64,000 bases of DNA. It comes from Patescibacteria group bacterium (lineage in GTDB: Bacteria; Omnitrophota; Gorgyraeia; Gygaellales; Profunditerraquicolaceae). Numbering within the stretch: the stretch's first letter is position 1; every line of letters begins with the position of its first letter. The DNA is taken from the NCBI GenBank assembly GCA_035506195.1, contig DATJPV010000041.1, positions 112 to 64,111 of the forward strand. Reading direction: 5' to 3'. The position numbers and the translations under genes are program-made. This document shows, piece by piece, positions 1 through 64,000 of this stretch. The notes beneath the pieces were generated by a model that had not been told where the DNA came from, made no database searches, and was given only the letters and a program-made list of their open reading frames with translations.

Positions 1-563
1 GCGGCAACTTCATGATGGCTGTATTCTACCTGTATCCCCAGGTTCTGCATGGTCAAAATGGTGTCCCTTCGTAAATCTTGGGCTACATCCAGCGGCACTA
101 GGTCGAAATAGCCGCCTTGATCAAGCGGCTGGGGCGTCTGCGCATTAGCAAAATAAAAATATTCCAGCTCAGGGCCCACATAGTAAATAAAGCCTTTTGC
201 CTTGGCTTTGGCCAACATGCGCTTTAATACATAGCGGGGGTCGCCTTCAAACGGTTTGCCACCAGGCTCATAGATATCACAGAACATCCGGCCTACCCTG
301 TAATCATCCTTGGTGCGCCAAGGCAGAATCGCAAAGGTATCCGGATCAGGCATGGCCACCATATCCGACTCTTCGATGCGGGCAAAGCCTTCAATGGATG
401 ACCCGTCAAAACCCATGCCCTCTTCAAGCGCCCCATCCAGCTCTTGAGGTGTAATGGCGAAGCCTTTCAGGAACCCCAAGACATCGGTGAACCACAGCCG
501 GATAAATTTTACGTTGTTCTGTTTCACTAGTTTGAGTATATCGGATTTGGTCTTTTTAGCCAT
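1..563 (-). CDS. glnA: Glutamine synthetase type I, N-terminal part only; the 3' end lies beyond window position 1
   Basis: Reverse-strand translation from the ATG at 561-563 reads MAKKTKSDILKLVKQNNVKFIRLWFTDVLGFLKGFAITPQELDGALEEGMGFDGSSIEGFARIEESDMVAMPDPDTF. This is the classic GS-I N-terminal beta-grasp (FIRLWFTD, DGSSI). No stop codon is reached before position 1. Confidence 0.85.
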   Translation of the reverse strand, partial: MAKKTKSDILKLVKQNNVKFIRLWFTDVLGFLKGFAITPQELDGALEEGMGFDGSSIEGFARIEESDMVAMPDPDTFAILPWRTKDDYRVGRMFCDIYEPGGKPFEGDPRYVLKRMLAKAKAKGFIYYVGPELEYFYFANAQTPQPLDQGGYFDLVPLDVAQDLRRDTILTMQNLGIQVEYSHHEVA

Positions 564-1713
564 GTCTTCTCCTTTTTAAAAATAGCTCGATCCGACCCAG
601 GGCCTCTTTTAAATGCTCAAGGCTGGAAGCATAAGAAATCCGCACAAAGCCCTCTGCGCAGACGCCAAAAGCGGTCCCCGGCACCACCGCAACTTTCTGC
701 TCTTTCAGGAGCCGTTGCGAAAAATCCATGGATGAAAGCCCGGTGCTGCGTATGGAAGGGAACGCGTAAAATGCCCCCTGCGGCTTCCAGCATTTCAAGC
801 CCAGGCGGTTTAAGCCGTCTACCACAAACTCCCGGCGCCTGCGGTATTCCCGCTTCATCTCTTCAAGCGCTTTTCCGCCGGTCTGCAATGCCTCGCAGGC
901 GGCCATCTGGGAGGTGATGGAAACGCACATGATCGTATACTGGTGGATCTTGGTCATTCCCGCGATCACTTCTTTCGGGCCGCAGGCAAAACCTACACGC
1001 CAGCCGGTCATGGCGTAACTTTTGGAGAACCCGTCAAGATATACGGTGCGCTCCTGGGCGCCGGGAAGGCTGGCAAACGGCGTATGCGGGAAGTCATACG
1101 TAAGCTCGCCGTAGACTTCGTCGGTAATGCACATAAGGCCGTGCGCGAGCACGACCTTCTTCAGGGCGTCAAGTTCCTTGCGGGTATAGGAAACCCCCGT
1201 GGGGTTGGAAGGGTAATTCAGCATCAACGCAATGGTCTTCTTATCAATGGCCTTTTCCAATACCGCCGGGGTCAGCTTGCATCCGTGTCTGGTCGTGTCA
1301 ATATACACCGGGACCCCGCCGGCAAGCTCGGTTACCGGGCCGTACGAAACATAACCGGGGACGGGTATCAGGACCTTGTCGCCCGGGTTGATAAGCGTAC
1401 GCAACACAAGGTCCACGGCCTCGCTGACTCCCACGGTAATGAGGATCTGGTCATCCGGCGAATACTGAAGGCCATACCTGTTTCTTAAATAACGCGCCAA
1501 GCTCAAACGCAGCTTATAGAGCCCTTTATTCGAGGTATACGACGTAAACCCCTGTTCCAGAGAGTAGATCCCAGCCTCGCGTATCTGCCAGGGCGTGACG
1601 AAATCCGGCTCTCCCACTCCCAGGGATATGACATCCTTCATTCCCAGCACCAGGTCAAAAAATGCCCGGATGCCGGAAGGCTGCATGTGCTCTACTTTTT
1701 TTGAAATATCCAT
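556..1713 (-). CDS. PLP-dependent aminotransferase, class I/II (aspartate/aromatic aminotransferase family)
   Basis: 385-aa ORF. The SKSYAMTGWRVG motif carries the PLP lysine, and LNYPSNPTG is typical of AAT-like fold type I. It overlaps the glnA start by 8 nt. Confidence 0.85.
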   Translation of the reverse strand: MDISKKVEHMQPSGIRAFFDLVLGMKDVISLGVGEPDFVTPWQIREAGIYSLEQGFTSYTSNKGLYKLRLSLARYLRNRYGLQYSPDDQILITVGVSEAVDLVLRTLINPGDKVLIPVPGYVSYGPVTELAGGVPVYIDTTRHGCKLTPAVLEKAIDKKTIALMLNYPSNPTGVSYTRKELDALKKVVLAHGLMCITDEVYGELTYDFPHTPFASLPGAQERTVYLDGFSKSYAMTGWRVGFACGPKEVIAGMTKIHQYTIMCVSITSQMAACEALQTGGKALEEMKREYRRRREFVVDGLNRLGLKCWKPQGAFYAFPSIRSTGLSSMDFSQRLLKEQKVAVVPGTAFGVCAEGFVRISYASSLEHLKEALGRIELFLKRRRHG

Positions 1714-1717
1714 GTGA

Positions 1718-2203
1718 TTAATACGATATGGCGATCCTCTTGTTTTCCTCTTTGCGCTTGAGAATGACGCCGTCCTCTTTATATTTCTTCAACAAAAAAT
1801 GGGTAACCGTGCCGCGGATATTCTCCAGCGGAGACAATTTCTCGGCGACGAAGCTGGAAACCGTATGCAGGTCGCGGCCTTCCACGATCAAAAGCAGGTC
1901 ATAGGTCCCAGAGATAAGATAACAGCTGGTGACTTCCGGGAACGAATAGATGCGTTCGGCGATCTTGTCGAACCCCAGGTCTTTCTGGGGGATGATATTA
2001 ACTTCGATGAGCGCCCTGACTTCAGAGTCGGTATCCTTAAACAGCTCTCTGTTGATTATTGCTTTATATTTCAGGATCACGCCTTCTTTTTCATATTTGG
2101 CAATGGCTTTTTTTACATTCTGAGCCTTTTTTTTGAGCATCTTGGCTATCTCTTCGGGAGTCAAGCGCGCGTCTTTTTCCAATACTTCTAATATCTCGTC
2201 CAT
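1718..2203 (-). CDS. Lrp/AsnC family transcriptional regulator
   Basis: An N-terminal HTH (MDEILEVLEKDARLTPEEIAKML) is followed by a RAM/ACT-like C-terminal domain. The start was chosen at the internal ATG, which is preceded by AGGAGGA. The ORF-track start at 2230 would overlap nadE. Confidence 0.8.
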   Translation of the reverse strand: MDEILEVLEKDARLTPEEIAKMLKKKAQNVKKAIAKYEKEGVILKYKAIINRELFKDTDSEVRALIEVNIIPQKDLGFDKIAERIYSFPEVTSCYLISGTYDLLLIVEGRDLHTVSSFVAEKLSPLENIRGTVTHFLLKKYKEDGVILKRKEENKRIAISY

Positions 2204-2220
2204 TTCGCATCCTCCTGGTT

Positions 2221-2937
2221 TCAGGGGCAATACATCCTGGGCATCTGCCGTTTATGCTGCGAACCTGTATGCATCCGGATTACCTTGGCGACTGCCGTTT
2301 TTGGGGCGGCCTGCCCTTTCTTATATGCCAGCCGTCCCAATATCTCATCCAGCTCCAGATAGCTGATCCCCATATCCGCCTCATCTGTCTGGCCGGGCTT
2401 CAGGCCGGCAGTAGGGGCCTTGGCAATGATCCGCCGGGGGATACCTATCTCGACCGCAAGTTGACGCACCTGCCTTTTTAGCAGGCCGGCAATCGGCAAT
2501 ATGTCAGCCGCGCCGTCGCCGTATTTGGTAAAATAACCGGTCAATAATTCTGATTTGTTGCTGGTGCCGCACACCAGATAATTGAGCTTATTGGCAAAAT
2601 AATAAAGCACCAGCATTCTCAGCCGGGGCTTCAGGTTTGTTCTCGCACGCTGGTTTGCCGGCGGAAGGACCCTAACCAGCTTATCGTATATATCGGATAA
2701 ATCTATGGTTTTAACCCAGATGCCCAGTTTCTGGCTGGCCAGCCTTGCATCTTGCGAGTCTTGCTTTTGGCTGTGGCAAGGCAACACTAAAGCCAAAACC
2801 TTTTTGCGGCCAAGCGCCTGCCTGGCCAACGCAGCAACAACGCAGGAATCAAGCCCGCCGCTGAGGCCGATCACCACGCCTCTGGCCCCGGACTGCTTAA
2901 CCTGCAGCTTGATCCAGGCAATGATTTTTTTACGCAT
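2221..2937 (-). CDS. nadE: NH3-dependent NAD+ synthetase
   Basis: The PP-loop SGGLDS sits in GVVIGLSGGLDSCVVAAL. Length is about 238 aa. Confidence 0.85.
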   Translation of the reverse strand: MRKKIIAWIKLQVKQSGARGVVIGLSGGLDSCVVAALARQALGRKKVLALVLPCHSQKQDSQDARLASQKLGIWVKTIDLSDIYDKLVRVLPPANQRARTNLKPRLRMLVLYYFANKLNYLVCGTSNKSELLTGYFTKYGDGAADILPIAGLLKRQVRQLAVEIGIPRRIIAKAPTAGLKPGQTDEADMGISYLELDEILGRLAYKKGQAAPKTAVAKVIRMHTGSQHKRQMPRMYCP

Positions 2938-2984
2938 GTTCTTTTTCGATTATTGTTGAATTATAGCACCCAGCTATGGGAGGG

Positions 2985-3662
2985 TCAAGGAGATATTGGC
3001 GCTTTGCAGACATTGACACAGACGCCGCAGATATACTGGTCCACCAGGCGTAGCTTCTGAAATTCCTTCAGCTTTTCAAAACACTTCAGGTAGTCGAAAT
3101 CCGCCGGTTTTTCCTTTATGGAGCCGCTGGGGCAGACAGCCACGCACGCCCGGCATCGGCCACAACCGTCTTTAACGGGCTTATCGGCCTTTAAGGGCAT
3201 ATCGGTCAGGATGGTCACCAGCCGGAACTGGCTGCCCAGCCTCTTATTCACGAGCAGATTATTACGGCCGATCCATCCCAGCCCCGCAAGATAGCCGACC
3301 TTTTTGTGGGAGAGATGGGCCTTCTGATTCTGCCAGTCGATAATCTGGGAGGCCGGCACAGGCAAAGCAAGAAAACCCTTGGATTGAATGAAATTGACCG
3401 TCCGTAAAGCCAGCTGATCCAGGAACGCATTTAAAGTCCGGTAATGGTGAAAATAAAGTTTCGTAGGGTGGTCGCTGATCTCCTGCAATGCCGCCGCGGA
3501 GAGCCTGGCACCCAGCACGATCGCATTGCCCATCGCCTGTGTCAGTTCCGCAGGCAGAATGAACTCTTCTCTGATATGCGTAATATCCGCAACGCCGAAC
3601 GCATCCGCTCCCCAGTGGCAACAGAATTTTTTGATGGCCGCGTAGTTTTTTTTCTTATCCAT
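2985..3662 (-). CDS. 4Fe-4S dicluster protein, short epoxyqueuosine-reductase (QueG)-like
   Basis: Two ferredoxin-type cysteine clusters are present (CGRCRACVAVCP and CGVCVNVCK). The start was set at the internal MDKKK. The longer ORF-track start at 3737 is possible. Confidence 0.5.
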   Translation of the reverse strand: MDKKKNYAAIKKFCCHWGADAFGVADITHIREEFILPAELTQAMGNAIVLGARLSAAALQEISDHPTKLYFHHYRTLNAFLDQLALRTVNFIQSKGFLALPVPASQIIDWQNQKAHLSHKKVGYLAGLGWIGRNNLLVNKRLGSQFRLVTILTDMPLKADKPVKDGCGRCRACVAVCPSGSIKEKPADFDYLKCFEKLKEFQKLRLVDQYICGVCVNVCKAPISP

Positions 3663-5514
3663 TGAATTTGCGCAGGTGTACCATGAGGATCGATATCGCT
3701 GCCGGCGTAACTCCGGAAATACGCGAGGCCTGGCCAAGGTTCAGGGGCTTGAACCCCGTCAACTTCTCCCTTATCTCCCGCGAGAGGCCGGCGATAGCGC
3801 CGTATTCGATCCCGGCAGGTATCCGGATCTTTTCCAGGTTCCGGAACCGCTCTACCTCTTTTAATTGCCGCTGAATAAATCCAGCATATTTTACCTCAAT
3901 TTCAACCTGCTGGGAAACGAATTCTGGGATACCCGCGGCATCGGGACACAGCTCCTTAAGCTGCCCCAGGCCCACCTGAGGCCTCTTAAGCAGTGCTTCC
4001 AGGTACACGGCCTTGGTTATGGGGGCGGTCTGCAGCCGGCTCAAGCCGGCATTGACCTGCGGGCCGGGTTTAAGACGGATACTCTGCAATACCTTGATGC
4101 CGTCGGCAACGGCTTTTTCTTTTTCCTGGACCCTGCGATAGGCGGCATCGCTTAGCAGACCGACTTCTTGGCCTATCTTGCCCAGACGCATATCCGCGTT
4201 ATCTTCGCGTAAAAGCAGGCGGTATTCTACCCGCGAAGTGAACATCCGGTAGGGTTCACTGGTGCCCTTGGTGGTCAGGTCGTCGATAAGCACACCTATG
4301 TAGCCGCGGGAACGGTCCAGGACCAAGGGGGGCCTGTTTTTTACGCGCAGGCCGGCATTTATCCCGGCGATCAGGCCTTGTGCCGCCGCCTCTTCGTAAC
4401 CGGTAGTGCCGTTGATCTGGCCGGCCAGAAACAGGTTCTTTATTCTTTTTGTTTCCAGCGTCGGGTACAACTGCGTCGGTTCGACCACCGTATGCTCTAT
4501 CCCGTAGCCGAAATGGATCACCCGCGCCTCCTGGAGGCCCTCAATGGAATGAATGATCGCCTCTTGCACGTCCTCCGGCAGGCTAGTGGCCAGGCCGTTG
4601 GGATAGATATCATCGACATCATATCCTTCGGGTTCCAGGAATATCTGGTGCCGGGGCTTATCCCCGAACTTCACGATCTTATCTTCAACCGAAGGGCAAT
4701 ACCGCACGCCCGTGGCCTTGATGAGGCCGGTGTACAGAGGAGAACGGTCGAGGTTTTTCAGGATGATGCCATGGGTCTTTGCGTTAGTATAGGTAATATG
4801 GCAGGGGACCTGTTTCTGCGGCAGGCTTACGGTGGAAAACGAAAACGGCCGGGGAGGCATATCCGGTTGCTGTGCGGCCAGGCGCGAAAAATCAATGCTC
4901 TTTTTATCCAGGCGCGGGCAGGTGCCGGTCTTGAAACGCAACAAAGCAAAGCCTAAATCTCTTAAATTATCGCTCAACGCAACGGCAGCCGGCTCGTTGA
5001 TCCTGCCTCCGTTTACATGATTCAGACCGACGTGGATGAGGCCGTTCAAAAATGTGCCGGGCGCGATCACCACGCAGGCAGCCGGGATTGTTTCCTGTTC
5101 AGAAGTAACCACTCCCCGGACAACGTGATCCTCTATAACCAGATGCCTGACTTCCGAAACCCTGATCTCCAGATTTTTCTGCGCGCGGAGAGTCTCCCGC
5201 ATGTAGTTTTTGTAGAGCTGCCGGTCGATCTGGGCGCGCGATGACTGCACGGCCGCGCCTTTGGAAGCATTAAGGATTCTGAACTGTATGCCGCAGGCAT
5301 CGGCTGCCTTGGCCATTTCACCGCCCAAAGCGTCTATTTCTTTTACCAGCTGGCCTTTGCCCACTCCGCCGATTGCCGGATTACAGCTCATATGACCGAT
5401 GGTATCCGGCCGCAGGGTGATCAAAAGCGTCCTGGCGCCCATACGGCTCGAAGCCAGGCCCGCCTCGATTCCGGCATGCCCGGCGCCGATTATGATGACT
5501 TCATAGCTCTTCAT
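3655..5514 (-). CDS. mnmG: tRNA uridine 5-carboxymethylaminomethyl modification enzyme MnmG (GidA)
   Basis: An FAD-binding GAGHAG lies at the N-terminus (MKSYEVIIIGAGHAGIEAG). Length is about 620 aa. Conserved MnmG blocks run throughout. The first in-frame start codon in the track is a TTG, so the ATG at 5514 was preferred. Confidence 0.9.
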   Translation of the reverse strand: MKSYEVIIIGAGHAGIEAGLASSRMGARTLLITLRPDTIGHMSCNPAIGGVGKGQLVKEIDALGGEMAKAADACGIQFRILNASKGAAVQSSRAQIDRQLYKNYMRETLRAQKNLEIRVSEVRHLVIEDHVVRGVVTSEQETIPAACVVIAPGTFLNGLIHVGLNHVNGGRINEPAAVALSDNLRDLGFALLRFKTGTCPRLDKKSIDFSRLAAQQPDMPPRPFSFSTVSLPQKQVPCHITYTNAKTHGIILKNLDRSPLYTGLIKATGVRYCPSVEDKIVKFGDKPRHQIFLEPEGYDVDDIYPNGLATSLPEDVQEAIIHSIEGLQEARVIHFGYGIEHTVVEPTQLYPTLETKRIKNLFLAGQINGTTGYEEAAAQGLIAGINAGLRVKNRPPLVLDRSRGYIGVLIDDLTTKGTSEPYRMFTSRVEYRLLLREDNADMRLGKIGQEVGLLSDAAYRRVQEKEKAVADGIKVLQSIRLKPGPQVNAGLSRLQTAPITKAVYLEALLKRPQVGLGQLKELCPDAAGIPEFVSQQVEIEVKYAGFIQRQLKEVERFRNLEKIRIPAGIEYGAIAGLSREIREKLTGFKPLNLGQASRISGVTPAAISILMVHLRKFNG

Positions 5515-5586
5515 TATGGCTTGGTTAGTTTTTTGCAACGCCGGATACAGCGCTGCTTAAGGCGAGATGGGAGTAAGATTAAACCC

Positions 5587-7875
5587 CTAACACTTCGAAA
5601 AGCCGCATGCCGCGCACTTGACGCATCCTTCTTCGTGGCGCAAGGCCCCTCCGCAATCAGGACAGACGCCCACAATGTCCCCTTTGGCTTCTAGTCCCAC
5701 GGTGACTTCTTCATCGTCATGGGCATGCTTCATCGCCACCGAAGAGGCCTCTACGGGAAGACCGGTGATGGGATTAACCAGCCTTTTTTCGATTACGCGG
5801 GCAATGGCGTCGGCGCAGGAAAATATCCTTTGCCCTTTTTCCCAGGAGGGGCTGGGACAGCGGATATTGCGCAGCTGTTCGACGATGGATCTGACCTCGA
5901 CACCGGAACGGAAGGCCATAGAGACCAGCCGGCCGATAGCTTCAAGCTGACTGGCGGCGCAACCGCCGGCCTTACCCATCTGGGTAAATAGCTCGAAGGG
6001 CTTACTCTGTTCGTCAAGGTTGATCGTTACGTAGAGATTACCGCAGCCGGTAGCCACCTTGGTCGTAGTCCCGATAATGACTTCCGGCCGGGGGCGCGGA
6101 GCGATTTTACCGGGCTCTGCCGTTTTTTGTTCGCTGGGCTTTTCTTTGCGGCCGACATTCAAAACCTGCTCTTCGCGACTGCCGTCGCGGTAAATGGTGA
6201 TACCCTTACAGCCTAATTCGTATGCTAAAAGATACGCCTTTCTTACCTCTTCCTGGGTCGCATCATGAGGGAAATTGATGGTTTTGGAGGTGGCGTTATG
6301 GACATATTTCTGGAATGCCGCCTGCATACGCACATGCCATTCGGGAGAAATATCGTGGGCAGTCACGCAGACTTTCTTGACATCTTCGGGAACGCCTTCA
6401 ATGTGCTTGAGCGAAGTGGTTTCAGCGATCTTTTCCATCAACTGACGGCTATAGAAACCCCGCTCGCGGGCAATCTCTTCGAACAGCGGATCAACCTCAA
6501 CAAGCTTGTCGTTGTCCATGACGTTGCGGTAATAGACGATCGCAAAGAGCGGTTCGATCCCCGAAGAGCACGGGCCGGCGATGATACTGATGGTACCCGT
6601 AGGGGCGATGGTGGTCAAGGTGGCATTGCGCACCTTGGTACCGCCCTCCTTCTTGTCGTACACGCTGCCCTTGAATGCCGGGAATGTGCCTCTTTCCTTA
6701 GCCAGCTTCTGTGATTTCTTGTTCGCCTCGCTTAACACAAAAGACATGACTTTTTCTGCAAGGGCCACGGCCTCTTCCGAGTCATACGGGATACCCAGGC
6801 GGATAAGAAGGGTCGCCCAACCCATAACCCCCAATCCGATCTTACGGGTCGCCTTCGTGGCCTTTTCTATTTCGGGAATAGGGAATTTATTGACGTCGAT
6901 CAAATTGTCCAGGAAATGCACGGCCAGTTGCGTAACCTCGGCAAGCCGGTCCCAATCGATCTCATAATGCCAGCCGCCCGCCTTCTTGTACAGTTTGGCC
7001 AGGTTTATCGAACCCAGATCGCAACTTTCGTACGGCAGAAGAGGCTGTTCGCCGCAGGGATTGGTGCTTTCGATGGCGCCAAGCTTCGGGGTGGGGTTAT
7101 ACTGGTTGATCCGGTCGATAAAGATAATGCCGGGTTCGCCGTTTTTGTGCGCGTACTTGACGATCAGGTCAAACACATCTTTGGCATGAAGACGCTTAAT
7201 TACCTTTTGGGTGCGCGGGTCGATCAGGTCGTAGTCCTCTCCTTTTTCCAGCTTCTGCATAAAATCATCGGTGACCGCAACGGAAATATTGAAGTTATTG
7301 ATCTGCTTGTTATCTTCTTTGCAAGCGATGAACTCCAGGATATCGGGATGGTCGATACGCAGGATCCCCATATTGGCTCCCCGGCGCGTACCGCCCTGCT
7401 TGACTGCTTCGGTTGCCGAGTCGTAGACGCGCATGAAGGAAACCGGGCCGGAGGCTACTCCGCCGGTAGTCTGGACTACCGCATTCTTTGCGCGCAGGCG
7501 GGAAAAAGAAAAACCCGTGCCCCCGCCGGACTTATGGATGATCGCGGTTGCTTTCAGGGTCTCGAATATCGACTCCATCGAATCCAGGACCGGCAGCGTA
7601 AAACAGGCGCTGAGCTGTCCTAACTCCCTGCCCGCATTCATCAGGCACGGCGAGTTCGGCATGAATTCAAACTCGGTCATCATCCGATAAAAGGCTTCTT
7701 GAAGGACCACGACCTCTTTGTCTGTCTTGCCGTAGACCTTCTCCGCTGCGGCAATCGTCTTGGCGACGCGGGTAAATAACTCCTGCGGAGTTTCGATGAC
7801 CTTGCCGTTTTCGTCTTTTTTCAGGTATCTTCTCTCCAGCACTTTTAACGCATTGTCACTTAAGCTTAACGCCAT
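5587..7875 (-). CDS. nrdJ: Adenosylcobalamin-dependent (class II) ribonucleoside-diphosphate reductase
   Basis: The N-terminus MALSLSDNALKVLERRYLKKDENGKVIETPQELFTRVA is diagnostic for class II RNR. The protein is 762 aa with a C-terminal Cys-rich tail (CPDCGG...CVKCAACG). The start ATG at 7873-7875 follows a GAGGTG Shine-Dalgarno. Confidence 0.9.
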   Translation of the reverse strand: MALSLSDNALKVLERRYLKKDENGKVIETPQELFTRVAKTIAAAEKVYGKTDKEVVVLQEAFYRMMTEFEFMPNSPCLMNAGRELGQLSACFTLPVLDSMESIFETLKATAIIHKSGGGTGFSFSRLRAKNAVVQTTGGVASGPVSFMRVYDSATEAVKQGGTRRGANMGILRIDHPDILEFIACKEDNKQINNFNISVAVTDDFMQKLEKGEDYDLIDPRTQKVIKRLHAKDVFDLIVKYAHKNGEPGIIFIDRINQYNPTPKLGAIESTNPCGEQPLLPYESCDLGSINLAKLYKKAGGWHYEIDWDRLAEVTQLAVHFLDNLIDVNKFPIPEIEKATKATRKIGLGVMGWATLLIRLGIPYDSEEAVALAEKVMSFVLSEANKKSQKLAKERGTFPAFKGSVYDKKEGGTKVRNATLTTIAPTGTISIIAGPCSSGIEPLFAIVYYRNVMDNDKLVEVDPLFEEIARERGFYSRQLMEKIAETTSLKHIEGVPEDVKKVCVTAHDISPEWHVRMQAAFQKYVHNATSKTINFPHDATQEEVRKAYLLAYELGCKGITIYRDGSREEQVLNVGRKEKPSEQKTAEPGKIAPRPRPEVIIGTTTKVATGCGNLYVTINLDEQSKPFELFTQMGKAGGCAASQLEAIGRLVSMAFRSGVEVRSIVEQLRNIRCPSPSWEKGQRIFSCADAIARVIEKRLVNPITGLPVEASSVAMKHAHDDEEVTVGLEAKGDIVGVCPDCGGALRHEEGCVKCAACGFSKC

Positions 7876-7952
7876 GATACACCTCAAAAGTTTGAATTGT
7901 TTATGTGCGTTCTAAAAACGAACTATAACACCTTTTTAAAATCTTGTCAACA

Positions 7953-8006
7953 GAAAATACAATATGTAGTATAGCGCTTTATCTTTTTACACTATAAATT
8001 GTATTG
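7953..8006. promoter_or_regulatory. Two candidate NrdR boxes upstream of nrdJ
   Basis: ATACAATATGTAGTAT (about 7955-7970) and ACACTATAAATTGTAT (about 7989-8004) match the 16-bp NrdR operator consensus acaCtAtATaTaGtgt at 12-13 of 16 positions. They lie 34 bp apart, 70-120 bp upstream of the nrdJ start. Confidence 0.3.
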
Positions 8007-8050
8007 ACGCCGGCTGGCCTGAGAACGGGGAGATTGTGTAAGATGAAGAC

Positions 8051-9070
8051 TTATGCGATCGTTCTGCACGATTCCCTGACAACCAGCTCTGTGGGAAGAA
8101 CGAACTTTCTTGCCCCTCCTTTCTTGCCGCCCATCAAAAGCGTCAGTTCTTTTACAGCCTCATGCGCCATCTTCAGTAAAGGTTGTCTGACGGTGGTCAA
8201 GGCAACCGATCCGTATAGTCCTGATGGATTGTCGTCGAAACCGACGATAGACAGATCTCCGGGGACATCCCTGCCCAGTTCTTTGACAACGGTCATCACT
8301 TCCAAGGCCATGGAGTCGGAGGCGACAAATACCGCGCTCGCAGGATTATCCATCTCGATTAAGCGTTCGGCGATCTGCCTTGCCTGTCCCCGCGAATAGT
8401 CGGTCTTAAAGATGTAGTCGGGGTTTGCCTCAATGCCGCCTTTCTTCAGCGCTCTCTTATACCCCTCGAGCCGCTGACCAGCTGCCTGAGTGATCAAATC
8501 GCCGGTGATGTGGGCGATCCGTCTATGGCCCAGGCCGATCAGGTAATTAACGGCGCTTTCCGCCCCGCCGGTATTATCGATAGAAATACAACTGACATCT
8601 ATATCCGTTACGTGGTTATTGATCACGACGCAGGGGGTCCCTGTTGCGAGGGCATCCAGCAGCTGCTGCCGATTCCCGATGACATCGGCAAAAATAATCC
8701 CGCCTGCCCCTTTCAGGTTGAGAGGCGCATTCGCTTCGGTGATATGTAACAACAGGTCCAATTTTAACGATTCGCAGATGGTTCCGATGCCCCGGATCAG
8801 TTCCAGTGCGTAAAACGAATAAAAGATCCCTTCGTAACGCGGCACGATCAGGGCCACGACGTTGCTTTTCCCCGTGGCTAGCCTTTGGGCCAGCACCGAA
8901 GGCTGATAATGAAGCTCCTTTATGGCGCTTAAGACCTTAACGCGATTCTTTTCTTTGACCGACGAGAACTTATTGAGGACTCGCGAGACGGTAGTGATCG
9001 AGACACCTGCCAGGCGGGCGACATCTTCTATGGAAACAGTCGTAGAGGAGGTCTTTTTGACGCGTGTCAT
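8051..9070 (-). CDS. LacI family transcriptional regulator
   Basis: An N-terminal HTH (VSIEDVARLAGVSITTVSRVLN) is followed by a periplasmic-binding-protein-like sugar-binding core. Confidence 0.85.
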   Translation of the reverse strand: MTRVKKTSSTTVSIEDVARLAGVSITTVSRVLNKFSSVKEKNRVKVLSAIKELHYQPSVLAQRLATGKSNVVALIVPRYEGIFYSFYALELIRGIGTICESLKLDLLLHITEANAPLNLKGAGGIIFADVIGNRQQLLDALATGTPCVVINNHVTDIDVSCISIDNTGGAESAVNYLIGLGHRRIAHITGDLITQAAGQRLEGYKRALKKGGIEANPDYIFKTDYSRGQARQIAERLIEMDNPASAVFVASDSMALEVMTVVKELGRDVPGDLSIVGFDDNPSGLYGSVALTTVRQPLLKMAHEAVKELTLLMGGKKGGARKFVLPTELVVRESCRTIA

Positions 9071-9090
9071 GAGTCAGTAAAGAAGGTAAT

Positions 9091-10362
9091 TTATTTAACT
9101 ACATCCCCAATTTTTACCGGGAGCACTTCTTTCTTAATGTCGCATGCGGCAATGGACCTGCGCAGTTGTATGACCTGGACGGTCGCGATCGCTTGGGCTG
9201 CCTTATACACCTGGAATACATCGCCGACCTTTATGCCCGAATCTTCGCCCAGGTCGATTACGATGAAATTATGCTCGCGATTGACCGCGATAACCTTGCC
9301 TGCCAGGGCTTCCGTCGCCTGAGGCGCGGTTTCCTGCGCGGGGCGCACGATGATCGGCGGCAATTCTACGGACTCCGTAGAGGCAGCCTCCTCGGGTTTC
9401 TGCGCCGCAGGGTGAGGCGCGGCCGCTTTCTGTGGCGTGGCCGCGGCGGGGACGCTGGAAGCCGCTTCTTCCGCAGCAGGCGCAGTCGTTGCCTCTTCCA
9501 CTTTTTGTGTCAGGGTGTCCAGCGTCGCGTTCTTCTCTTTCACAAACGCTTCCATCTCGGAGAGCTTCTTCTGCAAGAGATTGTGTTTCTCCTCTAAATC
9601 AGCGATCTTTTTCTCCAGAATGATCTTGCGGCTGCTTAAGAATTTTACTTGCCGCCTTAAAAGGCTGTTCTCCTGGCGCAACGGCTGCATAGACTCCTGG
9701 ATGCTGAGCTTATCCGTCTTTTCCCTGACTACATCCGAAGCAAGGCTGTCAAGCATGAGCTGATTATGGCCGAGCTTGCTGGACATCTCTTTCTTTGTAA
9801 ATTCCAGTTGCCGTTTTAAATCCTGATTCTCGCGGTTGACGTTATTCATCTCCAAGGTCAACATGCCTTTTTCCTGGCGAAGCTTATCCTGCTCAATCGC
9901 GGTTTCTTTGAGCTTGCCGCTGAGCTCCTGCAACTGCACTTCCAGATCGGCCTTGGCTTTCAAGATATTTCCCCAATACGCCTCTTGGCCGGCGGGGGCG
10001 GGAAATTCTTGCGCATGGGCAGGCTGAGACTCTGCCTTAGGCATAGACTTGATCTTGTCTTCAAGCTCCTTGTTCTGCTTGACTAGCAGATCGTATTTGC
10101 CTTGAAGCTCTTGCTGTTCGCCGGTGATTTTATCAAGCTGGGTCTTTGTTTCCTGGAAGCGGGTATCGAGGTTTTTCTTTTCCTGCAGAACGCCATTGAT
10201 CTTCTTGGTGAGCTCTTCGTTCTCTTTGGTAAGCGTACTTCTTTCCTGTACGTACTGTTTTTTAAGTACCTCTTTGGAATTAAGAATATAGAACGCGTAC
10301 CCTATTACGAACAGGAGCAGCCCGATAAGGCTTAAAATCAAAAACCTTATCCTCTTTTCCAT
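9091..10362 (-). CDS. Membrane-anchored long coiled-coil protein with a C-terminal beta-rich domain, function unknown
   Basis: It has one N-terminal TM helix (FLILSLIGLLLFVIGYAFYIL) and about 250 aa of heptad-rich, K/E/Q/L-rich sequence. A Pro/Ala-rich spacer and a C-terminal domain of about 70 aa (NFIVIDLGEDSGIKVGDVFQVY) follow. The start ATG at 10360-10362 sits directly after GAGGAGGGGG. Confidence 0.6.
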   Translation of the reverse strand: MEKRIRFLILSLIGLLLFVIGYAFYILNSKEVLKKQYVQERSTLTKENEELTKKINGVLQEKKNLDTRFQETKTQLDKITGEQQELQGKYDLLVKQNKELEDKIKSMPKAESQPAHAQEFPAPAGQEAYWGNILKAKADLEVQLQELSGKLKETAIEQDKLRQEKGMLTLEMNNVNRENQDLKRQLEFTKKEMSSKLGHNQLMLDSLASDVVREKTDKLSIQESMQPLRQENSLLRRQVKFLSSRKIILEKKIADLEEKHNLLQKKLSEMEAFVKEKNATLDTLTQKVEEATTAPAAEEAASSVPAAATPQKAAAPHPAAQKPEEAASTESVELPPIIVRPAQETAPQATEALAGKVIAVNREHNFIVIDLGEDSGIKVGDVFQVYKAAQAIATVQVIQLRRSIAACDIKKEVLPVKIGDVVK

Positions 10363-10479
10363 GCCCCCTCCTCGCAATGAAAATAGCTATATTCTTTATT
10401 CGCAGCGCATAACAGTAAAAAATACTTGTTGGTACTATAACATGAAAAAATAAGTGTGTAAAGAATTTTTTGAAAATAC

Positions 10480-11595
10480 TTGATTTCGCCAAAAATTTAT
10501 TATATATTGCCTTCTATGAGGATACCGCAATGTCATCTGGTCTTCGGGGCTGCTGCGTTTGCCGCTTCAATCGCAGCCGGCTATCCTTGCACAGGCTCCT
10601 GCGCGCCGATACAGGTCTCGTCAAATGAATTACGCATGTTTGTTGACGAAACGATCGCGGAGCACAGGCAAGAAGCTATACGTTCTGCCCTGAACACGGG
10701 AGAAGCCGCGCAGTCGGCCGTCATCACACCTATGCCCGTACTTGCCGCAGCCCAGGAACCCGCAGGGCCCGCAGAACCCGTAGAACCCATGGCACCTGCC
10801 GCCAAAAAAGAGGCGCCCTCGCCTCTGGGGCAGGTTTCCGCCGCAGAAAATGCCCCTCCCGGGGAAAAAGGTGCCTGGACCGTTCCTGGAGGAAAACTCT
10901 ATTGCGAACTCTATAATAAATATTATTGGCACCACGCGCAATTCGACGACGACGGCCACAGGGTCGGCTGGGCTTACGGCGGCAAATACAACGAAACCAC
11001 CACGGATCTAAAGCTGGAGTATGGCCTTAAGGATACGACCTCGCTGCTGCTGGAGCTTCCTTACAAGGTGGCGCATTGGAAGGATGATTTTGGGCGCTAT
11101 ACGACCCGGGGCCTGGCGGATTGGTGGACGGGCGTTAAATACCGGCTGGCAACCGAACCGCTCATTACCAGCGTACAGGCAAGGGTAAAGATCCCCGGCG
11201 ACTACAATAAGAACGCTATCCCTGCCCTGGGGAGAAAACAAACGGATTACGAATTAAAGTTGCTCTTCGGCAAAGACCTGTCTAGGCTTATCAACGGTTA
11301 CGCAAAACTGGAAACGGGATACCGTTTCCGTACCCACCTGCCGACGGACGAGATCCCCTACTTCCTTGAATTTGGATATAATCTGACGAAAGCCCTGATA
11401 TTGAAGACGACCTTAGACGGAGTCAAGGGAATTCCAGGTACGGGGGAGATCGAAGAGGACTACACCAAATGGACCCTAGGCACTATCTGGAAGATAAAAA
11501 ATTACGGTATTGAACTGGGCTACGGCGATACCTTCATGGGCAAGAATACCTCTGCCGCCCAAGAAATGATCCTCTCTCTTTCCGCTTTGTTCTAA
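10480..11595 (+). CDS. Secreted protein with a Pro/Ala-rich N-terminal extension and an outer-membrane beta-barrel-like C-terminal region
   Basis: It has an N-terminal signal-like hydrophobic segment and a Pro/Ala-rich run (PAGPAEPVEPMAPAAKKEAPSP). Alternating amphipathic beta-strand patterns follow, and the C-terminal residue is Phe (SLSALF), as in many outer-membrane proteins. The true start may be the ATG at 10516. Confidence 0.45.
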   Translation: MISPKIYYILPSMRIPQCHLVFGAAAFAASIAAGYPCTGSCAPIQVSSNELRMFVDETIAEHRQEAIRSALNTGEAAQSAVITPMPVLAAAQEPAGPAEPVEPMAPAAKKEAPSPLGQVSAAENAPPGEKGAWTVPGGKLYCELYNKYYWHHAQFDDDGHRVGWAYGGKYNETTTDLKLEYGLKDTTSLLLELPYKVAHWKDDFGRYTTRGLADWWTGVKYRLATEPLITSVQARVKIPGDYNKNAIPALGRKQTDYELKLLFGKDLSRLINGYAKLETGYRFRTHLPTDEIPYFLEFGYNLTKALILKTTLDGVKGIPGTGEIEEDYTKWTLGTIWKIKNYGIELGYGDTFMGKNTSAAQEMILSLSALF

Positions 11596-11612
11596 TACTC
11601 GCGTTTTACAAA

Positions 11613-13055
11613 TCAGATCTGGCTATAGGCGTTGCGGCACACCAACGCGGCCATCCCTAAGGAAACGGCATCTTCCTTGAACTGCGAAGGAATGACCTTG
11701 ACTGTCTTGGCGGTCTCACTGAGCGTCCACCTGCGCACCGTCGCAAGGAGGGTGTCAAAAAATACAAGCCGCGATTCCTCATCCACCTTGCCGACGATAA
11801 CGACATCGGGGTGAAGCAAGTTGACCAGATAGGCGATCCTTACCCCGAAGCGCATCCCCATTTCTGCGGCATTAGCCGCACTCAATGGTTCTATCTCATG
11901 CCTAAGAATGCAGTTGTCCTGCAACCAGCAATGCGCCGGGTCTTGGTGGTCCTTATCCCTTGAGGCGGCCAACCACATGGAGAGCTTATTGTTCTGCGAG
12001 CCTCGGTACACTTCCCCTTTAAGCATCATGCTGAAGTCGCCGCCTGAGCCCTGGCCGTCAACGCCCACGTATATGATATTATGCCGCTTAGACAACTCAA
12101 AGTTAAGCCACTTTTCCGCAAGGATGCTGGCTACGGAACCGTCTTCCACGAGTGCGGGGAGCCCAAGCTTTTCCTCAAGCAGGTCCTTGAGGCTGGCGTC
12201 ATAGCCGTTGGTCTGGCCGGTCAACCCAAGGCAGATGCCCATCATGCGGCCGCGGTCTGCCTCGGAATCTTTGACAGCCTGGTGCACCAGCGTAATCAGG
12301 CCTTCCTGCAGGCTCTTGCCTGCAGGTTTCAAGGAGACCGTCTTTTTAGCCATGACGCGCAGGACAAAGTCCGTCACCAGAACGGTCATATAATTTTTGA
12401 CAAAGTTGACCTCGGCGCCCACCATATAGCCATACTCGGCATTCAATTCCAGGAGGCTGGGGCGCCTTCCTCCGGAAGACTCATCGAACCCCCGTTCGTA
12501 GATGATGCCTTTCTTTTTGAAGTCTTCGATATAATTCGAGATGGTCACGATGTTCAAGTCTACTTCCTGGGCGATCTGGGTTTTGGAAACGGTATTTTGA
12601 CGACGCAGGACATCGAGTATCTCCAGGTTCCTCTTCTCGCGGTCAACCAGCTGCGTATCCGGGGACTTCAGGGATTTTAGCCTGGGGCAGGTATGGAAAG
12701 AAAGTTTCGTCAAACAGCTATCCAGTTTTTTTCTTTCCTCCGGGAATGCCTCGGTGAATTTGACTCCTATGCCCAGGATCTTATCTTCTTGCAGGCTTCT
12801 CTTTATCCAGCTGAGCTGCCCCAGGAACCTGACCGCTCCGCGGGTATCGGGGATCTCGATCTCCATCTCAATCTTCTTGCCCAGGTCCTCTTCCTTGAAA
12901 AGCCGGTTAATAAAAAGCCCGCCTTCCCCGATGTCGCCGGTAGGCGCATCGCAGGTCAGCGGGCGTTTTATGTCTAAAAACTTAAACCTCGTAGGCAAAG
13001 CGACTTTATAACGTGGCGCCTGCCTTCTTTCCAGTTTTACGTTCTGTTCACCCAT
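11613..13055 (-). CDS. PilZ domain fused to a ROK family (NagC/Mlc-like) transcriptional regulator
   Basis: The N-terminus carries PilZ signatures: RRQAPR (RxxxR) and DIGEGGLF, a D-x-S-x-x-G-like motif. The middle has a MarR-like HTH (ILDVLRRQNTVSKTQIAQEVDLNIVTISNYIEDF). The C-terminal half has the ROK sugar-kinase fold. Confidence 0.7.
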   Translation of the reverse strand: MGEQNVKLERRQAPRYKVALPTRFKFLDIKRPLTCDAPTGDIGEGGLFINRLFKEEDLGKKIEMEIEIPDTRGAVRFLGQLSWIKRSLQEDKILGIGVKFTEAFPEERKKLDSCLTKLSFHTCPRLKSLKSPDTQLVDREKRNLEILDVLRRQNTVSKTQIAQEVDLNIVTISNYIEDFKKKGIIYERGFDESSGGRRPSLLELNAEYGYMVGAEVNFVKNYMTVLVTDFVLRVMAKKTVSLKPAGKSLQEGLITLVHQAVKDSEADRGRMMGICLGLTGQTNGYDASLKDLLEEKLGLPALVEDGSVASILAEKWLNFELSKRHNIIYVGVDGQGSGGDFSMMLKGEVYRGSQNNKLSMWLAASRDKDHQDPAHCWLQDNCILRHEIEPLSAANAAEMGMRFGVRIAYLVNLLHPDVVIVGKVDEESRLVFFDTLLATVRRWTLSETAKTVKVIPSQFKEDAVSLGMAALVCRNAYSQI

Positions 13056-13058
13056 ATA

Positions 13059-14195
13059 TTACCAGCTGGACTCGATATACAATACTCCCCAAGTCCTCAT
13101 CCCCTTAAAACCACCCCTCATTAGTGCCCAGTTAGAAAGAAATCTTATTTTACTGTACACAAAAAACTTGCTCCGTGGCTTAAGAGATAACACTGGCAAA
13201 AAGTAGGCGACGAGAAACACCAGAAACAGAACACCCCATACCGCCAAAAGCGGGCTCTGGGCCCCGGCCACCAGGCCGAGCGCTAACTGCGTCAGAAACA
13301 TTATACCAAAAAGATGCATAAAATGGAAGTTCCCAATATATACCACGCCTTTAAAGAAGAACGGCACGGGTATATACACATAACCGAAATACTGGATGCA
13401 GATCTCCACGATATTCTTGCAGTGTTTCTGGACGGTCAGGGGATGGCCAAAACCATACCCAAAGAGCTGACGGCAAAAATCCGCCAAGGTCACCCGATGC
13501 ATATGCTCAACGATCGCGTCCGGCTTGAAATAAAGCTTAAAGCCGTTTTGCAGGATGCGTAGCGAAAAATCGACATCTTCGCTGGTGAGCTCATGCCAGA
13601 ACTCGCGGCCGATCTTATCCGCGGCGGCCTTGCTGACTGCGGCGTTGGCAGTGGCAAAAAATGGCGAATCGATATTGCCGTTGACCTCATGCGGCAAGTT
13701 CTTCTTCAAAACAGGATAATAGCCTTCCTGCGTAACCCGGCATCTGCCGCTGACGCTTAAAAATTTGGTCACCTCGCAGTACCCCTCAACGTCGTTGTGC
13801 GGATCGGTGCGCAAGGTCAAGATCTCTCCTCCCACCATGCCGACGGTAGGGTCTTTTAAAAATGGCTCCAGCATCTTATGTACCCAGTTCTTACGCGGTG
13901 CGCAATCGCCGTCAGTAAACAGGATGTAGTCACCCTGCGCGACCTTCAAGGCGGCATTCCGCGCCTGGCCGGGCGATTTGCAATTGGCAACCTCGACCAA
14001 TTTTATGAAAGGAAACTTTTTCTGCCAGTTCTTGATGATCTCTACGGTGCGGTCTTTGCTGCCGCCGTCGGCAAATACGATCTCCATCTTATCCTTGGGA
14101 TAATCGAGCTCGATTAAGTATTCCAGGTTTTTTTCGATGGTTCTGTCGATGTTACGGACCGGATTGATGATGGTGATAAAAGGTAAATTACTCAT
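13059..14195 (-). CDS. Family 2 glycosyltransferase with a C-terminal multi-pass membrane domain
   Basis: It has a GT-A fold with FADGGSKD and FTDGDC (DXD). The last 110 aa or so form 3-4 hydrophobic helices. A Shine-Dalgarno AAGGAGGG precedes the start. Confidence 0.8.
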   Translation of the reverse strand: MSNLPFITIINPVRNIDRTIEKNLEYLIELDYPKDKMEIVFADGGSKDRTVEIIKNWQKKFPFIKLVEVANCKSPGQARNAALKVAQGDYILFTDGDCAPRKNWVHKMLEPFLKDPTVGMVGGEILTLRTDPHNDVEGYCEVTKFLSVSGRCRVTQEGYYPVLKKNLPHEVNGNIDSPFFATANAAVSKAAADKIGREFWHELTSEDVDFSLRILQNGFKLYFKPDAIVEHMHRVTLADFCRQLFGYGFGHPLTVQKHCKNIVEICIQYFGYVYIPVPFFFKGVVYIGNFHFMHLFGIMFLTQLALGLVAGAQSPLLAVWGVLFLVFLVAYFLPVLSLKPRSKFFVYSKIRFLSNWALMRGGFKGMRTWGVLYIESSW

Positions 14196-14228
14196 GTCTG
14201 GCGTACGCCCTCCTTTTTTTGTGAAACG

Positions 14229-16577
14229 CTATCCCATGGTTACGGTAACTGAATGTTCGCGACCTTGCTTGCATATGGGTATAATATTACCCTTTATTTT
14301 CTTTTCGTCAAGCTCTATACTCTTTATTCCGCAGGAGACATGGTGTGGATTGCGGACTTCGATATTATAGGCGGCACCCCGAAAAACCCGTTTCAACCTG
14401 AAGGAATCCCACTCTTTCGGAATACAGGGATCAATGAGCAGGCCGTCATAATCGGGACGCACCCCCAGGATATACCGGCTCACCGCTACCAGGTTCCAGC
14501 TGGCGGAACCCGTCAACCAGGAATTGCGGGAACGACCGAACTCCGGGCTTTCGTCTCCGGCGATGAACTGCGCGTAGACGTACGGTTCGGTCTTCTGGAT
14601 ATCGGCAATATCGTTGCGCGCCGACGGACAGGTCTTTTTGTAATATTCGTACGCACGGTCGCCCCTGCGCATGAGTGTCTCGGCAATGACCACCCAGGGG
14701 TTGGCATGGCAGAAAATGCCGCCGTTTTCCTTGAGCCCCGGACAAAAAGTACCCACCGCTCCGATATACGGATAGAACGTTTTATAGGCAGGCCAGGCGA
14801 GCTTGACCCCGTGCCTGGTGTCTAGGAACCTCTTAACCGAATCCATACAGGTAAGGCTGCGAGCCTGATCCGCAATGCCGGAAAGCACTGCCCAGGTCTG
14901 ACTGTTAAGGTGGATCTTGCCCCCCTCCTTACACTTCTTGGAACCGACGGGCCTGCCCTTATAATCAAAGACGCGGACATACCAGGCGCCGTCCCAAGCC
15001 CGTGCATTGATCGTATCTGCCATCTTCTTGTAGAGCCTTTGAAGCTTAACGGCATCTTTTTTCTTTCCGGTACGGCCTGCCAGGATAGCCAACTCTCTTG
15101 TCGCATAGCAGAGGAATTGGCCTACCCAGACGCTCTCTGCGCCCTCGCCGACATTATTGAGACAGTCATTCCAATCGGCGTAGCCTATATGCGGGATACC
15201 GTGCACACCGCAGTCCTGGAAAGAAAACCCGACCGCCCGCAAAAGGTGTTTGTATATCGGCTCGGCGGGGCCGTCGGCATAAGGCACTTTTTCTTTCAGA
15301 AAACCAAAATCGCCGGTTTCTTTAATATAATGGCCGGCAGAAACGACAAGCCATAAATGATCGTCGGAGTAGCCGGTCTTGTCTCCGGCCCTGGTGAGAG
15401 GAAAATACTGATGATAGCTGTCTCCTCTCTTGAACTGATTTTTTGCCAAATCGATAATGCGCTGTTTAACCGCCGGGGCGATGGTGTGTAAAACCCCCAA
15501 CGTATCCTGGTTGGCATCGCGAAAACCCATCCCTCTGCCGATGCCCGACTCATAGAAAGAAGCGGAGCGCGCCCAGTTAAAAGTGGTGCGGCATTGATAC
15601 TGATTCCAGACATTGACCATCGTGTTGATATCGTCGTCCGGGGTTTCAACCTGCAGGTTAACCAGTGTCCGATCCCAGTTTTGCGCAAGCTCCTGAAATT
15701 TTTTCTGTACGAAGGGCACGTCCTGGTATTTCCGGATCTTAGCGGCTGCCGAAGCCTTGTTTTCTTCGATGCCCAGGATAAAAATAAGGCATGCCTGCTC
15801 TCCCGGGCCGAGCGCTACCTTGAGGTGATGGCTTCCTATGGGATTACCGCCGCGATTGACGGAACAGAGGCTCCTGCCTTCCTCGACCACCAGCGGCCTT
15901 GCTTCATCGCGATAGTTGCCGATAAAGGCTTCGCGGTCGGTATCAAAACCTTCGATCGCGCGGTTTACGCTAAAGAACGCAAAGGTATTCCGCCGGACAT
16001 GCGGATAATAACCGGTCAAATGATATATGGTGTTCCCTACGCATTCGGCCCTGGAGATATTCAAGGAATACTGGAAATCCTGCATGTCCATAAGGGCCTG
16101 CCACAAGCAAAACTCGACATAGCTAAATACGGAAAGCTGACGGCTTGACGCCCGGAGGTTGTCTATCCGCAACAGATAGACCTCCAGGTTCTCTTTCAGG
16201 GGGACGAAGTAGGTGGTCTCGGTTCTGATATCGTTATAGGCCGAGGCTATTTTAGTGTAGCCCATACCGTGACGGCACTCGTACTGATAACCGGACAGGT
16301 CCTTGACGACCGGCTGCCAGCTGGTCGACCAGTACTCTGAGCTTGCGTTATCGCGTATATATACGTAGCGGCCGGGTCGGTCCACGGGGATACCGTTGTA
16401 ACGGTAGCGCAGGAGCCTGCGGTCGCGGGGGTCCTTATGAAAACTATAACCGCCGGCGGTATTAGAGATCATGGCACAATACTCGTCCTGCCCCAAATAG
16501 TTGATCCAGGGGGTCGGCGTATCGGGACGCGTGATAACGTATTCCTTGTTTTTCTTATCGAAGTATCCGTACTTCAT
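14229..16577 (-). CDS. GH94 glycoside phosphorylase (cellobiose/cellodextrin/chitobiose phosphorylase family)
   Basis: The N-terminus MKYGYFDKKNKEYVITRPDTPTPWINYLG is nearly identical in pattern to characterised cellobiose phosphorylases. The protein is 782 aa. Confidence 0.85.
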   Translation of the reverse strand: MKYGYFDKKNKEYVITRPDTPTPWINYLGQDEYCAMISNTAGGYSFHKDPRDRRLLRYRYNGIPVDRPGRYVYIRDNASSEYWSTSWQPVVKDLSGYQYECRHGMGYTKIASAYNDIRTETTYFVPLKENLEVYLLRIDNLRASSRQLSVFSYVEFCLWQALMDMQDFQYSLNISRAECVGNTIYHLTGYYPHVRRNTFAFFSVNRAIEGFDTDREAFIGNYRDEARPLVVEEGRSLCSVNRGGNPIGSHHLKVALGPGEQACLIFILGIEENKASAAAKIRKYQDVPFVQKKFQELAQNWDRTLVNLQVETPDDDINTMVNVWNQYQCRTTFNWARSASFYESGIGRGMGFRDANQDTLGVLHTIAPAVKQRIIDLAKNQFKRGDSYHQYFPLTRAGDKTGYSDDHLWLVVSAGHYIKETGDFGFLKEKVPYADGPAEPIYKHLLRAVGFSFQDCGVHGIPHIGYADWNDCLNNVGEGAESVWVGQFLCYATRELAILAGRTGKKKDAVKLQRLYKKMADTINARAWDGAWYVRVFDYKGRPVGSKKCKEGGKIHLNSQTWAVLSGIADQARSLTCMDSVKRFLDTRHGVKLAWPAYKTFYPYIGAVGTFCPGLKENGGIFCHANPWVVIAETLMRRGDRAYEYYKKTCPSARNDIADIQKTEPYVYAQFIAGDESPEFGRSRNSWLTGSASWNLVAVSRYILGVRPDYDGLLIDPCIPKEWDSFRLKRVFRGAAYNIEVRNPHHVSCGIKSIELDEKKIKGNIIPICKQGREHSVTVTMG

Positions 16578-16612
16578 ATACCGCTGTTGTTTTTTGCTAT
16601 GTTACTGTAGTA

Positions 16613-19021
16613 TTACGTATGCGGGATCGGTTTATGATACCACTCCTTGATGACTTCCTGTGCGGGTTTGTTTTGCGGCGTATATCCGCGGTTGAACTCA
16701 CCACCCATATTCGTATGCGTCCCCCAATACCACCAGTATAACCCGTAAAACCACGGCTTATTCCAGAATAGCTCCAGCATTACCTCGTAACAGTCTTTCT
16801 GCAACTGAAGCTCAACCTGCTTGCCTGGCTGCGCCACCCAGGGCTGATCCGTGGTAGCGGTAGAACTCTTGTATCCGATCTCGGCGAAAATGATCGGCTT
16901 CTTGACCTTGGCCTGCCAGTCCTCCAACAGGTTCTCCCATACCTTCCAGGCGGTCTTTATTTCTTCTCGGGAGGGCCTGTCCTTCTCGATCAACGGGAAA
17001 TAGGGGTCCACGCCTGCGTAATCCAAAAGATCCCAGAACTCTATCCGATAATATTCATCGTACCAGTTCGCCGCATACGTCAGCCGGCCGGGATAGGTTG
17101 CGCGGACCTCTTTGATCAATTGGCGCCAGCGGTTCGGTTGAGTAAGCGCAGAGCGCGTCAACTCGGTGCCTATGCAAAATAGCTCAACCCCTTGTTCCGC
17201 AGCCATCTGTGCATAATGCAGAATGAAGGCCTGGTAGTTTTTAAACCAGGTTTCCCATTCCTGGTCAGAGTTGAATTCGATCTCTCCCCGCCAGCGGCCG
17301 TCTGACTGGTCGACCAAATCGAGGTGAGGCTTAAGCATGATCTTCATCCCCAGCTCATGGGCTTTTTGTATTGCGTGGACAAGGCCTTCATCGGTGGGCG
17401 TCTTGCCGTTGGAATGCATAGCAGTAGAATTGTATTGCTCTTGATACCAGGTAGGGCTAAAAGAAACCCACTCTACGCCCAGAGGTTTCAAGAGGCCCAA
17501 TGATTCGTCCGAAGAGGCATTTTTAAAGCTGTCTTTGTTCCAGGTTAAATAGCACATCCCTTTCTGCCAGGCCGGATACGGAACGTCTTTTATATTCGCC
17601 GCCGGCACAACGGTTTTTGCGGCAACAGGAGTAGCCTCCGGCGTCGCCACGGGAACGCTGGCCTTTGCTGATGCAAGAAGGATGTTTCCGGGTTCTGGTG
17701 TCGCAGAGGGTGCGGCGGCCGAACCTGTGGACACAGGAACGGGAACAATCGGAACGGGCGGCGTCTCGGCTTTTGCAGCAGGAGCAGGGGCAGGAGCGGC
17801 TACGGGAGACTCTGCGGTAGAAGACTCGGGAGCAGATGCGGCAACAGCTTCGGCAATCGGAGCTGCAGGCGGAGCAATCGCTGCTTCCTTCTTACTCAAT
17901 CCTTCCTTTAAAACCCGCAGGTAATAGGCTTTTTCTATGCCGGGATCGGGCTTGCTGTACCATTTAGTCAATATTTCTTCAGCGGGTTTCCCCCGAGGCG
18001 AAAATCCTCGCGTCATAGAAAGGCGAGGATTGATCGAAACCTGCCAATACCACCAATAGATACCCCAAACCCATTTCTTATAATAGAATGTTTCCAGAAA
18101 AGCGCGGTAACAATTAGCCTGGGTCTGAAGACTAAGCGGCCCCTGAGGGGCATGTTCCCAGGGGCTGTCTGCTGCGCTTTCCGAACTCTTGTACCCGATC
18201 TCCGCAAAAATAACAGGCTTTTTTAGCTTATCCTGCCATTCTTCTAATTGTTTCACCCACGGCTGCCAGGCCTTTTTAAGCTCTTCGACGCTGGGCGTCT
18301 TGGCTTCCGTTAAAGGAAAATACGGATCAACTCCGGCGTAATCCAAGAGGTCCCAGAAAGCGATTTTCTGATATTCTTCGTGCCAGTTTGCCGCGTACGT
18401 CAAGTGCCCCTTATACATGCCCCTGACTTGCGCAATCAACTGGCGCCACTGCTCCGGATGGTTAAGCGTACTTGAAGCCAACTCCGTGCCCAGGCAGATC
18501 ATCTCGACGTTCTCGGCGTTGGCAATCTCTACATAATGCAGGATGAAATCACGGTATTGATTAAACCAATTCTGCCAATCCTGCGGATCAGTGAAGTCGA
18601 TCTCTCCGCGCCACTTGCCCCCGGAAATCTCCAGGAGATCCACGTGGGGCTTGAGCATCACCTTAAAACCCAGATCATGGATCCTGCGGATGGCATGCGC
18701 AAGGCTATTGTCGCTGGGGGTCCGATGAGTAGCTTTTATCTGGGGGGTATTATAGGAATCCTGGTACCAGGTCACGACAAGGGCGACCCATTCGGCCTTG
18801 GTCCTGGCCAATTCTTTCAGGGAGTCATCAGAGGCAAACGTAGCATAGCCCTCCTTGGTCCAATCGGCGTAAATCATGCCTTTCTGAAAAGCCGGGAAAT
18901 TCGTCGATTGGTTTTTTTGTTTTAAACCGATCTGCTTAAGGGCTATTGCCGAACCGACTAACATAAGCGCGGCAAGGACAAAAAATACTCCCCGGGGAAG
19001 CTTGCGATATGAAAAAGGCAT
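16613..19021 (-). CDS. Secreted protein with two tandem clan GH-A (beta/alpha)8 glycoside hydrolase domains (GH5/GH26/GH113-like, likely beta-mannanase/glucanase)
   Basis: A signal anchor is present. Two catalytic domains of about 330 aa are roughly 50% identical to each other. Each has a GTEL acid/base-like motif and an (F/A)EIGY nucleophile-like motif. They are joined by a Pro/Ala-rich linker (APPAAPIAEAVAASAPESSTAESPVAAPAPAPAAKAETPPVPIVPVP). Confidence 0.7.
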   Translation of the reverse strand: MPFSYRKLPRGVFFVLAALMLVGSAIALKQIGLKQKNQSTNFPAFQKGMIYADWTKEGYATFASDDSLKELARTKAEWVALVVTWYQDSYNTPQIKATHRTPSDNSLAHAIRRIHDLGFKVMLKPHVDLLEISGGKWRGEIDFTDPQDWQNWFNQYRDFILHYVEIANAENVEMICLGTELASSTLNHPEQWRQLIAQVRGMYKGHLTYAANWHEEYQKIAFWDLLDYAGVDPYFPLTEAKTPSVEELKKAWQPWVKQLEEWQDKLKKPVIFAEIGYKSSESAADSPWEHAPQGPLSLQTQANCYRAFLETFYYKKWVWGIYWWYWQVSINPRLSMTRGFSPRGKPAEEILTKWYSKPDPGIEKAYYLRVLKEGLSKKEAAIAPPAAPIAEAVAASAPESSTAESPVAAPAPAPAAKAETPPVPIVPVPVSTGSAAAPSATPEPGNILLASAKASVPVATPEATPVAAKTVVPAANIKDVPYPAWQKGMCYLTWNKDSFKNASSDESLGLLKPLGVEWVSFSPTWYQEQYNSTAMHSNGKTPTDEGLVHAIQKAHELGMKIMLKPHLDLVDQSDGRWRGEIEFNSDQEWETWFKNYQAFILHYAQMAAEQGVELFCIGTELTRSALTQPNRWRQLIKEVRATYPGRLTYAANWYDEYYRIEFWDLLDYAGVDPYFPLIEKDRPSREEIKTAWKVWENLLEDWQAKVKKPIIFAEIGYKSSTATTDQPWVAQPGKQVELQLQKDCYEVMLELFWNKPWFYGLYWWYWGTHTNMGGEFNRGYTPQNKPAQEVIKEWYHKPIPHT

Positions 19022-19031
19022 ACGTATCTCC

Positions 19032-19625
19032 TTATTCTATAAGCCGCACATTGTCTATATAAATCGAGCCTTTATAAGCGGGCTTCATGTTCGACTCGAT
19101 ACGAACTCCCAATTTTCTGATATCCTGACGGAAGGCATCGGTTACTGCGGGATGACGCCAATCGGTACTGCCGGGTTTCAAGTGCGCGGCTATAGTCGTC
19201 CATTTGCCCGGCTCCAAGGCAAAGCCCCTGGACATCTCCGTCCACTCCCAGCCTTCGCCGACAGTAAGGATCAATTTAGCCTTCAGACCCGCCGGCGCAT
19301 CAGGCGGCAAAAACACCTCTACGGCAACCTGCGCATAAGGCGTCCAATCAAAATACTCGACAATCTCCATATACGCGCCTGTCCATTTGCCTCCGGGAAA
19401 ATCAACCTTGAATTCCAAAGAGGATTTACCTTCCACGGCGTATTTCTGGCTCAACGCAAGGCTGTCACCCACGTAATCTTCTTTTTCCATGGCCCAATCC
19501 GGGATCTCCCAACCCTGGGTGTCCTGCTCAAAGCCTGCCAACAGTTTTTCTGCGGCCAGGACTGCCGTCCGGCTCAGGCAAGCTATCAGGCATGCACCGA
19601 TGAGTACGCATACTATTTTTTTCAT
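19032..19625 (-). CDS. Small secreted protein, possibly a carbohydrate-binding module
   Basis: It has a signal peptide (MKKIVCVLIGACLIACLS) and is 198 aa, beta-rich and Trp-rich. The start ATG at 19623-19625 follows GAGGTG. The ORF-track version that extends to 19799 overlaps the upstream gene and is unlikely. Confidence 0.5.
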   Translation of the reverse strand: MKKIVCVLIGACLIACLSRTAVLAAEKLLAGFEQDTQGWEIPDWAMEKEDYVGDSLALSQKYAVEGKSSLEFKVDFPGGKWTGAYMEIVEYFDWTPYAQVAVEVFLPPDAPAGLKAKLILTVGEGWEWTEMSRGFALEPGKWTTIAAHLKPGSTDWRHPAVTDAFRQDIRKLGVRIESNMKPAYKGSIYIDNVRLIE

Positions 19626-19633
19626 ACGCACCT

Positions 19634-21349
19634 CTACTTGATCTTGTTCGTATACCAGTCGCTCAACAGGCCCTCCGCGATCTTGCCGCGAATGATAAAA
19701 CCGGTCGGATTGAACCTTTCCTGCGGGAAATACTGCCACCAATACATGCCCTTGAACCAGGTTTTGCCGACCAGGGCTTCGACCATGGCCTGAAGGCAAT
19801 CCGCCTGTTCCTGTTCATCTATCTTGACATCCGGTCCGGAGCGCGGCTTCCAGGGTTCAAGATTGGTGCCTTCGGCACTGCTATAACCTATTTCGGTAAA
19901 CACTACGGGCTTTTGCAACGATTCTTTAGCAAGCCACGTTTCGATCTTTGCCCCGATAGCACCCCAAGAATGAGTAAGCTGCTGGAGCGTCGGCTCTTTG
20001 GTTGAGGTCAGCGGAAAATATGCGTCGATGCCGATAAAATCAAGCTGCTTCCAGAATGACACATAATAATATTCGTTCCAGTTGGCCCCGTAAATAAGCG
20101 GCCCCTTATACTGCTCCTTTATCTTACCGATGATCCTGTCCCATTTGGCGGCATATCCGCCGATGGTAGCATTGGCCAGTTCCGTTCCGATGCAATATAA
20201 TTCTACGTTATAGGTGGCGGCGAACTTTGCGTATTGCACGATAAAATTCTCGTAACTGGCGAACCAATCGTCGCTGGGGTTGATGTCCCCGCGCCAGGCG
20301 CCGTCCTTGGTATCCACATGGGGCTTAAGCATTACCTTCATGCCTAATCGGTGGCAGGTATTAATCGCGTGCGCCAGCGCCTCGTCCGTGGGCGTATCTT
20401 TCTGGGTATCCGCATAGATGACTTTCGAATCGATAGTATCCTGGAACCAGGGGACCATGATGGCGATGCTCCTGACCCCCTTGGCATAGAGGTATGCCAA
20501 CGTCTTGTCGGAGGCGGCCTCTCCGAGTTCGGTGCGACCCCAGGACGTATACACGACCCCTTTCTGGAACTCTTCTACGGTCATCACTCCTAAGCCCGAT
20601 AAAGGCTCCTCCATGGTCGTACCGAGAGGCTGCTTCAGCTCTTCGGTGAAGGTCTTATGACCCGGCAAGGCCTCTTCGATAGGCCTATCATCAGGGTTAA
20701 GGTTTTTGGGGCCGTAAAATTCTACTTCCCACATGGAAATTCCCCATTCCGGATTCGCTCTTTTAAGGCCGAGTATCTTGACGTAGCGGGTAGCGACGGG
20801 CTCCAGGGGAATCTCGGCAGTGCCGCCGGACTGATCTTTGAGCACTTTCAGGCTCTGCCAGTTTTGCCCGTCATCAGAAGCAAGGATTTCATAGTCAACT
20901 GCATAACCGCGTTCCCATAATATTTTGATAAGAGTGACGGTCTTTTTCTCGCCGAAATCAAAAGATATCCATTGATTGTCTATGCCTAGCTTAGAGGCCC
21001 AGCGCGTATTCAGGTCTCCGTCCAGGGGTGCCATAGCATTTTGCGGCGGCGCCCAGTCAGGGGTATCGTCAAAAGAAGATGTCGTTACTGCCTGAACCTT
21101 CAAATAAACCAGGTCGCTGGGAGTCTGCGTTGTCGGTTCTGGAGCTGCCTGCGACTCTACCGCTCGTTGCTGGCCTGCCGGCTCCCTGGCTGCTTGCGGT
21201 TGTGTCGTTTGTTGTTGGTCTAGCGGTGCTTGAGTTTTCTGCGTTTCGGTTGTCTGTTGCTGCGCTGCCTGTTCCTGAGCCGCACGAGTGCAGCTGGCCG
21301 ACATAAGTACCAAAAACGCCAGTAACCAAATCCTTTGTTTTTTCAACAT
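19634..21349 (-). CDS. Secreted F5/8 type C (discoidin/CBM32-like) domain plus clan GH-A glycoside hydrolase domain, a paralog of the 16613..19021 domains
   Basis: A signal peptide is followed by a Gln/Thr-rich low-complexity linker and a discoidin-like block (NTRWASKLGIDNQWISFDFGEKKTVTLIKILWERGYAVDYEIL). The catalytic domain carries CIGTELA and VFTEIGY motifs. Confidence 0.7.
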   Translation of the reverse strand: MLKKQRIWLLAFLVLMSASCTRAAQEQAAQQQTTETQKTQAPLDQQQTTQPQAAREPAGQQRAVESQAAPEPTTQTPSDLVYLKVQAVTTSSFDDTPDWAPPQNAMAPLDGDLNTRWASKLGIDNQWISFDFGEKKTVTLIKILWERGYAVDYEILASDDGQNWQSLKVLKDQSGGTAEIPLEPVATRYVKILGLKRANPEWGISMWEVEFYGPKNLNPDDRPIEEALPGHKTFTEELKQPLGTTMEEPLSGLGVMTVEEFQKGVVYTSWGRTELGEAASDKTLAYLYAKGVRSIAIMVPWFQDTIDSKVIYADTQKDTPTDEALAHAINTCHRLGMKVMLKPHVDTKDGAWRGDINPSDDWFASYENFIVQYAKFAATYNVELYCIGTELANATIGGYAAKWDRIIGKIKEQYKGPLIYGANWNEYYYVSFWKQLDFIGIDAYFPLTSTKEPTLQQLTHSWGAIGAKIETWLAKESLQKPVVFTEIGYSSAEGTNLEPWKPRSGPDVKIDEQEQADCLQAMVEALVGKTWFKGMYWWQYFPQERFNPTGFIIRGKIAEGLLSDWYTNKIK

Positions 21350-21365
21350 CTTTAAAATCCTCCCA

Positions 21366-21412
21366 AAAAATAGGCCAGATTCTCCTTGTCCTACAAATCT
21401 GGCCTTATCTGC
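21366..21412 (-). terminator. Candidate intrinsic terminator after the PMM/PMI gene
   Basis: On the minus strand there is a hairpin AGGCCAGAT-(15 nt)-ATCTGGCCT with a 9-bp stem. It is followed by AUUUUUUGGGAGGAUUUUAAAG and then the ATG of the 19634..21349 gene. The U-tract therefore runs directly into the next gene's GGGAGGA ribosome-binding site. Confidence 0.35.
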
Positions 21413-21507
21413 GACCCGAAATTTGGCCTTCTCTGTCTGTACAGGTTCATTAATTATAGCAAAACGCTCTTAAAAAGTCAAGTCGGATAACTTATCTGGC
21501 AGACCCG

Positions 21508-24294
21508 TCAAACCGGCGTAAAAATATCCAAAAGCTGCGCCTGGGTATCGGACAATACCGAAAAACTCCCCGAAGAAGCCGGAACCAAAAGCATCTCTGA
21601 GCCGGCCTTAGCCTCGGGAATAGGAAATTTCTTGCCTGCGATAACCAGGTGTGCCCGGCCCTTTATAATTACCAGCATATGGCAACTCTTCACGTTCTCA
21701 TTCAAATATTTTTCATTCGCAGGGATCGTGATCCGGTTAACCTGCATACCCTTTGCCTCAAAGCCGCCCGGCAATCTCTCGACCGATACGCCCCCCCGGG
21801 TATCGACAAGCTGGCTATCCCCCGGAGTCCATTTTTTTGTGCATATTTCGCCTATCCTGTCCAAATCCAGCTTCTTCTTTCCTGACGCAACGGGATAATC
21901 CGGGAAAAAATACCTGACCGGATATGTCGCGCCATCCTCCAAGGACTGTGTCGGGCCGGGTATCTGGGGTTCAACTATGGTAATGCCCGGGCCTAAGGCA
22001 TGCAGCGTGCCCTGAGGCACCGGGATAACATCCCCGATATCCACGGGTACGTGGTGGTAAAAACCGTCCAACGCCTGTTGCGCTTTTAGAAATACTTTCA
22101 ATTTGCCGCTGACGGCTTCATCTTTCCTCTTTAAGCCCTCTGCCGCCTCGACAACATTTCCTGCTTCTTCCAATTCTTTTTCGAAACCGCTTTTTTCAAG
22201 ATATGCGATAAGCTCATTTAAAAGTTTTCCATAATTTCTCAATGCCTTTTCATATTCTTCTTTTATGCGTTCTCCGTATGCGTCAATCAACGAAGGACTG
22301 AATCCGCAAATAAGGGAGGGGTGCGAGCCTGCCGTTTCTTTATGTATCCCCGTAACCACCCATAGCTCATTCTTCTTATCATGAAATTGAACCGATAGGC
22401 GCCCCTTAGGGGTCAATATCTTTACCAGCGGAAGGAATGTGCCGAATTTCTCGATAACTGATTCGCCTAAAAGATCGACGCCTGCATCGGCAAGCAATTG
22501 ATCCATCGGGATCAAGCCTTCCCGAATAACTCCCAGCGAACTTTTCTCTCCGGCCTCGGCTCCGTACCAATATTCGCCGATACCTCCAACTCCCCATACC
22601 TTCTTTTCTTTATAAGGCTTTATGTATAAAGGGGTCCCGGCCTTTACTAAATCTATCAGAGAAACGATCTCAACCAGTTTCGGGATTACCTTCGCAAGGC
22701 CTATCCGGACCATATCCCTGGTTCGCTCCTGCGAATCCGCAATGGCATAATTCCTGAATTCCGGCGCATTGCCGGAAGGCCTCAGGTGCGAGATCTCGCC
22801 GTTATCGAAGAATATTCTTATGCCGTCTGTATAATTTACATCCGCGACTTTTCCAAAACCATCGTCATGCAAAAATACTTTTTCTATTCTCTTTTTTATT
22901 TTTCCCAGTTCTTTTGCGTCGTTAAGATCTCCGGGGGTTAGATAATCGATTATGGCCCTGCTCGTTCCCATAGGAAACTCTTTTTCTCTATCTGCGTGCG
23001 TGAACCTTGAGGGAAGCGTCTTTATCAGTTCCGAAACGTTCTTTCCGCTTTTTGCGATCAAATGTATAACGCTTACAAGAGGAAGCACCGCATCTCTGGT
23101 GGGCAGCGCTTTAAGGGTTTTACCTGCGATGGCAAGGTCGGTTCCTGTCAGAAATCCGCCGTTTGATTCCCATGCAAACACATTCCATTCACCTGCATGG
23201 CTGCCGATAGAATCATTCATTGCCGCAATGACAAAAGGGGACCCTATCTTGGTCAAGGTCAATACGATGCCTTTATTCCTGCAGACCTTGGCGATAGCAT
23301 CATTGGCGCTTACGGGCACGCAGACGGCATCTACCCGGACATGTAAATTCTGTAAACCCAATATGGCAAGCAACCCCAGGATATCGCCGGATATATATGT
23401 AACATTGTCCGTCGGCTTGCCGTTTTCGTATTCCCGGTAAACCAGGAGCGGCCTATCCGAATCACCGTCTAATGTTATCCCGATATCAAGGTTATTATCT
23501 ACGAGGACCTTCTTAAAGATACCCAAGGTCTTATCGGAAACGCTTTCGGTATCGACCGGGACAAACTCGCTACTTCTTAAGGGCTCGTTGTGTATCCGGA
23601 TGTCGGGAGCAAAGACCTCCGCGCCTAAGCCTTCAAAAATGTCTCTTACTATATCCCTGCCTACGGCAGAGTGCTGGTAGAGAAATATCTTTGTCCCTTT
23701 CGGAAAAAAAACGTTGCCGAACACGCTTCTATACCTATCTATATAGAACTGACAGGACTCGCCTGTATAGCACTCATCCTTTAAGAGCCCCTGATACTTA
23801 GACTCAAACGCTGCCTTAAAAGTTCCCTTATTGTCGAAGACCGATCCTTCTTGTGCAGCAGAATAGACTTTCAGCCTCTCTTTTCTGACGTTTTCCAGGA
23901 TGCCCGACTCATCCGATTTTAATATCTCTCCCGAGCGCTTGGTAAACTTTATGCCGTTCCTATCCGCCGGTATATGGCTGCCGGTAACCATAATGCTGGC
24001 CATCGCATTGCACATGGCATAATAAGCCAGGGCCGGGCTGGGGACCTGGCCCTGGTCGCTTACCTTGCCCCCCATATCGGCAATAGCGGCAGCAACAGAC
24101 CTTTTTATCCTATACGTGCTGGGCCTCCTGTCTCCACCTATGGCGACGGTATCGCCCTTCTTGAATTCTCCGGAATCCTGGAGATATGCGATAAAACCCC
24201 TTGCATTGATATAGCATTCCATATCGGTCATATGTTCGACCGTGTCTCTCAATCCGCTCGTGCCGAATTTCAATTCGTTGACTTTCGCATTCAT
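21508..24294 (-). CDS. Bifunctional fusion of a phosphomannomutase/phosphoglucomutase (alpha-D-phosphohexomutase) domain with a C-terminal type I mannose-6-phosphate isomerase (cupin) domain
   Basis: The N-terminal roughly 560 aa carry the phosphohexomutase active-site loop (FGTSGLRD near the start, GGDRRPS). The C-terminal roughly 370 aa form a PMI-type cupin with QFHDKKNELW...H metal ligands. The start was set at MNAKVNELKFGTSGLR. The ATG at 24318 is an alternative. Confidence 0.75.
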   Translation of the reverse strand: MNAKVNELKFGTSGLRDTVEHMTDMECYINARGFIAYLQDSGEFKKGDTVAIGGDRRPSTYRIKRSVAAAIADMGGKVSDQGQVPSPALAYYAMCNAMASIMVTGSHIPADRNGIKFTKRSGEILKSDESGILENVRKERLKVYSAAQEGSVFDNKGTFKAAFESKYQGLLKDECYTGESCQFYIDRYRSVFGNVFFPKGTKIFLYQHSAVGRDIVRDIFEGLGAEVFAPDIRIHNEPLRSSEFVPVDTESVSDKTLGIFKKVLVDNNLDIGITLDGDSDRPLLVYREYENGKPTDNVTYISGDILGLLAILGLQNLHVRVDAVCVPVSANDAIAKVCRNKGIVLTLTKIGSPFVIAAMNDSIGSHAGEWNVFAWESNGGFLTGTDLAIAGKTLKALPTRDAVLPLVSVIHLIAKSGKNVSELIKTLPSRFTHADREKEFPMGTSRAIIDYLTPGDLNDAKELGKIKKRIEKVFLHDDGFGKVADVNYTDGIRIFFDNGEISHLRPSGNAPEFRNYAIADSQERTRDMVRIGLAKVIPKLVEIVSLIDLVKAGTPLYIKPYKEKKVWGVGGIGEYWYGAEAGEKSSLGVIREGLIPMDQLLADAGVDLLGESVIEKFGTFLPLVKILTPKGRLSVQFHDKKNELWVVTGIHKETAGSHPSLICGFSPSLIDAYGERIKEEYEKALRNYGKLLNELIAYLEKSGFEKELEEAGNVVEAAEGLKRKDEAVSGKLKVFLKAQQALDGFYHHVPVDIGDVIPVPQGTLHALGPGITIVEPQIPGPTQSLEDGATYPVRYFFPDYPVASGKKKLDLDRIGEICTKKWTPGDSQLVDTRGGVSVERLPGGFEAKGMQVNRITIPANEKYLNENVKSCHMLVIIKGRAHLVIAGKKFPIPEAKAGSEMLLVPASSGSFSVLSDTQAQLLDIFTPV

Positions 24295-24383
24295 CTCCGC
24301 AGCCCTACAGCTATACACGCATGGAATTCAAACATTGGAACATTATATCAGATTTGTTTGTAAAACCCAAAGGCGAAAAAAAC

Positions 24384-24414
24384 TTGTACCGCACACCTTA
24401 AAAAGGTGTACAAT
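24384..24414 (+). promoter_or_regulatory. Candidate sigma70-type promoter for the PfkB kinase gene, overlapping an inverted repeat
   Basis: TTGTAC (24384-24389) and TACAAT (24409-24414) are separated by 19 bp. The GTG start at 24469 lies 55 nt downstream with AAGGAG at 24455-24460. The flanking sequence GTACCGCACACC ... GGTGTACAATGGTAC forms an imperfect inverted repeat. Confidence 0.3.
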
Positions 24415-24468
24415 GGTACCGCTCAATTTCCTTGCGGGAAAGGGCCTTTTTAGCAAAGGAGCTTATCG

Positions 24469-25755
24469 GTGGACATCGAAGGCGTAGTATCAAAGAATCT
24501 TGGCATACGCAAGCTTACGGGGCCTGCGTTGAGAGAAGCCGTAGCGTATCATAATAACCGCCTTCCCGATGCTGCGAAGAGGCGCATAAACCGTGAAATC
24601 GCCCATTGCGTCATAAAAGCCGTAAGGGCCGCAAGGGGCAAGAAAAAATACGAAGGCATGGGGAAAATGGAGTCTTTGCCGGGCACTAAAGTACTGGCGA
24701 TCAATCATGCCGGCCCCCTTGATGTGACGATCGAATGGAAAACCCAAGCCGACGGTACCCTCAAACCTGCAGGATGCCACCTAGATTCAGGAGGAGACCA
24801 GATCAACGTGTCAAAGGTATTCAGCCACTTTAAGGAACCCATTGCGCTGGTGGCGCTCGCAGGAAAAGAAGGAGAAGAAATTACGGATGAATGGGAAAGG
24901 AATTTTTTGAACCCCGGCATAATCCCCGCGCTGATCCGCACCACCCAAGAAGACCAGCAGGTGGAAGTGTATAACATGATTGACGGCGATACGCTTCCCG
25001 GAATGCACGGATGGGCGGATGAGCTATCGTCACACACAGTAGAGCGCATCAACCGGGAAGCCTTGGCAATGCTTGAGCAGATGCGCAGAAACGGATCCGG
25101 CAACATCTGGATGGTCCTTTCGGCGGGAGGGCCCGTGCGGTATAACGCGGATCTTGCCTATTATGCAACGCTCGTAAAACAAGTAAAAAAAGAATACCGG
25201 GACAAGGTGAAATTACTGATCGATTTCAAGTCCATGTCCGACCCCCAAGAGGCCATGTCGGTTTTGGACATCCCCAGGCGCAAGCCGCAGGACATAATCA
25301 AACCGAACCTGGAAGAATTCATCCAAGTCTTGATCTCAAGCGGTTTGGCGCAAACGGGTAAAATAAACAGGGATACGCTGACCGAAGAGTCTGTTAAAAC
25401 GCACGCGATTGCGTTGAGAAAAAAATTTAATCTTCTAGGGGTGCTTGTTTCGATGGATAAATCCGGATTGATCATGGTTACGCAAGACCGGATCATCAAA
25501 GAAAAGGGCATCAAGATACGGCAGGCATGTCACACCGCCGCCGGAGACTCGCTCAAGGCGGGAGTCCTTTACGCGCTTTCTAACGGAAAGTCGTTTGAAG
25601 AGGCCGTGCACACCGGGAATCTCTTTGGGGCTTCAACGGCTTCTATGGAAGGCTCTCAAACTGTCACGCCCCGGAGGTTTACGAAAATAAAGACCTTGGC
25701 GCGCACGCAACGCGTCAAGCCGCAAGTCGAATATGTAGCAAGCGCAAAACGGTAA
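24469..25755 (+). CDS. PfkB family carbohydrate kinase (FruK/LacC-like subfamily)
   Basis: The ribokinase fold shows NHAGPLDVT near the N-terminus and the anion-hole/catalytic motif HTAAGDSLKAG (DTxGAGD-like) near the C-terminus. The GTG start at 24469 has a good Shine-Dalgarno. Shorter starts at 24658 or 24667 are possible. Confidence 0.7.
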   Translation: MDIEGVVSKNLGIRKLTGPALREAVAYHNNRLPDAAKRRINREIAHCVIKAVRAARGKKKYEGMGKMESLPGTKVLAINHAGPLDVTIEWKTQADGTLKPAGCHLDSGGDQINVSKVFSHFKEPIALVALAGKEGEEITDEWERNFLNPGIIPALIRTTQEDQQVEVYNMIDGDTLPGMHGWADELSSHTVERINREALAMLEQMRRNGSGNIWMVLSAGGPVRYNADLAYYATLVKQVKKEYRDKVKLLIDFKSMSDPQEAMSVLDIPRRKPQDIIKPNLEEFIQVLISSGLAQTGKINRDTLTEESVKTHAIALRKKFNLLGVLVSMDKSGLIMVTQDRIIKEKGIKIRQACHTAAGDSLKAGVLYALSNGKSFEEAVHTGNLFGASTASMEGSQTVTPRRFTKIKTLARTQRVKPQVEYVASAKR

Positions 25756-25756
25756 C

Positions 25757-27211
25757 TTACACCGTACCCCTGCGCGCTTCGAGGCTCCTGCGGATCTCTT
25801 CGATCTTTTGTCTTGTCAAGGGTACGCGCAAAACAAAAATGATCGCGACGATCAGGCCCAGGACGGGCAACGAAGCCAGGCTGAAACGGATCCAGAAGAT
25901 GGTCTCGGGTGCCTGCACCTTGAGCTTCCAGGTAAATCCCGCCCAGGTCAGAATAAGGCCGGAAAAATAGTACCCGAAGGAATTCCCCAGCTTAAGAATA
26001 TAGGAAGCGCAGGCAGTAAAAGAACCTTCCCTTCTCTTCCCTGTTTTGAGCTCATCGTAATCGATGATATCGGCGCCGATAGAGCTATGCAGCATCCACA
26101 GAGACGCCGCGGCCATCCCCATTAAACCCGAAGAGATCGTCTGCAGCCAGATAACCGCCGGCGTATACAAGAACCAGGAGCCGGCATAGCCACAGATGCC
26201 TACGATACAGGCCACCACTGCCGCCTCGCGTTTTCCGATCCGGTGCGACAGAGACGCATGCACAGGAACGCCGATAAGGCCGCCGAGCATAAAGGCCACG
26301 CCCATCCAAAACTGCCAGTTATCTCCGATGATCTTGTCGCCGCCGGCTACGTAAAAAACCGTGGCATAGTAACCGAGGGAACCTACCATGCTCGTGCCTA
26401 AGGTAAAAGCGCCGCCCATGACCATCATCTGGCGGAACGGGTGGCAGCGGAGAGTCTCGCCCAGGCCGCTCAAAACGGAGATCTTCTCTTTAACCTTTAC
26501 CACCACTTTTTCGTAGTAACGTTCTTTGACCCTGAAGAAAATGATGACGGCAAAAATAGCCATGACCACGCCCAATATCGCGGTGTAGACCTGCATCCCC
26601 AAAAGGGTATTCTTCTGCCCTGTCCCCGGGATAAGAAACCAGGCCAGGTTGGTAAAACGCAGGGCATAGAAATTGCCCAGCTCAGAGATCTTTTGGGCTA
26701 CGCTGCGATAAGACATGATCGAGGTGCGCTCCTCATAATCGGGAGACATCTCCGCGCCCAAGCTGTAATACGGCACGGTGAAGGCGCTGACTATGGGCAT
26801 ATACACCATGGTGGATAATAACATATACCAGAATACCGCAGAGACCCCGAGGAATTTTATCTCCGCCCAAGAAGGCGATATTAAAAATAGGACCGGCAGA
26901 CACAGCCCGCTGATAATGCCGGCAATCAGAATAAAAGGCCTGCGGCGGCCGTGCCTGGAGCGCAAATTATCGGAAAACCACCCCATTAAGGGATCGGCAA
27001 AGGCATCCCAGACTCGGATCAGGGTAAGCGCCAAACCCACTAGCCAGGGTTGAACCCCCAAGTACAGGTTAAAGACCGCGAACGCAACGGACGGGTATAA
27101 CCAGAGTCCCCACATATCAACGGCCGTACCGAGGCTATAGGCCGCTTTGGTTGAAATCGGAAGACGATCCCGCTGGAGCTTCTTTCCACTAACAACATTA
27201 GCTTCTTGCAT
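25757..27211 (-). CDS. Glycoside-pentoside-hexuronide (GPH):cation symporter family sugar transporter (MFS)
   Basis: The GPH signature D-x-x-x-DP-x-x-G-x-x-SD-x-x-R-S-R-x-G-R-R-R-P is present as VWDAFADPLMGWFSDNLRSRHGRRRP. About 12 TM helices. The start ATG at 27209-27211 follows GGAAGGAG. Confidence 0.85.
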   Translation of the reverse strand: MQEANVVSGKKLQRDRLPISTKAAYSLGTAVDMWGLWLYPSVAFAVFNLYLGVQPWLVGLALTLIRVWDAFADPLMGWFSDNLRSRHGRRRPFILIAGIISGLCLPVLFLISPSWAEIKFLGVSAVFWYMLLSTMVYMPIVSAFTVPYYSLGAEMSPDYEERTSIMSYRSVAQKISELGNFYALRFTNLAWFLIPGTGQKNTLLGMQVYTAILGVVMAIFAVIIFFRVKERYYEKVVVKVKEKISVLSGLGETLRCHPFRQMMVMGGAFTLGTSMVGSLGYYATVFYVAGGDKIIGDNWQFWMGVAFMLGGLIGVPVHASLSHRIGKREAAVVACIVGICGYAGSWFLYTPAVIWLQTISSGLMGMAAASLWMLHSSIGADIIDYDELKTGKRREGSFTACASYILKLGNSFGYYFSGLILTWAGFTWKLKVQAPETIFWIRFSLASLPVLGLIVAIIFVLRVPLTRQKIEEIRRSLEARRGTV

Positions 27212-27279
27212 TGTGCTTTCTCCTTCCGCAGTGGCGGACACCAGCCTATCCGATAAGGCTGGGTGTAACAAATAACAAA

Positions 27280-28221
27280 TTACCGATTATAACAGGCGTC
27301 GATAAGCCGCTCTACGCTCGTAGTGGCCACGCATTGAACCGTATCAGCGCCGCCGTAATACAGTTTGATCTCGCCGTCATCTTCCACCACGGCCCCGCAG
27401 GTAAACACGACGCTGGGGGTCTGTCCTACGAGCTCATATTGCTCCTCGGGAATCAAGATCGCATCTTCGCTCATTGCCTTGACTTTTGACGGGTCGTTTA
27501 GGTCCAGGAGGCAAACGCCTAATTGATACACAAAATGCGCCCGGCATTGCGTACGCACTCCGTGAAAAATGGTCAACCATCCTTCGGGTGTCCTGATGGG
27601 GGTGGCCCCCGGCCCGATCTTTACCCAGGCCCAACGGATTCCCTCCCAGTTCCTGAATACGCATTTACTCTTCCCCCAAAAGACCAGGTCCGGAGAATAG
27701 GAAACCCAAATATCCCCGGTATCGGATCCGGTATTGGGCCGGTCAAGGCGCGCATACAATCCGTTGATCTTTTCCGGGAAAAGCACCCCATTACGGTTAT
27801 CGGTTTCGGAAATGAACCCCATCCATTGGAATTTCTTAAAGTCCTCGGTCTTGACCAGGCTTAAACGGCAGGTATGGCCGGAGTGCGCGGCATGAACAAT
27901 ATAATAGGCGTCGCCTACCTTGGTTACGCGCGGATCGTAGTACATACCGCAGGTATACTCCTTGAACTCCGGATCGTCATGGGGCAAATCTATGGGCTTG
28001 GAGCGCGGCTTAAAGTGGTAACCGTCCGCGCTCTCCGCGATCCAGAAACGGTCAAGCAAAGCGGAATTCTCCACCCGGCAGACCATTGTATAGACGTCGT
28101 TGCATTTCACGATGCCGGAGTTGAATACATTTTTGATATCGGCCTCGGCGGGAAAATCCTTGCCCGTCAGAATGGGATTTTTCTCATACCGCTTGCATAT
28201 GGGGTATTTGTTTGCTTTCAT
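27280..28221 (-). CDS. GH130 family beta-mannoside phosphorylase (for example 4-O-beta-D-mannosyl-D-glucose or beta-1,4-mannooligosaccharide phosphorylase)
   Basis: Five-bladed beta-propeller motifs are present: YEKNPILTG near the N-terminus, VFNSGIV, YYIVHAAHSG, FPEKINGLYARLDRP, KIGPGATPIRTPEGWL. The start ATG at 28219-28221 follows AAGGAGAGGG. Confidence 0.85.
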   Translation of the reverse strand: MKANKYPICKRYEKNPILTGKDFPAEADIKNVFNSGIVKCNDVYTMVCRVENSALLDRFWIAESADGYHFKPRSKPIDLPHDDPEFKEYTCGMYYDPRVTKVGDAYYIVHAAHSGHTCRLSLVKTEDFKKFQWMGFISETDNRNGVLFPEKINGLYARLDRPNTGSDTGDIWVSYSPDLVFWGKSKCVFRNWEGIRWAWVKIGPGATPIRTPEGWLTIFHGVRTQCRAHFVYQLGVCLLDLNDPSKVKAMSEDAILIPEEQYELVGQTPSVVFTCGAVVEDDGEIKLYYGGADTVQCVATTSVERLIDACYNR

Positions 28222-28255
28222 GTCCGATTCCCTCTCCTTGTGTGCGCTGCTGTTG

Positions 28256-29035
28256 TTAAGCAATATCCAACCACTCCGTATTGGCTCTGTTCCATTCTAA
28301 GATCGGATGCCCTCTGCCCTCAAAGTATGCCCGGACTCTTTCCTGGTCGTAGTCTAAGAGGTCCTCAAAAATAGGGACTAATAAAGAAAGGACGTTATCG
28401 GATATGACGCTTCTGCGGCAGATGTGCCCCATATAAGGCGACGGAGAAACGGTTATCGTATAACCATCGTAAGACATGACGTGCAGCATGACATGGACAT
28501 CGCTTGAGCCGTCTCCGATATAGATTATGGCGTTCCGGGGGACATTTTCCTTTTCCTTTAACATATCCAGGGTGGCTACCTTGGCATGGCCGGCATTGGT
28601 CCTTTCCACATCCTGGACGACGTTATCTTTATACATAAATGTGGTGCCGTAGACGTTCTCGACGGGCAGAATCTGCCCTACCGCTTTCTCAACGCACTCC
28701 TTAGGCGCCGCAGAGAGTATATACGTACTGAAACGGTAATTGTCGATCCCCTCGGACAGGATCTTCATCAGGTCGGTAACCCCTTTTTTGAGCTCGACCT
28801 CCTGTCCTACTTCGTAGAGAAGATCCTTGGTTACCTTGCCGGCATAATCGGGGTCCCTGGCTATCAAATGCGCAAGCTCCCCTCCGAGCTGTACGATATT
28901 CCTGCGTTTTATCTCTTCGATCTTTTGGTCGAACTGCTTCGCAGACACTCCCAGCTTTGCGCTTAGTATGTACCCGATATCCCCCACGGAAAGGGTCTTG
29001 TCGAAATCAGAAACAAAGAGAAATTTTTTCTTCAT
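28256..29035 (-). CDS. HAD superfamily hydrolase (phosphatase), subfamily IB-like
   Basis: Motif I is FVSDFDKTL (DxDxT) and motif IV is IYIGDGSSD. A GGAAGGAG Shine-Dalgarno is present. Confidence 0.7.
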   Translation of the reverse strand: MKKKFLFVSDFDKTLSVGDIGYILSAKLGVSAKQFDQKIEEIKRRNIVQLGGELAHLIARDPDYAGKVTKDLLYEVGQEVELKKGVTDLMKILSEGIDNYRFSTYILSAAPKECVEKAVGQILPVENVYGTTFMYKDNVVQDVERTNAGHAKVATLDMLKEKENVPRNAIIYIGDGSSDVHVMLHVMSYDGYTITVSPSPYMGHICRRSVISDNVLSLLVPIFEDLLDYDQERVRAYFEGRGHPILEWNRANTEWLDIA

Positions 29036-29067
29036 CGTAAGCGCACTCCTTCCCCAGGGTATTCGCC

Positions 29068-29874
29068 CTACATTTCATATTTCAAGGCGTAACTTTTTAA
29101 CATCTGTACCGCCTTGGGGATATACACCAGTTCATCCTGTTTGTGCATATCCTGGCCTTCAAACTCCAAAGAAAAGAAACCCCGGTAATCGTGCTTTTTC
29201 AATATCTTGAATATCTTATCGTAATCAAACTCCAATTCACGGCACTCATCGGTTATGTGATGGCACTTGGCATGGATATGCGGGGCATAGGCTATGGTGT
29301 CTTCAATAGCCTTGTAGATATCCGGGTCATGGTAATTGCCGGTGTCCAAGTTGATCTTGACCCACTCGGAGTTTATTTCCTTTATCAGCCTTAAGGTATC
29401 CACCGCGGTCGGCAGGAAGCCTCCCGCATTATGCGGTTCGATTGCCAGAACAATACCGGCTTCTCTTGCCGGGCCTTCGCATTCCTTTATGCATTTGACC
29501 ATTTCCGGCCAGAGCCTGTCTTTATCCTCAGGCGGCTGGGGCCATCCGGAAAATATCCTTAACACCGGCGCACCTAAGATATAACCCACATCCAGCCATT
29601 TCTTAATCGCCTCTACCTCCTGTTTTCTTTCCCCGGAGCCGGCTTTACCGAAATTGTTCCCCGGGGATAAACAGGCGATACTCAAATGCAGGTCGACAGC
29701 CATCTTCTTGTATCCGATCAGGCTTTTTTTGTCGGTCTTGGGCAAGTGATCAGCGATAATATCTACGCCGCCCAACCGGAGGTCGCGAGCGCAGAATGTA
29801 AGCAGCTTAACGAAATCAAGCCTGCCCGATTCTAAGGATTTATGAGCTGACCAGGTACATAGCCCTAACTTCAC
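29068..29874 (-). CDS. Sugar phosphate isomerase/epimerase (xylose isomerase-like TIM barrel)
   Basis: 268 aa. It matches the AP endonuclease 2 / Xyl_isom-like TIM barrel pattern (MKLGLCTWS..., metal-binding E/D/H positions). Confidence 0.75.
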   Translation of the reverse strand: MKLGLCTWSAHKSLESGRLDFVKLLTFCARDLRLGGVDIIADHLPKTDKKSLIGYKKMAVDLHLSIACLSPGNNFGKAGSGERKQEVEAIKKWLDVGYILGAPVLRIFSGWPQPPEDKDRLWPEMVKCIKECEGPAREAGIVLAIEPHNAGGFLPTAVDTLRLIKEINSEWVKINLDTGNYHDPDIYKAIEDTIAYAPHIHAKCHHITDECRELEFDYDKIFKILKKHDYRGFFSLEFEGQDMHKQDELVYIPKAVQMLKSYALKYEM

Positions 29875-29889
29875 GGCAATCCTCCTGCC

Positions 29890-30927
29890 TTACTTGACTT
29901 TTACCCACTTGCCTGTCTTCTGTGACTCATAGCCGGCCAGGATAACCTTGATGGTCTCCCTGCCTTCTTCCCCGCAGATAAACGGTTTTTCCCCGCTTAT
30001 GACGCAATCGATGAAATAGTGCACGGCATTCTCCCAGCCCCCTCCGGGGCCAAGCTCCGGGATCCTCTCTTCCAGGGTACAGTTGGGGTCCTTACCCTTG
30101 CCGGTCTTAGCCAGGGTAACCAAGATCGGCAGTTTTCCGCCGACGCTGGTAGCTATTTTGCCTTTTTCCCCGTAGACGTAGGTGAGCACTTCGTAGGGCC
30201 TTGTGGTCCAGCTGCATTCAAAGAAGCCTTTTGAGCCGTCGGCAAAACGCAGCAGGACGGTGGCGTTATCGTCGATAGGAAGCTTTTTTTCGAGGGTTTG
30301 AATGGTGGCAAAGACTTCGGTAACCTGTTTACCGGAGAACCAGCGCACCAAATCGCAGATATGTACGCCGATATCGATCATCGCACCGCCGCCCGATTTC
30401 TTTTTGTCGTAGAACCAATGCCCTTTACCTTCTGACCAGTACTCCGGGCCGGCGTGGCCGATGCGGCCGCGGATATTGTGGATGCGGCCGAGGATCCCGG
30501 AATCGATGACTTTCTTGGCTGCCTGGTGGATGGGGTCGAAGCGCTGAGTCTGCTCAACCATCAGCAGCACTCCTGTCCTGCGGGCGGCTTTGATCATAGC
30601 ATCGGCAGCCTTGACTGAAATGGTAATCGGCTTCTCGACTAAGACGTGTTTTTTATATGTTGCCGCCCCCACCGTCATCTCCTCATGCAAATAGTTAGGG
30701 GTATCCACAAAAACGGCATCCACATCGCTTCTTTTGACCAACTGTCTCCAATCCGTGGTAATAGCCGCTCCGGGGAGGTTGAATTTTTGCGCCAGATTCT
30801 GCGCCTTGGATTTGTCGATATCGCACAAACAGGTTACCTGGCATTTTTCTTTATCATTAACCAGATTGGGAATGCTGGCCCGTTCTGCTATTTTACCGCA
30901 ACCAATGACACCTACCTTTACCGCCAT
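29890..30927 (-). CDS. Gfo/Idh/MocA family NAD(P)-dependent oxidoreductase
   Basis: It has an N-terminal Rossmann fold (VKVGVIGCGKIAERA) and a C-terminal alpha/beta domain. The motif EKPIT contains the EKP signature. Confidence 0.85.
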   Translation of the reverse strand: MAVKVGVIGCGKIAERASIPNLVNDKEKCQVTCLCDIDKSKAQNLAQKFNLPGAAITTDWRQLVKRSDVDAVFVDTPNYLHEEMTVGAATYKKHVLVEKPITISVKAADAMIKAARRTGVLLMVEQTQRFDPIHQAAKKVIDSGILGRIHNIRGRIGHAGPEYWSEGKGHWFYDKKKSGGGAMIDIGVHICDLVRWFSGKQVTEVFATIQTLEKKLPIDDNATVLLRFADGSKGFFECSWTTRPYEVLTYVYGEKGKIATSVGGKLPILVTLAKTGKGKDPNCTLEERIPELGPGGGWENAVHYFIDCVISGEKPFICGEEGRETIKVILAGYESQKTGKWVKVK

Positions 30928-30945
30928 TGCGTATTCCTCCTTTAC

Positions 30946-31971
30946 CTATAGGTATATCCGTTTGCCGGTCCGGGCGGATTGATAGATGGCCCAGACTGCT
31001 TTTTGCGTTTTGAGCCCTTCCGTACCGTCGATTTCCGGCTGTCGGCCTTGCTGCAGGGCCCGATAAAACTCTTTTATCTGCACACGATGGCAAAAACCCC
31101 AGTAATCCTTGTGATTCTTGCCGTAGCGAATATAGTCCTTAGGATCGGGCTGGGCAGCCACGGCAGTGCCGTTGTAAAGCCTTATGCGGGCGGAGTCTTT
31201 GACTATATGCGCCCTGCCCTTCTGGCAGTCGATTTCGATCTCGGGATCGGCGTCATAAGAATAAAAATTGATCAGATAGAAACAGATATAAGCGCCTTTT
31301 TTAAAATGGATAACGCCTTCGGCCAGATCCTCGACTTCGATGGCGCTATGCAAACGCCGGGCGGTATGCGCCTCCACGTAATCGGGGCGGTCCCGTATCA
31401 GCCAAAGAAGCACATCCACAAAATGGATCGCCTGGTCGATGAGCACCCCGCCGCCCTCCTTGCTCAGCGTACCCTTCCAATCGCTCCTGCTGTAGTAGGC
31501 ATCCGGCTTATGATAGGCAAGGACCAGCCTTGCCGCTTTCACCTTACCCAGGCGGCCGTTGTCTAAATATTTTTTTACCAGCCGTGAGCCGGGGTTGTAT
31601 CTATTCTGGAATACGACGCCCAATGCCACCTTGTTCCTGCGGCTGGCGTCGATCATCTTTTCGGCATCCCGAGGGTCGATAGAGACAGGTTTCTCCGTAA
31701 GCACATTGATCTTTTTCTGCATGGCTTGCATGCTCATGGAGGGATGCAGATAGTGGGGGGTCAGGATATGCACGGCATCCAGCGTTTCGCTTTCCAGCAT
31801 CTGCGCATACTGCGTATACGCACGACACCGGTATTGCCGGGCAGCTCTCCTGGCGCGTTCCGCCTTGATGTCGCAGACCGCGCGTATCTCTATGTTCGGT
31901 ATGTTAATGAGCGACTGTGCGTGTACCGGGAAGATATTGCCGCAGCCGACCAGGCCGACCTTGAATTTCAT
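30946..31971 (-). CDS. Gfo/Idh/MocA family NAD(P)-dependent oxidoreductase (paralog)
   Basis: It has a Rossmann fold (KFKVGLVGCGNIFPVHAQ) and TEKPVS. Confidence 0.85.
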   Translation of the reverse strand: MKFKVGLVGCGNIFPVHAQSLINIPNIEIRAVCDIKAERARRAARQYRCRAYTQYAQMLESETLDAVHILTPHYLHPSMSMQAMQKKINVLTEKPVSIDPRDAEKMIDASRRNKVALGVVFQNRYNPGSRLVKKYLDNGRLGKVKAARLVLAYHKPDAYYSRSDWKGTLSKEGGGVLIDQAIHFVDVLLWLIRDRPDYVEAHTARRLHSAIEVEDLAEGVIHFKKGAYICFYLINFYSYDADPEIEIDCQKGRAHIVKDSARIRLYNGTAVAAQPDPKDYIRYGKNHKDYWGFCHRVQIKEFYRALQQGRQPEIDGTEGLKTQKAVWAIYQSARTGKRIYL

Positions 31972-31972
31972 G

Positions 31973-32827
31973 TTAATGCGCCAACTTCCTTACTGAATTA
32001 CGCGAAATGATCTGGGTATTGTTGAGCAGGACCTTGACCGGCTCCTTTTCTTTCTTATCGATGAGATTCTTGAGGTAGCGCACACCCAGCCTGCCGACTT
32101 CATACAACGGCTGCTTAACGGTAGTCAAGGAAATCAGGCTTGAAGAAGCCAGGGGTATATCGTCAAAACCGACCACGGACAATTCAGACGGCACACCGAT
32201 GCCGCGATGCTTGGCCTCTTCGATCAGGCCGATCGCCATTTCGTCGCCGGCCACAAAGACCGCGGTCGGAACGGGCTTTAACTTCAAGATCCTCTCCAGG
32301 CCCTTCTTGCCGGCATCCTTGGTCCAGTCGCCTTTAAGTATATATTCGTCGATAACGGGGATGCCGTTTTCCTGCAGGCCTTTCTGGTAACCCGCGAGCC
32401 GGTCGATCCCTGCCTGAGCGTGCAGTTTACCGGTGATGGTAGCGATATGCTTATGTCCGATCCTGACCAGATAGTCTATGATTTCGCGCGCAGCCGCTTC
32501 GTTGTCTACCCCAATGCAGTTATCTTCTGATTTCTTATCGAAATAATTCAAAATGATATACGGGATCTTCTTTTCCTTGGCCTTTTCTACCAGCTGTTCG
32601 TTGCCCATGATATCCGCAAACAGCAAGCCCGAGGCAAAAGAAGTGCTGAATATCTTCAGGTCCATATCGGTCTTCTCTCCTTCGGCCTGATGGGCAATGT
32701 GGATCAGGAGATCAACGCCGAGGCTCAGCGCCCCCTTGCTGGCGCCCTGGATGAGCTCCATAGTATAGAACGTCGAGAACATGTGGGGATAATGCGGCAG
32801 CACTAGTCCGAGGGTTACCTTTTTCAT
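31973..32827 (-). CDS. LacI-type periplasmic-binding-fold ligand-binding protein lacking the N-terminal HTH DNA-binding domain
   Basis: It begins directly at the LacI core (MKKVTLGLVLPHYPHMFSTFYTMELIQG...), with no HTH. Its ATG at 32825-32827 overlaps the TGA of the upstream gene (ATGA overlap). Confidence 0.65.
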   Translation of the reverse strand: MKKVTLGLVLPHYPHMFSTFYTMELIQGASKGALSLGVDLLIHIAHQAEGEKTDMDLKIFSTSFASGLLFADIMGNEQLVEKAKEKKIPYIILNYFDKKSEDNCIGVDNEAAAREIIDYLVRIGHKHIATITGKLHAQAGIDRLAGYQKGLQENGIPVIDEYILKGDWTKDAGKKGLERILKLKPVPTAVFVAGDEMAIGLIEEAKHRGIGVPSELSVVGFDDIPLASSSLISLTTVKQPLYEVGRLGVRYLKNLIDKKEKEPVKVLLNNTQIISRNSVRKLAH

Positions 32828-33963
32828 CGTACCTCCTTGACGCGGCACAGGCATCCGCCCAATCCGGAACCGGGCCCCAGAAAGGCGTATTTGCCGTCTT
32901 TAAGACGCTTAAGGTCAAAACCGAGTTTTATGTTTGCAAGCCCCGCAGCAATGCCGTCGTTGACGATATGGAGATGAAAATCAGGGAAGCCGCATCTTGC
33001 TAATTCATTTTCTACGGCGGCAGTAAAATGAAATCCGTCCTTTTTTGTAAAAAAGGGCAGGTAATCCGTCGAACCGAGTAGATAACCGTCAGCGGAGGCC
33101 TCGCCGGGTAAGGCCAGGCCTACGTGCGTGGAATACGCGATACCTATTTTCTCGGCGTGGGCCTTGGCGCGAATGATCAAACCGGCTAGCTGATGGATAA
33201 CCCTTGCGCGCAACTGAAGGCCGAGGCTCTTCTGCTTTGCAAAGCACTTTATCCGGCTGTTGCTTCGGACCGTCCTTACGGAAAACCTATATTTCCAGAG
33301 AAAAGACGTGTTTTTAATTATACCACAGGTCCGGGGATTTACCATTAAAATCCCGACCCCTGTTTTGTCCCTGCCTAGATCGATGCTGATAACGCCGGCT
33401 CGCGAAAGGCCCCTGGCTTTAGTCTGACGGCAAGCAACTTCCAGCACATTGACCGCCGCGCCTAAAAAACCCGATTCTTTACCGGGGAATCGCGCCTTGG
33501 TCACAGCGATATTGCCAAGCCCTTCCTTGGCGAGACGGTCTTTGATGCCCGCAACGACGATGCTGCCGGTTTTCCCCCGGGAAACGCCGCCGCCGATAAT
33601 GACGCAAGAAAGCCCCTTCCAAAGAGCGGACTCTTGCCTTGTCCAGCCAGGCTTATACCCCCGGCCAGCTGCCAAGGCCGCAATGCCGCTTCCGGCACTC
33701 GCGGCTACTTCCTGTACTATCGCAAGGGCGGCTTCCTGCGCCTTCCTGTTGCGCCGGTCCAGAAGCGCCAGGGTCACCGACATACCGGTGATGCCGGCCT
33801 TGCCTTTTTCAATATAACGACCGAAAATTCCCGGCCTTAATCTAGCTTTTTCCTCCAGGACGCGGCCGCAAAATACGTCTTCAAAAATCACGCCGGGATG
33901 CGCAGGGTCGATGCCGCGGACATCCCAGACCTGGCCGTCTCCCAGGACGGTTATTTTTTTCAT
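32824..33963 (-). CDS. ASKHA superfamily (ROK/glucokinase-like) sugar kinase homolog with an atypical N-terminal domain
   Basis: The C-terminal half has ROK-like motifs (ISIDLGRDKTGVGI, VNDGIAAGLA, FLGPGSGLGG). The N-terminal roughly 185 aa are not a canonical ROK N-domain. Confidence 0.45.
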   Translation of the reverse strand: MKKITVLGDGQVWDVRGIDPAHPGVIFEDVFCGRVLEEKARLRPGIFGRYIEKGKAGITGMSVTLALLDRRNRKAQEAALAIVQEVAASAGSGIAALAAGRGYKPGWTRQESALWKGLSCVIIGGGVSRGKTGSIVVAGIKDRLAKEGLGNIAVTKARFPGKESGFLGAAVNVLEVACRQTKARGLSRAGVISIDLGRDKTGVGILMVNPRTCGIIKNTSFLWKYRFSVRTVRSNSRIKCFAKQKSLGLQLRARVIHQLAGLIIRAKAHAEKIGIAYSTHVGLALPGEASADGYLLGSTDYLPFFTKKDGFHFTAAVENELARCGFPDFHLHIVNDGIAAGLANIKLGFDLKRLKDGKYAFLGPGSGLGGCLCRVKEVR

Positions 33964-34010
33964 GAAGTAAAGAATTTATCACAAGTTTTGGGGGCGGTCA
34001 AGCTATTTTA

Positions 34011-34373
34011 TCAGGCTCGCAGGGCCCGACCCACTCCCATAAAGTCAACTTTGTCGAAACAGACGCCGACCCGGTATTGCCCCATATCTTGAGGCTCAAT
34101 CCAAGCCACCCTACCCCGTTCATAGAGGGGTTCGTGGCCATCGGGAATCCTCAGCCAGATATCCAGAAACGCATCGGGCCTTAAGGGCTGGTCGACGATC
34201 AGGCTGACTCCTTTTGCGCTCATGTTGACGACTTGACCGACGACCTCTAGGCCTTCCTGAGGGGCCAAAACCCTCAAAGGAAACTGCGCTTGAAAGCGAC
34301 GGAATATCCGCCGGTCATCCATGGCCGGTTTTAAAAAATCCTTTACCAGATGGTCCCACCAGGGCTTATCCAC
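34011..34373 (-). CDS. Stand-alone PilZ domain protein (predicted c-di-GMP receptor)
   Basis: The canonical motifs RRIFRR (RxxxR) and NMSAKG (D/N-x-S-x-x-G) are present. It uses a GTG start and lies 53 nt downstream of the giant ORF stop. Confidence 0.8.
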   Translation of the reverse strand: MDKPWWDHLVKDFLKPAMDDRRIFRRFQAQFPLRVLAPQEGLEVVGQVVNMSAKGVSLIVDQPLRPDAFLDIWLRIPDGHEPLYERGRVAWIEPQDMGQYRVGVCFDKVDFMGVGRALRA

Positions 34374-34426
34374 GCCTGACTCCTTTCTGTTTATTATATG
34401 CCTAAGCCAAAAAATGTCAAAACAGT

Positions 34427-37400
34427 TTACGGGCTTTTCTTCTTCGCAGGCTTAGCCAGCCACACCTTTGTGCCCCGCGAATCGACCCCGTAATGCGCAT
34501 CGGGGTTAAGGCCTCCGTGCCCCGGCACAATAACTACGGTGTAATCCTTAAGGCGGCCGGTGTGCTGCTGATACCATGCAATAATAGTGTTTAGATCGTT
34601 TATTTTCTGCGTAAATGCTTTTTGGCGAAGATTGAACAATCCTTGCAGCGATCCGAATTCGACAAGGAGCGTATCGTAATCCAAAATGCCGGACACCCCG
34701 CCCTCCCACTCTTCGGTGACCACTACCCCTCTTCTGACTATCAGCCTATAGGTTTTTGCTTTTTTCCTGAAGAACACCATCAATCCACCGGAGGTATTAA
34801 GGTGTCCTTCGACGACCACTACGTTCTGGCCCCATTGCTCTTTGACTTGACCGATGAGACTTTCGTGATAACCGTATCCCTTGATATTGCCTTTCGGTTC
34901 ATAAAAATCGTAGCCGTAATACTGCGCAAGCCACTCATAGAGATAGTGGTTGGCGACCGGCTCGGCATAGAACCTTGCCTTTTGTTCTGTGGCGTATGTC
35001 TTGATGCCCTCAAGGATATGCCGGTACCCCTCCGCTGCGGTCTCTTGCGGCGGATTTTGCGCTGCCGGCATGCATAATGCCGTAGCCATAACCACGGTAG
35101 CTATGAATGACACGGGCGAAGAAACTGAACCGGAGGGGCCGCGGACTTCCGCGATATGCGCTTGATCCACCAATGCATCGATGATCTCTTTTACTACCCC
35201 CTTGGCATCAAGCGTACGAATTGTTTCCAGTTTCTGGACAAACACATGAGACCACGGCTTGAACCCTTGCCATACCTCTATGATCCGCTTGCCTTGAGTA
35301 ATAAACTCATGTACCTGGCTATCCGTTAACGAGCCGCCCTCTTCGGGATTTTCAACAATAAGCCGCAGCCGGTTAAATAGATCATCCTCCTCTTCCTTTG
35401 TGGCCAATGCTGCCAGGCTCATCTCGAGCTTGTCCTTGACGTCTTCTCCCATCGGCGAACTGCCGGAGACTGCAAACGAAGGTATCTGTTCAAAAAAACC
35501 TCTCTGCATTGCGTATCTGCCTATGATCTTAAAGGCAAAGTCAAACGAATCTGCGCCAGAATCAAGGTGAGTGTGCCGCAGGGGCGGAATGGCTTTTATT
35601 TTCTCTGTTTCAAGCAGATAGAGTATCCTTACGCCCAGGTCTTCTTCTGCGCGCGTGAAGGGGACGTGCACGATCCTGTCGTATCTGTCGTAGGTATCCG
35701 TATCGATCCATATTTCCTGAATGTCGTCAAGGGACAGGGGAACAATGATCTGCGGGTACGGATCTACTATGCCGGTATATCTATTTCCTACTACCCTTAA
35801 GGTGGCTTTACCTTCATGCAGGAACCGGTTGAAGGTAGCCGTAGAAACGACAAAGATAGCCGGGCTTCTGGAGCGGTCATCAAATTGACCGATCGCATAT
35901 TGATGCACAACCCGGGTCAGGGGGATTTTCCCCGTAAGGTAGTTGTTTAAAATGACTTCGTCTAAACCGTCCCTGCCGTGATAGAGCAGGCCCGGGGCGA
36001 ACTCCAGGGGCTTGTTGCTCATTACCAGCTCCAGTTGTTCGGGCCTGGTGTCGATCCCGTCTTCGGGGTCCAGCAACGCATGATCCTTCATAACCGCCAC
36101 ATCCCCCAGCGGCGAACTGGAATCCGTATCGGAATCCCCGCGTCCTTTAAGCTGCAGAGACATCTGCTCGATCTGCGCGGTTAACAACGCAAGCTTCTCT
36201 TCAATAGGGATGCCTTTGGTAAGGCATTCAAGCGCACCCCGCGCATACAATGATATATGCTCATACCGCACGTCATGATAAAGCGTCGACAGGCGCCTTA
36301 ATTGCGCAATGAAGCTTCTGAGCATTTTTTCAAGAATAAGGACCTCGTTTAACCGTTGCGGCCCCTTGTTTTCCTTCAAGGACGCAAGCTGGCGCTCGAT
36401 CTGCGCTATCCGCTCGGCGGGATCTCCTCCGGAGGCATCTTTCCTTTTCAGCGGCGAGCTGGCGCCGATACGGCTTTCCTTCTTTTTGGCTTCCCCCTTC
36501 CTTTCAAACAAGAGCAATTCGGTCATCGGACAGCCTACCATAGAGAATGCATACAGGAGGGTATCGGGGCTATTATCGGAATCCAATTCATCGTCAACGT
36601 CGATCTGCCTCAAGAGCGCCTGGTAATCCTGCCTAAGGTACTGTTCTATTTCGCCTCTTTTTTTCACGCCTCTTGGTGAGAATAATTTGCTGAACGTATT
36701 TTTTTCATCGTCATTGGTGGGCGTATTGAGCACAACCAAATAACCCGGCCTTGACAAAAACGGGATGCTCATCGATAGCACCTTCCGGAAATCAACGTAA
36801 TTAAGGACATCCGAAAGCGCAATAATATCGAACACTCCCTTATACCGCTGCCAGAACAAGCTTGTATTCCGATGCCGCCCGGAAACGTCAAGAAACCGCT
36901 TAAAGTTACGAGGCAGCCTTAATTGGTCGAGCTTTTCTGCGTCGCCCTTGAGTATAACGAGGTTTCCTTCCTGGCGGATATCTTCGGGAAGGCCGACATC
37001 GACCCCTACTACCCGAGTGCGAGAGCCTGAAAGCTTCAGTTCCGTACTAGCCTCCCCGCCATGACAGCCGATATCCAAGATCAATACGGGGTTACGTTTT
37101 TGCGACAGCCTGAATTGAACGAGGTGTTGCACCAGAACCCTCACTCCCCACTTCCCGCCTGAGTCAGAATAATTCCGCTTCCCGTACAGTTCTTCCCATT
37201 TCCGATGGTTTTGCGCCGGTGAGCTGCTTTTTTGAAAAGCCTCCCGCAAGCCGCGTAACCGTACAAGGCAATTGTTCGCATCCGGGTCCAGCAAGGTATC
37301 ATTCCAGCCGGGCTTCTGACATATCGCCTGAAGTATCGACTCTATAAACAGCTCGATCCTGTCCGGCGGGATCGGATTGCCCCGTGCATAAAGCCGCTGC

Positions 37401-40400
37401 TTCTCTGTCTCCAGAAACTCCAATACTAACGGAAGCCTAGTTTGTATGTACCGCAGGGAAAAGACAGAGTCGCTTTCAAAATCTGTTTCTTCGAAATTAT
37501 CATCCCAGTCAGCCAGCTTGTTGAGCCTCTCTCCCGGTTCGGTCAATTGCGTAATAAAGAACAATTGCGCAGCCTCAACGGACTCGTTGGTGATAAGCCC
37601 CTTGGGAACTTTAGTAAAGTGCATTACCTTTTCCAGGAGCCGGTCGCCAAGCAGTTCCTGCATTAAATGCCCTGCTGCATTAGCGATGTAGAATTCTGCA
37701 TCCTGAGACTTAACGCTTTTGAGCATGGGCCACTGCTTCATTATGCCCCTAGAGGCATCCTCGATCGTATCGTGCGCAACCGCAACGCAAGCGTCTTGCG
37801 TTGCCTCGGATTCAACTTCAAGCTCGGCGATGCCGTATTTGATGACAAGTTTGTTCTGGACCCTTAAGGGGTGAAGAAAGAAAGGCCGGTCCTGGTTCGG
37901 CCCTCTGCCAGGCCGAGCCGTATGCAGCAGGAGGGCAAAAGGAAATGTCCGGGCAATCAATTCTAACGAGGGACGGCAGTACCCTTGTTGCTTGAGATAA
38001 GCAACGGTCGAAGCATAGACACCTTCGGCCTCCAGGGCGTAAGAACGTGCACTTGTTTCGCTGATACCTGCCGGCGGGACCCGGACAAAAGACTGGCATA
38101 GCATATCTAGGAAGTCTTCTCGCGTAGCCGGGTAACCAACGACGATCTCTGCGCAACGGGAATATGCGCTTTTAAAATTATCGGGAGTAAGCCTGGCAGG
38201 AATGATCTCTGCAACCGGACTGCTGGCCTCTTTATTATAGGCATCGCGTGCCAATCGTTGCAGCGCATCCGTAAGCGCCTGGTCGCGCAGCGGCGGTACC
38301 TGATTCCTTTCGAAATTCGTTCCGACAAAACCGCTTGCCTTGCTGATAACCACAGAACGGTAATTCAGGTAGAGAAAAGACCCTTGCGCATAAAGCCCGG
38401 TATGCGTATCGAAACAGCACAAGGCAAACTGCCCTTCTTCTAAGGCCGTGCGCAAAGAATCATCCCGCGTATAATCATCGTAGGGAAGCATAAGCCCTGC
38501 AACGGGCTCGATGGCCGGTGAACTGGCTCCAGAATCAAGCCAAGCCTGGCGTACGATATCCGCGTGTATTTCGCCATACCACCGGCTTCTTTTGGGATTT
38601 ACCAAAAGCCCTTTTTCTGTCAAGCGCCGTAGCAACTGCAGGTCGTCCTTGCTCGGAGAAACCCAGCGCAGCGCGGCAACCTGCGGGTATTCGCATATCG
38701 CAAAGCGCAATAAGGCCTCGCTGACCCCTCCTCCTTCATATTCTGCCCTGGTGCGGATATCGGTTACCGCAAGCCTTTTGCCTGTGCCTTCCGGCCTTGC
38801 CGTCAAATGGCCGAACCATTCTTCACCGTCAAAGAGATCTATGATCAGGCAGCGCTTATCGAGGTTATCGCGCTTGGTAATGGCTACCCCGTAATCCGGG
38901 TTTGCGTCCTCGAGCCTGCGCAACGGTTCTTCCAGGAACGCCATTAACCTCTGCTTCCTGCTGCTGGCGCCTGCTGCTGACAGCGCCTGGGCCTCCTGGA
39001 ACCTGCGTGCCAGATAAGACTGTTTCTTGATAAGCTCCATCAGCGTAGCGGAAGTAAAGCCCGTAAAAGACTTCGGCAGTCGTTCTATCATGTCACGGAT
39101 CATATACAACACTTCATCGGGCCTGACCCCTCCCGGCAAGAACAACCCCCATACCGCATCTTGATCTTCAGTGAGTACGTATTCTATGTGCCGGATAAAC
39201 CAGGAAGGCGTAATATATATCTCATTGGCCTGTCGCAGGGCCTGAGCCAATCGATGCGCAAATGCGGTTTCAAAAGGATCCCGATCCGCTCTTTTGTCGT
39301 CGCCGTGAAATATATCGAAATCATCAACCAGGGGCATCTGGATGGTTTCTAACGCAGTTACCAATACGCTTTTTCTGGCGACGCCAGATCGAATAACAGC
39401 GTTATGCAGCTGGTCTTTGGCCTCCTGCGATAGCCTCTTATCAGAACGCACGCGAGCCGTTTCCATAACCAATGACATATCAAGGCAGGCGTGGCGCAAG
39501 GACCTATTCCCTTTCGTGAACCAAAACGCTGCCTGCAGCGCCCAGCTAGCCCTCCTGAGTTGGTCATGCGCAAGGGCATTGAGAACAAAATGCGTGATCT
39601 CTTCGCTAAACCTGAAGGGCGCCCCTGGATCCAGCATGGCATCTCGAATGCGTTCACGAGCGGTATAATCAATATGCACCAAGGTATCAGTCCCCTCTCT
39701 GTATACCCGCCGGATAAGCCCTCTTGTCCTCAAGATCGACCGCAGAGGCAGGATTTCATCCGCGGCCGAACCAAGCGCGGTGCCGCTTCCGGGCGCGTAA
39801 GAGCCTAAACGCATTTTTATCTGGTTCATCGCCCGCAGTAGGCCGGCTCCGTCATGCTTCCGCAATAACTCGGCGGTATCATACCGGTCACGGCTAACCG
39901 GCGAACTGGAGGCGCTTCCGGCGTATTGCTCGTACGCATCAACCAAGGCATGCGTAAAATCGCCGAAAGGCATGCTGTATTCGCTATCTTTGAAGATCTG
40001 CATGCCTAATGCAAAAAGCACGCGCCAGCTGATCCGGTATCCTCTGGCCCGAAGCGTCTCGATGATTCCTTTCAATGACTGGCGGGCATACACATGCTGA
40101 GGGTCGGGATCCGTTCTTTCGGATTCCTTGAATATGAATGCGATCTCTTCCTCGATTGTTTCCGGCCATCCCATCTCCTCACAGATGCTTAAGGCTCCCA
40201 TGTCTGCAATCATTTCATCGGTCACAAATATGACGGTATCATCCGAAGGATTCATAAAGTTGTGCGGCATCTCATGCGACAAGAATGCGATGAACAGGTG
40301 CTTGGAAAGCTCCCTGACCAAGAGGGCCCCTATTCTAAAAGACGCCCTTGCGTCATCGAAGGCATCGTCAAAATGGGCCCTTTCAAGCACATTCAGCGCC

Positions 40401-43400
40401 ACATTGAAATATTCGCTTTCATTCAACAAGTGGAAGAGGTTCTGATATACGATCAAAATTGCCAGAAAGTATATTTTCAATTCTTTGTCCCTTTCGGGAT
40501 TACCCAAGAGCGTCTTGACGGAGGTATTTTCGTTCAATGCGGCCTTTGCTTCCCAGAGGTACCCTGCGTGGCTGGCGCCCACAAAGTCGGCCATGAACGG
40601 CTGGCTTTGTCGTATGCCTTGCATGATCTCTATGAATGTATCCGCGCCCATGCGAAAGATCCTGTAGAATGCCTGCGTGAACCCGAAAAAGTCATCCCGG
40701 AAAATCCCGCGTAGCTGCGCTTCGCCGATGACCTGCACCAGCCGGCTGAAGACCGCCGGGCTCTCCTGTTCCATGGTTTTGACGAAATGCTCAAACCAAA
40801 AATCGCAGTCCTGCCGGGCTTCTTGCCCGAAAATGCGGATCAGTTGCTCGCGTACGCCTGAAACCGGCGAGCTGGCCTCTGACCGGCGGCCTATATTTGT
40901 TAGCGCTGCGATAGCATCGAAAAAGGGCTCTATCTGGCTGCCATCCGCCAAGAATTGCTTACGGAACAGGTACGGGATGCCAGCCACAGCTGCGTACTCG
41001 TCGATTATCTCTTGGAATGAGGCGGTAATCAGGATGACGGGGATTACGGCAGATTGCACGACCGAGCGGATCCAGCAGGCTAACATAACGCCGTCTCCGA
41101 CCCTCATGTTGAAATCGGTCACCACCAGGTCGAACGGCGTGCCGTTATCTTGGGCCTGCTTGTACATCTGGAAGGCTGGCTGGGCATCTTCGGCTTCGGC
41201 AATTTCGACCCGCTCAATATGAAACTTCACAGGCAACAGCGCAAGTTGGCTGCGTAGTTTTTCTCCCTGGGCCGGATCGTCATCGGCAATAAGTACCCGC
41301 AGGACCCGGGACGGCTCTTCTGCCGGGGAACTGGAACCCGTCTGCGACAAGGATACCCGAACCCGCTCTACCTCTGCCGGGGAAAACCTCCAATTCGCCG
41401 CAACAAACGCCCGGGATTTTATCCCTCGCATCAATCCCTCGCTTGCCCAAGAGCGTACCGTTGCCGGATCCTTGCGCAGGATCTGAGCTGCCCTTTCCGT
41501 AGACAGCCACGTTGACGTATATTTCTTCAAGGTAGCCAGGCCTTTTGCGATGCGCACAAGATCCAGGATATGGATAGCCCTGCCCTCTCTGCCGGTAAAA
41601 CCGAACAGGCTCGGTTGCACAAGATCCGTGCTACGCCCTCCCGCCTCATCGTTGCTCTTGCCAAAAATCTCCTCCACCCATTCTGCGCCGACCAATTGGT
41701 CCAGGTGCTGGGCATAATAATAAAATTCTCCCCTGCTCATCGCTAGCGCGGCCTGCTTAAGCTGGCGGTGGGCCTGGCTTAACGGAACCAAGCATGCTTC
41801 CCGGCGATAGGTTTGTCGTAGCGCCTCTAAAGAAACAAACCATATTCCCCCCACTTTCAGGGCCTGCCATTCCTGGCGGATCTCGGGCTGCTCTAGAAGC
41901 TTGCGGGCCGTATCCTGCGTTATGCCGAGTATCCTGGTCGCCTCTTTCGCAGAAACATAATTCAAAAGTTTATATACCGAAGCGTAGGGGATTTGATACC
42001 GCAAAGGCCTGCCTTGATAACGCTGGCCTACGGGTACTGCCTGGATAAAACCCTGGGCGATGAGTTCTTTTATTTTGTCTGCGCTGCGATGTGTTATTAT
42101 CCTTACCTCTTCCAGAGGATACTCTGCTTTTTCCTGCGGCGGATGCCTTAAGGCAAGTTCATGCGCTGCCAGATACAGGTAAAGATCCTGCCCTGTAAAG
42201 GTGCCTTGCACAATGCCGCGCAGGAGATTCTTCTTTATTACCTTGCCGTCCTGGCCGCACACGAAAATACTAAAATCCTTTTCGAACGTCAACCGCTTGG
42301 GAAGAGGCTGGCCGGTAACGGATACTGCCTCAGAAAGAACAGATGCCCCGGGCCGAGGAGGCAACGACTCGATCGGGAAGTGATAGACCTTGCGGTCTTC
42401 ATGAAACCATATCCTGGCTACAAAACGTTTTCTGGAATATATGATACCGACAACCCTGCCGATGCCGTAGTCGTTATGCACGACTGACGCGCAGCCCCAC
42501 AGATTCTTTAAGAGATCCAGCTTTTTCTCATGCGCAGGCAATGCGTCTGCGGCTTTTGGGGCAGGCTGACGGGTCGGCGAGCTGGCGAAAGAGCCGTCTG
42601 AGGCGTACGCCTCCCATGCCGTGCGGACAATATCATAACCGATCCTGTCGCATTTTAATACGGCGTTACATAACCGGTCCCAGCCGGTTTCCTTTAGGAG
42701 CCCACGCTGCTGCAAATGCCAGGCCATGCCAAGGTCGCCATGATTGGGCCGGCTCCACACAAGACGGCTGGCAAGCGGATGTTCAATGACGGCAAAACAA
42801 AGCAATGCCGTAGCTACGCCCGCCCTCAGGTAGCCTGCCCTGACGCGAACCGAATCGATCTGCAACCTGTTTTTCTGCGGGTGCCATTGTATCGCCAGGT
42901 TCCCGAACCAGCTCTGCGTGTCGTTATCGGATACTGTTATATCCCAGACTGTCTTTTCAATTTGCTCTTCTTCCCGGAAAGAAACAACGTAACCTTGCCT
43001 GCAGACCCCGCGTAAGCGTCCTAGCGGCGGGGATAATAATGAGCGTACTGTTTCTTCGTGAAAAACCGGCGAGCTGGAACTGCGTGCGGCATTTGCGATC
43101 CAGATCCCCCGGATACAAAGAGAGGGTTTACCGTCTTTTTGGGTCACGATGGACTGGCTGTGGAACGTATACGGCGAGCTGTCGGTTGCACATTGTGAAA
43201 CGGGCATTACCGCCTGCGCCTTCACGATAATTGGCCTGAGGCGCAGCGTGAAATGGGGTGTCTGCGGAACAACCGGATTAAGGGCATGGTAGATGCCGGG
43301 GAAAAGCTCTCTGGAGAGGGTTTCGGCACGGGCGTGTGCTGCCTGGCGCTGAAATCCGGCGGCCAGACAAAGCAGCTCTGTGTTTAACCGAAAGGCGATC

Positions 43401-46400
43401 AATTCTAGATAGGGGGTTAGGTCATGCGCGAAGGCGCGTGCGAATCTTTCTGCAAGATCTTTAGAAGAGAAGAATACCTCTAGCGCTCTGTGCGGAATGA
43501 GGCGAGCAACAATGAAGCCTACGGGAGGGCCCCGGGCAAGCTCTTTTGAAATGAAGAAAAACTTCGCGCGGATACCGTCGGTTTTGATAATCGCCCCATT
43601 GAAAACCGTAAGCTCGGCGAATGCGCCGTATTCGATGAGCGCTTTGACCTCCCCTTGATACGTAGGATAATAATCGCCCACCCAGGCATAAGGCGATGCA
43701 TGCTGCAGGGGAGAGCTGCTCATCGGCACGCCGCTATTATCGAGATGCCCCTGCGCGGCGTTTTTACGCGCCACCATGCGCCAGCCCAAAAGGACGGCAC
43801 TTTCCTCGTCATAAAATTCAGCCGGCGGGACTTCGAAGTCAAAACCGTGGCGCCAAAAAAGGTCTTCCCACTCAGCGGATGTTTCAAAAAGGCAGGGCAG
43901 ATTCACCAGTTGTATTGAAAGCCCTTTCTTGAAATTATATATCTCCGTGGCCCGTGCCCAGGAATCCAGGGCTTCGGCATTGCTATCCTGATATCCCGCC
44001 TCCGCCATGATCCTGTCGAGCGTATCCAGGATCAGGCTTCCCAGGCCAAATACATCTGTCTGGACATAATCAAGGACCTCCAAGAGACGGTCCTGCTTGA
44101 GGCGCGACGACATGTCCCGCAGATATTCCATGGCACGCTCGAAAATACCCGTCCTGTCAATCTGCTGGATCAGATAAACAAAGTGCCTGGAGCGTTCCAG
44201 GATCGCCGATTCCGGATGATGGGCAACCAGCGCCATCCTACCGTGCGTATGCAAGAGGCGCGCTAACGCTTCCAGCGACCGGTCTGCCCTTGTGTATTCA
44301 AGCGCATATTGCGAGGTAACCACCTCAAACTTTCCGTTACGTCCTTTTAACCGCCTGGCTTCTTCGATAGACCCGCGATGGACAACAATACCGTCTGAGC
44401 CCGGGATGCGCTCAGCCCGGATAGCGGCTTGATCGATGCCGTGTAAAACGAAACGGGAAGATGCCTCCTTGGCAAGCCGTAATAGCCACAGGTTTCCGCA
44501 CCCCACATCAAGGATAGCTGCTTCAGGCATTACGCAAGCCAAATTAAGGAAAAACTGCGTCCAATGCTGCCGGTAAGGAGCCAGCGTCTTGACATCGGTC
44601 ATTGCGGCAATGGCGGTGTCAAATCCCAGGTCCCAGAACATGTCCCAATCGCATCCTTCCGAAAGGCGACTATCGAATCCCTGAATCGAAGAGCTGGACT
44701 GACGTTGCGACCTTATTTCTACGGACCTATCAATTAAGACAGGCGTTCCCTTCCAGCCCGGCAACCGCGTTACTTTTTCAAATGGCTGGCCATCGAGATA
44801 AATCTCAGCTCCTTCTTTGAGTCGTTTCGGATTTGCCGCCTCCGAACCATCAAGGAATTCCTGACGCATATGGGGTTGTACGCGCAGATAACTGTCGATC
44901 TTACCGCCAAGGGTGGTGAAATATCGCTCGAGGCTGTAAAGCTCATTGCCGGTATAGCGTATATGCAGGCGTTTTGCCGTCCGAACTAATCCCAGCATAT
45001 TGGCAGATTGATCTGCGCACATCTGTTCAGTTAATGCCGGGTGTACACTGCGCACGTGCCAGCTGAAATTACTGTCCTCGCCCTGCACGTAGTAGACCAC
45101 GCCCGTAGGATCGAAAAGCATGCGCGGTATTTTTACATTGTCAAATTGACGGTCATGCCGATTAACGAAATGATTGGGAGAGGCCTGTCCTTGGAAGGAA
45201 TCAGCAAGGAGCGCGGCGCGGCCATCAGCCATCAAGGCGCTGCACGGATGCAGTTTTGCCTGAAGATCCCTCCTGAGTTGTGTAGGCAACGTATCCATAA
45301 TGCGTTGCATGGTTGTATTAAATTCATGATCGCCTTCTCCCAAGACAGGTCTACGGATGATTAAATCAATCTTCGTTCCGAAAGTCTTCAGGAACCAGGC
45401 GATATTTTTCACGTACGCCTCAGTGCCGATGCGGCGAGCCCACTTGCTTGCAGTAACCAAAGACAGCCTTACAGGATTGTAATCTTTGCCCATCAAAATC
45501 GGCGCGCCGGCCCAGAAGCGCGGGTCTTGGGCCATCTGGAGAGCCGCACGCGCAGAAGGAGTATGAAGTTCAACGCCCGCGGTAAATACCTGGAAATACC
45601 CTTCGAATAATGAGGCAACATCATAGAAATCCTTATCGTAAACAGGGTCGTAGTAATCCTTCAGCGGGTCGCTATCGAAATAGAGCCACAGGTATTGTAT
45701 CTGGCCGCTGCGGCGTAGTGTATTGACTACCCGGGCGATCTCAACTACCCACGGCCAGGGCATATACCGCACGAGTCCGGCCGCAGCAAGATGACAGATA
45801 TCGCAACGTATGGAACAGCCTTGCGTAACGTTAACCACAAGATGATATACATACTCATCCCTGAACAAGCTCGCTATACGCTTAAGATCGTCTATCCCCT
45901 CAAAATAAGGCCTGAACCAGTCATAGGGAGGATTCCTGAGAGTGCACAAGATTTGTCTTAATGAGGAAGAATCCATGTCGCGTCTTTCCAGCGCTGCCTT
46001 AAAAGCCTGTATATCTGCGGCCCCCTGCTTACTTAAGGGACAAGGGTATTGATCAAACAAAGCCAGATGCCGAGAAATCTCCTTGCGCCAAAAGCTGGCT
46101 GTAACCGGAGAGCTGGTCAACTGTGCAATGAGTTTCTCCGAGCGCCGGTATCCTACGCCGCTCCTATAGAGTTGGCGCAGAATGAGGTAGTACAGCTGCG
46201 GCACAAATGATGGGTGTTCGTTGGCTGCGGTTGCGATACGCTTGAAAAACGCCCGATAGGGATGAGGCGCATAAAACATCTCTGCCTGTTTGGCCTGATG
46301 ACGGCCTAAGGGATCAAAGTGCCACAACCTGCTTAATTGATCCATATCCTTCTGGCCGTTATGCTGCCGGATAAATTCCAATATGTCCAACGGTGCCAGT

Positions 46401-49400
46401 GCCTGGAATACCAACACCTCCCAGAAGAAGGGCCGGCCCGTTGAGAGGAGATTTAAATACAGAATGTTGGCAAGGTTATCCTGCCCGCTTATCACGGTCG
46501 GCAGATCATCGCAATAGAGGAATAACTCATTGAACAGCTTACGGGGAACGGAATAATCCAAAATAATGGTCACGTTATTATCCCGGCAGATGCGCCGGCA
46601 TTGCAGGTCTCCTTTGTCATTCGCATACTCGAAGAAGCTGTAGTCGTGCCCCCGGGAGAGATCCGAGACGGTTCGGTGTACTTCTGTATCGCGACGGCCG
46701 CACATAACAAAGAACGTGGACCTTTGTGTGCGAAAGTCAGGATGCAATGCCCGGGCCTGTTCAAATACGGCAAAGTAATCGCGCACGCTCTGGGCGGTAT
46801 GACAATAGAGAAACCCCCATTCCGAATCAACGACGTGCTGTATATCATTACCCTGATCCAAGAGCTCCCAACCGGGGAACTTTTTAATGATCCTGGCGCG
46901 TGCGACACGGATCTTTTCATCAACCCTGGGATATTTCTGAGAGTACAACTCTTGGCTGACCGGAGAAACAGGGGGCATCCCGATCTCCTCGTCCCCGAAA
47001 CCCAAATATGCTTCGCCGGCTGAGAGTGGATTAAGCGTAGGGCTTTTGAAGCCCAATTCGTAAATATGTACCTGCGCTTTTGCGTTGCCGCCATAAAGCC
47101 TCAGGGCCGTGCAATCAATGTCTTTTTCTTCGGCCCCCAACGCATACACAATTGAAACATCGTTCTGGCCAATGATCTCTTGCTGCGCGCGATACCATGC
47201 CCTGTTTTGCACATCGAACAACACCTCCTCGCTCTTTCCAAAACGTTCCTCGCTGTACAATGCGGTATTGATAACGCGTATACCCTCTGCGCTTTGCATT
47301 GCAGCCTGCGGATTGATACCCTTGAGGAGTTTTGTCTCGGAGACAAGTTGGATATCTTCCGGCGTATGGAAAATTAAGCGTATTTCTTTATCCGGAAATA
47401 AACGGCGCATTGCCTGAGCCGTATTAACGACAAATACAAAATCGCCCAACCCTGCCATCCGATGATGAAGGATAACATTTACCGCAGCAAAGTCATGCGG
47501 CTGCAGTAGCAGATGAGGATAATCTCTGCTTACGGCCCTGATCGCCTCGCTAAGATCCCATCCCATGCGTTTCGTAATGACACGCAGTATATTAGTGAGG
47601 CGGGCGGAATGAAACGGAATGGACAGCTCCAGCCCGTCAGCGCCGATATTCACACCATACGACCGGGAAGGGATAACGGATATCTTACGGAGGGCTGCGA
47701 CGTCTTTGTGGCGCAGGAGAATATTGACTGCGGTAAGGATTTCATAGTAAGGCAGGAGGCGCCGCGCGCCCTGTTCGATATTGCTGGCAAAATCAGCAGA
47801 TACGGGAATCTGGATTACCGGCATCTCCTCAAGCGGCGAGCTGGCGGCATCATCGAGCAGCTGGAGTTCTGCTTCCACTCCGAATTGCCGCTGGAGCTCG
47901 TCTTTGATCGCCTGGGGCGTTTTTCGTTTCGTTTCTGCAGAGACCCTGTACTCCTCATATTCCGTCATATCAATGACTTCTGCCGTATTTTCATCTACCC
48001 TATACCACACGATTCCCCTCCTCGATAGGATGAAATAACGCTGCCCGCAAGAAGACTGCAAATCGGTAAATGACGGTAAGAAATAGGAGAGGATGCCGTG
48101 CCGGTCAGGGTAATGCGTATGCCCGATAAAAACAAAACCGTTGTTAAATGTCTTGAAAGCCGTTTCTTCGTCCTCTATCCGAAGCTTGTATTCAAAAGGA
48201 GCGGACCTGCCTTGAGCGATCGAAATTTCTTTTGTGCACGAAAGCAGAATAGCATGTAAAGATACGCATTGAAAGATGTCAGCTTCAAGCTGAATGATAA
48301 TCTCTTTGCCTTTGTGCGCGTTATATACAAATTGTTTTAAGCGGGATTCGACAGTGGCATCCGCCGGCGAGCTGGCCCAGTCATAGCCAATTTGAGTAAT
48401 GCGAAGAGTTTTATATGGCTTCCATCCTACCGAGACAAAAGCATAGGTCCGCGGTGCCTGCAATGCATAGGTGTCATCACGATAGGTTTCCCACCCCCCC
48501 CATGTGGATAGTTTCTTGTGTTCCAATTCCAATACGTATCCGTTCTCATCGACGAGCACCGAGGCTTCCAGGCGCCTATCGTCAGAATCGCACTCAGTAA
48601 CAACCAAGACGTGGAAAGAAACAGAAGCGCTGACGAGGGCCACGTTAAAGCGCAATGTAACCGTTGAGGCATTAAAGCCGCGGAATGGCGCCAGCCTGAA
48701 TCCTCTGGGGGTTTTGTTGATATGCAATAAGTGCCGCGCGTGATCCCGCCTTACCATTTCCTTTATGTACTCCTCCGACGAACCTAAGTGTATCTGGCTG
48801 CCAGCGGTCTCGTCCGTGAATAGATGGAAAGGCGGAGACGCCAGGCGAGAACCCCCTTCTTCGGCGCGGCCATTCGACAACGGCGAGCTAGACTCTTGCG
48901 GCACAGCCCAGGCTATTGCTACCAATTCCGAAGGCACTGTTATAAAACCAAAAGCATTCAAGCCTCCGAAGCGCCCCGATATAACATCAGGCTGCTTAAA
49001 TCCGCCATGCTCAAAATAGTGCCTGACCAGATCAATGCGTTCCTGGAAAGAACTATCTTTCCAGATACGGGTTGTTTTGAGAAGATAGCTGTGCTCGCTG
49101 AAAACTACTACAAAGACGCCTTGCGGCTGAAGGAGCCGGTTGGCCTCCTTGAACACATCGAACGGGTACTTGAGGTATGCGATACCGGAGACCATCACGA
49201 CGGCACCAAAGCTATTGTCGTAGAAAGGTAAGTGCGGCGATACATTAACATCATGGACTATCCGACTGGTAAGCCGCGAGTTCGCGCGCATCTCTTCCTT
49301 GCTTACGCCCAGGCCGACTACCGCCGAGACTCGCGGCTTTCTAGGCACATACGAATGGTACCCCGACATTAAATCAAGGACGCGGCTGGCGGGAGGCACC

Positions 49401-52400
49401 AGCGAGCGTAGTTGCCTATAAACGAAACGGGCGGCATCCCTGGGCAAGTATCTCTGGATCCCTCCTCCCATCTCCCGCCAAAATTCCGTATCGGGTGCGG
49501 AATTCGGCGTATCAAAAGACCCCTGCGGGAATAAAAGCGGGTTCTGTGCCGAGATGTCGGATGCGCCTAACAGCCTGGACTGTTTGTACAATAACCGCAG
49601 GCCGGCCTCGACAATCCGCGTCGTGCGTTTACCTACGATAAGTACGGTTTTATCGTCGGTTATTAAATCCAACAGCAGGCTGTCGTTATCGGAATCTTTT
49701 TCGGTCATCAGAATGGCCGGCAAGCCACGGTCGATCCTGCGGGCTTCCTCGATCAGTTTTATCCCGCATACCCCCCCGGGCATAATGAGGTCCGTTATTA
49801 AAAGCGCGATTTCATTATTCTTAATAATCTCGAGGCCTTCATGGGATGCCTGCGCATGGTACATACATTTAAACCCTAGATCGCTAAAAGCCCGATGCAA
49901 TGCTTCGTGATACCATGGCCGGTCATCGACGATGAGGATGCCCGCATTCTGAATAGCTTCATCTGCTATCGGCGAGCTGCCGACAAAGGTGCCCAAGAGA
50001 TTAAGCATCCTCGTATATCTGTGGCGGCCAAGCGTACCCCAGTCAATGCTCGGCTGGTATCCGGCGTGAAGCAGGCAGCGACCGAAAGGCGTTTCCGGAA
50101 GCACTGTTTCCAGTTCGCGTTGGAACGTCTCGTAACGGCCGAAACCTGCATGAGCGGCCATAGCCCTGAAAGGAACTGTCTGAAATTGCCGGTACCTCCC
50201 GCTGTAGGCAGCCAGATCATCCCACCGGGGAGAATCCAACATATCCGCTAAACGTTCGTTAATGGTCCGTATGGTCACGGGGTTTTGTACGTCTTTCATG
50301 CGCAGCTGCACCGCATCTTTGGCTACCCGGGAAACGATTTTAAGAAGGCAGGTGAATATCCCCATGCCGGTGAGGTTGACAGGAAATGCCCTATCGATAT
50401 AGATGCTGTTTACATATACCGAATCCCAGGAAAGCATGATCCGGCCGCTGCGAGAAAACAGCCAGCTGGCCGCAATGGGCGCCTGGCTTATTCTTTGCAA
50501 GAGGCAACCGCGATCAGGTTCAAGGTTGATGGTAAACGACTTTCCGGAAGGCTGGATTTTCGAATACATATCCACGCCTGCCTGCCTTACTCTAAAAGTA
50601 TGCGCATCGATGGATACGCGATGCTCGCATACCTTAAGTTCAATAAGATCATCCGAAAGATGCGTGATGCCGATCGGCCAGTTACCCCCTGCGGAATCAT
50701 AGTCAGCGTTGATGGTGCCTGTCCGGATATTGATCCTATGGATTCGTCCGTTAACCATGAACGGCAACAGATCGTCTCCGTTTTTGTGTCCAACCGCCAT
50801 AAAGATATCTTGTCCGGGGCGCAGCCATGTCATCACGTGCTGATGGCCGAGTGCATTTTCTACGTCCATGGCTATCGTCAGCATCCTGTCTTGCCGGGAT
50901 TGCTGAACCGGCGAGCTGACAACGGCATCCCCGGCGGACGGCGCATGCGCGTCTACATAACCAAGGAACGCCTCAAAATCCTTCCAGATCGTCAAGCGCA
51001 CCGTTGCGCAAGTGACGGAATTACGTGCCAACAGGCTCATGCGCGTGCTATCTTCGTCCAGAGAAATAATCTCACCCGTACTTTCCAGCAATCTGGTGCG
51101 GTAAATATCCGCAACCGCAGGAGAGAACCGGGCTAACGACTGGATTGAATAAACCGGGCCCCCTAGCGGGATATGCAACTCATAATTGTTTTGATAGCGG
51201 TTCATCTCCTTGAGCAGGCGTTCTACCTGCCTGCGCAAACAGCCGAGGAAATAGCCGCCGACCAGGATAAATATCCTCTCCGGATAATTGATGATCTGAT
51301 GGTCCACAAAGTTACCGTATACATGCCCGCGATGAACCAGATAAGAATCCAGGAATACTACTTCATGAATGCGGGAGACCGCAGGAGCAGTCATCAATCT
51401 TTCGATGGAAGGCTTAGCGTGTATGCTGGGCCCGAATATTTCGCTGGCGTGGACGACCAGTAAAGCAAAACCCTTATTCGGGGCAAGCGACGAACTGGCA
51501 AATGGCGATGCGTCTGATGTTGCTGCGTATGAGGAGCCATACCAGGCTGCCCCGATGGTCGTAATGATCCAGCGGTTGTTTAATGGCCGCAGCGTCCTGC
51601 CGCTTATTTTCTGTAGCATTACAGACCCAAGCCAGCCCTGGTGCGTATTGACGAACGCATTGAGAATAAATTGGCTGTGCATTGCCGGAGAATAGTCAAG
51701 GCGCGACCTTTTGCTATATGCGGAACGGGCGAAATGTACCGCAACCGGCAGAAGACCTTTCTGCCTATACGCATTAACAATGCCCTGCATCTTGGCGAGC
51801 ATGGCCGAACGAGTAGGATCGGGGCTGCCTTCTCCCGAGAAGTAATCCGCACAATAAGTCAATACCGTGTTCGGCCGACTTGGCTGAACAGACGAAGCAT
51901 CCTGCGTTACCGAATCGATGGTATTGCCGGTTTCCGGGAATGGCTTTAGCGGCAAACACACCCAAATTATCTCTCCCGCAAGACGACGCTGCAGTTTAAT
52001 GACGCGCCCCCAATTCTTGATAAGCAGCGGTTCTTGCCCTTCCGGAGCGAGTTCATAGCGTTCGTCATCCGGATGGAAATCATGCGTAACGATAGTCACA
52101 TCCTGACCAGGCAATCCCAGCTTGGCTACAAAATCGACAACTTCGTCATGATCGACGGACTCCAGGGCAGCAATGACGCGACCAGCATTGGTGATATAGC
52201 CGGCAATAGTAATATACGAAACATCCTCGCGGATTGTGTGCTTATCTGCGCCGGGGACCTGTTCTACCAAATCAAAACCACTGAAGAGCCAGTTCTTGCC
52301 ATTTTCCTCGATCCATATATAGGGGATCCCGTCTTGAAATCTAAAGTGGAAAATCCGACCGCCGGTGAGCTCAACGATATGGTTGCCGACTTTCTTCGCA

Positions 52401-55400
52401 GGGTTCCTCCAGGCGATCGTCACCCTTGAAAGCTGAGCCAGCGGGTCGTATTCGAAATCGATACGCGTAATGGCTGCCTTCTTGCCAATGAAAGCGATCT
52501 GCCGCACAACCTGTTCGTTATCGCGCGCCTCCCCTGCCTTGCCCTCTTCTCTTATCTGCATCAGCTCATGCGTTGTTTTTCCGGTCACCTGCATGCCTTC
52601 TGCCGGCGAACTGGACTGGCCTTCTTTTTTCTTCGTGAGCAATCCGATGGTCAGGGCTATTGTTGCCGCCCCCAAGAACAAAGGAAGGACCCAGGAATGA
52701 CTATCCTGCTGCACCATCCTCCTATCCCGGCTTGGCATTTGGCCTCTAAGGTGATAACGATTGTCGCCAAGATAAGATGCTTTCGGATTAAATAAGCTGC
52801 TTCTTCTCCATGCCCGTGCCGCAAATGCATTGGCAGTGGTGCTTTCAATGCGCCAGCCGGCAAATTGGCCAAACTCCGGATGTGTTGCCATCCAGTAGTA
52901 TAGAAGAGGCATGACCCGCTTGTGTTGGTACGCTTCTTCTACAAGGGCAACGTCTCTTAAGAGCTTGCGCTGCTGTTGATCGACGGCTAAAGAAAACCCG
53001 CCGACTATTTCTCCGTCATAATCACGCAGGAGCTCAATCCAATACCCGATGATTCGATCATCGTAGCCTTTGACTGCCCGATCGCGCGGCCAGACCCCCC
53101 TGATTGCTAAGACCTGGCTTACGATGTCATGAATCGCATCGTTCGGTAAACGAACAAGCTTACGTAACCCCTGGTCGATTACCTGCTTCTGTGCACTAGA
53201 TAGCTGCATAATCAACTCTACAGGCTCAATCACCGCCGGTGAGCTGGAAGCCTCATTGTCCAGTGCTTCCTGCTGGATCCGGATTGCTTGATACGCAAGC
53301 TCTAATTCTGAAACAGGCCGTTCGCGCAATCCGGCTTCATGGCGCAGCCTGTCGCGTATGGCCTGGTTATCGCGGAACAGCCTTCCTAACCATGCTCCGT
53401 GCAGGCGCTGGCTTTGAACGTCGGCACCGATAAAGAGCTGTTGTGCGGTTACGCGCAACTTAGGGGCATGCACGTACTCCTGAGCCTGTAAAGCCTCCCG
53501 GGAAATACGCCTCAATACAGAGCTATGGTTTTTTAAATTGATATCCCATATATGCCACTCATCTTCAGCCGTCCTGAACATAACATCGATATCAGAATCA
53601 AGGGTAAGAAAACCGTTAAAACTGCCTATCAGCCAGATCTGTCCGGCATGCAAGATCTGCCTTATTCTTTCTCCGGGCCCGACTTCCCCGAGGCGCATCA
53701 ATGCCGATTCAATTTGACCTTGGCGCAGCGTTGGTGTCTCTAATACTTTGAATATCTTCCTGAGTAGGCGCCGGTCAATAAAAGGAGTCGCGAAATAGTT
53801 TTCCAGGGATAGCTGTAATGCATGTTGCCAGTAGGGCGTTTCCGGGCCCGTCATGTGCATCAAAGCCGCAATCTCTTTGGCAACAGCTGCGGGGGTAACG
53901 ATCCCGGCCTTACGCTGATTGTCAATCCATACCGCCAGTTCAAAAAGATCCCTTTCTCCTTCTTTGATGGCCATCTGTAACATGCGCGCGGATTCCTGCG
54001 CCGGAGAGCTAGCCTGGCGACGCCGGTCCTTTGTTGCGGATCGGACGGACATATAAAACGCTTCGTGCCTGGCAGCAAGGAGCTCATACGTATATTGCCC
54101 CATAATGAACCTTCTGCCCTTTTGGCCCATCCGGATCCTCAATTCCCTATTCGCGCAGAGTTCCTCAATGCGCGCCGCAAAACCATTGATATCGCCTGCC
54201 TTGACAAGGAACCCGGTCTCGCCCGGTATCATTGCGGCCGCGATGCCGCCCGCATCAAAAGCAACCACCGGCTTTTCCATCGCCTGCGCTTCCAGGAGCG
54301 CCCTGCCCAGGCCTTCGCTCGTACTGCATAGCACCGATACATCGGAAGCGGCAATGTAGTCTCTAATCTCTTGCTGCGAAAGCCCGCCGGTAAAAATAAC
54401 GTTGTCGTCCAAGCGGCATTCCTTGACAAAAACGACTACCCTTTCCTTAAACACCGGGTCGTAATCGTTACCCGCAAAAATAACCTGTACCGGCCTGCTA
54501 CGGTCTCTGAGGATACGCGCTATCTTAAGCAGGTCAAGGTGGTTTTTCTCGGGGCTGATACGCCCTGACAAAAGCACTACCGGTGTATCGAAATGTACGC
54601 CGGCATCCCGGGCTTTTTTAGGATCAAAGAACTCCGGATCGATGCCATTCCCGAGGTTCACAAACCGCCGACGCAGGTACCACGGCACACTCTTTTCGGA
54701 AATACCGCTGATGCCCGCCGCCCAATGCACGAGCATACGAGTGGCGATATCCCTTAATAATATGTTCCCGCCGTGATTCTCCAGAAGGACTGGAATGCCC
54801 CGCGCATAACTTTGGCGCATCAGGAGCGCTGCCTCCGGAAAGGCGATCGAATGCACCATGACCAGGTCAATACGGTGTTGTGCGAATATTTCGTTTAACC
54901 GAAGCTTGAAGGTGGCGATATCCAGATTAATGATGCCGCGGCTATAGAACCTTCTGATAAGAGGCAGGCGCTGCATCAAGCCCATGAATCTGGTGGTGAC
55001 GAGCCAGTAGCGAATGAGTCCTTTGACGCCTAACTGCTCGAAGAATCTATTGAGTATACTGAAGAAGTGGTTTTCCGCGCATTTTGTGCATTGCGCGATG
55101 CTATTGTCGTGCAAAAGGACCGGCACGCGGATCAAGGTGCCCTTACCGATCTGCTCGCTTCTCACAAAAGCGCCTGCCGCATCCGTGGTAAGATATAACT
55201 GAATAATGGTTACTCGGTTCCGCCTCAACAAGGCGGCGTTGAGCCCCTGTAAATGCTGTTGCAGGCCGCCAAGGTTATCGTAGGAATAAGAAAACCGCAG
55301 GATCGTCAGACCATCTAGGCGGCCTTCTGCCGGAGAGCTGCTCTGTGCGCGGCTCGCAAAGGCTGCATGTATCGCCTCCGTAAACCGGCGTCCCATCTCT

Positions 55401-58400
55401 TCGATACCGATACCGTCGGGGCTGATAACGATATCCGCCGGATGCGCAGGGTAATCGTTTCTTTCCAGGGGTGTGGCGAGCAGTTGGCGGGCTATGTCGA
55501 CGGCTATGCCGCTGGCTATCGCGCGTTCAAAACGGCTTTTATAGCTACTGTTGAAACGCACGAGTAATTCAGGCTGGCCTTTCTCCTGATCAGCATACTC
55601 AAACAGCTTAGTAACGCATTCAATGAATAGCACATGCGCTTCCGGCGCCTCGTTGTGTGCCCATTCAGCAAGAGACCTTGTGTCCACGCGCATAGAACGT
55701 AACCCGTGATCCTGCAGCGCCTTACTCGCCAGATTAATGAGCATTGTCTTGGCTGTTGCGGTCGGCCCAATAAAGACGATATGCGCCGGCCGGCCGAGTT
55801 GGCGCTGCTCATTGGCAGTAGCTATGCGCACGATCATGGAGGCGAGTTTCTCTATGCCGCTTTCCTGTACGGGCGAGCTGGTTTTACCGCGCTGCCACCC
55901 CGAGAAGGGAGAACGGACCAGGCGGGGGAAACGCGCTATAACCAGACGGCTGCCGAGCTTCGTATCTGGCTGTTGGGTTTCGGAATTATCTATCTTGAGG
56001 GGAGCATATATCTCATCGGCGATTTGGCGCACCCGATCGTTGACGCTATCGGTCACCAGGATCCCGGCATTCTTCAGCGCCTCGATATAGAATCCGATGA
56101 ACCTAGCCCTCACCAGATGGAGATACTCAAATAACACAACCTGAACCATTGTCTTTTTTGAGCCGGAGTCAGAAAGCAAAGATACCGCCTCCTGAAGCAT
56201 GGCGATGCGCGCTTCCCGCAGATAATTGCTCGCCTGCATATGGAATGCGTGACGGGAAAAATCCTTTCCGTCAAAACGATCTGCCTTCGCAAGTGCCTCC
56301 AGATTAAGTTCATCCAGAGACATGCATATGTTTTGGAATTGCGATGCCAAAACAGGAACAAGCACAAAGGCGCGTTCGAAAGCACGGCGAGCCGGCCTTC
56401 TTAAGAGCGCCTCTATTGCCTTTGCGGGTTGAGGATAGGTATATCGCGTATCCGCGTCAGCGCGCTGATGAGCAACAGCAGGACGAATACCTTGCCGGCG
56501 AAAACTTATTTCTTCGAGTTCATGGAATACGAGCGGATCAAGATGGCGGCGGAGCGCGGATGAGAATTCTTCCTGGAAGCTTTCAACGAGGGTCTTTGAA
56601 GAGAAGTATAACGATAGGGTGCCGTTTGTTTTCCGAGCCCAGATGAATGTTGGCGGAGCGCGTGCGGTATTCTGCGTAAGATAAAAGAATCCGACCTTGA
56701 CATCGCCAAAACTTGGAACCGCCCGGTTGAAGGCAGGGACGGCTTCATAACAACCCTTGGCAATGAGTTGTTTTATCTCCTTGATATCCTGTCGGTTCAG
56801 GTTCCCGAGATAGCCATGCCCTTGAGAAACGGGGCTGGCAGCCCTCATGGGGCCTACTCCGTCCCGCGAAGGCTGCTTGACCCGGACCACAAAACGCTCA
56901 ATTAATCTATCGCTCAATAAACGCATGGGATCATTTGAAATATACGAAGGCAACGCAAAATCTCCGCCGCCATCTTGATCAATCGGAGATCTGCCTAATG
57001 CGTCTTGACGCCTTTCGAAAAAACGCGGCAAGCCGTAATGGGTCGGGACAAACTCTGCCGGGTGGAGATAGACATGTGCATCCTTAAACTTTGAGCACAC
57101 GTTACCGTAACTGCCTACGATACCGAAGTGCGTCATCTTCCCGGAAGCATCAAAATACACCACAAGAGAACCTGGCTGTGCTTTTTCTTGCGAGACAACC
57201 TGGAATGACATTGATAATATATCAAGCAGTTGCTGGTAGCCCAATCCGTTGAGCTCAGGGAAGAATTGTTTCACGTACCCCAGACAATCCATGCATGAGG
57301 GCAGGTCCTTGGTATCTTCAATAAGCATTATTCCCGGCAACACCGCAATGCTGTCGAAATCATGCTGTTCCAAGAGCCAATCGATGCATTCACGGATCTC
57401 TTCAACCGTATCGAATAGCGGAGAGCTTGTCCCCGGAAGGCGGCGTACGGTATAGATAAGCGTACCTTTGTTAATATCGTCGGCCTGTTCGCTGAAATTT
57501 CCTACGGCAGTATAACTCAGGCGCTTGCCTAACGAAGAAATATGGAAAATGCCACGGTCATTGTACACAGCCGCATTACGCGAATACGGCAATCCTATTC
57601 CTCCCCAGAAACGTGCGATTCCTTTCCTTGTTGAATATCCTTTGGTCATTGCCTTGCGCAGATCCTTAATACCCTTGCCTAGATCGCGCACCAATATCTC
57701 AAGGAACCCTGCATCGGCAGAAAGCACCACCGCGCCGGGCGCACCGGCATGCACTACGATATTAGTAGCAAGTTCATCAACTATAAAACGGATCGACTCG
57801 TCACCAGAAACAAGCTCATCCTCCCTGTCGTTTACGATTGATTCCTGCGCAAAGCCCAACGATGCGGCAAATGCCTTGATGTGCCGTCCGTATACGCTTT
57901 CCGGGGCAAATTCGTATTGATCGCTGCCTACCGGCAAAAGCAGGAATCCGCCGGAGGCAAACGGCGTGAATCCCTCCCTGCCTGTACGCGCAAGCAACGA
58001 ATCCACCTTCCTGACCACGTGCCCTTCTAGCTCGGGATACTCTGGAAGCGGAGAGCTGGAATACTGTTGAGACGCATTAAACAGCAAAACAATATTCTCT
58101 CCTTCTTTGAATTTTGTGACTCGCAGGCTAAACCGCGTATCCGGCGGATATGCCTGTCCGATACTTTCAACGAGGAAATCCTGCATAAGTGCAGTGGATT
58201 CCCCACGGCCAAGCGCGGTATCCAAAATGACCTCATATTTCATGTCTGGGCCGGGTTTATCCGCCAGTTCATACGGACGCAAGGGAACGTCGTATTGGAG
58301 GCGTGTAAGGTTGCCCCGGCGGATCAACCCTTCGATCCATACATAGAGTTCCTGGAAAGACAAACCGGTGATATCGAAATACCTATCGCCCCTGGCCGGG

Positions 58401-61400
58401 GAACTTGCGCCGTTCAAGGCTGCAATTGCCTGATACGTCGCGCCTCCAACACGGTATGCGGCCACAACGGTTTTAGATCCATGCTCGCTGAATTCTTTGG
58501 CATCGTTTTTAGCGGCAGCCGGATACTTTATGGAACTATACCCACCCAGGATTGCCGGGAATGCCCCTGAAAGAACGTGTTTTCTGAGCGTATCATGAAC
58601 CGGATAATACGGGCCAACATTCGCCAGCCTGATTGACGGCTCGGATATCCAGCGTTGGCGAATATGGGCAAACGCCGGATCGCACCATGCATGCAAGTCA
58701 CAATGCAGAAGGGAAAATCTATTCTCAGCCGGCACGGGAGGATACAGCCATTCGCTTCTTTGAAGAACTTCGCCCGGGCCATATCCTGCCTCGCGCAAGA
58801 CTTGCGCTGCGGCATAGAGAAGTTCGTCCTTACCGTCAATGCCAATGAGCCGCTTGATCCCCAGCCGGAATGCCACGAGCGCCAAGTCTCCTCTACCTGT
58901 GCCGTATTCCTCCGCGGTCATGCGGTACAGATCCTGTTGGCGCATTAAGGCTATAATCGGAACAAGGTATTCCAGGAACATAAGCGGCGCTTTCACGACA
59001 AGCCCCTGAGCCTGAGCCACCAGCCCCCAAGGCATGCTTTGGCGCAAAAGGTCAGCCAGGATGATAACATCATCTACCCTCAGGTACATATTGTTGGCTC
59101 CCGCAACTACTGCCAGATGCTTCTGTGGCGCATCAATCTCTACGGTATCTTGCCTTAAGGACGCAAAAAGTACCTTGCGGATATAATGTTCCAGCTGTTC
59201 TATGGCCCCCTCGGCAGGTTCCTCAACCGGCGAACTGGAAAATCGCGAACCTGGCCGCGGGCCGCCCGAATCCCTGAGTTTACCGGGGGTCAAGACGCGC
59301 ACTATTGTCTCCTGTAATCCTGCGATATACTCAATAGAAGTTGCAGGCCCTAATCCAATCCCTATTACTATATATTCGGCCAAGAGGCGGATAAGCTCAA
59401 TGACATCCGTATCGGGATTTGAAAGCATATCGGAATCAGTGACAAACACATCGAATATCATTACCGGCCCTTTATCGGAAAGGATGATATTCCGGGGGTT
59501 ATAGTCTAGACCGCGCAGATCCTCTATGCGTTCGTATAGGAAGGCGCATACATCATAAATAGTCGTCACGCTTCGTAATAGAGTGGGAATAAGGGCACTT
59601 TGATTAATGAGGGCGCGCCCTTCGGTATACTGCGCCGCCATGTCTCTGATGTATTGATACAGATTCCTGCCTTCGACAAACTTCCATATGAGAATAAGGT
59701 TTCCGATCCTGTCCTGCGTATAAAATCCCTCTACCACGCCCGGCGTTCTGGGCGTAAGCCCGTTAACCGCATCGACAACCTTCTTTATCGCATCGATGTC
59801 TCTGACGTCAGGGCGCCGGGCCATCTCTTGGGTTATTATCTTTATAGCTACCACGTCTGAAGGCTGATTGACTGCGTGCGCTTTCCAGGTATTGGCTGCA
59901 AGTTTTTCATCAAGTATGTAGGTAGCTCCCTCTGGCAGATAGCGCCTCTGTTTAGGCAGGATAACTTTCTGGCCGGGCTTGAAAGCCGGGAAGAGAGAAA
60001 ATGCAGTAAACGATGCGAGGGCTTCGGTGAGGTCCTGGAACACTTTTTCCGGATTCTGCTGGCCGTTTATTTTTATGGTAACCGCTTTGTAATAATCGAA
60101 TACCGCCTGTTCATATTCGCGATATTGCCGGATACGCGTGCGTATCGTGTCAGCATCGTCATCCCCCCTTCCTTCCCTGGGGTGGCCGACGAGCCTGCGC
60201 ATCGACTCCTTGTCGCTGATGTGCAGTTCGATAGCACAATCAATATAAATACCCTGTTCTGTCATATAACGGGCCGATGAGACGGTAGGCGGGTATCTAT
60301 CGAGGATAAACCCTGTCTGCATATCCTTTCGGCTGAGGTAAACCTGCATTATCTTGTCCATAATATCGTCGGGCACAAGCCTGCCGTCCAAGACGCGTTC
60401 TTGAATCACCGCTAGCTCCTCGCCGGTTAAATGGTAGGCTTGCGCTTTAGCGGGGTCGTGCAGGATATCGCGCAGGACCTGCCCCGCAGAAATGTGCGGT
60501 ATGCCTAACAACCGCGCCAGCCTGTCTGCCTGCGTATGTTTTCCGCTCCCCGGCTTACCTTTTATTACGATCCTTCTGGGCATATCTGCGGTGTCTATGG
60601 CTGAGCTGGCATCGAGTTCCGGATATCGCACGAAATATGCGTCTTCCTCCGGGCCGAAGGGAACGAATCCCAATCCCGCATAGAATTCTTCCAGCGCTTG
60701 TTGCCCTTGCGGGTGGCGCCCGAAATAAACAAGATGCGCGAGGATTGTTTCGGTAGCGCCATAGGTCCTTACAAATCTTTCTACGAGAAAATGGCCGTAG
60801 CCTTTTCCTTTGGAAAGGCGGTCTGTTTCAACAAAATCGATGAACTTGAAATCACCCAGATCTTGGCGCCTATCCGAATAACTTAATAACAGGCTGACCG
60901 CGGAATCATTTTCTGCTATATAGTAAAGTTCGTACGAGCGATGGTAACCGCGCAGAGAATAGTCGCCAAAGACCCGGTCTTTGCCGTTCTTCCACTTGTT
61001 TAATAACGATAGCATCTCCTGACGATCGCGGACGACGTGCACGATGGGCACGCTGGTGCTTTCCGCAAGCTGCACTTCAATATCTTCAAGTTCTTCCCAT
61101 AAAGTCGTTGCATGTGCGGATAAAGACAGGGCTTGTGCCTGCCTGCTGAATAATCCTCGGTTAGGCCGCTTATGCCTGGTAGATTGCGTAAGGTCTTGGA
61201 AAATTTCCTTCATTTCGCGGACAAGCTGCGCCTGCCGATCAAGGTTTGCATCCAGCCAAGCCCCGATCACCTGTTGCCTCTTCAGTAGGTACTGCAAAAC
61301 AGAATCCGATTTTACCGGCGAACTGACGGCTGGCAATCGGGTGGAGATTCTATCGATAGGAGCCTTACTTTCCTCGATATCAACTCTAAATTGTGTAAAT

Positions 61401-64000
61401 CCACCCATCGAATGCCAAGTGCCATAGTGCTCGGATATGTATTTATTGCCTGACGTTATCTGCGCGTATTCTTCAATCGCAAGTGTTTTATTAGGATCGA
61501 AATTAGTCCCAAGCAATAATGAATAATCCATATCGATCGTAGTCGGATATATGAGTATGCGCCCACCCGAAGTTGAAACCCGCATTAGTTCTTTGAACGC
61601 CCTCTTCACGAGTTGCTTCCCAGAGATGCCTCCGGGAATACCGAACAACCAAGTCACGATAGTGTAATCAAAACTATTATCTGCATACGGAAGCCCCTCA
61701 TTGAGATCGGCAACCTGAGCGGTTATATCACCGGGATAAGGAATGGGGGAGGCGTCAAGCCGAACATATCGTTGCAATGTCTTAGCCATCCGGTGAAGAA
61801 GCTGTACCCAAGGATCCCCCATCTCCAACACATATCGCAACCATTTCTTCCCGCCGTAGAGTAATTGCGCCTTCAACCAGGCCACAGTAGCTGGATTAAT
61901 ATCTACTATGCTAATGCTGGGTGGCGGGTTCATTAACTTAAAAGGCTCTTGCTGCATCAAAGAGTATTGTAAGCTTTGTGCGGCAGGAATAATCAGTAGG
62001 CGGCGGCTCGCATAAAGAGGCTCACTGACTGGCAGGGATTTCTCATATTCTCGCCAATTAGTAAAAACTGGCCTTAGGGTATTTTCCCCAAATGCGGCAT
62101 AATCAAGTAGATTATTTTGCGATACATCAAGGGAAATGATCTCTTTTTCTTCGGGTGTCAAAAGATTTTTCACCGGCGAGCTAACAGAGGGAACGGTATC
62201 TTGAATATGCTGCAAAAATGCCTTAAGCCCCCGATGGCTGGCCTCTTCCTCTAGTGCCGCCAACGGATTGATTACTTCATACATGCCTGTGCCGCGGCTG
62301 GCCACCCACTCCTGCTGAATATCCATCCGCTTGGCCCAGGCGGGCATTAGCTCCAGCGCATTCATTAACCGCAAACCGGGAAAACCGAATACGGGGGTTA
62401 CCCTGTCATTGCGCATGCCTAAACCTTCGTGGGGCTCAAGCATATAGCGTGTCCCGATCCTGGCCGCAAGGGGGATGATATTACGGCTGACCAAATACGC
62501 AGCAATCAGCACCTTGATCCCGTTGGTATTCTCAGTTGCCGTGCGGTGCGAGAAGGGGTTACTTAAAAGAATGGTTCTGGCGATGTCATTCGCATATGAT
62601 ACATTACGCTGAAAGACATAATCGGCCTTTTTGCCGCGCATGACATTGCCGACCACGGTGCGCATCCGGGATATATCAAAGAAATTAACGTAATCCGCCG
62701 TCATCAATAACCCATCACCATTAAGGTGGCGAGAATCCGATGCCGGGACGTATACGGCGTGCAAGGCGTTGCCGCACGCAAAATACTTATTATTGGCAAC
62801 GTCCACAACATGCGGGTTTCCATCAAAACCATAAAAGCGGACCTTCCAGTCCTGCCACGGCTCACTCAGTTCGATAAGGACTTTGTAAAAACTCTGCACC
62901 ACCATGATTGCTTCCAGAGGATTCTCGCCTAACCCGAATCCCGCAAAGACCATCGTGCGATTCCCATGGCCTGGCTCATTTCTTGCGCGGATGATTCTCT
63001 TAAAATCTGCCTCCATAAGCTGCCTCTGGAACCTATCTTCGCAGTCATCGGTGAAATTAAGATCAGCGGTGTAATCCGCATGCCGGTCTACAATATAATT
63101 CACCAGGCGGAATAAGTCCTCGCCGGTAAATCCGATAGTTTGTAACTCGGGCAACAAGGGGACGATTGCTTCCAAGACGCCCTTCCTTAATTGCTCCAGC
63201 TCCGCCTCCATCGGCGAGCTGGCGCGCCCGTACGATTCGTCTTCCAGGGGCAGATAACTGACTTCTGCGCCTAACTTTGCTATGAGAATTTTTATCTTTT
63301 CATCTTGGAATACGTGCGATAGCATGATTTTTATGTGCGGATTGGCAACGACAAAAATTACCCTTGCGAAATGAAGGACTTCTTTGAGCTCGATATAGCG
63401 CTCCAATTTAGCGCTTATCTCCTTCAATATTTTCTGCTTAACCTCAACGCCGAACCAACTTTTAGTTTCGACGATACACAGGCGGCCCTGCGTATCTGCA
63501 ACTAGGGCATCGAATTGCGTCGCTTCGCTACCGGCCGATATGACCCTATAACCTAGATGCTGCAGGAATTCCAGTGCCCTAAATTCGTTCCATAAACAAA
63601 ACAGGTCGCTGAACGCCCCCTTAGGATGAACCCGGGCAAGCACGTTAGCCGGCAACTCGACTCCCAATCTTTGCATCTTTAGCCATGAAGGGACGATTTT
63701 TTCCAGGAACCTTGCTTCCATAAATGCAGCCCACTGCTGCTCTATCCTCGCGAAGTCTTTTGGAGGGATATCCTCCAATGATCTTCCTGTCTGAAGGCAT
63801 CTGTCTGCGTATTCGAATACCGGCCTGATTATATCGAACCCGGCTTCCCCGAGACCCTTAAGAAGATTGTAATGAATATACATGGAATTCCTGCCTGCGT
63901 GAATCAATGCAAAACCCATCGTAAAGACATCATTGGCTTCTCTCAAAAGAACGACTAATCTGCGCTGTTGTAGGGTGGGCCTACCGGAAGAAAAGAGCAC
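34427..64000 (-). CDS. Giant multi-enzyme modular protein (at least 9,857 aa; the N-terminus lies beyond window position 64000) of about 30 unrelated catalytic or regulatory modules joined by Ser-Ser-Pro junctions
   Basis: The minus-strand frame is uninterrupted for the whole 29.6 kb. In 55% GC DNA a stop would be expected about every 20-25 codons. Recognisable enzyme motifs occur throughout (see sub-features). The stop codon TAA is read at about 34428-34430 by my count, whereas the track gives 34427. Confidence 0.85.
   Translation of the reverse strand: [9857 protein letters not shown]
36471..37214 (-). other. Giant-ORF module: class I SAM methyltransferase
   Basis: It has [15 protein letters not shown] (motif I) and VVGVDVG. 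Confidence 0.5.
37227..38215 (-). other. Giant-ORF module: HD-domain phosphohydrolase resembling the (p)ppGpp hydrolase domain of RelA/SpoT
   Basis: [12 protein letters not shown] (the His of HD motif I) and [12 protein letters not shown] (HD motif) are present at about 37745-37780. The spacing matches the SpoT HD domain. Confidence 0.55.
40874..41323 (-). other. Giant-ORF module: stand-alone response-regulator receiver (REC) domain
   Basis: It has [18 protein letters not shown]...[15 protein letters not shown]...IPVILITAS. Confidence 0.6.
43727..46105 (-). other. Giant-ORF module: radical SAM domain followed by a class I SAM methyltransferase
   Basis: The CX3CX2C motif is [16 protein letters not shown], encoded at about 45790-45815. 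The downstream methyltransferase has [13 protein letters not shown] (motif I) and [11 protein letters not shown]. Confidence 0.65.
46115..47833 (-). other. Giant-ORF module: GT9-like (heptosyltransferase-type GT-B) glycosyltransferase
   Basis: [38 protein letters not shown] resembles the WaaC/WaaF N-terminal motif (irlsalGD...P...lr..fP.a.i). Confidence 0.45.
47843..48364 (-). other. Giant-ORF module: metallophosphoesterase-like
   Basis: It has [10 protein letters not shown], with a GHxH-like motif V. Support is weak. Confidence 0.35.
48890..49969 (-). other. Giant-ORF module: response-regulator receiver (REC) domain followed by a class I SAM methyltransferase
   Basis: The REC part is [25 protein letters not shown]...[21 protein letters not shown]...AILMTEK. 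The methyltransferase part is [12 protein letters not shown] and [14 protein letters not shown]. Confidence 0.6.
53246..54001 (-). other. Giant-ORF module: Pol-beta-like nucleotidyltransferase
   Basis: It has [21 protein letters not shown] (G-S ... D-x-D). Confidence 0.45.
54011..55329 (-). other. Giant-ORF module: GT4 (GT-B fold, retaining) glycosyltransferase
   Basis: [13 protein letters not shown] is present, and the EX7E region is [24 protein letters not shown]. Confidence 0.7.
55342..55870 (-). other. Giant-ORF module: P-loop NTPase
   Basis: Walker A is [13 protein letters not shown]. A hhhhE-like Walker B is HVLFIEC. Confidence 0.45.
57428..58048 (-). other. Giant-ORF module: GHKL/HATPase_c-type ATPase (anti-sigma-factor / histidine-kinase-like)
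   Basis: It has an N-box-like segment [14 protein letters not shown], a G1 segment [11 protein letters not shown] and a G2 segment RFWGGIGL. Confidence 0.45.
59237..61316 (-). other. Giant-ORF module: GNAT acetyltransferase, adenylate kinase and protein-kinase-like domains in one junction-bounded segment
   Basis: The GNAT motif A is [17 protein letters not shown]. The adenylate kinase motifs are [35 protein letters not shown] (about 60541-60600). The kinase-like motifs are VAIKII (about 59830-59860), DYNPRNIIL and MIFDVFV. Confidence 0.6.
61326..62174 (-). other. Giant-ORF module: class I SAM-dependent methyltransferase (Methyltransf_11-like)
   Basis: The motif I-like region is [11 protein letters not shown]. 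The post-II motif is [14 protein letters not shown] (LPF-D-SFD). Confidence 0.5.

Follow-up and report, generated by a model that had tools for sequence, protein, structure and literature searches.

Our analyses revealed that the last module of a giant open reading frame in the window (the whole 64,000-nt stretch of DNA analysed here) opens with a secretion-signal-like stretch that is real but weak and that starts directly after the last of the frame's Ser-Ser-Pro (SSP) junctions. We put the chances at about even that this stretch is a Sec-type export signal that belongs to the module and was inherited with it, present here as a shortened version of the signal of its closest relative. A first-pass annotation had pointed to a signal-like segment right after the last SSP, and its coordinates were confirmed. 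Of the interpretation offered then, the signal-like character of the stretch and its place outside the domain core held up, but the lipobox and internal initiation did not. The features concerned are as follows.

34427..64000, minus strand: giant ORF of at least 9,857 aa, which runs past the window end
52634..52696, minus strand: other membrane-type segment, SWVLPLFLGAATIALTIGLLT, aa 3769-3789, 19-residue sum +0.25, transmembrane-like
52612-52604, minus strand: SSP junction that follows SWVLPLFLGAATIALTIGLLT and the residues KKKEGQS
35114..35122, minus strand: last SSP junction, TCT TCG CCC
35060..35113, minus strand: signal-peptide-like stretch VSFIATVVMATALCMPAA, aa 9630-9647
35107-35069, minus strand: hydrophobic core FIATVVMATALCM, 13 residues, within VSFIATVVMATALCMPAA
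After 35060, minus strand: candidate signal-peptidase site PAA↓Q, at the end of VSFIATVVMATALCMPAA
35039..35059, minus strand: Pro/Gln-rich linker QNPPQET, aa 9648-9654, which joins the hydrophobic stretch to the folded domain
34460..35038, minus strand: alpha/beta domain of unknown family, aa 9655-9847, AlphaFold2 mean pLDDT 81.4 and pTM 0.79
34525-34511, minus strand: PGHGG, one of the conserved domain motifs (EGHLN, EFGS and PGHGG)
34393..34420, minus strand: perfect match to a sigma-70-type promoter (TTGACA, 16 nt, TATAAT), directly past the giant-frame stop

The giant gene spans ~30 kb and contains ~33 protein-sized modules linked by Ser-Ser-Pro, or ~37 if decayed junctions are included. 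The frame is unbroken down to its own stop codon, and its 3′ part is matched by independent assemblies, with 4 mismatches in ENA and none in Logan. The source samples come from the environments of ERZ27256510 and SRR8879131. SSP occurs in frame 32 times, compared to ~1.9 expected, and not once in the other 26 ORFs of the window (11,042 aa in total). The junction motif here is [S/A/V/T/G]-S-S-P-[V/A/L], with AGY/TCN/CCG as the usual codons. Pfam and PDB matches in the frame include adenylate kinase, GT1 glycosyltransferase, HATPase, two response-regulator receivers, HTH_17 and several methyltransferases; when modules M11-M14 (1,344 aa) were searched for homologues, nothing was returned at E values up to 1e-5. 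The adenylate kinase module aligns with residues 2-184 of a 186-aa kinase, and this alignment begins at a retained Met directly after a decayed junction. The alignment of the GT1 module to solved glycosyltransferases stops 9 residues short of the module end and, extrapolated backwards, places the module start near the junction. Judged by such alignments, the giant-frame modules look like whole proteins. A purely DNA-level role of the junction was ruled out, as SSP is retained in other genomes with different codons. A bypass of the viral 2A type, specific to codons or tRNAs, was likewise rejected because the codons vary between genomes and the 18 residues upstream of the junctions are not conserved. 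The promoter just past the stop serves a PilZ gene (34373-34011, Pfam match), which has AAGGAG 3 nt upstream of its GTG start.

The span across the last junction reads ...GSVSSPVSFIATVV..., and this junction is the sole one of the 32 with none of the usual codon choices. The GTG directly after it (Val 9630; 35113-35111, minus strand) opens a translation that runs on as VSFIATVVMATALCMPAAQNPPQE, and the candidate N-termini of the last module are V9630 (VSFIATVV...) and Q9648 (QNPPQETAAEGYR). An uncharged run, GPSGSVSSPVSFIATVVMATALCMPAA, begins 0-2 residues past the junction; its 27 aa are free of D, E, K, R, H, N and Q, and no run of this kind in the 9,857-aa frame is longer. Five 13-residue windows of the giant frame have a Kyte-Doolittle value of at least 2.2, and we estimate the probability that one of the five would start at most 5 residues from any of the 32 junctions as ~0.08. 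Judged by position only, the placement of the stretch is mildly unlikely by chance. That it reflects more than chance is indicated by the relatives P0001, P0005 and P0009, which also carry signal-like stretches after a junction and before the same domain. There is no general trend for hydrophobic stretches to follow junctions (5 of 57 junctions, compared to 4-6% of random positions), and the signal is thus a property of the last-module family rather than of junctions at large.

The last module runs from 35113 to 34430, which at 228 aa agrees with the length of about 228 aa given earlier, and is followed by the stop codon at 34429-34427. The sequence VVIVPGHGGLNPDAHYG is present at the module end as first described, but it lies 19 residues before the stop rather than just before it. 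Ten relatives of the domain were found among 1.84 billion representative proteins; the only relatives from named genomes belong to two Candidatus Omnitrophota MAGs. The window has no marker that could be placed, and its Omnitrophota affiliation is presumed. Neither Pfam nor NCBIfam (E up to 1) nor a profile search of PDB sequences returned a match to the domain, and its model had no match in Foldseek searches of PDB and BFVD. A profile search with A1 of a 5.8-billion-protein collection returned P0001 alone, which was already known, and scans of metagenome contigs with A2 and of genome contigs with a single protein gave no match; the divergence of the full 11-sequence alignment precluded pattern scanning. 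The JGI name of P0001 is Amidase_3 (N-acetylmuramoyl-L-alanine amidase), a name that the searches did not support, with no Pfam or NCBIfam match at E up to 1 and no relative among PDB sequences or folds. The PGHGG motif presumably recalls the start of Amidase_3 and is the sole resemblance. In two relatives (P0006 and P0010) the domain is followed by LysM, and in P0007 by SLT. These arrangements support a link of the domain to cell-wall domains, and the domain of the last module appears to be a new family that elsewhere stands beside the peptidoglycan-related LysM and SLT.

The case for a signal peptide gains from the same link and from the relatives, several of which show more distinct Sec- or Tat-type signals in the corresponding position. 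P0001 (62-72% identity) has a canonical junction and then LLSVFVTVVALCI, a homologue of the window core FIATVVMATALCM, within a Sec-like signal that reads SSPVGNGYGAK-LLSVFVTVVALCIGSYAYA↓GQ. In P0005 the signal is twin-arginine-like (SSPA...LSRRAFISRSLLGAAGLYLSSVYPQAWA, with SRRAFIS), and in P0009 it is Tat-like (SSPVGDPYYMDRREFSALLGLGFWFLPHAFA↓T) with a partial twin-arginine motif (DRREFS); that of P0003 is KRKNKTPLLIIPLIILSFLGFSLNA↓Q. All four of these relatives have a positively charged n-region, with cleavage-site residues AYA, AFA, AWA and LNA, and Ala at −1, with basic residues towards the N-terminus, is common to all five copies (P0001, P0003, P0005, P0009 and that of the window). In four other relatives (P0002, P0007, P0008 and P0010), nothing signal-like directly precedes the domain. 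Compared to P0001, the window copy is without a 6-residue n-region and a 13-residue c-region, and its PAAQ aligns to a PAAQ inside the predicted mature part of P0001. In the relative L003, the aligned position has the canonical GCC AGC TCG CCG GTT. A break in homology coincides exactly with the SSP junction.

The window copy itself appears from its sequence to be a shortened, poor signal. Its core, FIATVVMATALCM, has a Kyte-Doolittle value of 2.29 and a length within the range of h-regions (about 7-15 residues), but it is less hydrophobic than true N-terminal signals of the same genome (12-residue sum of −0.95, compared to −2.2 to −3.6). The 19-residue sum of the stretch is +3.1, that of the genome's own lipoprotein signal +4.2 and those of transmembrane anchors −2.9 to +0.9; these sums place the stretch with signal peptides. 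There is no Lys/Arg n-region, just V-S between SSP and the core, and no twin-arginine motif (S/T-R-R-x-F-L-K) before the core. The sole A-x-A-like site is PAA↓Q, with Ala at −1 and Pro at −3. As encoded, the stretch begins at residue 9630 of at least 9,857 rather than at the N-terminus of the translated product.

The first-pass annotation had held that an internal signal peptide makes sense only if it becomes an N-terminus. This was overstated: type II membrane proteins and flavivirus polyproteins are examples in which internal signals or signal-anchors function although no free N-terminus is present, and internal signal-anchors are well established. The stretch might accordingly be an uncleaved internal signal-anchor (N-in/C-out), with SSP uncut, the giant cytoplasmic chain tethered to the membrane and the last domain displayed in the periplasm; we regard this as unlikely, though worth serious consideration. 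The module is the very last here and in L003, so that no downstream part would be mislocalised, and an Arg upstream and a Glu downstream of the stretch fit the N-in/C-out orientation. Moreover, Omnitrophota giants have been interpreted in published surveys as single chains anchored in the membrane (10.64898/2026.06.07.730766). Set against this, the core has merely 13-16 residues; a span of the length of a transmembrane signal-anchor (about 18-20 residues or more) was not found in the stretch, as its best 19-residue sum of +3.1 is not transmembrane-like. In addition, the same module is internal in P0005 and P0009, where another junction follows with no stop-transfer helix between. The topology of the whole frame also bears on this alternative. 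The helix at aa 3769-3789, SWVLPLFLGAATIALTIGLLT, is the sole other membrane-type segment of the giant frame and ends 8 residues ahead of a junction; the modules on either side are of cytoplasmic type, with adenylate kinase, GT1 and HATPase preceding the helix and receivers, HTH and methyltransferases following. An uncut chain with both helices would put the regulators and methyltransferases outside the cell and the last domain inside, and therefore cleavage at SSP, which is plausible on these predicted topological grounds, is favoured. An improbable alternative is that the stretch is a decaying relic, the remnant signal peptide of a once-separate secreted protein that no longer directs export in this genome. 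It is consistent with the n-region lacking Lys/Arg, with the loss of the basic n-region and AYA↓G c-region of P0001, and with a preceding junction that alone has non-standard codons. Yet the core is kept and homologous (TVV.A.ALC[MI]) between two genomes that are ~30-40% different, the frame is intact to the stop codon, and SSP is retained although its first Ser codon differs completely (TCT here, AGC in the relative), which points to selection at the protein level.

The remaining alternatives have far lower probabilities. That the last module is made separately by an internal translation start, at GTG 35113 or a nearby ATG, is very improbable. A GTG does directly follow the junction, and Met is mildly enriched in the 10 residues past junctions (11 observed, compared to 6 expected). 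However, a check for a ribosome-binding site or start near 35113, as the annotation had proposed, returned no Shine-Dalgarno match of 4 nt or more at any of seven in-frame ATG, GTG or TTG codons from 35245 to 35071, compared to 5-7 nt matches at 8 of 12 real gene starts in the window, and no promoter-like site upstream on the minus strand. Furthermore, most junctions are followed by GTT, GCN or CTN, none of them a start codon; L003 has GTT at this position; and a start at ATG 35089 or 35071 would cut into the hydrophobic core. GGAG/GAGG is weakly enriched 10-19 nt past junctions because of the Glu codons there. A lipoprotein signal, with TALC as the lipobox and Cys 9643 lipidated, is scarcely credible. 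There is a Cys after a hydrophobic run, and P0001 shares it (VALCI), but a lipobox requires G, A or S at −1 (PROSITE PS51257 rule), and the residues at −3/−2/−1 are T/A/L here and V/A/L in P0001, so that Leu at −1 and Thr at −3 violate the pattern [LVI][ASTVI][GAS]C. The true lipoprotein signal of the window reads LMSAS↓C (gene 21349-19634), and P0005, P0009 and P0003 have no Cys at this place. We give just as little credence to the idea that the stretch is a hydrophobic strand or helix buried within the folded C-terminal domain, a prediction that the annotation had named as refuting its reading and for which the hydrophobicity alone speaks. In the AlphaFold2 model (11-sequence alignment), residues 1-24 of the module have pLDDT values below 50 and no secondary structure, confidence stays low to about residue 28, and the fold starts at residue 29. 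In the family alignment, the stretch falls outside the conserved core and differs between members in length and sequence, with most of them lacking it or having a different one. The hydrophobic stretch is thus predicted not to be part of the folded domain.

If the stretch is an export signal of the last module, its 13-residue hydrophobic core would engage the Sec pathway on leaving the ribosome and the ~205-residue C-terminal domain would cross the cytoplasmic membrane, to be set free by signal peptidase near PAA↓Q or to remain tethered. A protease would cut the giant chain at or next to the SSP junctions, and after such a cut the signal would sit at a new N-terminus or at most 2 residues from one. 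Export itself, the position of signal-peptidase cleavage and the cut at the junction are inferences.

Several known systems share parts of this arrangement. Like Sec/SPI signal peptides, the stretch has an uncharged core, here of 13 residues, followed by A-A and a Pro/Gln-rich mature start, and its relatives display complete n-, h- and c-regions with Ala at −1 and −3; unlike them, it lies ~9,630 residues into an open frame instead of at a start codon, and the window copy lacks a basic n-region and has Pro at −3. The flavivirus capsid/prM junction similarly has a hydrophobic signal within a polyprotein, with a presumed protease site on the cytoplasmic side, a signal-peptidase-type site on the far side and chain modules with different destinations, whereas the present context is bacterial and known from sequence alone, with an SSP-type junction motif. 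Type II signal-anchor proteins also export a C-terminal domain that follows an internal hydrophobic segment flanked N-terminally by basic residues, but the core here is too short and weakly hydrophobic for a stable membrane span. MARTX and other processed multi-effector proteins carry many unrelated enzyme modules per chain, and MARTX modules are separated after translation at short intermodule sites. MARTX toxins have their own cysteine protease domain and are cut after Leu; their own protease, repeat regions and type I secretion were not seen here. The Omnitrophota multi-enzyme or Archaeovorin-type giants share with the present gene a single frame of tens of kb, a content of methyltransferase, HATPase, GT1, receiver and GNAT-like modules, and scattered membrane segments (10.1101/2023.11.21.568195; 10.64898/2026.06.07.730766; PMC10066038). 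At 9,857 aa or more, cut at the window end, and with many enzyme families, the present frame is of the size and make-up of giant proteins (a single frame of about 10,000 aa or more), of which a published Omnitrophota catalogue lists 5,761 with at least 10,000 aa. In the same three reports such giants are treated as one membrane-threaded chain, or cleavage is merely speculated and the cleavage points are stated to be unknown, a lack that blocked further analysis (10.1101/2023.11.21.568195); none of the three mentions a Ser-Ser-Pro junction or module-level signals. A literature search found no described Ser-Ser-Pro junction or polyprotein processing in Omnitrophota.

The signal-like stretch of the last module suggests that the giant protein is cut into separate proteins, and indirect evidence for such cutting also comes from the conserved junction motif, the resemblance of modules to whole proteins and the predicted topology. 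Somewhat short of an even chance, in our judgment, is the broader proposal that the Omnitrophota multi-enzyme giant genes encode true bacterial polyproteins, the equivalents of operons in one chain. These would be cut at [small]-Ser-Ser-Pro-[Val/Ala/Leu] into gene-sized proteins, each routed by signals kept at the ends of modules: a Sec- or Tat-type signal peptide where a module starts at a junction, and a tail-anchor helix where one runs up to it. The junctions would also be points of module exchange between genomes, and two MAG contigs that stop exactly at a junction suggest that module order may vary there. The conserved junction motif, the abutting module-level targeting signals and the homology break at the junction make the question of one chain or a cut chain directly testable. 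If the cutting is true, it would provide a bacterial route to dozens of unrelated proteins from one frame and would change the published membrane-topology readings of the Omnitrophota giants.

One minus-strand open frame of at least 9,857 amino acids enters from the window end (64000) and terminates with the stop codon at 34429-34427. Ser-Ser-Pro (SSP) occurs 32 times in this giant frame, compared to ∼1.9 expected from composition, and is absent from the remaining 26 ORFs of the window (11,042 residues summed). Against independent assemblies, the region around the last SSP junction shows 4 mismatches (ENA) and 0 (Logan), and thus the sequence is no assembly artifact. A Logan contig of public-read assemblies (L002, window 35102-33930) begins 11 nt downstream of the GTG after the last junction, a start that chance, low coverage, or a variable signal region might explain. 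Giant frames in Omnitrophota have been published, including one class rich in methyltransferase, HATPase, GT1, receiver, and radical-SAM content, and none of these papers mentions an SSP junction (PMC10066038; 10.1101/2023.11.21.568195; 10.64898/2026.06.07.730766). Post-translational cleavage was speculated in one, which stated the cleavage points to be unknown (10.1101/2023.11.21.568195); another took each product to be one chain threaded through the membrane and suppressed internal signal-peptide calls as artifacts (10.64898/2026.06.07.730766).

The junction consensus is [S/A/V/T/G]-S-S-P-[V/A/L]-[E/Q..]-[E..]. In DNA, AGY TCN CCG accounts for 28 of the 32 junctions, mostly with C before and G after. 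AGY makes up 36% of all Ser codons but encodes the first Ser at 31 of 32 junctions. The longest modules are split by decayed junctions (SSA, RSP, SSS), each one base off the motif.

35122-35114, minus strand: last junction SSP, TCT TCG CCC, the sole junction off pattern at all three codons
∼60610 (aa 1131), minus strand: decayed junction SSA
∼56992 (aa 2337), minus strand: decayed junction RSP
∼51496 (aa 4169), minus strand: decayed junction SSS
∼44695 (aa 6436), minus strand: decayed junction SSS

Junction codons are near-uniform inside each genome and differ between genomes: AGY TCN CCG in the window and in contigs L003, L004, and L005, TCC AGC CCR in L006, and AGY AGT CCT/A in L007. This within-genome uniformity is not explained by selection on the protein motif alone. 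SSP is nevertheless conserved across differently encoded genomes (L006 and L007 versus the window), and at the last junction the first Ser codon differs from that of the relative at all three positions (TCT versus AGC) with SSP retained. These comparisons favor protein-level selection on SSP, which we count in favor of cutting. Two MAG contigs from NCBI made wholly of such a frame stop exactly at a junction, L004 (6526-6536, ending ...AGCTCGCCGGT) and L005 (3577-3586, ending ...AGCTCTCCGG). These ends would fit assembly-graph branching there, and module order may vary within populations.

Recognizable modules of the giant frame comprise an adenylate kinase, a HATPase, a GT1 glycosyltransferase, two response-regulator receivers, HTH_17, and several methyltransferases; the majority of modules match no family. 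The adenylate kinase part starts at a Met directly after the decayed junction ASSAIDTAD and aligns to residues 2-184 of a 186-residue kinase. This Met lies 6 residues past SSA, opposite residue 1-2 of stand-alone adenylate kinases in the alignment. For the GT1 module, the alignment to solved glycosyltransferases stops 9 residues short of the module end, and its backward extrapolation puts the module start near the junction. Modules that can be checked in this way thus resemble whole proteins. One module, GNAT-like, closes with a helix that is the sole transmembrane-grade segment of the frame and ends 8 residues ahead of a junction, in tail-anchor fashion.

52634-52696 (aa 3769-3789), minus strand: tail-anchor-like helix SWVLPLFLGAATIALTIGLLT, followed by KKKEGQS

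After the last SSP come GTG (35113-35111) and VSFIATVVMATALCMPAAQNPPQE, exactly as reported in the first-pass annotation. Its length for the C-terminal module, 228 residues, also held, but VVIVPGHGGLNPDAHYG, which it placed right before the stop, lies 19 residues upstream of it. The 27-residue run without D, E, K, R, H, N, or Q around this junction is the longest of its kind in the giant frame, and only the helix at aa 3769-3789 is as membrane-like as the signal-like stretch. The stretch has a 13-residue hydrophobic core and a 19-residue hydrophobicity sum of +3.1, compared to +4.2 for the genome's own lipoprotein signal and −2.9 to +0.9 for transmembrane anchors; these sums are rough and group the stretch with signal peptides. 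No Lys or Arg lies between the junction and the core, and the sole A-x-A-like site is PAA↓Q, with Pro at −3. Aligned to the closest relative, P0001, the stretch is missing an n-region of 6 residues and a c-region of 13, and its PAAQ falls on a PAAQ inside the predicted mature part of P0001. The window copy thus appears mediocre as a signal. Judged from sequence, the stretch itself is probably an unremarkable Sec-type signal; what is unusual is its location. The TALC proposed earlier as a lipobox breaks the rule (Leu at −1, Thr at −3); a true lipoprotein signal in the window reads LMSAS↓C. Hydrophobic stretches show no general enrichment after junctions, and therefore the argument rests on one module family and one tail-anchor-like helix.

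In an 11-sequence alignment, the conserved core begins ∼25 residues past the junction, and the region ahead of it varies in length and sequence. AlphaFold2 on this alignment gave a confident alpha/beta domain (mean pLDDT 81.4, pTM 0.79), with residues 1-24 (SSP and the stretch) at pLDDT <50 and without secondary structure. The model thus places the stretch outside the fold; the buried core strand or helix that the first-pass annotation had named as the competing interpretation was rejected.

The last module has no Pfam, NCBIfam, or PDB-sequence match and no PDB or BFVD fold match. Among 1.84 billion representative proteins, scanned in full with HMMER, 10 are relatives, and almost all of these lie within long proteins; the two in the species-genome collection are both Candidatus Omnitrophota MAGs. 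The C-terminal domain (34460-35038, minus strand) and P0002-P0010 make up a small family without annotation, marked by conserved EGHLN, EFGS, and PGHGG motifs. P0001, the C-terminal end of a frame truncated by a contig end, carries the JGI label "N-acetylmuramoyl-L-alanine amidase," a name with no profile match behind it. It has a canonical junction, GCC AGC TCG CCG GTT, followed by GNGYGAK-LLSVFVTVVALCIGSYAYA↓GQ. P0005 (SSPA...LSRRAFISRSLLGAAGLYLSSVYPQAWA) and P0009 (SSPVGDPYYMDRREFSALLGLGFWFLPHAFA↓T) have twin-arginine-like signals after a junction. P0003 reads KRKNKTPLLIIPLIILSFLGFSLNA↓Q, and the 340 residues available ahead of it contain no SSP. Four other relatives lack a signal-like stretch directly before the domain, and in P0002 and P0010 it comes after a block of transmembrane helices. 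LysM follows the domain in P0006 and P0010, and SLT does so in P0007. As LysM and SLT are peptidoglycan-related extracytoplasmic domains, an exported location is the best-supported reading for the last module's domain. On L005, two SSP junctions of P0009 enclose a full ECF sigma-factor module (aa 214-425, Sigma70_r2 + r4_2), joined in one chain with the module bearing the twin-arginine-like signal.

Downstream of the giant frame lie ordinary-sized genes, a PilZ gene and then a mannan/sugar-utilization cluster. The PilZ gene and its 379-residue neighbor are also downstream of P0001.

34393-34420, minus strand: sigma-70-type promoter, 12/12 match (TTGACA, 16 nt, TATAAT), directly past the stop
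34373-34011, minus strand: PilZ gene, behind this promoter
33963-32824, minus strand: 379-residue gene

A search of 34300-35600, the span holding the gap after the giant frame, gave no terminator-like site. The 379-residue gene has no Pfam match at E up to 1 and looks, by our impression, ROK/glucokinase-like. PilZ and ROK-like parts are fused in one 480-residue ORF (11613-13055, minus strand) and may recur as separate neighbors at 32824-34373 (minus strand); both pairs adjoin the mannan/sugar cluster (GH113, GH130, GH94, MFS, and PGM genes).

Internal initiation was rejected because none of the seven in-frame ATG, GTG, or TTG codons from 35245 to 35071 is preceded within 17 nt by a Shine-Dalgarno-type match of ≥4 nt, no promoter-like site was found on the minus strand upstream of these starts, and the codon after the junction in L003 is GTT; of 12 real gene starts in the window, 8 show such matches of 5-7 nt. 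The first-pass view that the segment must become an N terminus was too strict, since internal signal and signal-anchor sequences are functional. As the window module is the last one, an uncut chain could simply stay anchored at the membrane and expose its final domain on the outside. However, in an uncut chain the stretch and the helix at aa 3769-3789 would put everything between them across the membrane, including receivers, the HTH domain, and methyltransferases; cytoplasm-type modules flank that helix on both sides. P0005 and P0009, moreover, carry the signal-bearing module internally, with a further junction after it and no stop-transfer helix in between. On these indirect sequence grounds, we favor a chain cut at its junctions by a putative protease.

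Homology to the closest relative breaks off at the last junction (window 35114-35452 versus L003 1-222): the module after it is 62-72% identical, whereas for the module before it BLASTP returned no alignment with E relaxed to 100, which points to the junctions as probable module-exchange boundaries.

Follow-up and report, generated by a model that had tools for sequence, protein, structure and literature searches.

The 793 codons at nt 43727-46105 (minus strand) of the window, our term for the whole 64,000-nt stretch of DNA that was analyzed, are best explained as two neighboring catalytic modules, independent in evolution, that belong to a giant multi-enzyme protein of mosaic build. Proteins of this type have been reported from Omnitrophota and further PVC bacteria. 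We put the probability of the two-module reading at about 0.6. The first is a radical-SAM-like module of ~470 aa (nt 44699-46105; giant aa 5966-6434), followed by a class I SAM-dependent methyltransferase module of ~320 aa (nt 43727-44683; giant aa 6440-6758), both on the minus strand, as is every feature given below. The 793 codons translate stop-free as giant aa 5966-6758, and positions within this segment are given as segment aa.

The giant ORF and its Ser-Ser-Pro delimiters

The segment lies within a giant ORF (34427-64000, minus strand) that encodes at least 9,857 aa and is still open at the right end of the window (nt 64000). Domains recognized by Pfam included GT4/GT1, adenylate kinase, HATPase_c, two receiver domains, HTH_17 and GNAT, and four class I methyltransferase-like domains were observed within the 9,857 aa. 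HEAT, dockerin, SecA and peptidase (C39/S8) domains were not detected by Pfam in the window part of the ORF, which runs past the window. No internal repeats turned up when the giant protein was compared with itself by BLAST, so its modules are not recent duplicates. The protein is poor in cysteine (80 Cys, 0.8%) and rich in regulatory modules (receivers, HTH, HATPase), and a crude hydropathy scan would place it in the cytoplasm. Rfam and tRNA scans of the 64,000-nt window gave no matches.

In-frame Ser-Ser-Pro (SSP) was observed 32 times in the giant ORF against 1.8 copies expected, in the form [AS]-S-S-P-[VAL] and always between domains. Two of these copies bear out the segment limits given in an earlier note on this DNA. 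The upstream delimiter (AGC TCT CCG; nt 46106-46114, giant aa 5963-5965) is followed one to two residues on by the start of the folded module, and the downstream delimiter (AGC TCT CCC) occupies nt 43709-43717 (giant aa 6762-6764). Between the two modules the codons at nt 44684-44698 read SSSSI (TCC AGC TCT TCG ATT), two transitions away from a canonical SSSPV (TCC AGC TCT CCG GTT), and show that this was formerly a delimiter. The two modules read as one segment because this delimiter has decayed.

We also considered SSP as a strand-independent DNA site. This is disfavored because AGYTCNCCG within the ORF was found on the coding strand only and nearly always in frame. The SSP sites showed a strong codon bias.

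West-Roberts et al. 2023 (10.1101/2023.11.21.568195) called the cleavage points of such giant proteins unknown, and whether giant proteins remain whole or are cut is a published open question. SSP punctuation is mentioned neither there nor in 10.64898/2026.06.07.730766, and the motif makes the question directly testable. A tentative extension, which we think unlikely as a whole, is that the giant ORF is a bacterial polyprotein in which [AS]-S-S-P-[VAL] would act as sites of processing, or as signals at module junctions, by which enzymes of stand-alone size are released or set apart. The decayed site would then have produced a new bifunctional protein of ~790 aa, and the radical-SAM-like family would be an unrecognized clade specialized for giant proteins. 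If this were true, the SSP sites would be the cleavage points missing in West-Roberts et al. The SSP punctuation is a more novel lead than the radical-SAM-like module.

The radical-SAM-like module

A confident fold was predicted for segment aa 1-403 (nt 44897-46105), followed by a tail (segment aa 404-469) without an assigned fold. The module begins with a three-helix subdomain (segment aa 1-60; nt 45926-46105; pLDDT >90) that carries the family-conserved Y-x-[AC]-P-L-S-x-x-G. The core that follows is predicted as a (beta/alpha)6 partial barrel (segment aa 85-290; nt 45236-45853) with strands at segment aa 89-91, 139-140, 173-175, 212-216, 246-251 and 285-287, and the model is completed by a C-terminal three-stranded sheet with helices (segment aa 325-400; nt 44906-45133).

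The CX3CX2C motif (CSIRCDIC; nt 45794-45817) was predicted to sit in the beta1-alpha1 loop, with C97, C101 and C104 of the segment as presumed [4Fe-4S] ligands. The motif had been reported in the earlier note as GCSIRCDIC at about nt 45790-45815 and was confirmed, the codons being nt 45794-45820. It is the sole CX3CX2C, and the sole tight cluster of three Cys, in all 9,857 residues. The Cys loop is followed by MPWPW (nt 45749-45763), whose P116 shows at least 90% conservation across the family, and then, after beta2, by the acidic motif DSDPLKDYYDPVYDKD (nt 45629-45676), which stands at the presumed place of the GGE SAM-binding motif. Within the acidic motif D153 is invariant in the family alignment, while D146, D150 and Y151 are at least 90% conserved. 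At beta3, FTAGVE (nt 45569-45586; family consensus TSGFE) aligned with the TTNG of MoaA.

An exhaustive HMMER census of 1.84 billion representative proteins yielded 46 homologues of the domain, of which 44 retained the CX3CX2C; a word-indexed homologue search returned one 337-aa fragment only. One homologue was without the second Cys and another had CX4CX2C, and some copies may therefore be inactive. Motifs common to the family were MPWPW, DPLRDYYDPxYDKD, TSGFE and GSxGERA, and every invariant and near-invariant family residue was present in the window copy. The carriers were mostly giant proteins of Omnitrophota or Planctomycetia MAGs, with relatives in MAGs of Omnitrophota, Planctomycetia, Saganbacteria and Desulfobacteraceae, and none of the carrier proteins was named 'radical SAM' by NCBI. 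Two of them (P0030 and P0038) held canonical PF04055 domains (51.8 and 31.9 bits) beside the divergent type. The gene neighborhoods of stand-alone copies were uninformative: a Saganbacteria locus (L003) contained NAD kinase, a TlyA-like FtsJ and DapF, and an Omnitrophota locus (L011) contained PhoH/PIN.

Membership in the radical SAM superfamily

The window copy scored 14.2 bits (E 0.05) on PF04055 against a Pfam gathering cut-off of 29.5 bits, which no family member reached; the best scores reported for relatives were 24.1 and 22.6 bits. Of 30 family members, 16 nonetheless matched PF04055 at E<0.1, the best at 1.2e-5, with no other family recurring, and in two relatives (P0005 and P0012) the alignment spanned 112-128 of the 166 profile positions. 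The weak NCBIfam matches were almost all to radical SAM families, and the family profile searched against PDB sequences ranked YydG first.

Comparison of the family profile with E. coli MoaA by hhalign gave E 6.3e-5 and a probability of 64% over 128 columns (beta1-beta4), against E 0.3 and 0.13 for the unrelated controls BioF and YbhK. The alignment paired the Cys motifs, YYDPxYDKDFxDV with GGEPSLRRDFTDI, and TSGF with TTNG. With E. coli BioB and AslB the Cys loop alone aligned; the alignment extended through beta4 only with MoaA. GGE is absent and conserved SDPL and YYDP stand at its position, where the two methods placed the equivalent residue differently, HMMER setting D146 against the YydG Glu and hhalign setting D153-P154 against the MoaA E-P.

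AlphaFold2 with a 30-sequence alignment produced an alternating beta/alpha model of six units (pLDDT 84.7, pTM 0.87); single-sequence AlphaFold was unusable (pLDDT 38). The best Foldseek PDB matches of the model were SkfB (E 5.5e-4, probability 0.99), DesII, OxsB, RimO, MtaB, NifB and BtrN, and the TM-scores were low (0.24-0.32) despite radical SAM enzymes being on top. The earlier note would have given up its assignment had no TIM-barrel fold been predicted around the CX3CX2C; since the predicted partial barrel best matches radical SAM enzymes, there is no reason to do so.

These matches also bear on whether the CX3CX2C arose by chance in some fold that has no relation to radical SAM enzymes. 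Such an explanation could draw on the window sequence's own insignificant Pfam match and on phmmer, which found nothing relevant with the single domain sequence against PDB sequences. However, a CX3CX2C of any kind arose in just 0.35% of 2,000 residue shuffles of the giant protein, a chance of about 0.0035, the motif recurs throughout the family as described above, and the profile, hhalign and fold evidence all favor radical SAM enzymes. We regard this explanation as effectively refuted.

We examined the module for the subfamilies and Cys clusters that the earlier note had proposed to check. SPASM/twitch and B12-type enzymes, together with every curated NCBIfam radical SAM subfamily, were ruled out by profile searches and Cys positions. 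No auxiliary Cys cluster of SPASM/twitch type (e.g. CX2CX5CX3C) was found in the segment, the other Cys being scattered (segment aa 22, 54, 288, 363, 485, 524, 536 and 738); a CX2CX3-4CX5-9C occurred solely in one distant sub-clade of the family. There was no Pfam or NCBIfam match to a B12-binding domain (PF02310) at E up to 1, and the N-terminal part consists of three predicted helices. The radical SAM reading of the earlier note is supported, with the qualification that the window copy scores well under the Pfam cut-off (14.2 vs 29.5 bits). Taken together, the profile and model evidence places the module within the radical SAM superfamily as a divergent form, in an uncurated clade outside any named subfamily.

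On the reading of the module as catalytic, the three Cys would hold a [4Fe-4S] cluster, and SAM would bind the cluster's unique iron with the invariant Asp-Pro motif in the role of GGE. Reductive cleavage of SAM would then generate a 5'-deoxyadenosyl radical for hydrogen abstraction from a substrate. The module would work without an auxiliary cluster and without a cobalamin domain.

It is also conceivable, and in our judgment rather unlikely, that the module is a radical SAM descendant whose Cys still bind an Fe-S cluster or metal but which has lost radical chemistry, and which might be a structural, redox-sensing or SAM-binding regulatory module. The Asp-Pro motifs in place of canonical GGE, PF04055 scores that are sub-threshold family-wide, the loss or respacing of Cys in some copies and the abundance of regulatory modules in the giant protein (receivers, HTH, HATPase) would all fit this, as would the residue preceding the third Cys, which is Ile rather than an aromatic in the window clade and aromatic or His in most relatives and canonical enzymes. 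Nevertheless, hardly any variation is seen in the three Cys or the acidic motif although family sequences are overall just 17-30% identical, as active-site constraint would give, and all of the SAM-holding beta1-beta4 elements of MoaA align. The codons around the CX3CX2C are, by a dN/dS of 0.16 over 336 codons against an 83%-identical metagenomic relative (L001), evidently under purifying selection.

The methyltransferase module and its pairing

The presence of ILDVGCGN downstream in the same frame was likewise confirmed. This motif I lies at nt 44492-44515, within a Pfam core at segment aa 529-633 (nt 44207-44521). The score on PF08241 (Methyltransf_11) was 24.0 bits, above the cut-off of 21.2, and there were matches to four sister families at E of about 5e-5 to 6e-4. 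The module is collinear end to end with stand-alone methyltransferases of 315-344 aa, and a profile search against the PDB put YcgJ (1xxl) first at 2.3e-11, ahead of 25 further chains that were almost all class I methyltransferases. Judged by these matches, the class I assignment made from motif I is sound, and the second module is a complete class I SAM methyltransferase of a generic UbiE/YcgJ-like kind.

The earlier note treated the two modules as one. A single two-step unit, acting sequentially on the same complex substrate, would be consistent with their adjacency in one polypeptide with no intact SSP between them and with the use of SAM by both, and, should SSP be a site of processing, its decay would leave the modules joined. 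The homologues argue against it. A related methyltransferase was found in none of the 46 proteins bearing a radical-SAM-like homologue, and by Pfam no methyltransferase adjoined the domain in nine full homologue proteins, including the closest (P0002, 57% identity), in which a delimiter directly follows the radical-SAM-like domain. The domain is usually its own segment in delimiter-bearing relatives, module order is shuffled among relatives, and the relatives of the methyltransferase are stand-alone genes without a radical SAM neighbor; the neighborhood of one of these (P0047) gave no substrate clue. The former delimiter at nt 44684-44698 also speaks against a unit. With four methyltransferase-like domains per 9,857 aa, finding one less than 400 aa downstream is therefore not unlikely. 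We consider the single unit improbable. On the sequence evidence the two modules are positional neighbors that are evidently independent in evolution and not a conserved pair.

In Elp3 a radical SAM domain is naturally fused to a different transferase (GNAT). To our knowledge this fusion is universally conserved and both of its domains work on one substrate. Elp3 and the window segment are alike in having a radical SAM domain followed by a second transferase domain in one chain, and Elp3 structures were weak fold matches of the radical-SAM-like model (Foldseek ranks 14 and 16). Unlike Elp3, the pairing here is unique to the window protein and has a decayed delimiter between its parts.

Host and biological setting

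An anaerobic host had been proposed from the presence of a radical SAM module. BioB, LipA, MiaB and MoaA are radical SAM enzymes that work in aerobes, and the module is therefore no ground for inferring an anaerobic host.

The earlier note described radical SAM enzymes as usually small dedicated proteins, which leaves out of account the PF04055 domains of giant proteins. Such domains have been reported in some 90 giant proteins of Omnitrophota (10.64898/2026.06.07.730766) and rank in the top 20 for Archaeovorins (West-Roberts et al. 2023, 10.1101/2023.11.21.568195). Giant proteins with many enzyme domains are already on record for Omnitrophota and related PVC bacteria, with much of their sequence unannotated. 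One such unannotated stretch now appears as a distinct radical-SAM-type clade that recurs in giant proteins of several phyla. Radical chemistry would join the likely repertoire of giant proteins, and the ~470-aa module offers a defined, expressible target. In the window protein, modules correspond to entire stand-alone enzymes, with the conserved Ser-Ser-Pro at their limits.

Comparison with known systems

The radical-SAM-like module shares with the radical SAM superfamily a CX3CX2C after beta1, an alternating beta/alpha partial barrel (predicted in the module), an acidic residue plus Pro at the presumed place of GGEP(L), and T-[SA]-G at the place of TNG. It differs in falling below the Pfam cut-off without a curated subfamily match, in having DPLRDYYDPxYDKD instead of GGE, and in an extra N-terminal three-helix subdomain with YxAPLSxxG. 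Compared with MoaA, the window copy has no second MoaA-type cluster, compared with SPASM/twitch enzymes no auxiliary cluster, and compared with canonical radical SAM enzymes it has Ile before the third Cys. The nearest enzymes were MoaA by profile comparison, SkfB, DesII, OxsB and RimO by fold, and YydG and PoyD by sequence around the Cys loop.

Like Methyltransf_11/25 (UbiE-like) enzymes, the methyltransferase module has ILDVGCGN and an acidic residue ending beta2 (HGIDQ), and it shares the QYALEYT and GGR motifs and the enzyme length of its stand-alone relatives. By sequence, B. subtilis YcgJ (1xxl) is the closest enzyme of solved structure. In contrast to other class I methyltransferases it sits inside a giant polypeptide, is 24-30% identical to its nearest relatives, lacks the third Gly of GxGxG and has a helical C-terminal extension.

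We compared the giant ORF with Archaeovorin-type proteins by Omnitrophota host, length >30,000 aa, and HEAT, SecA and C39 or S8 peptidase regions. The ORF extends beyond the window, and in the part covered no HEAT, dockerin, SecA or peptidase domain was seen. The radical-SAM-like domain described here would escape threshold-based Pfam annotation. In the 'multi-enzyme metabolic clusters' the GT1, methyltransferase, HATPase_c, GNAT, receiver and radical SAM Pfam families fall in the two largest co-occurrence modules (10.64898/2026.06.07.730766). The window ORF resembles these clusters and the Archaeovorins in that GT1, methyltransferase, HATPase_c, GNAT, receiver and radical-SAM-type domains tile its length of at least 9,857 aa, and most homologues of its radical-SAM-like domain are likewise found in proteins from Omnitrophota MAGs.

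The Cys motif in the giant protein

Translation of the minus strand at nt 43727-46105 gave 793 stop-free residues, corresponding to residues 5966-6758 of a single ORF, at least 9,857 aa long, which terminates at nt 34427 and runs off the right window edge. Pfam modules in the window part of this minus-strand ORF (34427-64000) were GT4/GT1, adenylate kinase, HATPase_c, four methyltransferase-like domains, two receiver domains, HTH_17 and GNAT. The earlier note had reported a CX3CX2C motif followed by a methyltransferase motif I within one segment, and translation confirmed both on the minus strand, GCSIRCDIC being encoded by nt 45794-45820 and ILDVGCGN by nt 44492-44515. The giant protein is Cys-poor (80 Cys in 9,857 aa), and CSIRCDIC is both its sole CX3CX2C and its sole tight three-Cys cluster; the further Cys clusters that had been suggested as a check were thus not observed. 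Because the motif is unique, a CX3CX2C was present in only 0.35% of 2,000 shuffles of the giant protein, and dN/dS was 0.16 over 336 codons of the region when compared with an 83%-identical metagenomic fragment (P0001/L001), we consider the motif real and beyond chance. A chance motif is also contradicted by retention of the CX3CX2C in 44 of the 46 homologues (E<1e-3) that HMMER recovered when 1.84 billion representative proteins were searched exhaustively, and together with the shuffles this makes such an origin extremely improbable.

A probable divergent radical SAM domain

The proteins carrying these homologues were mostly from Ca. Omnitrophota MAGs and were named at NCBI as 'ATP-binding', 'hypothetical', 'HEAT repeat' and the like, never as 'radical SAM'. 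The domain also occurs as a stand-alone protein, of 355 aa in a Saganbacteria MAG and of 546 aa in an Omnitrophota MAG; the genes around these copies were uninformative. The consensus Cys motif is C-S-x-Q-C-D-[HYF]-C, with Ile rather than an aromatic residue preceding the third Cys in the window clade. Common to the family are an N-terminal helix region (Y-x-A-P-L-S-x-x-G), MPWPW directly past the Cys loop, an acidic stretch (DPLRDYYDPxYDKDxxDV), and T-S-G-F-E and G-S-x-G-E-R-A motifs. In segment numbering, C97, C104, D153 and G295 were invariant in the family alignment, while G96, C101, P116, D146, D150, Y151, D162, G177, A187 and Y231 were at least 90% conserved. Variants included P0019, in which the second Cys is lost (CSVQWDYC), and P0014, with CX4CX2C. 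A sub-clade (P0018, P0022, P0025, P0027-P0031, P0036), mostly with the Cys motif CSTQCDHC, has an extra C-terminal CX2CX3-4CX5-9C some 240-270 aa past the CX3CX2C, a candidate auxiliary-cluster or zinc site.

The segment itself scored 14.2 bits (E 0.05) against Pfam Radical_SAM (PF04055), below the cut-off of 29.5, and the proposed subfamily search returned no curated NCBIfam subfamily for the window sequence. Four independent lines agree on a radical SAM domain. The first was profile matching: among 30 family members scanned singly, 16 matched PF04055 at E<0.1 (best 1.2e-5), P0005 and P0012 covered 112-128 of its 166 profile positions, and no other Pfam family recurred; weak NCBIfam matches were nearly all to radical SAM families, of many kinds. 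Second, the family profile ranked the radical SAM epimerase YydG first among PDB sequences, with the Cys loop, alpha1 and beta2 aligned. Third, hhalign of the family profile against a single E. coli MoaA sequence gave E 6.3e-5 (probability 64%) over 128 columns spanning beta1-beta4, pairing the Cys motifs, YYDPxYDKDFxDV with GGEPSLRRDFTDI, and TSGF with TTNG, compared to E 0.3 and 0.13 for the unrelated controls BioF and YbhK; BioB and AslB aligned at the Cys loop only. Fourth, a confident AlphaFold2 model built with a 30-sequence alignment (pLDDT 84.7, pTM 0.87) starts with three helices at the N terminus, continues through six alternating beta/alpha units and closes with helices and a small sheet at the C terminus. 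Its best Foldseek PDB matches were all radical SAM enzymes, namely SkfB (E 5.5e-4, probability 0.99), DesII, OxsB, RimO, MtaB, NifB and BtrN, with low TM-scores of 0.24-0.32. The barrel expected around the CX3CX2C is thus predicted.

We therefore regard membership of the module (segment aa 1-469, nt 44699-46105) in the radical SAM superfamily as likely, although the Pfam threshold was missed, Ile precedes the third Cys, Asp-Pro motifs occupy the GGE position (exact equivalence being ambiguous between alignments), and neither an auxiliary Cys cluster nor a B12-binding domain was found in the module by Pfam, Cys scan or model. Enzymatically, C97, C101 and C104 would bind a [4Fe-4S] cluster, SAM binding would be aided by the invariant Asp-Pro motif, and a 5'-deoxyadenosyl radical would be made to act on a substrate. 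A radical-SAM-derived domain without radical chemistry seems unlikely. Between giant aa 5134 and 7638 a crude hydropathy scan detected no strongly hydrophobic stretch, which puts the two modules on one side of the membrane together with the HTH_17 (aa 7498-7546) and receiver (aa 7569-7683) modules that Pfam detected further downstream. This hints that they are cytoplasmic, with access to SAM and reductant. The anaerobic host that the earlier note drew from the domain does not follow, since radical SAM enzymes also function in aerobes.

The methyltransferase module and its association with the radical-SAM-like domain

Segment aa ~481-793 matched class I methyltransferases of five families, Methyltransf_11 scoring 24.0 bits (cut-off 21.2), bearing out the predicted methyltransferase downstream of the Cys motif. 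Its only detectable relatives were stand-alone proteins of 315-344 aa, labelled UbiE-like by JGI, which aligned end to end at 24-30% identity over the full alignment and shared W-x(n)-W, ILDVGxGN, HGIDQAAI, QYALEYT, GGR and a C-terminal GF...LLGW. A profile of this alignment retrieved B. subtilis YcgJ (1xxl) at 2.3e-11, then 25 further chains, almost all of them from class I methyltransferases. Judged by sequence, the second module is a complete class I methyltransferase of a generic kind.

The two modules do not form a conserved unit. No phmmer match to the methyltransferase half was obtained in the 46 homologue-bearing proteins, and in nine complete homologue proteins Pfam placed no methyltransferase beside the domain, its neighbours being a dual-specificity phosphatase, HATPase_c, HTH domains or none. 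The closest homologue (P0002, 57% identical; gene length 2,737 aa, JGI contig) has one further module in common with the window protein, on the opposite side of the radical-SAM-like domain. When giant ORFs of MAGs from Omnitrophota and Planctomycetia were compared over 20-kb flanks, the radical-SAM-like domain was nearly the sole common piece. With four methyltransferase-like domains per 9,857 aa, one within 400 aa downstream of any point is not unlikely. The two lie side by side in one polypeptide, but the pairing is not conserved, and we consider a truly coupled two-step unit improbable. Two independent modules, a divergent radical SAM domain and a generic class I methyltransferase, are the favored reading, at a probability of roughly 60%.

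SSP motifs punctuate the giant protein

The giant protein contains 32 Ser-Ser-Pro (SSP) motifs, compared to 1.8 +/- 1.25 (maximum 6) in shuffles, with the site logo [AS]-S-S-P-[VAL]-[EQ]-E. Every site falls between Pfam domains and none inside, and the bounded pieces are domain-sized, e.g. 153 aa enclosing a receiver domain, 255 aa a methyltransferase, 210 aa HATPase_c and 443 aa a GT-B glycosyltransferase. Codon choice was strongly skewed, with AGY for the first Ser (31/32), TCN for the second (31/32, 20 being TCG), CCG for Pro (29/32) and a C-ending preceding codon in 26/32. AGYTCNCCG matched the window 34 times, where 4.6 matches were expected; inside the giant ORF, 30 were on the coding strand (28 in frame) and none on the opposite strand.

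Minus-strand, in-frame SSP motifs bound the segment upstream (nt 46106-46114) and downstream (nt 43709-43717), and the modelled fold begins within two residues of the former. Lying between the two modules, TCC AGC TCT TCG ATT (SSSSI; nt 44684-44698, minus strand) is two transitions from the canonical TCC AGC TCT CCG GTT (SSSPV). Because this delimiter has decayed, what the earlier note described as the largest segment is two ordinary segments of ~470 and ~320 aa. SSP enrichment with the same codon classes was observed in P0002/L015 (11 vs 0.6 expected), P0003 (10 vs 0.8), P0022 (15 vs 0.8), P0029 (21 vs 1.7) and the Planctomycetia MAG ORFs L006 (17 vs 1.3) and L012 (23 vs 1.4). The sites tightly bracket the radical-SAM-like domain in delimiter-bearing relatives: one precedes the Cys motif by 93-103 aa in P0001, P0002, P0003, P0016 and P0021, and the next follows it by 258-306 aa in P0002, P0016, P0018, P0022, P0029 and P0043. 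The whole domain-bearing segment is 420 aa in L012, with longer segments in P0003 (~735 aa) and L006 (~688 aa).

SSP enrichment was absent from other domain-carrying giant proteins, among which P0038 instead has RRSPSG (10 copies) and P0028 ASPL (6 copies). The SSP motif could be a processing site, a helix N-cap (S-P-x-E), a module-insertion scar or a translational pause. The cleavage points of giant proteins are unknown according to West-Roberts et al. (10.1101/2023.11.21.568195), neither that study nor a 2026 preprint (10.64898/2026.06.07.730766) mentions an SSP-type motif, and no paper in the library searched ties these phyla to 'polyprotein'. We consider this punctuation the lead most worth pursuing.

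Other genes in the window

Downstream of the giant gene, a sugar-polymer catabolism cluster (14229-32854, mostly minus strand) contains GH94 (14229-16577), two GH113 copies (16613-19021, 19634-21349), a 936-aa PGM/PMM protein (21508-24318), a plus-strand PfkB-like gene (24469-25755), MFS_2 (25757-27271), GH130 (27280-28263), a LacI-type sugar-binding domain without an HTH match (31973-32854), and HAD, xylose-isomerase-like TIM barrel and two GFO/IDH/MocA genes. A PilZ and ROK-family fusion protein is encoded at 11613-13055 (minus), and a PilZ gene (L015 12896-13561) also lies two genes downstream of the P0002 gene; this may reflect a c-di-GMP link. Housekeeping genes, potential taxonomic markers should the full contig be recovered, include MnmG/GidA (3655-5538, minus) and a ribonucleotide reductase (5587-7887, minus) that carries a TSCPD domain at its C terminus and is probably of the B12-dependent class II type. 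No Pfam match at E<=1e-5 was obtained for three ORFs of 371-428 aa (32824-33963, minus; 9091-10377, minus; 10480-11595, plus), one of them directly downstream of the giant gene.

Comparison with known giant proteins

Three further modules without a Pfam match were common to other giant proteins: giant aa 5209-5381 (nt 47858-48376) to P0002 aa 1694-1864 (55% identity), aa 2381-2535 (nt 56396-56860) to P0008/L002, and aa 9332-9586 (nt 35243-36007) to P0038 aa 1727-2022. Their order varies between proteins, which indicates that modules are shuffled between lineages. Two Omnitrophota giants carry the divergent domain and also a canonical PF04055 above the cut-off (P0030, 51.8 bits, aa ~1410-1560; P0038, 31.9 bits, aa ~675-815), so radical SAM modules of at least two kinds occur in giant proteins.

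The radical SAM superfamily and its occurrence in giant multi-enzyme proteins were known already; Radical_SAM is among the top 20 Archaeovorin domains (10.1101/2023.11.21.568195). The Pfam families in the window part of the giant ORF, along with PF04055 (90 proteins), have been assigned to the two largest co-occurrence modules among Omnitrophota proteins no shorter than 10,000 aa (10.64898/2026.06.07.730766). We place the host tentatively as PVC-like. New here is the radical-SAM-like clade, which is uncurated and distinctive.

Follow-up and report, generated by a model that had tools for sequence, protein, structure and literature searches.

A mid-chain hydrophobic helix beside a module junction of a giant bacterial open reading frame as a possible leader of the downstream unit

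The minus strand of the 64,000-nucleotide stretch of DNA analysed here (the window) carries a giant open reading frame (ORF) with one strongly hydrophobic segment in its visible part, the helix WVLPLFLGAATIALTIGLLT (aa 3770–3789, 52634..52693). It is located between a GNAT-like module and an arginase-like module, immediately ahead of the short word that joins them. We consider the chances about even that the helix is a leader-type (signal-anchor-like) element of the junction and the arginase-like module, and not of the GNAT-like module that precedes it. Possibly, it is a fossil gene start. The standout trait of the helix is its placement, not its hydrophobicity alone.

The helix and its sequence context

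Hydropathy along the visible ORF is highest at the helix. The helix adjoins a preceding DSHS motif (aa 3766–3769, 52694..52705) and is followed by a basic spacer, KKKEGQ (aa 3790–3795, 52616..52633), and by the junction SSSP (aa 3796–3799, 52604..52615), one of 32, with the codons TCC AGT TCG CCG. All of these elements are on the minus strand, and the gap between the end of the helix and SSSP is six residues. An earlier note on this DNA had described the same succession of helix, KKKEGQ and SSSP ending at 52604, and had singled out the helix as the only strongly hydrophobic one in the middle of the protein. The succession is encoded as described, and no other segment of the visible ORF is strongly hydrophobic. 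The stretch across the junction, KKKEGQSSSPAEGMQ, lies within the GNAT-like/arginase-like unit (aa 3589–4364).

The element is internal: at least 3,769 residues precede the helix, and 6,068 residues separate it from the stop codon of the encoded ORF. RDRR is found 9–12 residues upstream of the 20-residue h-region and KKK directly after it, and the flank charges are balanced, with three K/R per side and a net charge of +1. DSHS is the sole match to D[GS][HYT][SA] in 9,857 aa, the pattern having been set post hoc.

In the AF2 model, helix and junction (aa 3762–3814) have a pLDDT below 50 and form a low-confidence, unpacked linker, so that the helix lies outside both neighbouring domains. A helix is modelled with low confidence at aa 3777–3791, unpacked against the GNAT-like domain; the model thus rules out the helix as a buried part of the GNAT-like fold. 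We also discarded MPSRDRRM as an ancestral start codon with its n-region, because the alignment places GQMPSRD on the G-x-F-P-x-W that is conserved where the GNAT-like domain ends.

Hydrophobicity was judged by hydropathy scales (Kyte–Doolittle and the Hessa biological scale). The helix has a Kyte–Doolittle 19-residue mean of 2.09 and a Hessa summed dG over 19 residues of +0.25 kcal/mol, and the next most hydrophobic stretches of the visible ORF score 3.08 and 4.29 on the latter scale. This ranking covers the visible ORF; helices further upstream, past the window edge, are possible. When the 9,857-aa sequence was shuffled 200 times with its composition preserved, 46% of the shuffles contained an equally or more hydrophobic 19-mer, so that, taken by itself, the helix does not exceed chance expectation for a chain of this length and leucine content.

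The top three hydrophobic segments lie 8, 0, and 15 aa from SSP junctions (p ~0.005, post hoc), and the chance of a random window falling within 8 aa of a junction is 12.6%. The second segment, VSFIATVVMATALCM (aa 9630–9644, 35069..35113, minus strand), directly follows the junction SSP at aa 9627–9629. The third, TLLYAFSMVGCPMTELLLF (aa 9147–9165, 36506..36562, minus strand), is followed by ERKGEAKKKESRIGA and the junction SSP at aa 9181. The earlier note had proposed to check whether related giant proteins regularly have hydrophobic helices beside their junctions; the association is seen in the giant ORF, with all three segments within 15 aa, and in its relatives.

Modular architecture of the giant ORF

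The giant ORF (34427..64000, minus strand) runs off the edge of the window, its N-terminus lying outside, and so encodes at least 9,857 aa. Its visible part consists of 33 modules with 32 SSP junctions between them, compared with 1.9 occurrences of SSP expected (Poisson p ~4e-28). The junction motif SSP is real. SSP sites mark the boundaries of modules that correspond to whole proteins in size and in domain limits and that have free-standing homologues. For example, the receiver domains begin 9–10 aa past junctions, and the GT4 module is 443 aa long. The junction word reads [A/S]-S-S-P-[V/A/L], and its codons are near-fixed as AGY-TCN-CCG, with the DNA consensus (G/T)CC AGY TCG CCG G over the 32 junctions. 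A recoded genetic code, in which a sense codon serves as a stop, was excluded, as AGY, TCN, and CCG are all common within modules.

Pfam domains are spread along the length of the ORF. Adenylate kinase, GHKL ATPase, GT4 glycosyltransferase, and GNAT domains are found upstream of the helix, and two receiver domains, several SAM methyltransferases, and HTH_17 downstream of it. Pfam, NCBIfam, and PDB sequence searches of the 9,857 visible residues gave no significant peptidase domain, the sole match to a peptidase family being NlpC/P60 at an E value of 0.078, below the Pfam cut-off. Nor was an adjacent protease found: the two ORFs downstream of the giant ORF are, as judged by eye, PilZ-like and ASKHA/ROK-like. 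The neighbours of the giant ORF are ordinary chromosomal genes (among them MnmG, ribonucleotide reductase, and a mannan-use cluster).

An NCBIfam scan of a 46-aa helix segment (E ≤10) returned a chance match only (MgtU, E 0.13). Known C-terminal sorting signals (LPXTG, PEP-CTERM, GlyGly-CTERM, and others) were dismissed, as no NCBIfam model fits and the segment is not C-terminal.

The modules on either side of the helix

The core of the upstream module (M11-type; aa 3589–3758, 52727..53236, minus strand) is a GNAT-fold acetyltransferase-like domain, modelled by AF2 with a pLDDT above 90 and matching GNAT acetyltransferases in a Foldseek search of the PDB. Thirteen related copies are present among library proteins. 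In an alignment of 16 M11-type copies, the domain ends with G-x-F-P-x-W (GQMPSRD in the giant ORF), and the giant ORF alone has a hydrophobic continuation past this point. A hydrophobic 17-mer with dG <5 is absent within 120 aa downstream of the GNAT-like domain in all 13 other copies, where the minimum dG17 is 5.8–15 versus 0.26 in the giant ORF. These copies speak against the proposal of the earlier note that the helix is the tail anchor of the upstream module, as does the hydrophobic leader that precedes the downstream domain in 8 of 14 relatives. The basic tail, part of what that note called a classic tail anchor, fares no better, since a C-terminal KKK is contrary to the bacterial positive-inside rule for a translocated tail.

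The downstream module (aa 3800–4364, 50909..52603, minus strand) follows SSSP directly. Its M12-type core (aa 3828–4138, 51587..52519, minus strand) is composed of a beta-sandwich and an arginase/ureohydrolase-like domain (AF2 pLDDT 88.6). HMMER matches it to P0001–P0010 with E values of 1e-48 to 1e-23, and its Foldseek matches are the peptide arginase OspR, agmatinase, and arginases. Invariant residues, located in DHDE, HxD, and DxDYF-type motifs, include D123, H124, D147, H149, D151, and D225.

In eight of the 14 M12-type relatives, a hydrophobic segment ends 49–88 aa upstream of the domain anchor, compared with 62 aa in the giant ORF. The distances are 69 aa in P0002, 65 in P0008, 60 in L006, 50 in P0007, 49 in L004, 86 in P0003, 87 in P0004, and 88 in P0005; as a background, 8–11% of 130-aa windows reach a dG17 of 1.5–2.5. 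No such upstream segment is observed in P0001, P0006, P0009, P0010, P0017, and P0018 (six of 14). Wherever it is recognisable in the relatives, a junction word stands between leader and M12-type domain: AGLEE in P0002/L001, P0005/L002, and P0008, SSP in P0003 (..RWLWSHALEQVPK-SSP-AKPP.., aa 295), and a GAS-acidic stretch in L006. Helix, junction word, and M12-type domain therefore follow one another in a conserved order in the giant ORF and such relatives, with similar spacing. Of 19 Met-started relatives, 12 begin with a Sec-type signal peptide in which a positively charged n-region leads into a hydrophobic core and positions −3/−1 hold small residues (for example, AIA|LRQE and AYA|LRPT). From these sequences, the relatives look exported.

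A junction-word family in relatives

A HMMER search with aa 3334–4533 yielded 31 relatives (E down to 1.8e-48), which BLASTP places on modules M10, M11, and M12; loci L001–L006 came from alignment-based genome scans. Scanning genomes with one 1,031-aa query alone gave no relatives. In a word-indexed homology search, neither the helix-bearing module nor the alignment A1 found a match; as A1 was itself built from library proteins, the searched database apparently does not contain the family. Metagenome-assembled genomes of Omnitrophota, Elusimicrobia, and Planctomycetia harbour relatives of the giant ORF's modules.

P0018, P0003, P0002, P0022, L006, and others share homologous modules with the giant ORF and likewise carry a short word at module boundaries. 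The word differs by lineage (SSP, AGLEE, or xAM[LM]) and is strongly over-represented, with nine SSP in P0018 versus 0.74 expected and nine AML in P0022 versus 0.8. The order leader, junction word, module is observed in the giant ORF (aa 3770–3799), P0002, P0005, P0008, P0003, P0015, and L006. P0002 has the layout leader-AAGLEE-module-AAGLEE-module-AAGLEA, followed by an 18-aa tail, and P0003 has SSSP 15 aa ahead of its C-terminus. At the ends of the relatives, conserved N- and C-terminal domains enclose a variable module array, and P0003, P0030, and P0031 contain multi-helix membrane regions. AGLEE was also considered as an internal Shine–Dalgarno site (..TGGAGGA..); we judged this likeness to be incidental given how GC-rich the genomes are, and it is not followed by an in-frame start codon.

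Leaders are repeated in L006, an ORF of at least 6,970 aa on a 306-kb metagenome contig, with 15 hydrophobic segments. Ahead of its modules it carries a repeated cassette in which seven or eight helices directly follow an x-A-M-[FL]..D-G-[HYT]-S motif. DGHS is present twice, DGYS and DGTA once each; three of these adjoin a helix, and DGTA lies 6 residues upstream of one. The DSHS of the giant ORF parallels the DGHS of L006, and the gap from helix to domain is 39 aa in L006 (to VVRSIEF of its M12-type domain) versus 41 aa in the giant ORF (to VVRQIAF). The leaders themselves are not significantly similar (Smith–Waterman against shuffles, p ~0.15), and a sequence-level homology between them was dropped. 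The case for a leader thus rests on position and architecture. The flanks of the L006 leaders are acidic or neutral on both sides. An argument that same-orientation leaders in L006 would force cleavage was also abandoned, as these flanks are nearly devoid of positive charge and the orientation is unreadable. Judged by sequence, no helix among those of the giant ORF and the L006 leaders is a textbook Sec signal.

Origin of the helix and alternative explanations

We propose that the giant ORF links modules of protein size into one chain, with a short conserved word at each joint. Family polypeptides in relatives would start with a hydrophobic leader, followed by the junction word of the lineage and the first module. 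Placed inside a longer chain, the leader of such a unit would turn into a mid-chain helix. The most likely history would then be the in-frame fusion of a separately encoded, exported arginase-like gene, with its leader, junction, and domain, behind the GNAT-like module. The present helix may still direct the chain to the membrane at this position, or it may be a relic in decay. Should the junctions serve as processing sites, a cut at SSSP would free the arginase-like module and would leave, as a by-product, a GNAT-like module with a C-terminal helix and a KKKEGQ(SSS) tail. Insertion into the membrane, origin by gene fusion, and any cleavage are all inferences. Counting against a leader are the missing signal-peptidase A-x-A end and the KKK after the helix, a charge bias opposite to that of a normal signal peptide; the frequency of equal segments among the shuffles (46%) likewise leaves room for a functionless hydrophobic linker.

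Such a linker, arisen by chance or decaying, with no present function and representing neutral sequence or an eroded relic, seems unlikely to us. The borderline dG for insertion (~+0.25 kcal/mol) would fit it, as would the 46% of shuffles with an equal 19-mer, the failure to find a homologous helix after the GNAT-like domain elsewhere, the non-significant alignment with the L006 leaders, and the low AF2 confidence. However, natural soluble proteins shun unbroken 20-residue apolar runs between charge clusters, the top three hydrophobic segments are all beside junctions, and the position of the helix relative to junction and M12-type domain recurs in relatives. The same recurrence with the downstream domain weighs on a reading that we hold to be quite improbable, in which a polyprotein is cut at SSP and the helix with KKKEGQ is a purpose-built C-terminal tail anchor that fixes the GNAT-like product to the membrane. 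Such a tail is found in none of the 13 other GNAT-like copies, searches of the 9,857 visible residues and of the downstream ORFs gave no protease domain, and the classical N-in/C-out topology would require the KKK tail to be translocated. By the positive-inside rule, KKK after a helix disfavours a translocated tail. Cleavage would nevertheless suit the end of the helix six residues ahead of SSSP in a disordered linker, the similar run from hydrophobic stretch to KKK to junction that starts with aa 9147–9165, the variation of the junction word by lineage, and the junction words of relatives that flank modules even at chain ends (P0002, P0003), as expected of processing sites.

It is very unlikely, in our estimate, that the product is one uncleaved membrane-associated megaprotein with the helix as an internal membrane span or monotopic anchor. 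The visible giant ORF has one strongly hydrophobic segment, and domains that need cytoplasmic cofactors (ATP, SAM, acetyl-CoA, phosphorelay) flank the helix on both sides, so that a single span would strand thousands of residues on the wrong side. Relatives are more accommodating: the 15 hydrophobic segments of L006 could thread a polytopic chain, and P0003, P0030, and P0031 have multi-helix membrane regions. In a preprint on Omnitrophota giant genes, all full-length genes are described as having numerous transmembrane regions (10.1101/2023.11.21.568195).

Returning to the helix as leader of the arginase-like unit, its resemblance to the N-terminal leaders of free-standing homologues would make it a scar of in-frame gene fusion, and so a trace of how giant genes grow. 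If junction words are processing sites, the helix would be a first concrete handle on how a megaprotein is sorted into membrane-bound and free products; without cleavage, it would be a minor curiosity in an otherwise unusual gene. More speculatively, and with considerable doubt on our part, these ORFs might form an undescribed class of bacterial giant polyproteins made up of unrelated enzymes. A cognate protease would read the lineage-specific junction word between them (SSP in the giant ORF; in relatives from Omnitrophota, Planctomycetia, and Elusimicrobia, AGLEE or x-A-M-L), leader helices ahead of junctions would decide which products are retained at the membrane, and the near-fixed AGY-TCN-CCG codons would mark in-frame cassette exchange by recombination.

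Comparison with known systems

Like a Sec signal peptide or a type II signal anchor, the giant-ORF helix is an apolar helix of ~20 residues ahead of an exported-type domain, and textbook signal peptides are found at the start of free-standing homologues of both modules beside it. The arginines upstream (RDRR) might correspond to a positive n-region. Unlike a Sec signal peptide, the helix is internal and has no A-x-A site; KKK comes directly after it, and the site that follows is a junction word specific to the family, not one for signal peptidase. If cut at SSSP, the GNAT-like C-terminus would resemble a tail-anchored protein, with a single helix and a short polar tail. However, tail anchors lie within ~30–50 residues of the C-terminus and this helix 6,068 residues from it; the anchor is absent elsewhere in the upstream domain family, and the charge of the tail is unfit for N-in/C-out insertion.

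Divergent enzyme-like domains in large numbers, together with transmembrane segments, are shared with the Omnitrophota giant genes of the preprint, whose authors suspect post-translational cleavage and state that information on cleavage points is absent (10.1101/2023.11.21.568195). In contrast to the genes described there, no SecA-like, C39, or S8 domains were found in the giant ORF, which has one strong helix. A term search of the preprint found no description of a repeated junction word, and a literature search on junction words and bacterial polyproteins in Omnitrophota, Planctomycetia, and Elusimicrobia did not find a description of the system.

MARTX toxins are very large proteins in which arrays of unrelated enzyme modules are separated by processing (PMC6315884, PMC2900308). 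The giant ORF and its relatives likewise carry unrelated enzyme modules in a large array, but neither a cysteine protease domain nor RTX-type repeats were found in the giant ORF. Its junction, moreover, is a fixed tripeptide with fixed codon families, and its modules are housekeeping-type enzymes and regulators. Unlike viral polyproteins, the giant ORF is located on a cellular chromosome and no protease was found for it; as in those polyproteins, protein-sized modules follow one another in one frame, with a short recurring site between them.

Organization of the giant ORF

The giant ORF occupies the minus strand between 64000 and a stop codon at 34427 and comprises 9,857 codons, with its N-terminus beyond the edge of the window. 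In size and boundaries, its modules correspond to complete proteins. Adenylate kinase, a GHKL ATPase, several SAM methyltransferases, HTH_17, and GNAT (Pfam) each lie inside one junction-delimited module, a GT4 glycosyltransferase occupies a module of 443 aa, and both receiver domains start 9–10 residues past a junction. The modules are mostly unrelated to each other, and BLASTP identifies only two paralogous pairs, all on the minus strand: 55871..57421 with 43172..43708 (aa 2195–2710 and 6765–6943; E 6e-14), and 42575..43066 with 38516..39898 (aa 6979–7142 and 8035–8495; E 4e-16).

The tripeptide SSP, which marks the junctions, is observed 32 times in the ORF versus 1.9 expected, within the consensus [S/A]-S-S-P-[V/A/L] followed by acidic residues. 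The first serine is encoded by AGY in 31 of 32 junctions, compared with 35% of serine codons elsewhere in the ORF; the second by TCN in 31/32 (TCG in 20/32), and the proline by CCG in 29/32. The preceding codon has C as its third base in 26 of 32 cases, and most of the residues encoded there (S, A, V, T, G, D) are a single codon step away from GCC/TCC. That near-fixed AGY-TCN-CCG codons join unrelated modules suggests a common origin of the junctions in DNA or a constraint at the nucleic-acid level, such as recombination at junctions, in addition to any selection on the protein. Literature searches found no description of the junction words.

The gene neighbourhood is that of an ordinary bacterial chromosome (MnmG, ribonucleotide reductase, a mannan-utilisation cluster), and the GC content is 52% both in the giant ORF and in the remainder of the window. 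Directly downstream of the giant gene, a small ORF (34012..34373, minus strand) appears PilZ-domain-like by eye and a 379-aa ORF (32824..33963, minus strand) carries ASKHA/ROK-like glycine motifs by eye; neither has a Pfam match at E 0.1. Elsewhere in the window, 11613..13055 encodes a PilZ-HTH-ROK protein. The mannan or mannooligosaccharide utilisation cluster (14229..28263, minus strand) contains two GH113 proteins, one of them carrying an F5/8 type C domain, together with GH130, GH94, an MFS sugar transporter, and LacI-type regulators, as well as a phosphoglucomutase-like ORF of 936 aa (21508..24318, minus strand) whose long C-terminal half is unannotated.

A hydrophobic helix adjacent to a junction

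The apolar stretch WVLPLFLGAATIALTIGLLT lies at aa 3770–3789 (52693..52634), flanked by ..GQMPSRDRRMVQQDSHS on its N-terminal side and by KKKEGQ, SSSP (to 52604), and AEGMQ.. on its C-terminal side, with coordinates and flanks as reported in the earlier note. It is the highest hydrophobic peak in the visible ORF, with a Kyte–Doolittle 19-residue mean of 2.09. On the Hessa scale, its 19-residue sum of +0.25 kcal/mol is borderline for membrane insertion, and the next stretches score 3.08, 4.29, and then at least 4.5. When this long, Leu-rich ORF was shuffled 200 times with its composition kept, 46% of the shuffles contained an equally apolar 19-mer; taken by itself, the hydrophobicity is thus statistically unremarkable.

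What stands out is the placement near a junction. For the top three hydrophobic segments, the distance to an SSP junction is 8, 0, and 15 residues, in agreement with the proposed association of hydrophobic helices with junctions. Random windows fall within 8 residues of a junction in 12.6% of cases and within 15 in 17.1%, and a post hoc estimate of the joint chance for all three segments is ~0.005.

In an AlphaFold2 model of aa 3589–3850, built with 15 relatives, aa 3589–3758 of the upstream module have pLDDT values above 90 and Foldseek matches to GNAT acetyltransferases. The region that includes the helix and junction (aa 3762–3814) has a pLDDT below 50, so the helix is predicted not to pack on either neighbouring domain. 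The downstream core (aa 3828–4138; mean pLDDT 88.6) is predicted to comprise a β-sandwich and an arginase/ureohydrolase-like domain. Its matches are weak overall, the top PDB match being the peptide arginase OspR with a TM-score of 0.45. Invariant residues include D123, H124, D147, H149, D151, and D225 (DHDE, HxD, and DxDYF-type motifs). The net charges flanking the helix are balanced and thus do not fix its orientation, and the KKK that follows is at odds with both a classical signal peptide and a translocated tail.

Relatives and their junction words

An exhaustive HMMER search yielded 31 relatives of aa 3334–4533, and genome and metagenome scans yielded six loci, in an Omnitrophota MAG, a Planctomycetia MAG, two Elusimicrobia MAGs, and two metagenome contigs. 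A word-indexed protein database gave no match, even with an alignment of the library relatives, and the family is apparently absent there. No Pfam or NCBIfam model exists for the GNAT-like module, the arginase-like module, or the terminal domains conserved among the relatives.

Several relatives are modular giants too, each with an over-represented junction word. P0018 has nine SSP versus 0.74 expected, in the context [A/G]-SSP-[L/V/A/I] as in the giant ORF, P0022 has nine AML versus 0.8 expected, and AGLEE is the junction word of P0002, P0005, P0008, and P0015. The junction word varies with lineage, being AGLEE, x-A-M-[LM], or SSP (P0002/L001:9157-11412, P0005/L002:1685-3094, P0008, P0015, P0022, P0028, P0018). 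AGLEE is encoded by ..TGGAGGA.., which resembles a Shine–Dalgarno sequence, in 4/5 cases, probably incidentally in these GC-rich genomes.

P0002 (locus L001) consists of a signal peptide, AAGLEE, the arginase-like module, AAGLEE, a second module, AAGLEA, and an 18-residue tail. In P0003, SSP lies five residues past the last helix of a membrane domain and SSSP 15 residues from the C-terminus. Modules at the ends of chains are thus also bordered by the junction word, which is unexpected for a passive linker. An N-terminal domain (..VNLSPYExDRIxP..TEMGRDLLAQDYxLKQ..) is common to P0011, P0017, P0022, and P0028, and a C-terminal domain of ~70 aa starting with GGIDF/L is common to these four and P0025, both without Pfam models; these shared domains may be export or delivery parts of the modular proteins.

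Assignment of the helix to a module

The earlier note proposed that, if the chain were cut at junctions, the helix would be the tail anchor of the module ending at SSSP. This proposal is partly supported: the geometry is as claimed, with the helix, KKKEGQ, and then SSSP in succession, and hydrophobic helices do go with junctions. Ownership by the GNAT-like module is probably wrong: when 16 GNAT-like copies are aligned, G-x-F-P-x-W marks the end of the domain (GQMPSRD in the giant ORF) and a hydrophobic run follows in the window sequence only. In the 13 other copies, no apolar 17-mer is found within 120 residues downstream (minimum dG 5.8–15 versus 0.26 in the window). If the GNAT-like product did end in an anchor, this would follow from putative cutting at SSSP and would not reflect a conserved feature of the module.

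The helix probably goes with the downstream arginase-like module. A hydrophobic segment ends 49–88 residues ahead of the domain anchor in 8 of 14 arginase-like relatives, the distance being 62 in the window, 60 in L006, 65 in P0008, and 69 in P0002. Free-standing relatives carry this segment at the N-terminus, as a Sec-type signal peptide, and P0008 alignments (BLASTP, HMMER) extend back across the junction into the helix. Locus L006:2-20911 (+), on metagenome contig Ga0209726_10000023, is filled entirely over 20.9 kb by a single frame (at least 6,970 aa) in which 15 segments are hydrophobic. Of these segments, seven or eight directly follow x-A-M-[FL]..D-G-[HYT]-S and end in G-A-S and acidic residues, and this repeated cassette precedes modules. 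One L006 helix lies 39 residues ahead of VVRSIEF in the arginase-like domain, versus 41 ahead of VVRQIAF in the window, where DSHS, the sole D[GS][HYT][SA] match in 9,857 residues, adjoins the helix. The leader sequences of the window and L006 do not align significantly (p ~0.15), and the ownership argument is therefore positional rather than sequence-based. L006 also encodes a superfamily-1 helicase-like module (AAA_11/AAA_12).

The helix is best read as the leader or signal-anchor of a unit comprising helix, junction word, and arginase-like module. A separately encoded gene with an exported product was probably fused in frame behind the GNAT-like module, bringing the helix mid-chain. We agree that one genuine membrane span is difficult to explain if the chain stays uncleaved, as ATP-, SAM-, acetyl-CoA-, and phosphorelay-dependent domains occur both upstream and downstream of the helix. 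These cofactor needs argue for one of three possibilities: the chain is processed, the helix is not membrane-spanning, or the protein acts in another cell. Neither the visible ORF nor the two ORFs downstream of it yielded a protease domain, and cleavage is therefore putative.

Comparison with known systems

By itself the helix is modest, but it is a useful marker of how modular giant proteins are built and a direct experimental entry point to their family, which is apparently undescribed. Among the closest likenesses of the whole protein are MARTX multi-effector toxins (PMC6315884, PMC2900308), to which it does not belong, lacking a cysteine protease domain and RTX repeats, and the Omnitrophota giant genes (10.1101/2023.11.21.568195); for the latter, cleavage is reported as suspected and information on cleavage points as absent. 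The helix is not that of a tail-anchored protein, given its wrong position in the encoded chain and its lack of conservation with the anchored domain, nor a curated C-terminal sorting signal, as no model matches. Its closest functional likeness is an internal signal-anchor.

Follow-up and report, generated by a model that had tools for sequence, protein, structure and literature searches.

We interpret the protein segment encoded at 59237–61316 as one cargo unit of a giant multi-enzyme protein from the Omnitrophota. In this account, which we hold with moderate confidence, the 696-aa unit (aa 896–1591, ~77 kDa) would comprise a helical region, a GNAT-like acetyltransferase, a paralogue of adenylate kinase (ADK) and an atypical kinase, and would have arisen by the merger of two neighbouring units. 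In the giant open reading frame (ORF) to which it belongs, an invariant Ser-Ser-Pro (SSP) would link each protein-sized unit in frame to the next, and the domains of the present unit are most likely separate soluble cytoplasmic enzymes that use nucleotide or acyl-CoA. These enzymes could work while still part of the giant, or once set free at the SSP junctions. The unit and its borders are laid out as follows.

61316..61324, minus strand: upstream junction Ser-Ser-Pro, aa 893–895 (AGT TCG CCG)
61049..61315, minus strand: N-terminal helical region of ~90 aa, aa 896–984 (low-confidence helix prediction; no family match)
60617..61048, minus strand: GNAT-like acetyltransferase domain, aa ~985–1128, motif A K1064-G-K-G-Y-G1069 (PDB 2dxq, PHROGs)
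60593..60610, minus strand: A-S-S-A-I-D, aa 1131–1136 (GCC AGC TCA GCC ATA GAC), a junction-like site lacking the proline
60011..60583, minus strand: adenylate-kinase (NMP kinase, short-lid) domain, aa 1140–1330 (Pfam, NCBIfam, PDB 1p4s)
59291..59920, minus strand: atypical protein-kinase-like domain, aa ~1361–1570 (PDB ULK3, PADLOC)
59228..59236, minus strand: downstream junction Ser-Ser-Pro, aa 1589–1591 (AGT TCG CCG)

The unit, second largest in the ORF, fills the exact interval between the in-frame SSPs at aa 893–895 and aa 1589–1591 and has no internal SSP. The original prediction described it as an SSP-free, junction-bounded fusion of GNAT, adenylate kinase and protein-kinase-like domains. 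The in-frame SSP positions bear out these borders, and every motif quoted can be read on the minus strand in the frame of the giant ORF. The triple-domain architecture is in essence correct, though its parts fared unevenly: ADK was recovered by domain HMMs, whereas GNAT and protein kinase failed against Pfam and NCBIfam and gave only consistent matches below threshold.

The giant ORF occupies 34427..64000 on the minus strand of the window, the 64,000-nucleotide stretch of DNA analyzed here. It is stop-free over at least 9,857 aa, with its N-terminus beyond the window, and consists of 33 units with 32 SSP junctions between them, the SSP-to-SSP spacing ranging from 35 to 799 aa and the median unit measuring ~255 aa. 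Pfam domains along its length include GT4/GT1, methyltransferases (among them Methyltransf_11), HATPase_c, Response_reg, HTH_17, GNAT and ADK, and none crosses an SSP junction. M09, one of the units, and stand-alone glycosyltransferases of 427–460 aa align with each other over their whole lengths. Because no Pfam domain spans a junction and M09 is equal to a complete stand-alone protein, the units appear to be whole proteins. The closest relatives of M09 are all stand-alone genes, and no other giant with SSP junctions was present among 160 fetched loci. Word-index homology searches returned no match for any of units M04–M08, tblastn against phages and plasmids gave matches limited to ADK or GT4, and the window contains no tRNA or Rfam match.

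The RNR encoded in the window is 76–80% identical to its counterparts in Omnitrophota MAGs, and most of the flanking genes tested are collinear with Omnitrophota MAG loci, the nearest seven at 59–80% identity. Exact-protein look-ups of four neighbouring genes returned no record. On RNR identity and synteny the ORF is assigned to the Omnitrophota, and by host and domain content it is classed as one of the multi-enzyme giants already published from this group, as “Archaeovorins” (West-Roberts et al. 2023, bioRxiv 10.1101/2023.11.21.568195) and as “multi-enzyme metabolic clusters” (Nielsen & Lui 2026, bioRxiv 10.64898/2026.06.07.730766). It shares with them the Omnitrophota host, a single ORF of ~10 kaa or longer, a patchwork of divergent domains (GT1, methyltransferase, GNAT, HATPase_c, response regulator), and a largely unique sequence without close homologues. 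Giants of the Archaeovorin type are marked by an N-terminal C39/S8 peptidase, SecA-like domains and many transmembrane helices; in the visible 9,857 aa, which exclude the N-terminus, no C39 or S8 peptidase or SecA domain was found by Pfam, and there are few transmembrane helices. Only two or three candidate hydrophobic segments occur in this visible protein, and there is no convincing transmembrane segment within or near the GNAT-ADK-kinase unit. Neither ADK (PF00406) nor a GNAT-ADK-kinase unit is mentioned in West-Roberts 2023 or Nielsen & Lui 2026, and the unit adds to these giants a combination of GNAT, divergent ADK and atypical kinase that those reports do not mention. It is an unusual member of a described class, not a new kind of system. 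Another unit of the ORF has a weak NlpC/P60-like match at aa 2234–2294 (E = 0.11).

The SSP tripeptide occurs 32 times in the giant ORF, where 1.9 occurrences are expected. The nucleotide consensus of the junction is NCC-AGY-TCG-CCG-GYN; conservation extends to synonymous sites, and the codon classes of the two serines are frozen as AGY followed by TCN. Such synonymous conservation, together with the frozen serine codons, implies either that all of the junctions share a common ancestor or that they serve a function in the DNA or RNA itself. Conservation at synonymous sites is not generally expected of a site that serves purely for protease recognition, and a protease site alone would not account for the codon-level conservation of the junction. 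A synthetic cloning scar is out, as the junction varies synonymously and its flanks are natural and syntenic. An intein was also rejected, as was 2A-like skipping, the upstream peptide not being conserved.

As in a polyprotein, a specific site (SSP, 32 versus 1.9) recurs between protein-sized units. Processed multi-effector proteins are exemplified by MARTX toxins (PMC3153235, PMC6315884) and by the polyvalent proteins that phages and conjugative elements encode (PMC5512222). The giant ORF resembles these, and viral polyproteins, in carrying many unrelated enzyme units on one polypeptide, and by analogy its short recurring inter-unit motif could suggest release by a site-specific peptidase. 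Unlike MARTX and polyvalent proteins, it has no RTX repeats, CPD domain, or phage or plasmid context, and its putative cleavage junction is conserved at synonymous sites too. The window revealed no processing protease, the one lead being the weak NlpC/P60-like match in another unit.

We tentatively propose, as an idea that may well prove wrong, that SSP junctions are the unit boundaries of Omnitrophota giants. They could mark an SSP-cut polyprotein, from which a ~77-kDa GNAT-ADK-kinase protein would be released, or a nucleotide-level joint for the in-frame splicing of whole genes, with the internal A-S-S-A site representing fusion by junction decay. The cleavage points of the giants are stated to be unknown by West-Roberts et al. 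2023, and neither that report nor Nielsen & Lui 2026 mentions an inter-unit motif. If SSP does mark points of processing or assembly, giants of 10,000–147,000 aa could be divided in silico into protein-sized units, which would serve structure prediction and the study of function; West-Roberts et al. consider such cutting impossible without known cleavage points. It would also become testable by proteomics whether the giants act whole or in pieces.

The A-S-S-A site lies at the exact GNAT/ADK boundary. Its AGC-TCA codons belong to the junction classes, the residue at −1 is Ala and that at +1 is Ile. Met1140, which aligns to Met1 of ADK, is found five residues past A1134 of this site. The unit probably formed from two neighbours, one made up of the helical region and GNAT and the other of ADK and the kinase-like domain, which fused once the intervening junction had lost its proline (SSP to SSA). 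We count the codons and position of A-S-S-A, and the large size of the unit (696 aa against a median of ~255), in favour of such a merger. One-off junction-like sites occur in the ORF at chance frequency (10 observed, 10.2 expected), so that a fossil junction lacks statistical support; decayed junctions were rejected as an enriched class for the same reason. The A-S-S-A site hints at the merger of two former modules, without being statistically significant.

Among PDB entries, the GNAT-like region is matched best by 2dxq, an acetyltransferase (E = 0.048). The two sequences align in order across motif A (R/Q-x-x-G-x-G/A) and motif B, SKGKGYG and ALEEFYAGLGFV of the module falling on RRGRGYG and AVHAFYESCGFV of 2dxq, and the best PHROGs match of the same segment is likewise an acetyltransferase (E = 0.23). 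This region is a probable divergent acetyltransferase. In the kinase-like region, the core residues K1387 (VAIK), D1499-x4-N1504 (LDYNPRN) and D1517 (FDVF) follow one another in order and with correct spacing. Its best PDB match is ULK3 (E = 0.09), collinear from β1 through the catalytic loop, with VVAIK on VVAIK and LDYNPRNIILS on LDLKPQNILLS. In PADLOC it matches four PD-T4-6 Ser/Thr-kinase models (E = 0.0012–0.0098), and also mad6; the N-terminal region of PD-T4-6 has a Ser/Thr kinase fold (PMC11514479). The glycine-rich loop GxGxxG is absent, LAANTWKAH occupying its position, and there is no recognizable APE segment. We consider this region a probable atypical kinase, which may be catalytically competent.

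It is possible, if rather unlikely, that ADK alone is real and that what look like “GNAT” and “kinase” motifs arose by chance in novel sequence. Such an explanation would fit the lack of any match at E ≤ 10 for either region in Pfam (PF00583 and PF00069 included) or NCBIfam, and the lack of homologues of either in the collections searched or among the best 150 HMMER matches. A word-index search with the kinase-like region returned nothing, profile comparison found no similarity between the GNAT-like domain and the other GNAT-like units of the ORF, M21 and M25, and AlphaFold run without an alignment reached a pLDDT of only 34.6 for the whole unit and 34.0 for the kinase-like region. Chance is, however, hard to reconcile with independent libraries giving the expected family, with the right motifs in the right order, for both regions: the best PDB and PHROGs matches are both acetyltransferases for the one, and ULK3 and the four PADLOC models, with E down to 0.0012, agree for the other. 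Two divergent domains of the expected families remain our preferred reading.

A GNAT is fused to a kinase-fold phosphotransferase in the AAC(6')-Ie/APH(2'')-Ia enzymes, which act on small-molecule substrates with acetyl-CoA and ATP/GTP. The module has in common with these enzymes a GNAT and a protein-kinase-fold domain on one polypeptide, but the likeness goes no further than analogy: the sequences show no similarity that could be detected, the module has ADK in between, and its kinase-like N-lobe is nearer to Hanks-type kinases than to APH.

The identity of the adenylate kinase domain is certain, and it passed the domain-HMM check. Pfam PF00406 matches with E = 3e-26 and 92.7 bits (cut-off 26.8) over profile positions 2–148 of 151, and M. 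tuberculosis ADK (PDB 1p4s) matches over its full length with E = 1.6e-22. The P-loop GKPGSGKHT (G1148–T1156, K1154) aligns to GPPGAGKGT of 1p4s, and R1177 in ISAGQVLR, aligned to ISTGELFR, corresponds to E. coli R36, the arginine of the NMP site. The lid is GHPREGRGDDD at aa 1272–1282; GIPHISAGQVLRD, originally labeled as the lid, is instead the NMP-binding segment. From the P-loop and the NMP-binding segment through the core to the short lid and its GR-DD motif, the domain is thus collinear with M. tuberculosis ADK and PF00406. It differs from them in being embedded in a giant protein, in its sub-equivalog score and in its altered motifs. All 21 NCBIfam adk models (e.g. NF001381, TIGR01351) fall below cut-off, the best reaching 117.8 bits against 187. 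Relative to 1p4s, GKGT has become GKHT and DGYPR has become DRYPP (D1234-R-Y-P-P1238). The position of E. coli R88 is occupied by Pro1238, with Arg1235 three residues earlier, and that of R123, the first lid arginine, by His1273, while Arg1275 lies within an insertion of 3 aa. Equivalents of R156 and R167 are present; three of the five arginines are in place and an alternative arginine adjoins each of the two displaced ones; the D84 equivalent is retained. The domain is a divergent and probably specialized paralogue, not the housekeeping adk. It may be inactive or altered in substrate because of the proline at R88, the histidine at the first lid arginine and the GKHT sequence.

ADK had been described as normally a stand-alone enzyme, which holds for the bacterial housekeeping adk. 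ADK fusions are common elsewhere: among the best 150 of 9,769 matches in an exhaustive HMMER search, the significant stretches are all on the ADK segment and the proteins are mostly multi-domain, mainly eukaryotic tandem-ADK proteins. The original prediction also suggested that the embedded ADK provides local ATP/ADP regeneration for neighbouring modules; on this model it would turn ADP back into ATP close to the kinase-like domain and to other units that consume ATP. A linker of ~30 aa fuses ADK directly to the kinase-like domain, other ATP users such as HATPase_c are found in the ORF, and in both the exhaustive search and PDB the highest-scoring relatives belong to the ciliary multi-ADK proteins, AK9 among them. 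Precedents for a tethered ADK exist in these ciliary proteins and in the anchored adenylate kinases of eukaryotic flagella. Nevertheless, we consider local ATP regeneration improbable and the claim unsupported, as the ADK is divergent, scores under all adk equivalog cut-offs, has proline in place of the AMP-phosphate arginine (E. coli R88) and has a second arginine, in the lid, displaced. Omnitrophota cells are described as ultra-small in PMC10066038. Diffusion limits of the flagellum type should not apply in cells of that size. Furthermore, the fusion recurs in no other sequence among those searched, and thus there is no sign that the pairing has been selected. A GNAT-ADK-kinase fusion was not found in public collections by word-index searches, scans of species genomes and metagenomes, or among the best 150 HMMER matches; the whole unit had no match in the word-index search and no relative in the species-genome and metagenome scans.

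The same substitutions bear on a further explanation, namely that catalysis has been lost from both the ADK-like and the kinase-like domain, leaving pseudoenzymes that bind nucleotide or have a purely structural or regulatory role. We regard this as unlikely, though it merits more weight than ATP regeneration. It is consistent with the missing glycine-rich loop and unrecognizable APE of the kinase-like domain, with the three altered ADK positions (R88 to Pro, first lid Arg to His, GKGT to GKHT), and with published descriptions of the domains of Omnitrophota giants as highly divergent. The kinase-like domain, however, keeps K1387, D1499, N1504 and D1517, and the ADK keeps its P-loop lysine, its D84 equivalent and three of five arginines, with alternatives near the displaced two. 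A divergent paralogue retaining enzymatic features therefore remains the reading we prefer for ADK.

The altered ADK motifs are also found outside the Omnitrophota giant. DR[YF]PP and SAG recur in an unrelated metagenomic protein, P0016 (582 aa; 38% identity, 146 bits), whose C-terminal part is unrelated to the kinase-like domain. The retention of DR[YF]PP in P0016 suggests constraint, which argues against pseudoenzymes, and the recurrence of both motifs points to a conserved ADK subfamily and not to decay. The unit could in this way draw attention to a subfamily of ADK with a relocated arginine (DR[YF]PP).

The interval 59237-61316 belongs to a single minus-strand open reading frame (ORF), 34427..64000, of at least 9,857 aa, whose N-terminus is beyond the edge of the window. 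With the first nucleotide of residue i at 64000-3(i-1), the interval comprises residues 896-1588, exactly the gap between two in-frame Ser-Ser-Pro (SSP) tripeptides at residues 893-895 (61316-61324) and 1589-1591 (59228-59236). The original prediction of a junction-bounded module is borne out by these limits, and all of its quoted peptide motifs are found in the ORF translation. Its reading of this unit as a GNAT, adenylate kinase (ADK) and protein kinase fusion was confirmed in part and its interpretation supported in part: the ADK stands, the ADK-flanking GNAT and kinase assignments gained no domain HMM support, and nothing was found in favor of the ATP regeneration idea.

The ADK domain is certain. 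Pfam PF00406 matches over 148 of 151 profile positions (92.7 bits, E=3e-26), and in a PDB search the domain is collinear over its full length with short-lid adenylate kinases, such as M. tuberculosis 1p4s (E=1.6e-22). The segment GIPHISAGQVLRD, previously labeled the lid, is the NMP-binding segment; the true lid is GHPREGRGDDD. Judged by the NCBIfam adenylate kinase models, this is not a typical housekeeping adk, since 21 of 21 miss their curated cut-offs (best score 117.8 vs 187). Aligned with 1p4s, the P-loop reads GKHT instead of GKGT. DRYPP appears where the aligned ADK has DGYPR, placing Pro at the E. coli R88 position and Arg three residues before, and the first lid arginine is replaced by His, with an Arg in the adjoining 3-aa insertion. 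Because the SAG and DR[FY]PP features are shared with P0016, a metagenomic protein that is the best single-domain relative (38% identity, 146 bits), the domain looks like a conserved variant subfamily and not a product of decay. P0016 (L161 125-1873, on an ENA metagenome contig) is a 582-aa stand-alone protein that combines an ADK domain with a hydrophobic segment at its N-terminus; the unusual motifs that it has in common with the window's ADK are HxSAG and LDR[FY]PP. These shared motifs point to a separate ADK subfamily in which the arginine has moved.

No Pfam or NCBIfam model matches the GNAT-like or kinase-like region, even at E<=10, which by the original prediction's own criterion leaves the kinase assignment without domain HMM support. 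The top PDB match for aa 985-1128 is the acetyltransferase 2dxq (E=0.048), in an alignment that covers motif A (SKGKGYG on RRGRGYG) and motif B; the sole PHROGs match for this segment is likewise an acetyltransferase (E=0.23). For aa 1361-1570, the ULK3 kinase is the top PDB match (E=0.09); the alignment is collinear and extends from beta1 past VVAIK as far as the catalytic loop (LDYNPRNIILS on LDLKPQNILLS). The N-lobe is matched by four PADLOC PD-T4-6 models (E=0.0012-0.0098), and the N-terminal region of PD-T4-6 has a Ser/Thr kinase fold (PMC11514479). K1387, D1499, N1504 and D1517 are retained and the glycine-rich loop is missing from aa 1361-1570. A less likely reading is that the ADK-like and kinase-like domains are pseudoenzymes. 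AlphaFold predictions without alignments gave pLDDT values of 34.6 (whole unit) and 34.0 (kinase-like region). The weak matches to the two regions are mutually consistent. Residues 985-1128 are likely to be a GNAT domain and residues 1361-1570 probably adopt a kinase-like fold, the alternative being that chance motifs surround a real ADK.

The triple fusion does not recur at detectable similarity, because word-index homology searches with the whole unit and the kinase-like part returned zero matches, and in the best 150 of 9,769 matches from an exhaustive HMMER search the significant stretches all fall on unit positions ~195-476, the ADK. The highest HMMER scores belong to eukaryotic tandem-ADK proteins; as a general class, fusions that include an ADK are not rare. 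Neither 185,579 species genomes nor the JGI metagenomes yielded a relative when scanned with the unit.

It had been proposed that the embedded ADK regenerates ATP locally for neighboring modules, and tethered flagellar adenylate kinases are a precedent for such a role. Nothing here supports this proposal: the ADK departs from the usual sequence at a key arginine position, its pairing with the kinase-like region was not seen to be conserved in any collection searched, and in an ultra-small cell diffusion should not be limiting. Most likely the domains would be separate enzymes, cargo of the giant protein, possibly released at SSP. The unit should be cytoplasmic, since no convincing membrane segment was found in it and use of ATP and acetyl-CoA is predicted.

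What deserves follow-up is the SSP junction that bounds the unit. SSP occurs 32 times in the giant ORF (1.9 expected) and not once in the 10,667 aa of the window's other 24 ORFs. It is flanked by a small residue at -1 and V/A/L/M/I at +1, intermediate-scoring sites were not found when the ORF was scored for junctions, and the inter-SSP spacing is 35-799 aa. No Pfam domain crosses a junction, each lying within a single unit. One unit has stand-alone counterparts:

54002-55330, minus strand: unit M09, 443 aa, a GT4/GT1 glycosyltransferase

Residues 3-5 to 431-440 of M09 align with stand-alone glycosyltransferase genes of 427-460 aa, at 33-40% identity end to end with metagenomic examples. Units therefore correspond to whole proteins, with SSP junctions in the place of stop codon, intergenic gap and start codon. 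Among the 33 units only two pairs are paralogous (30-32% identity), and no other similarity between units was found:

aa 2385-2523 and 6765-6901, minus strand: M07/M19 pair
aa 6979-7142 and 8349-8495, minus strand: M21/M25 pair, GNAT-like

Unit M07 also contains a weak NlpC/P60 papain-like peptidase signature (57119-57301, minus strand, aa 2234-2294; MDCLGYV ... THFGIV; Pfam E=0.11), the sole candidate protease in the visible giant ORF. M20 (43067-43171, minus strand) is a 35-aa mini-unit between SSPs at aa 6941 and 6976; the former, with D at -1 and Y at +1, is atypically flanked and may belong to the roughly two SSPs that chance would produce. In the last unit (34430-35113, minus strand), the hydrophobic stretch VSFIATVVMATALCM immediately past the final SSP may be signal-like or act as a membrane anchor, and the ORF ends in ...KPAKKKSP.

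At the nucleotide level, the 32 junctions (34430-64000, minus strand) have the consensus NCC-AGY-TCG-CCG-GYN, with synonymous sites conserved more than the amino acids require. The first Ser codon is AGY in 31/32, the second TCG in 20/32 (p=2.5e-8) and the Pro codon CCG in 29/32 (p=8e-9); GCC (p=0.0015) or TCC (p=4e-4) is favored at -1, and GTT encodes 7 of 11 Val residues at +1 (p=0.007). AG[CT]TC.CCG has 28 in-frame copies within the giant ORF, four others on the same strand and two on the opposite strand. From the frozen AGY/TCN serine codon classes we infer one of two things: the junctions descend from a common ancestor and Ser has been under strict selection, or they have a role at the nucleic acid level.

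A junction-like peptide, A-S-S-A-I-D (GCC AGC TCA GCC ATA GAC), lies at the GNAT/ADK boundary. It agrees with the junction in the -1 residue, both Ser codon classes and the +1 residue, with Pro alone missing, and Met1140, five residues past A1134, aligns to Met1 of stand-alone ADKs. On these grounds, the helical and GNAT part and the ADK and kinase-like part may have been separate units, later merged. Three further sites, each differing from the junction pattern at a single nucleotide, may be decayed junctions; the units that contain them rank among the largest (516, 565 and 799 aa):

56984-56992, minus strand: R-S-P, AGA TCT CCG, aa 2337
51488-51496, minus strand: S-S-S, AGT TCG TCG, aa 4169
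44687-44695, minus strand: S-S-S, AGC TCT TCG, aa 6436

One-off sites as a class are not enriched (10 observed vs 10.2 expected by chance), so the merger is a lead and not a result.

Giant genes are a known trait of Omnitrophota. The giant ORF encodes GT4/GT1, several methyltransferase, HATPase_c, two response-regulator, HTH_17, GNAT and ADK domains. "Archaeovorin" giants carry glycosyltransferases, methyltransferases, GNATs and HATPase_c domains; post-translational cleavage has been proposed for giants, at points stated to be unknown (West-Roberts et al. 2023). "Multi-enzyme metabolic cluster" giants, 80% of them sequence singletons, share this Pfam repertoire (Nielsen & Lui 2026). This ORF, which has its enzyme-domain repertoire in common with the Omnitrophota multi-enzyme giants, is a new member of the published class. 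In both papers, ADK, SSP and junctions of any kind go unmentioned. The remaining genes of the window are ordinary: a ribonucleotide reductase (76-80% identity to Candidatus Omnitrophota MAGs), mannoside-utilization enzymes and LacI regulators. In the loci of these MAGs, gene order is kept for the majority of the flanking genes compared, and the seven nearest are 59-80% identical. An ORF at 11613-13055 (minus strand), with an N-terminal PilZ domain and a C-terminal ROK-family match, sits among mannoside and cellobiose-type genes (two GH113, GH94 and GH130). A 936-aa ORF of this cluster has phosphoglucosamine-mutase-like and mannose-6-phosphate-isomerase matches, and the cluster belongs to a region in partial synteny with Omnitrophota MAGs.
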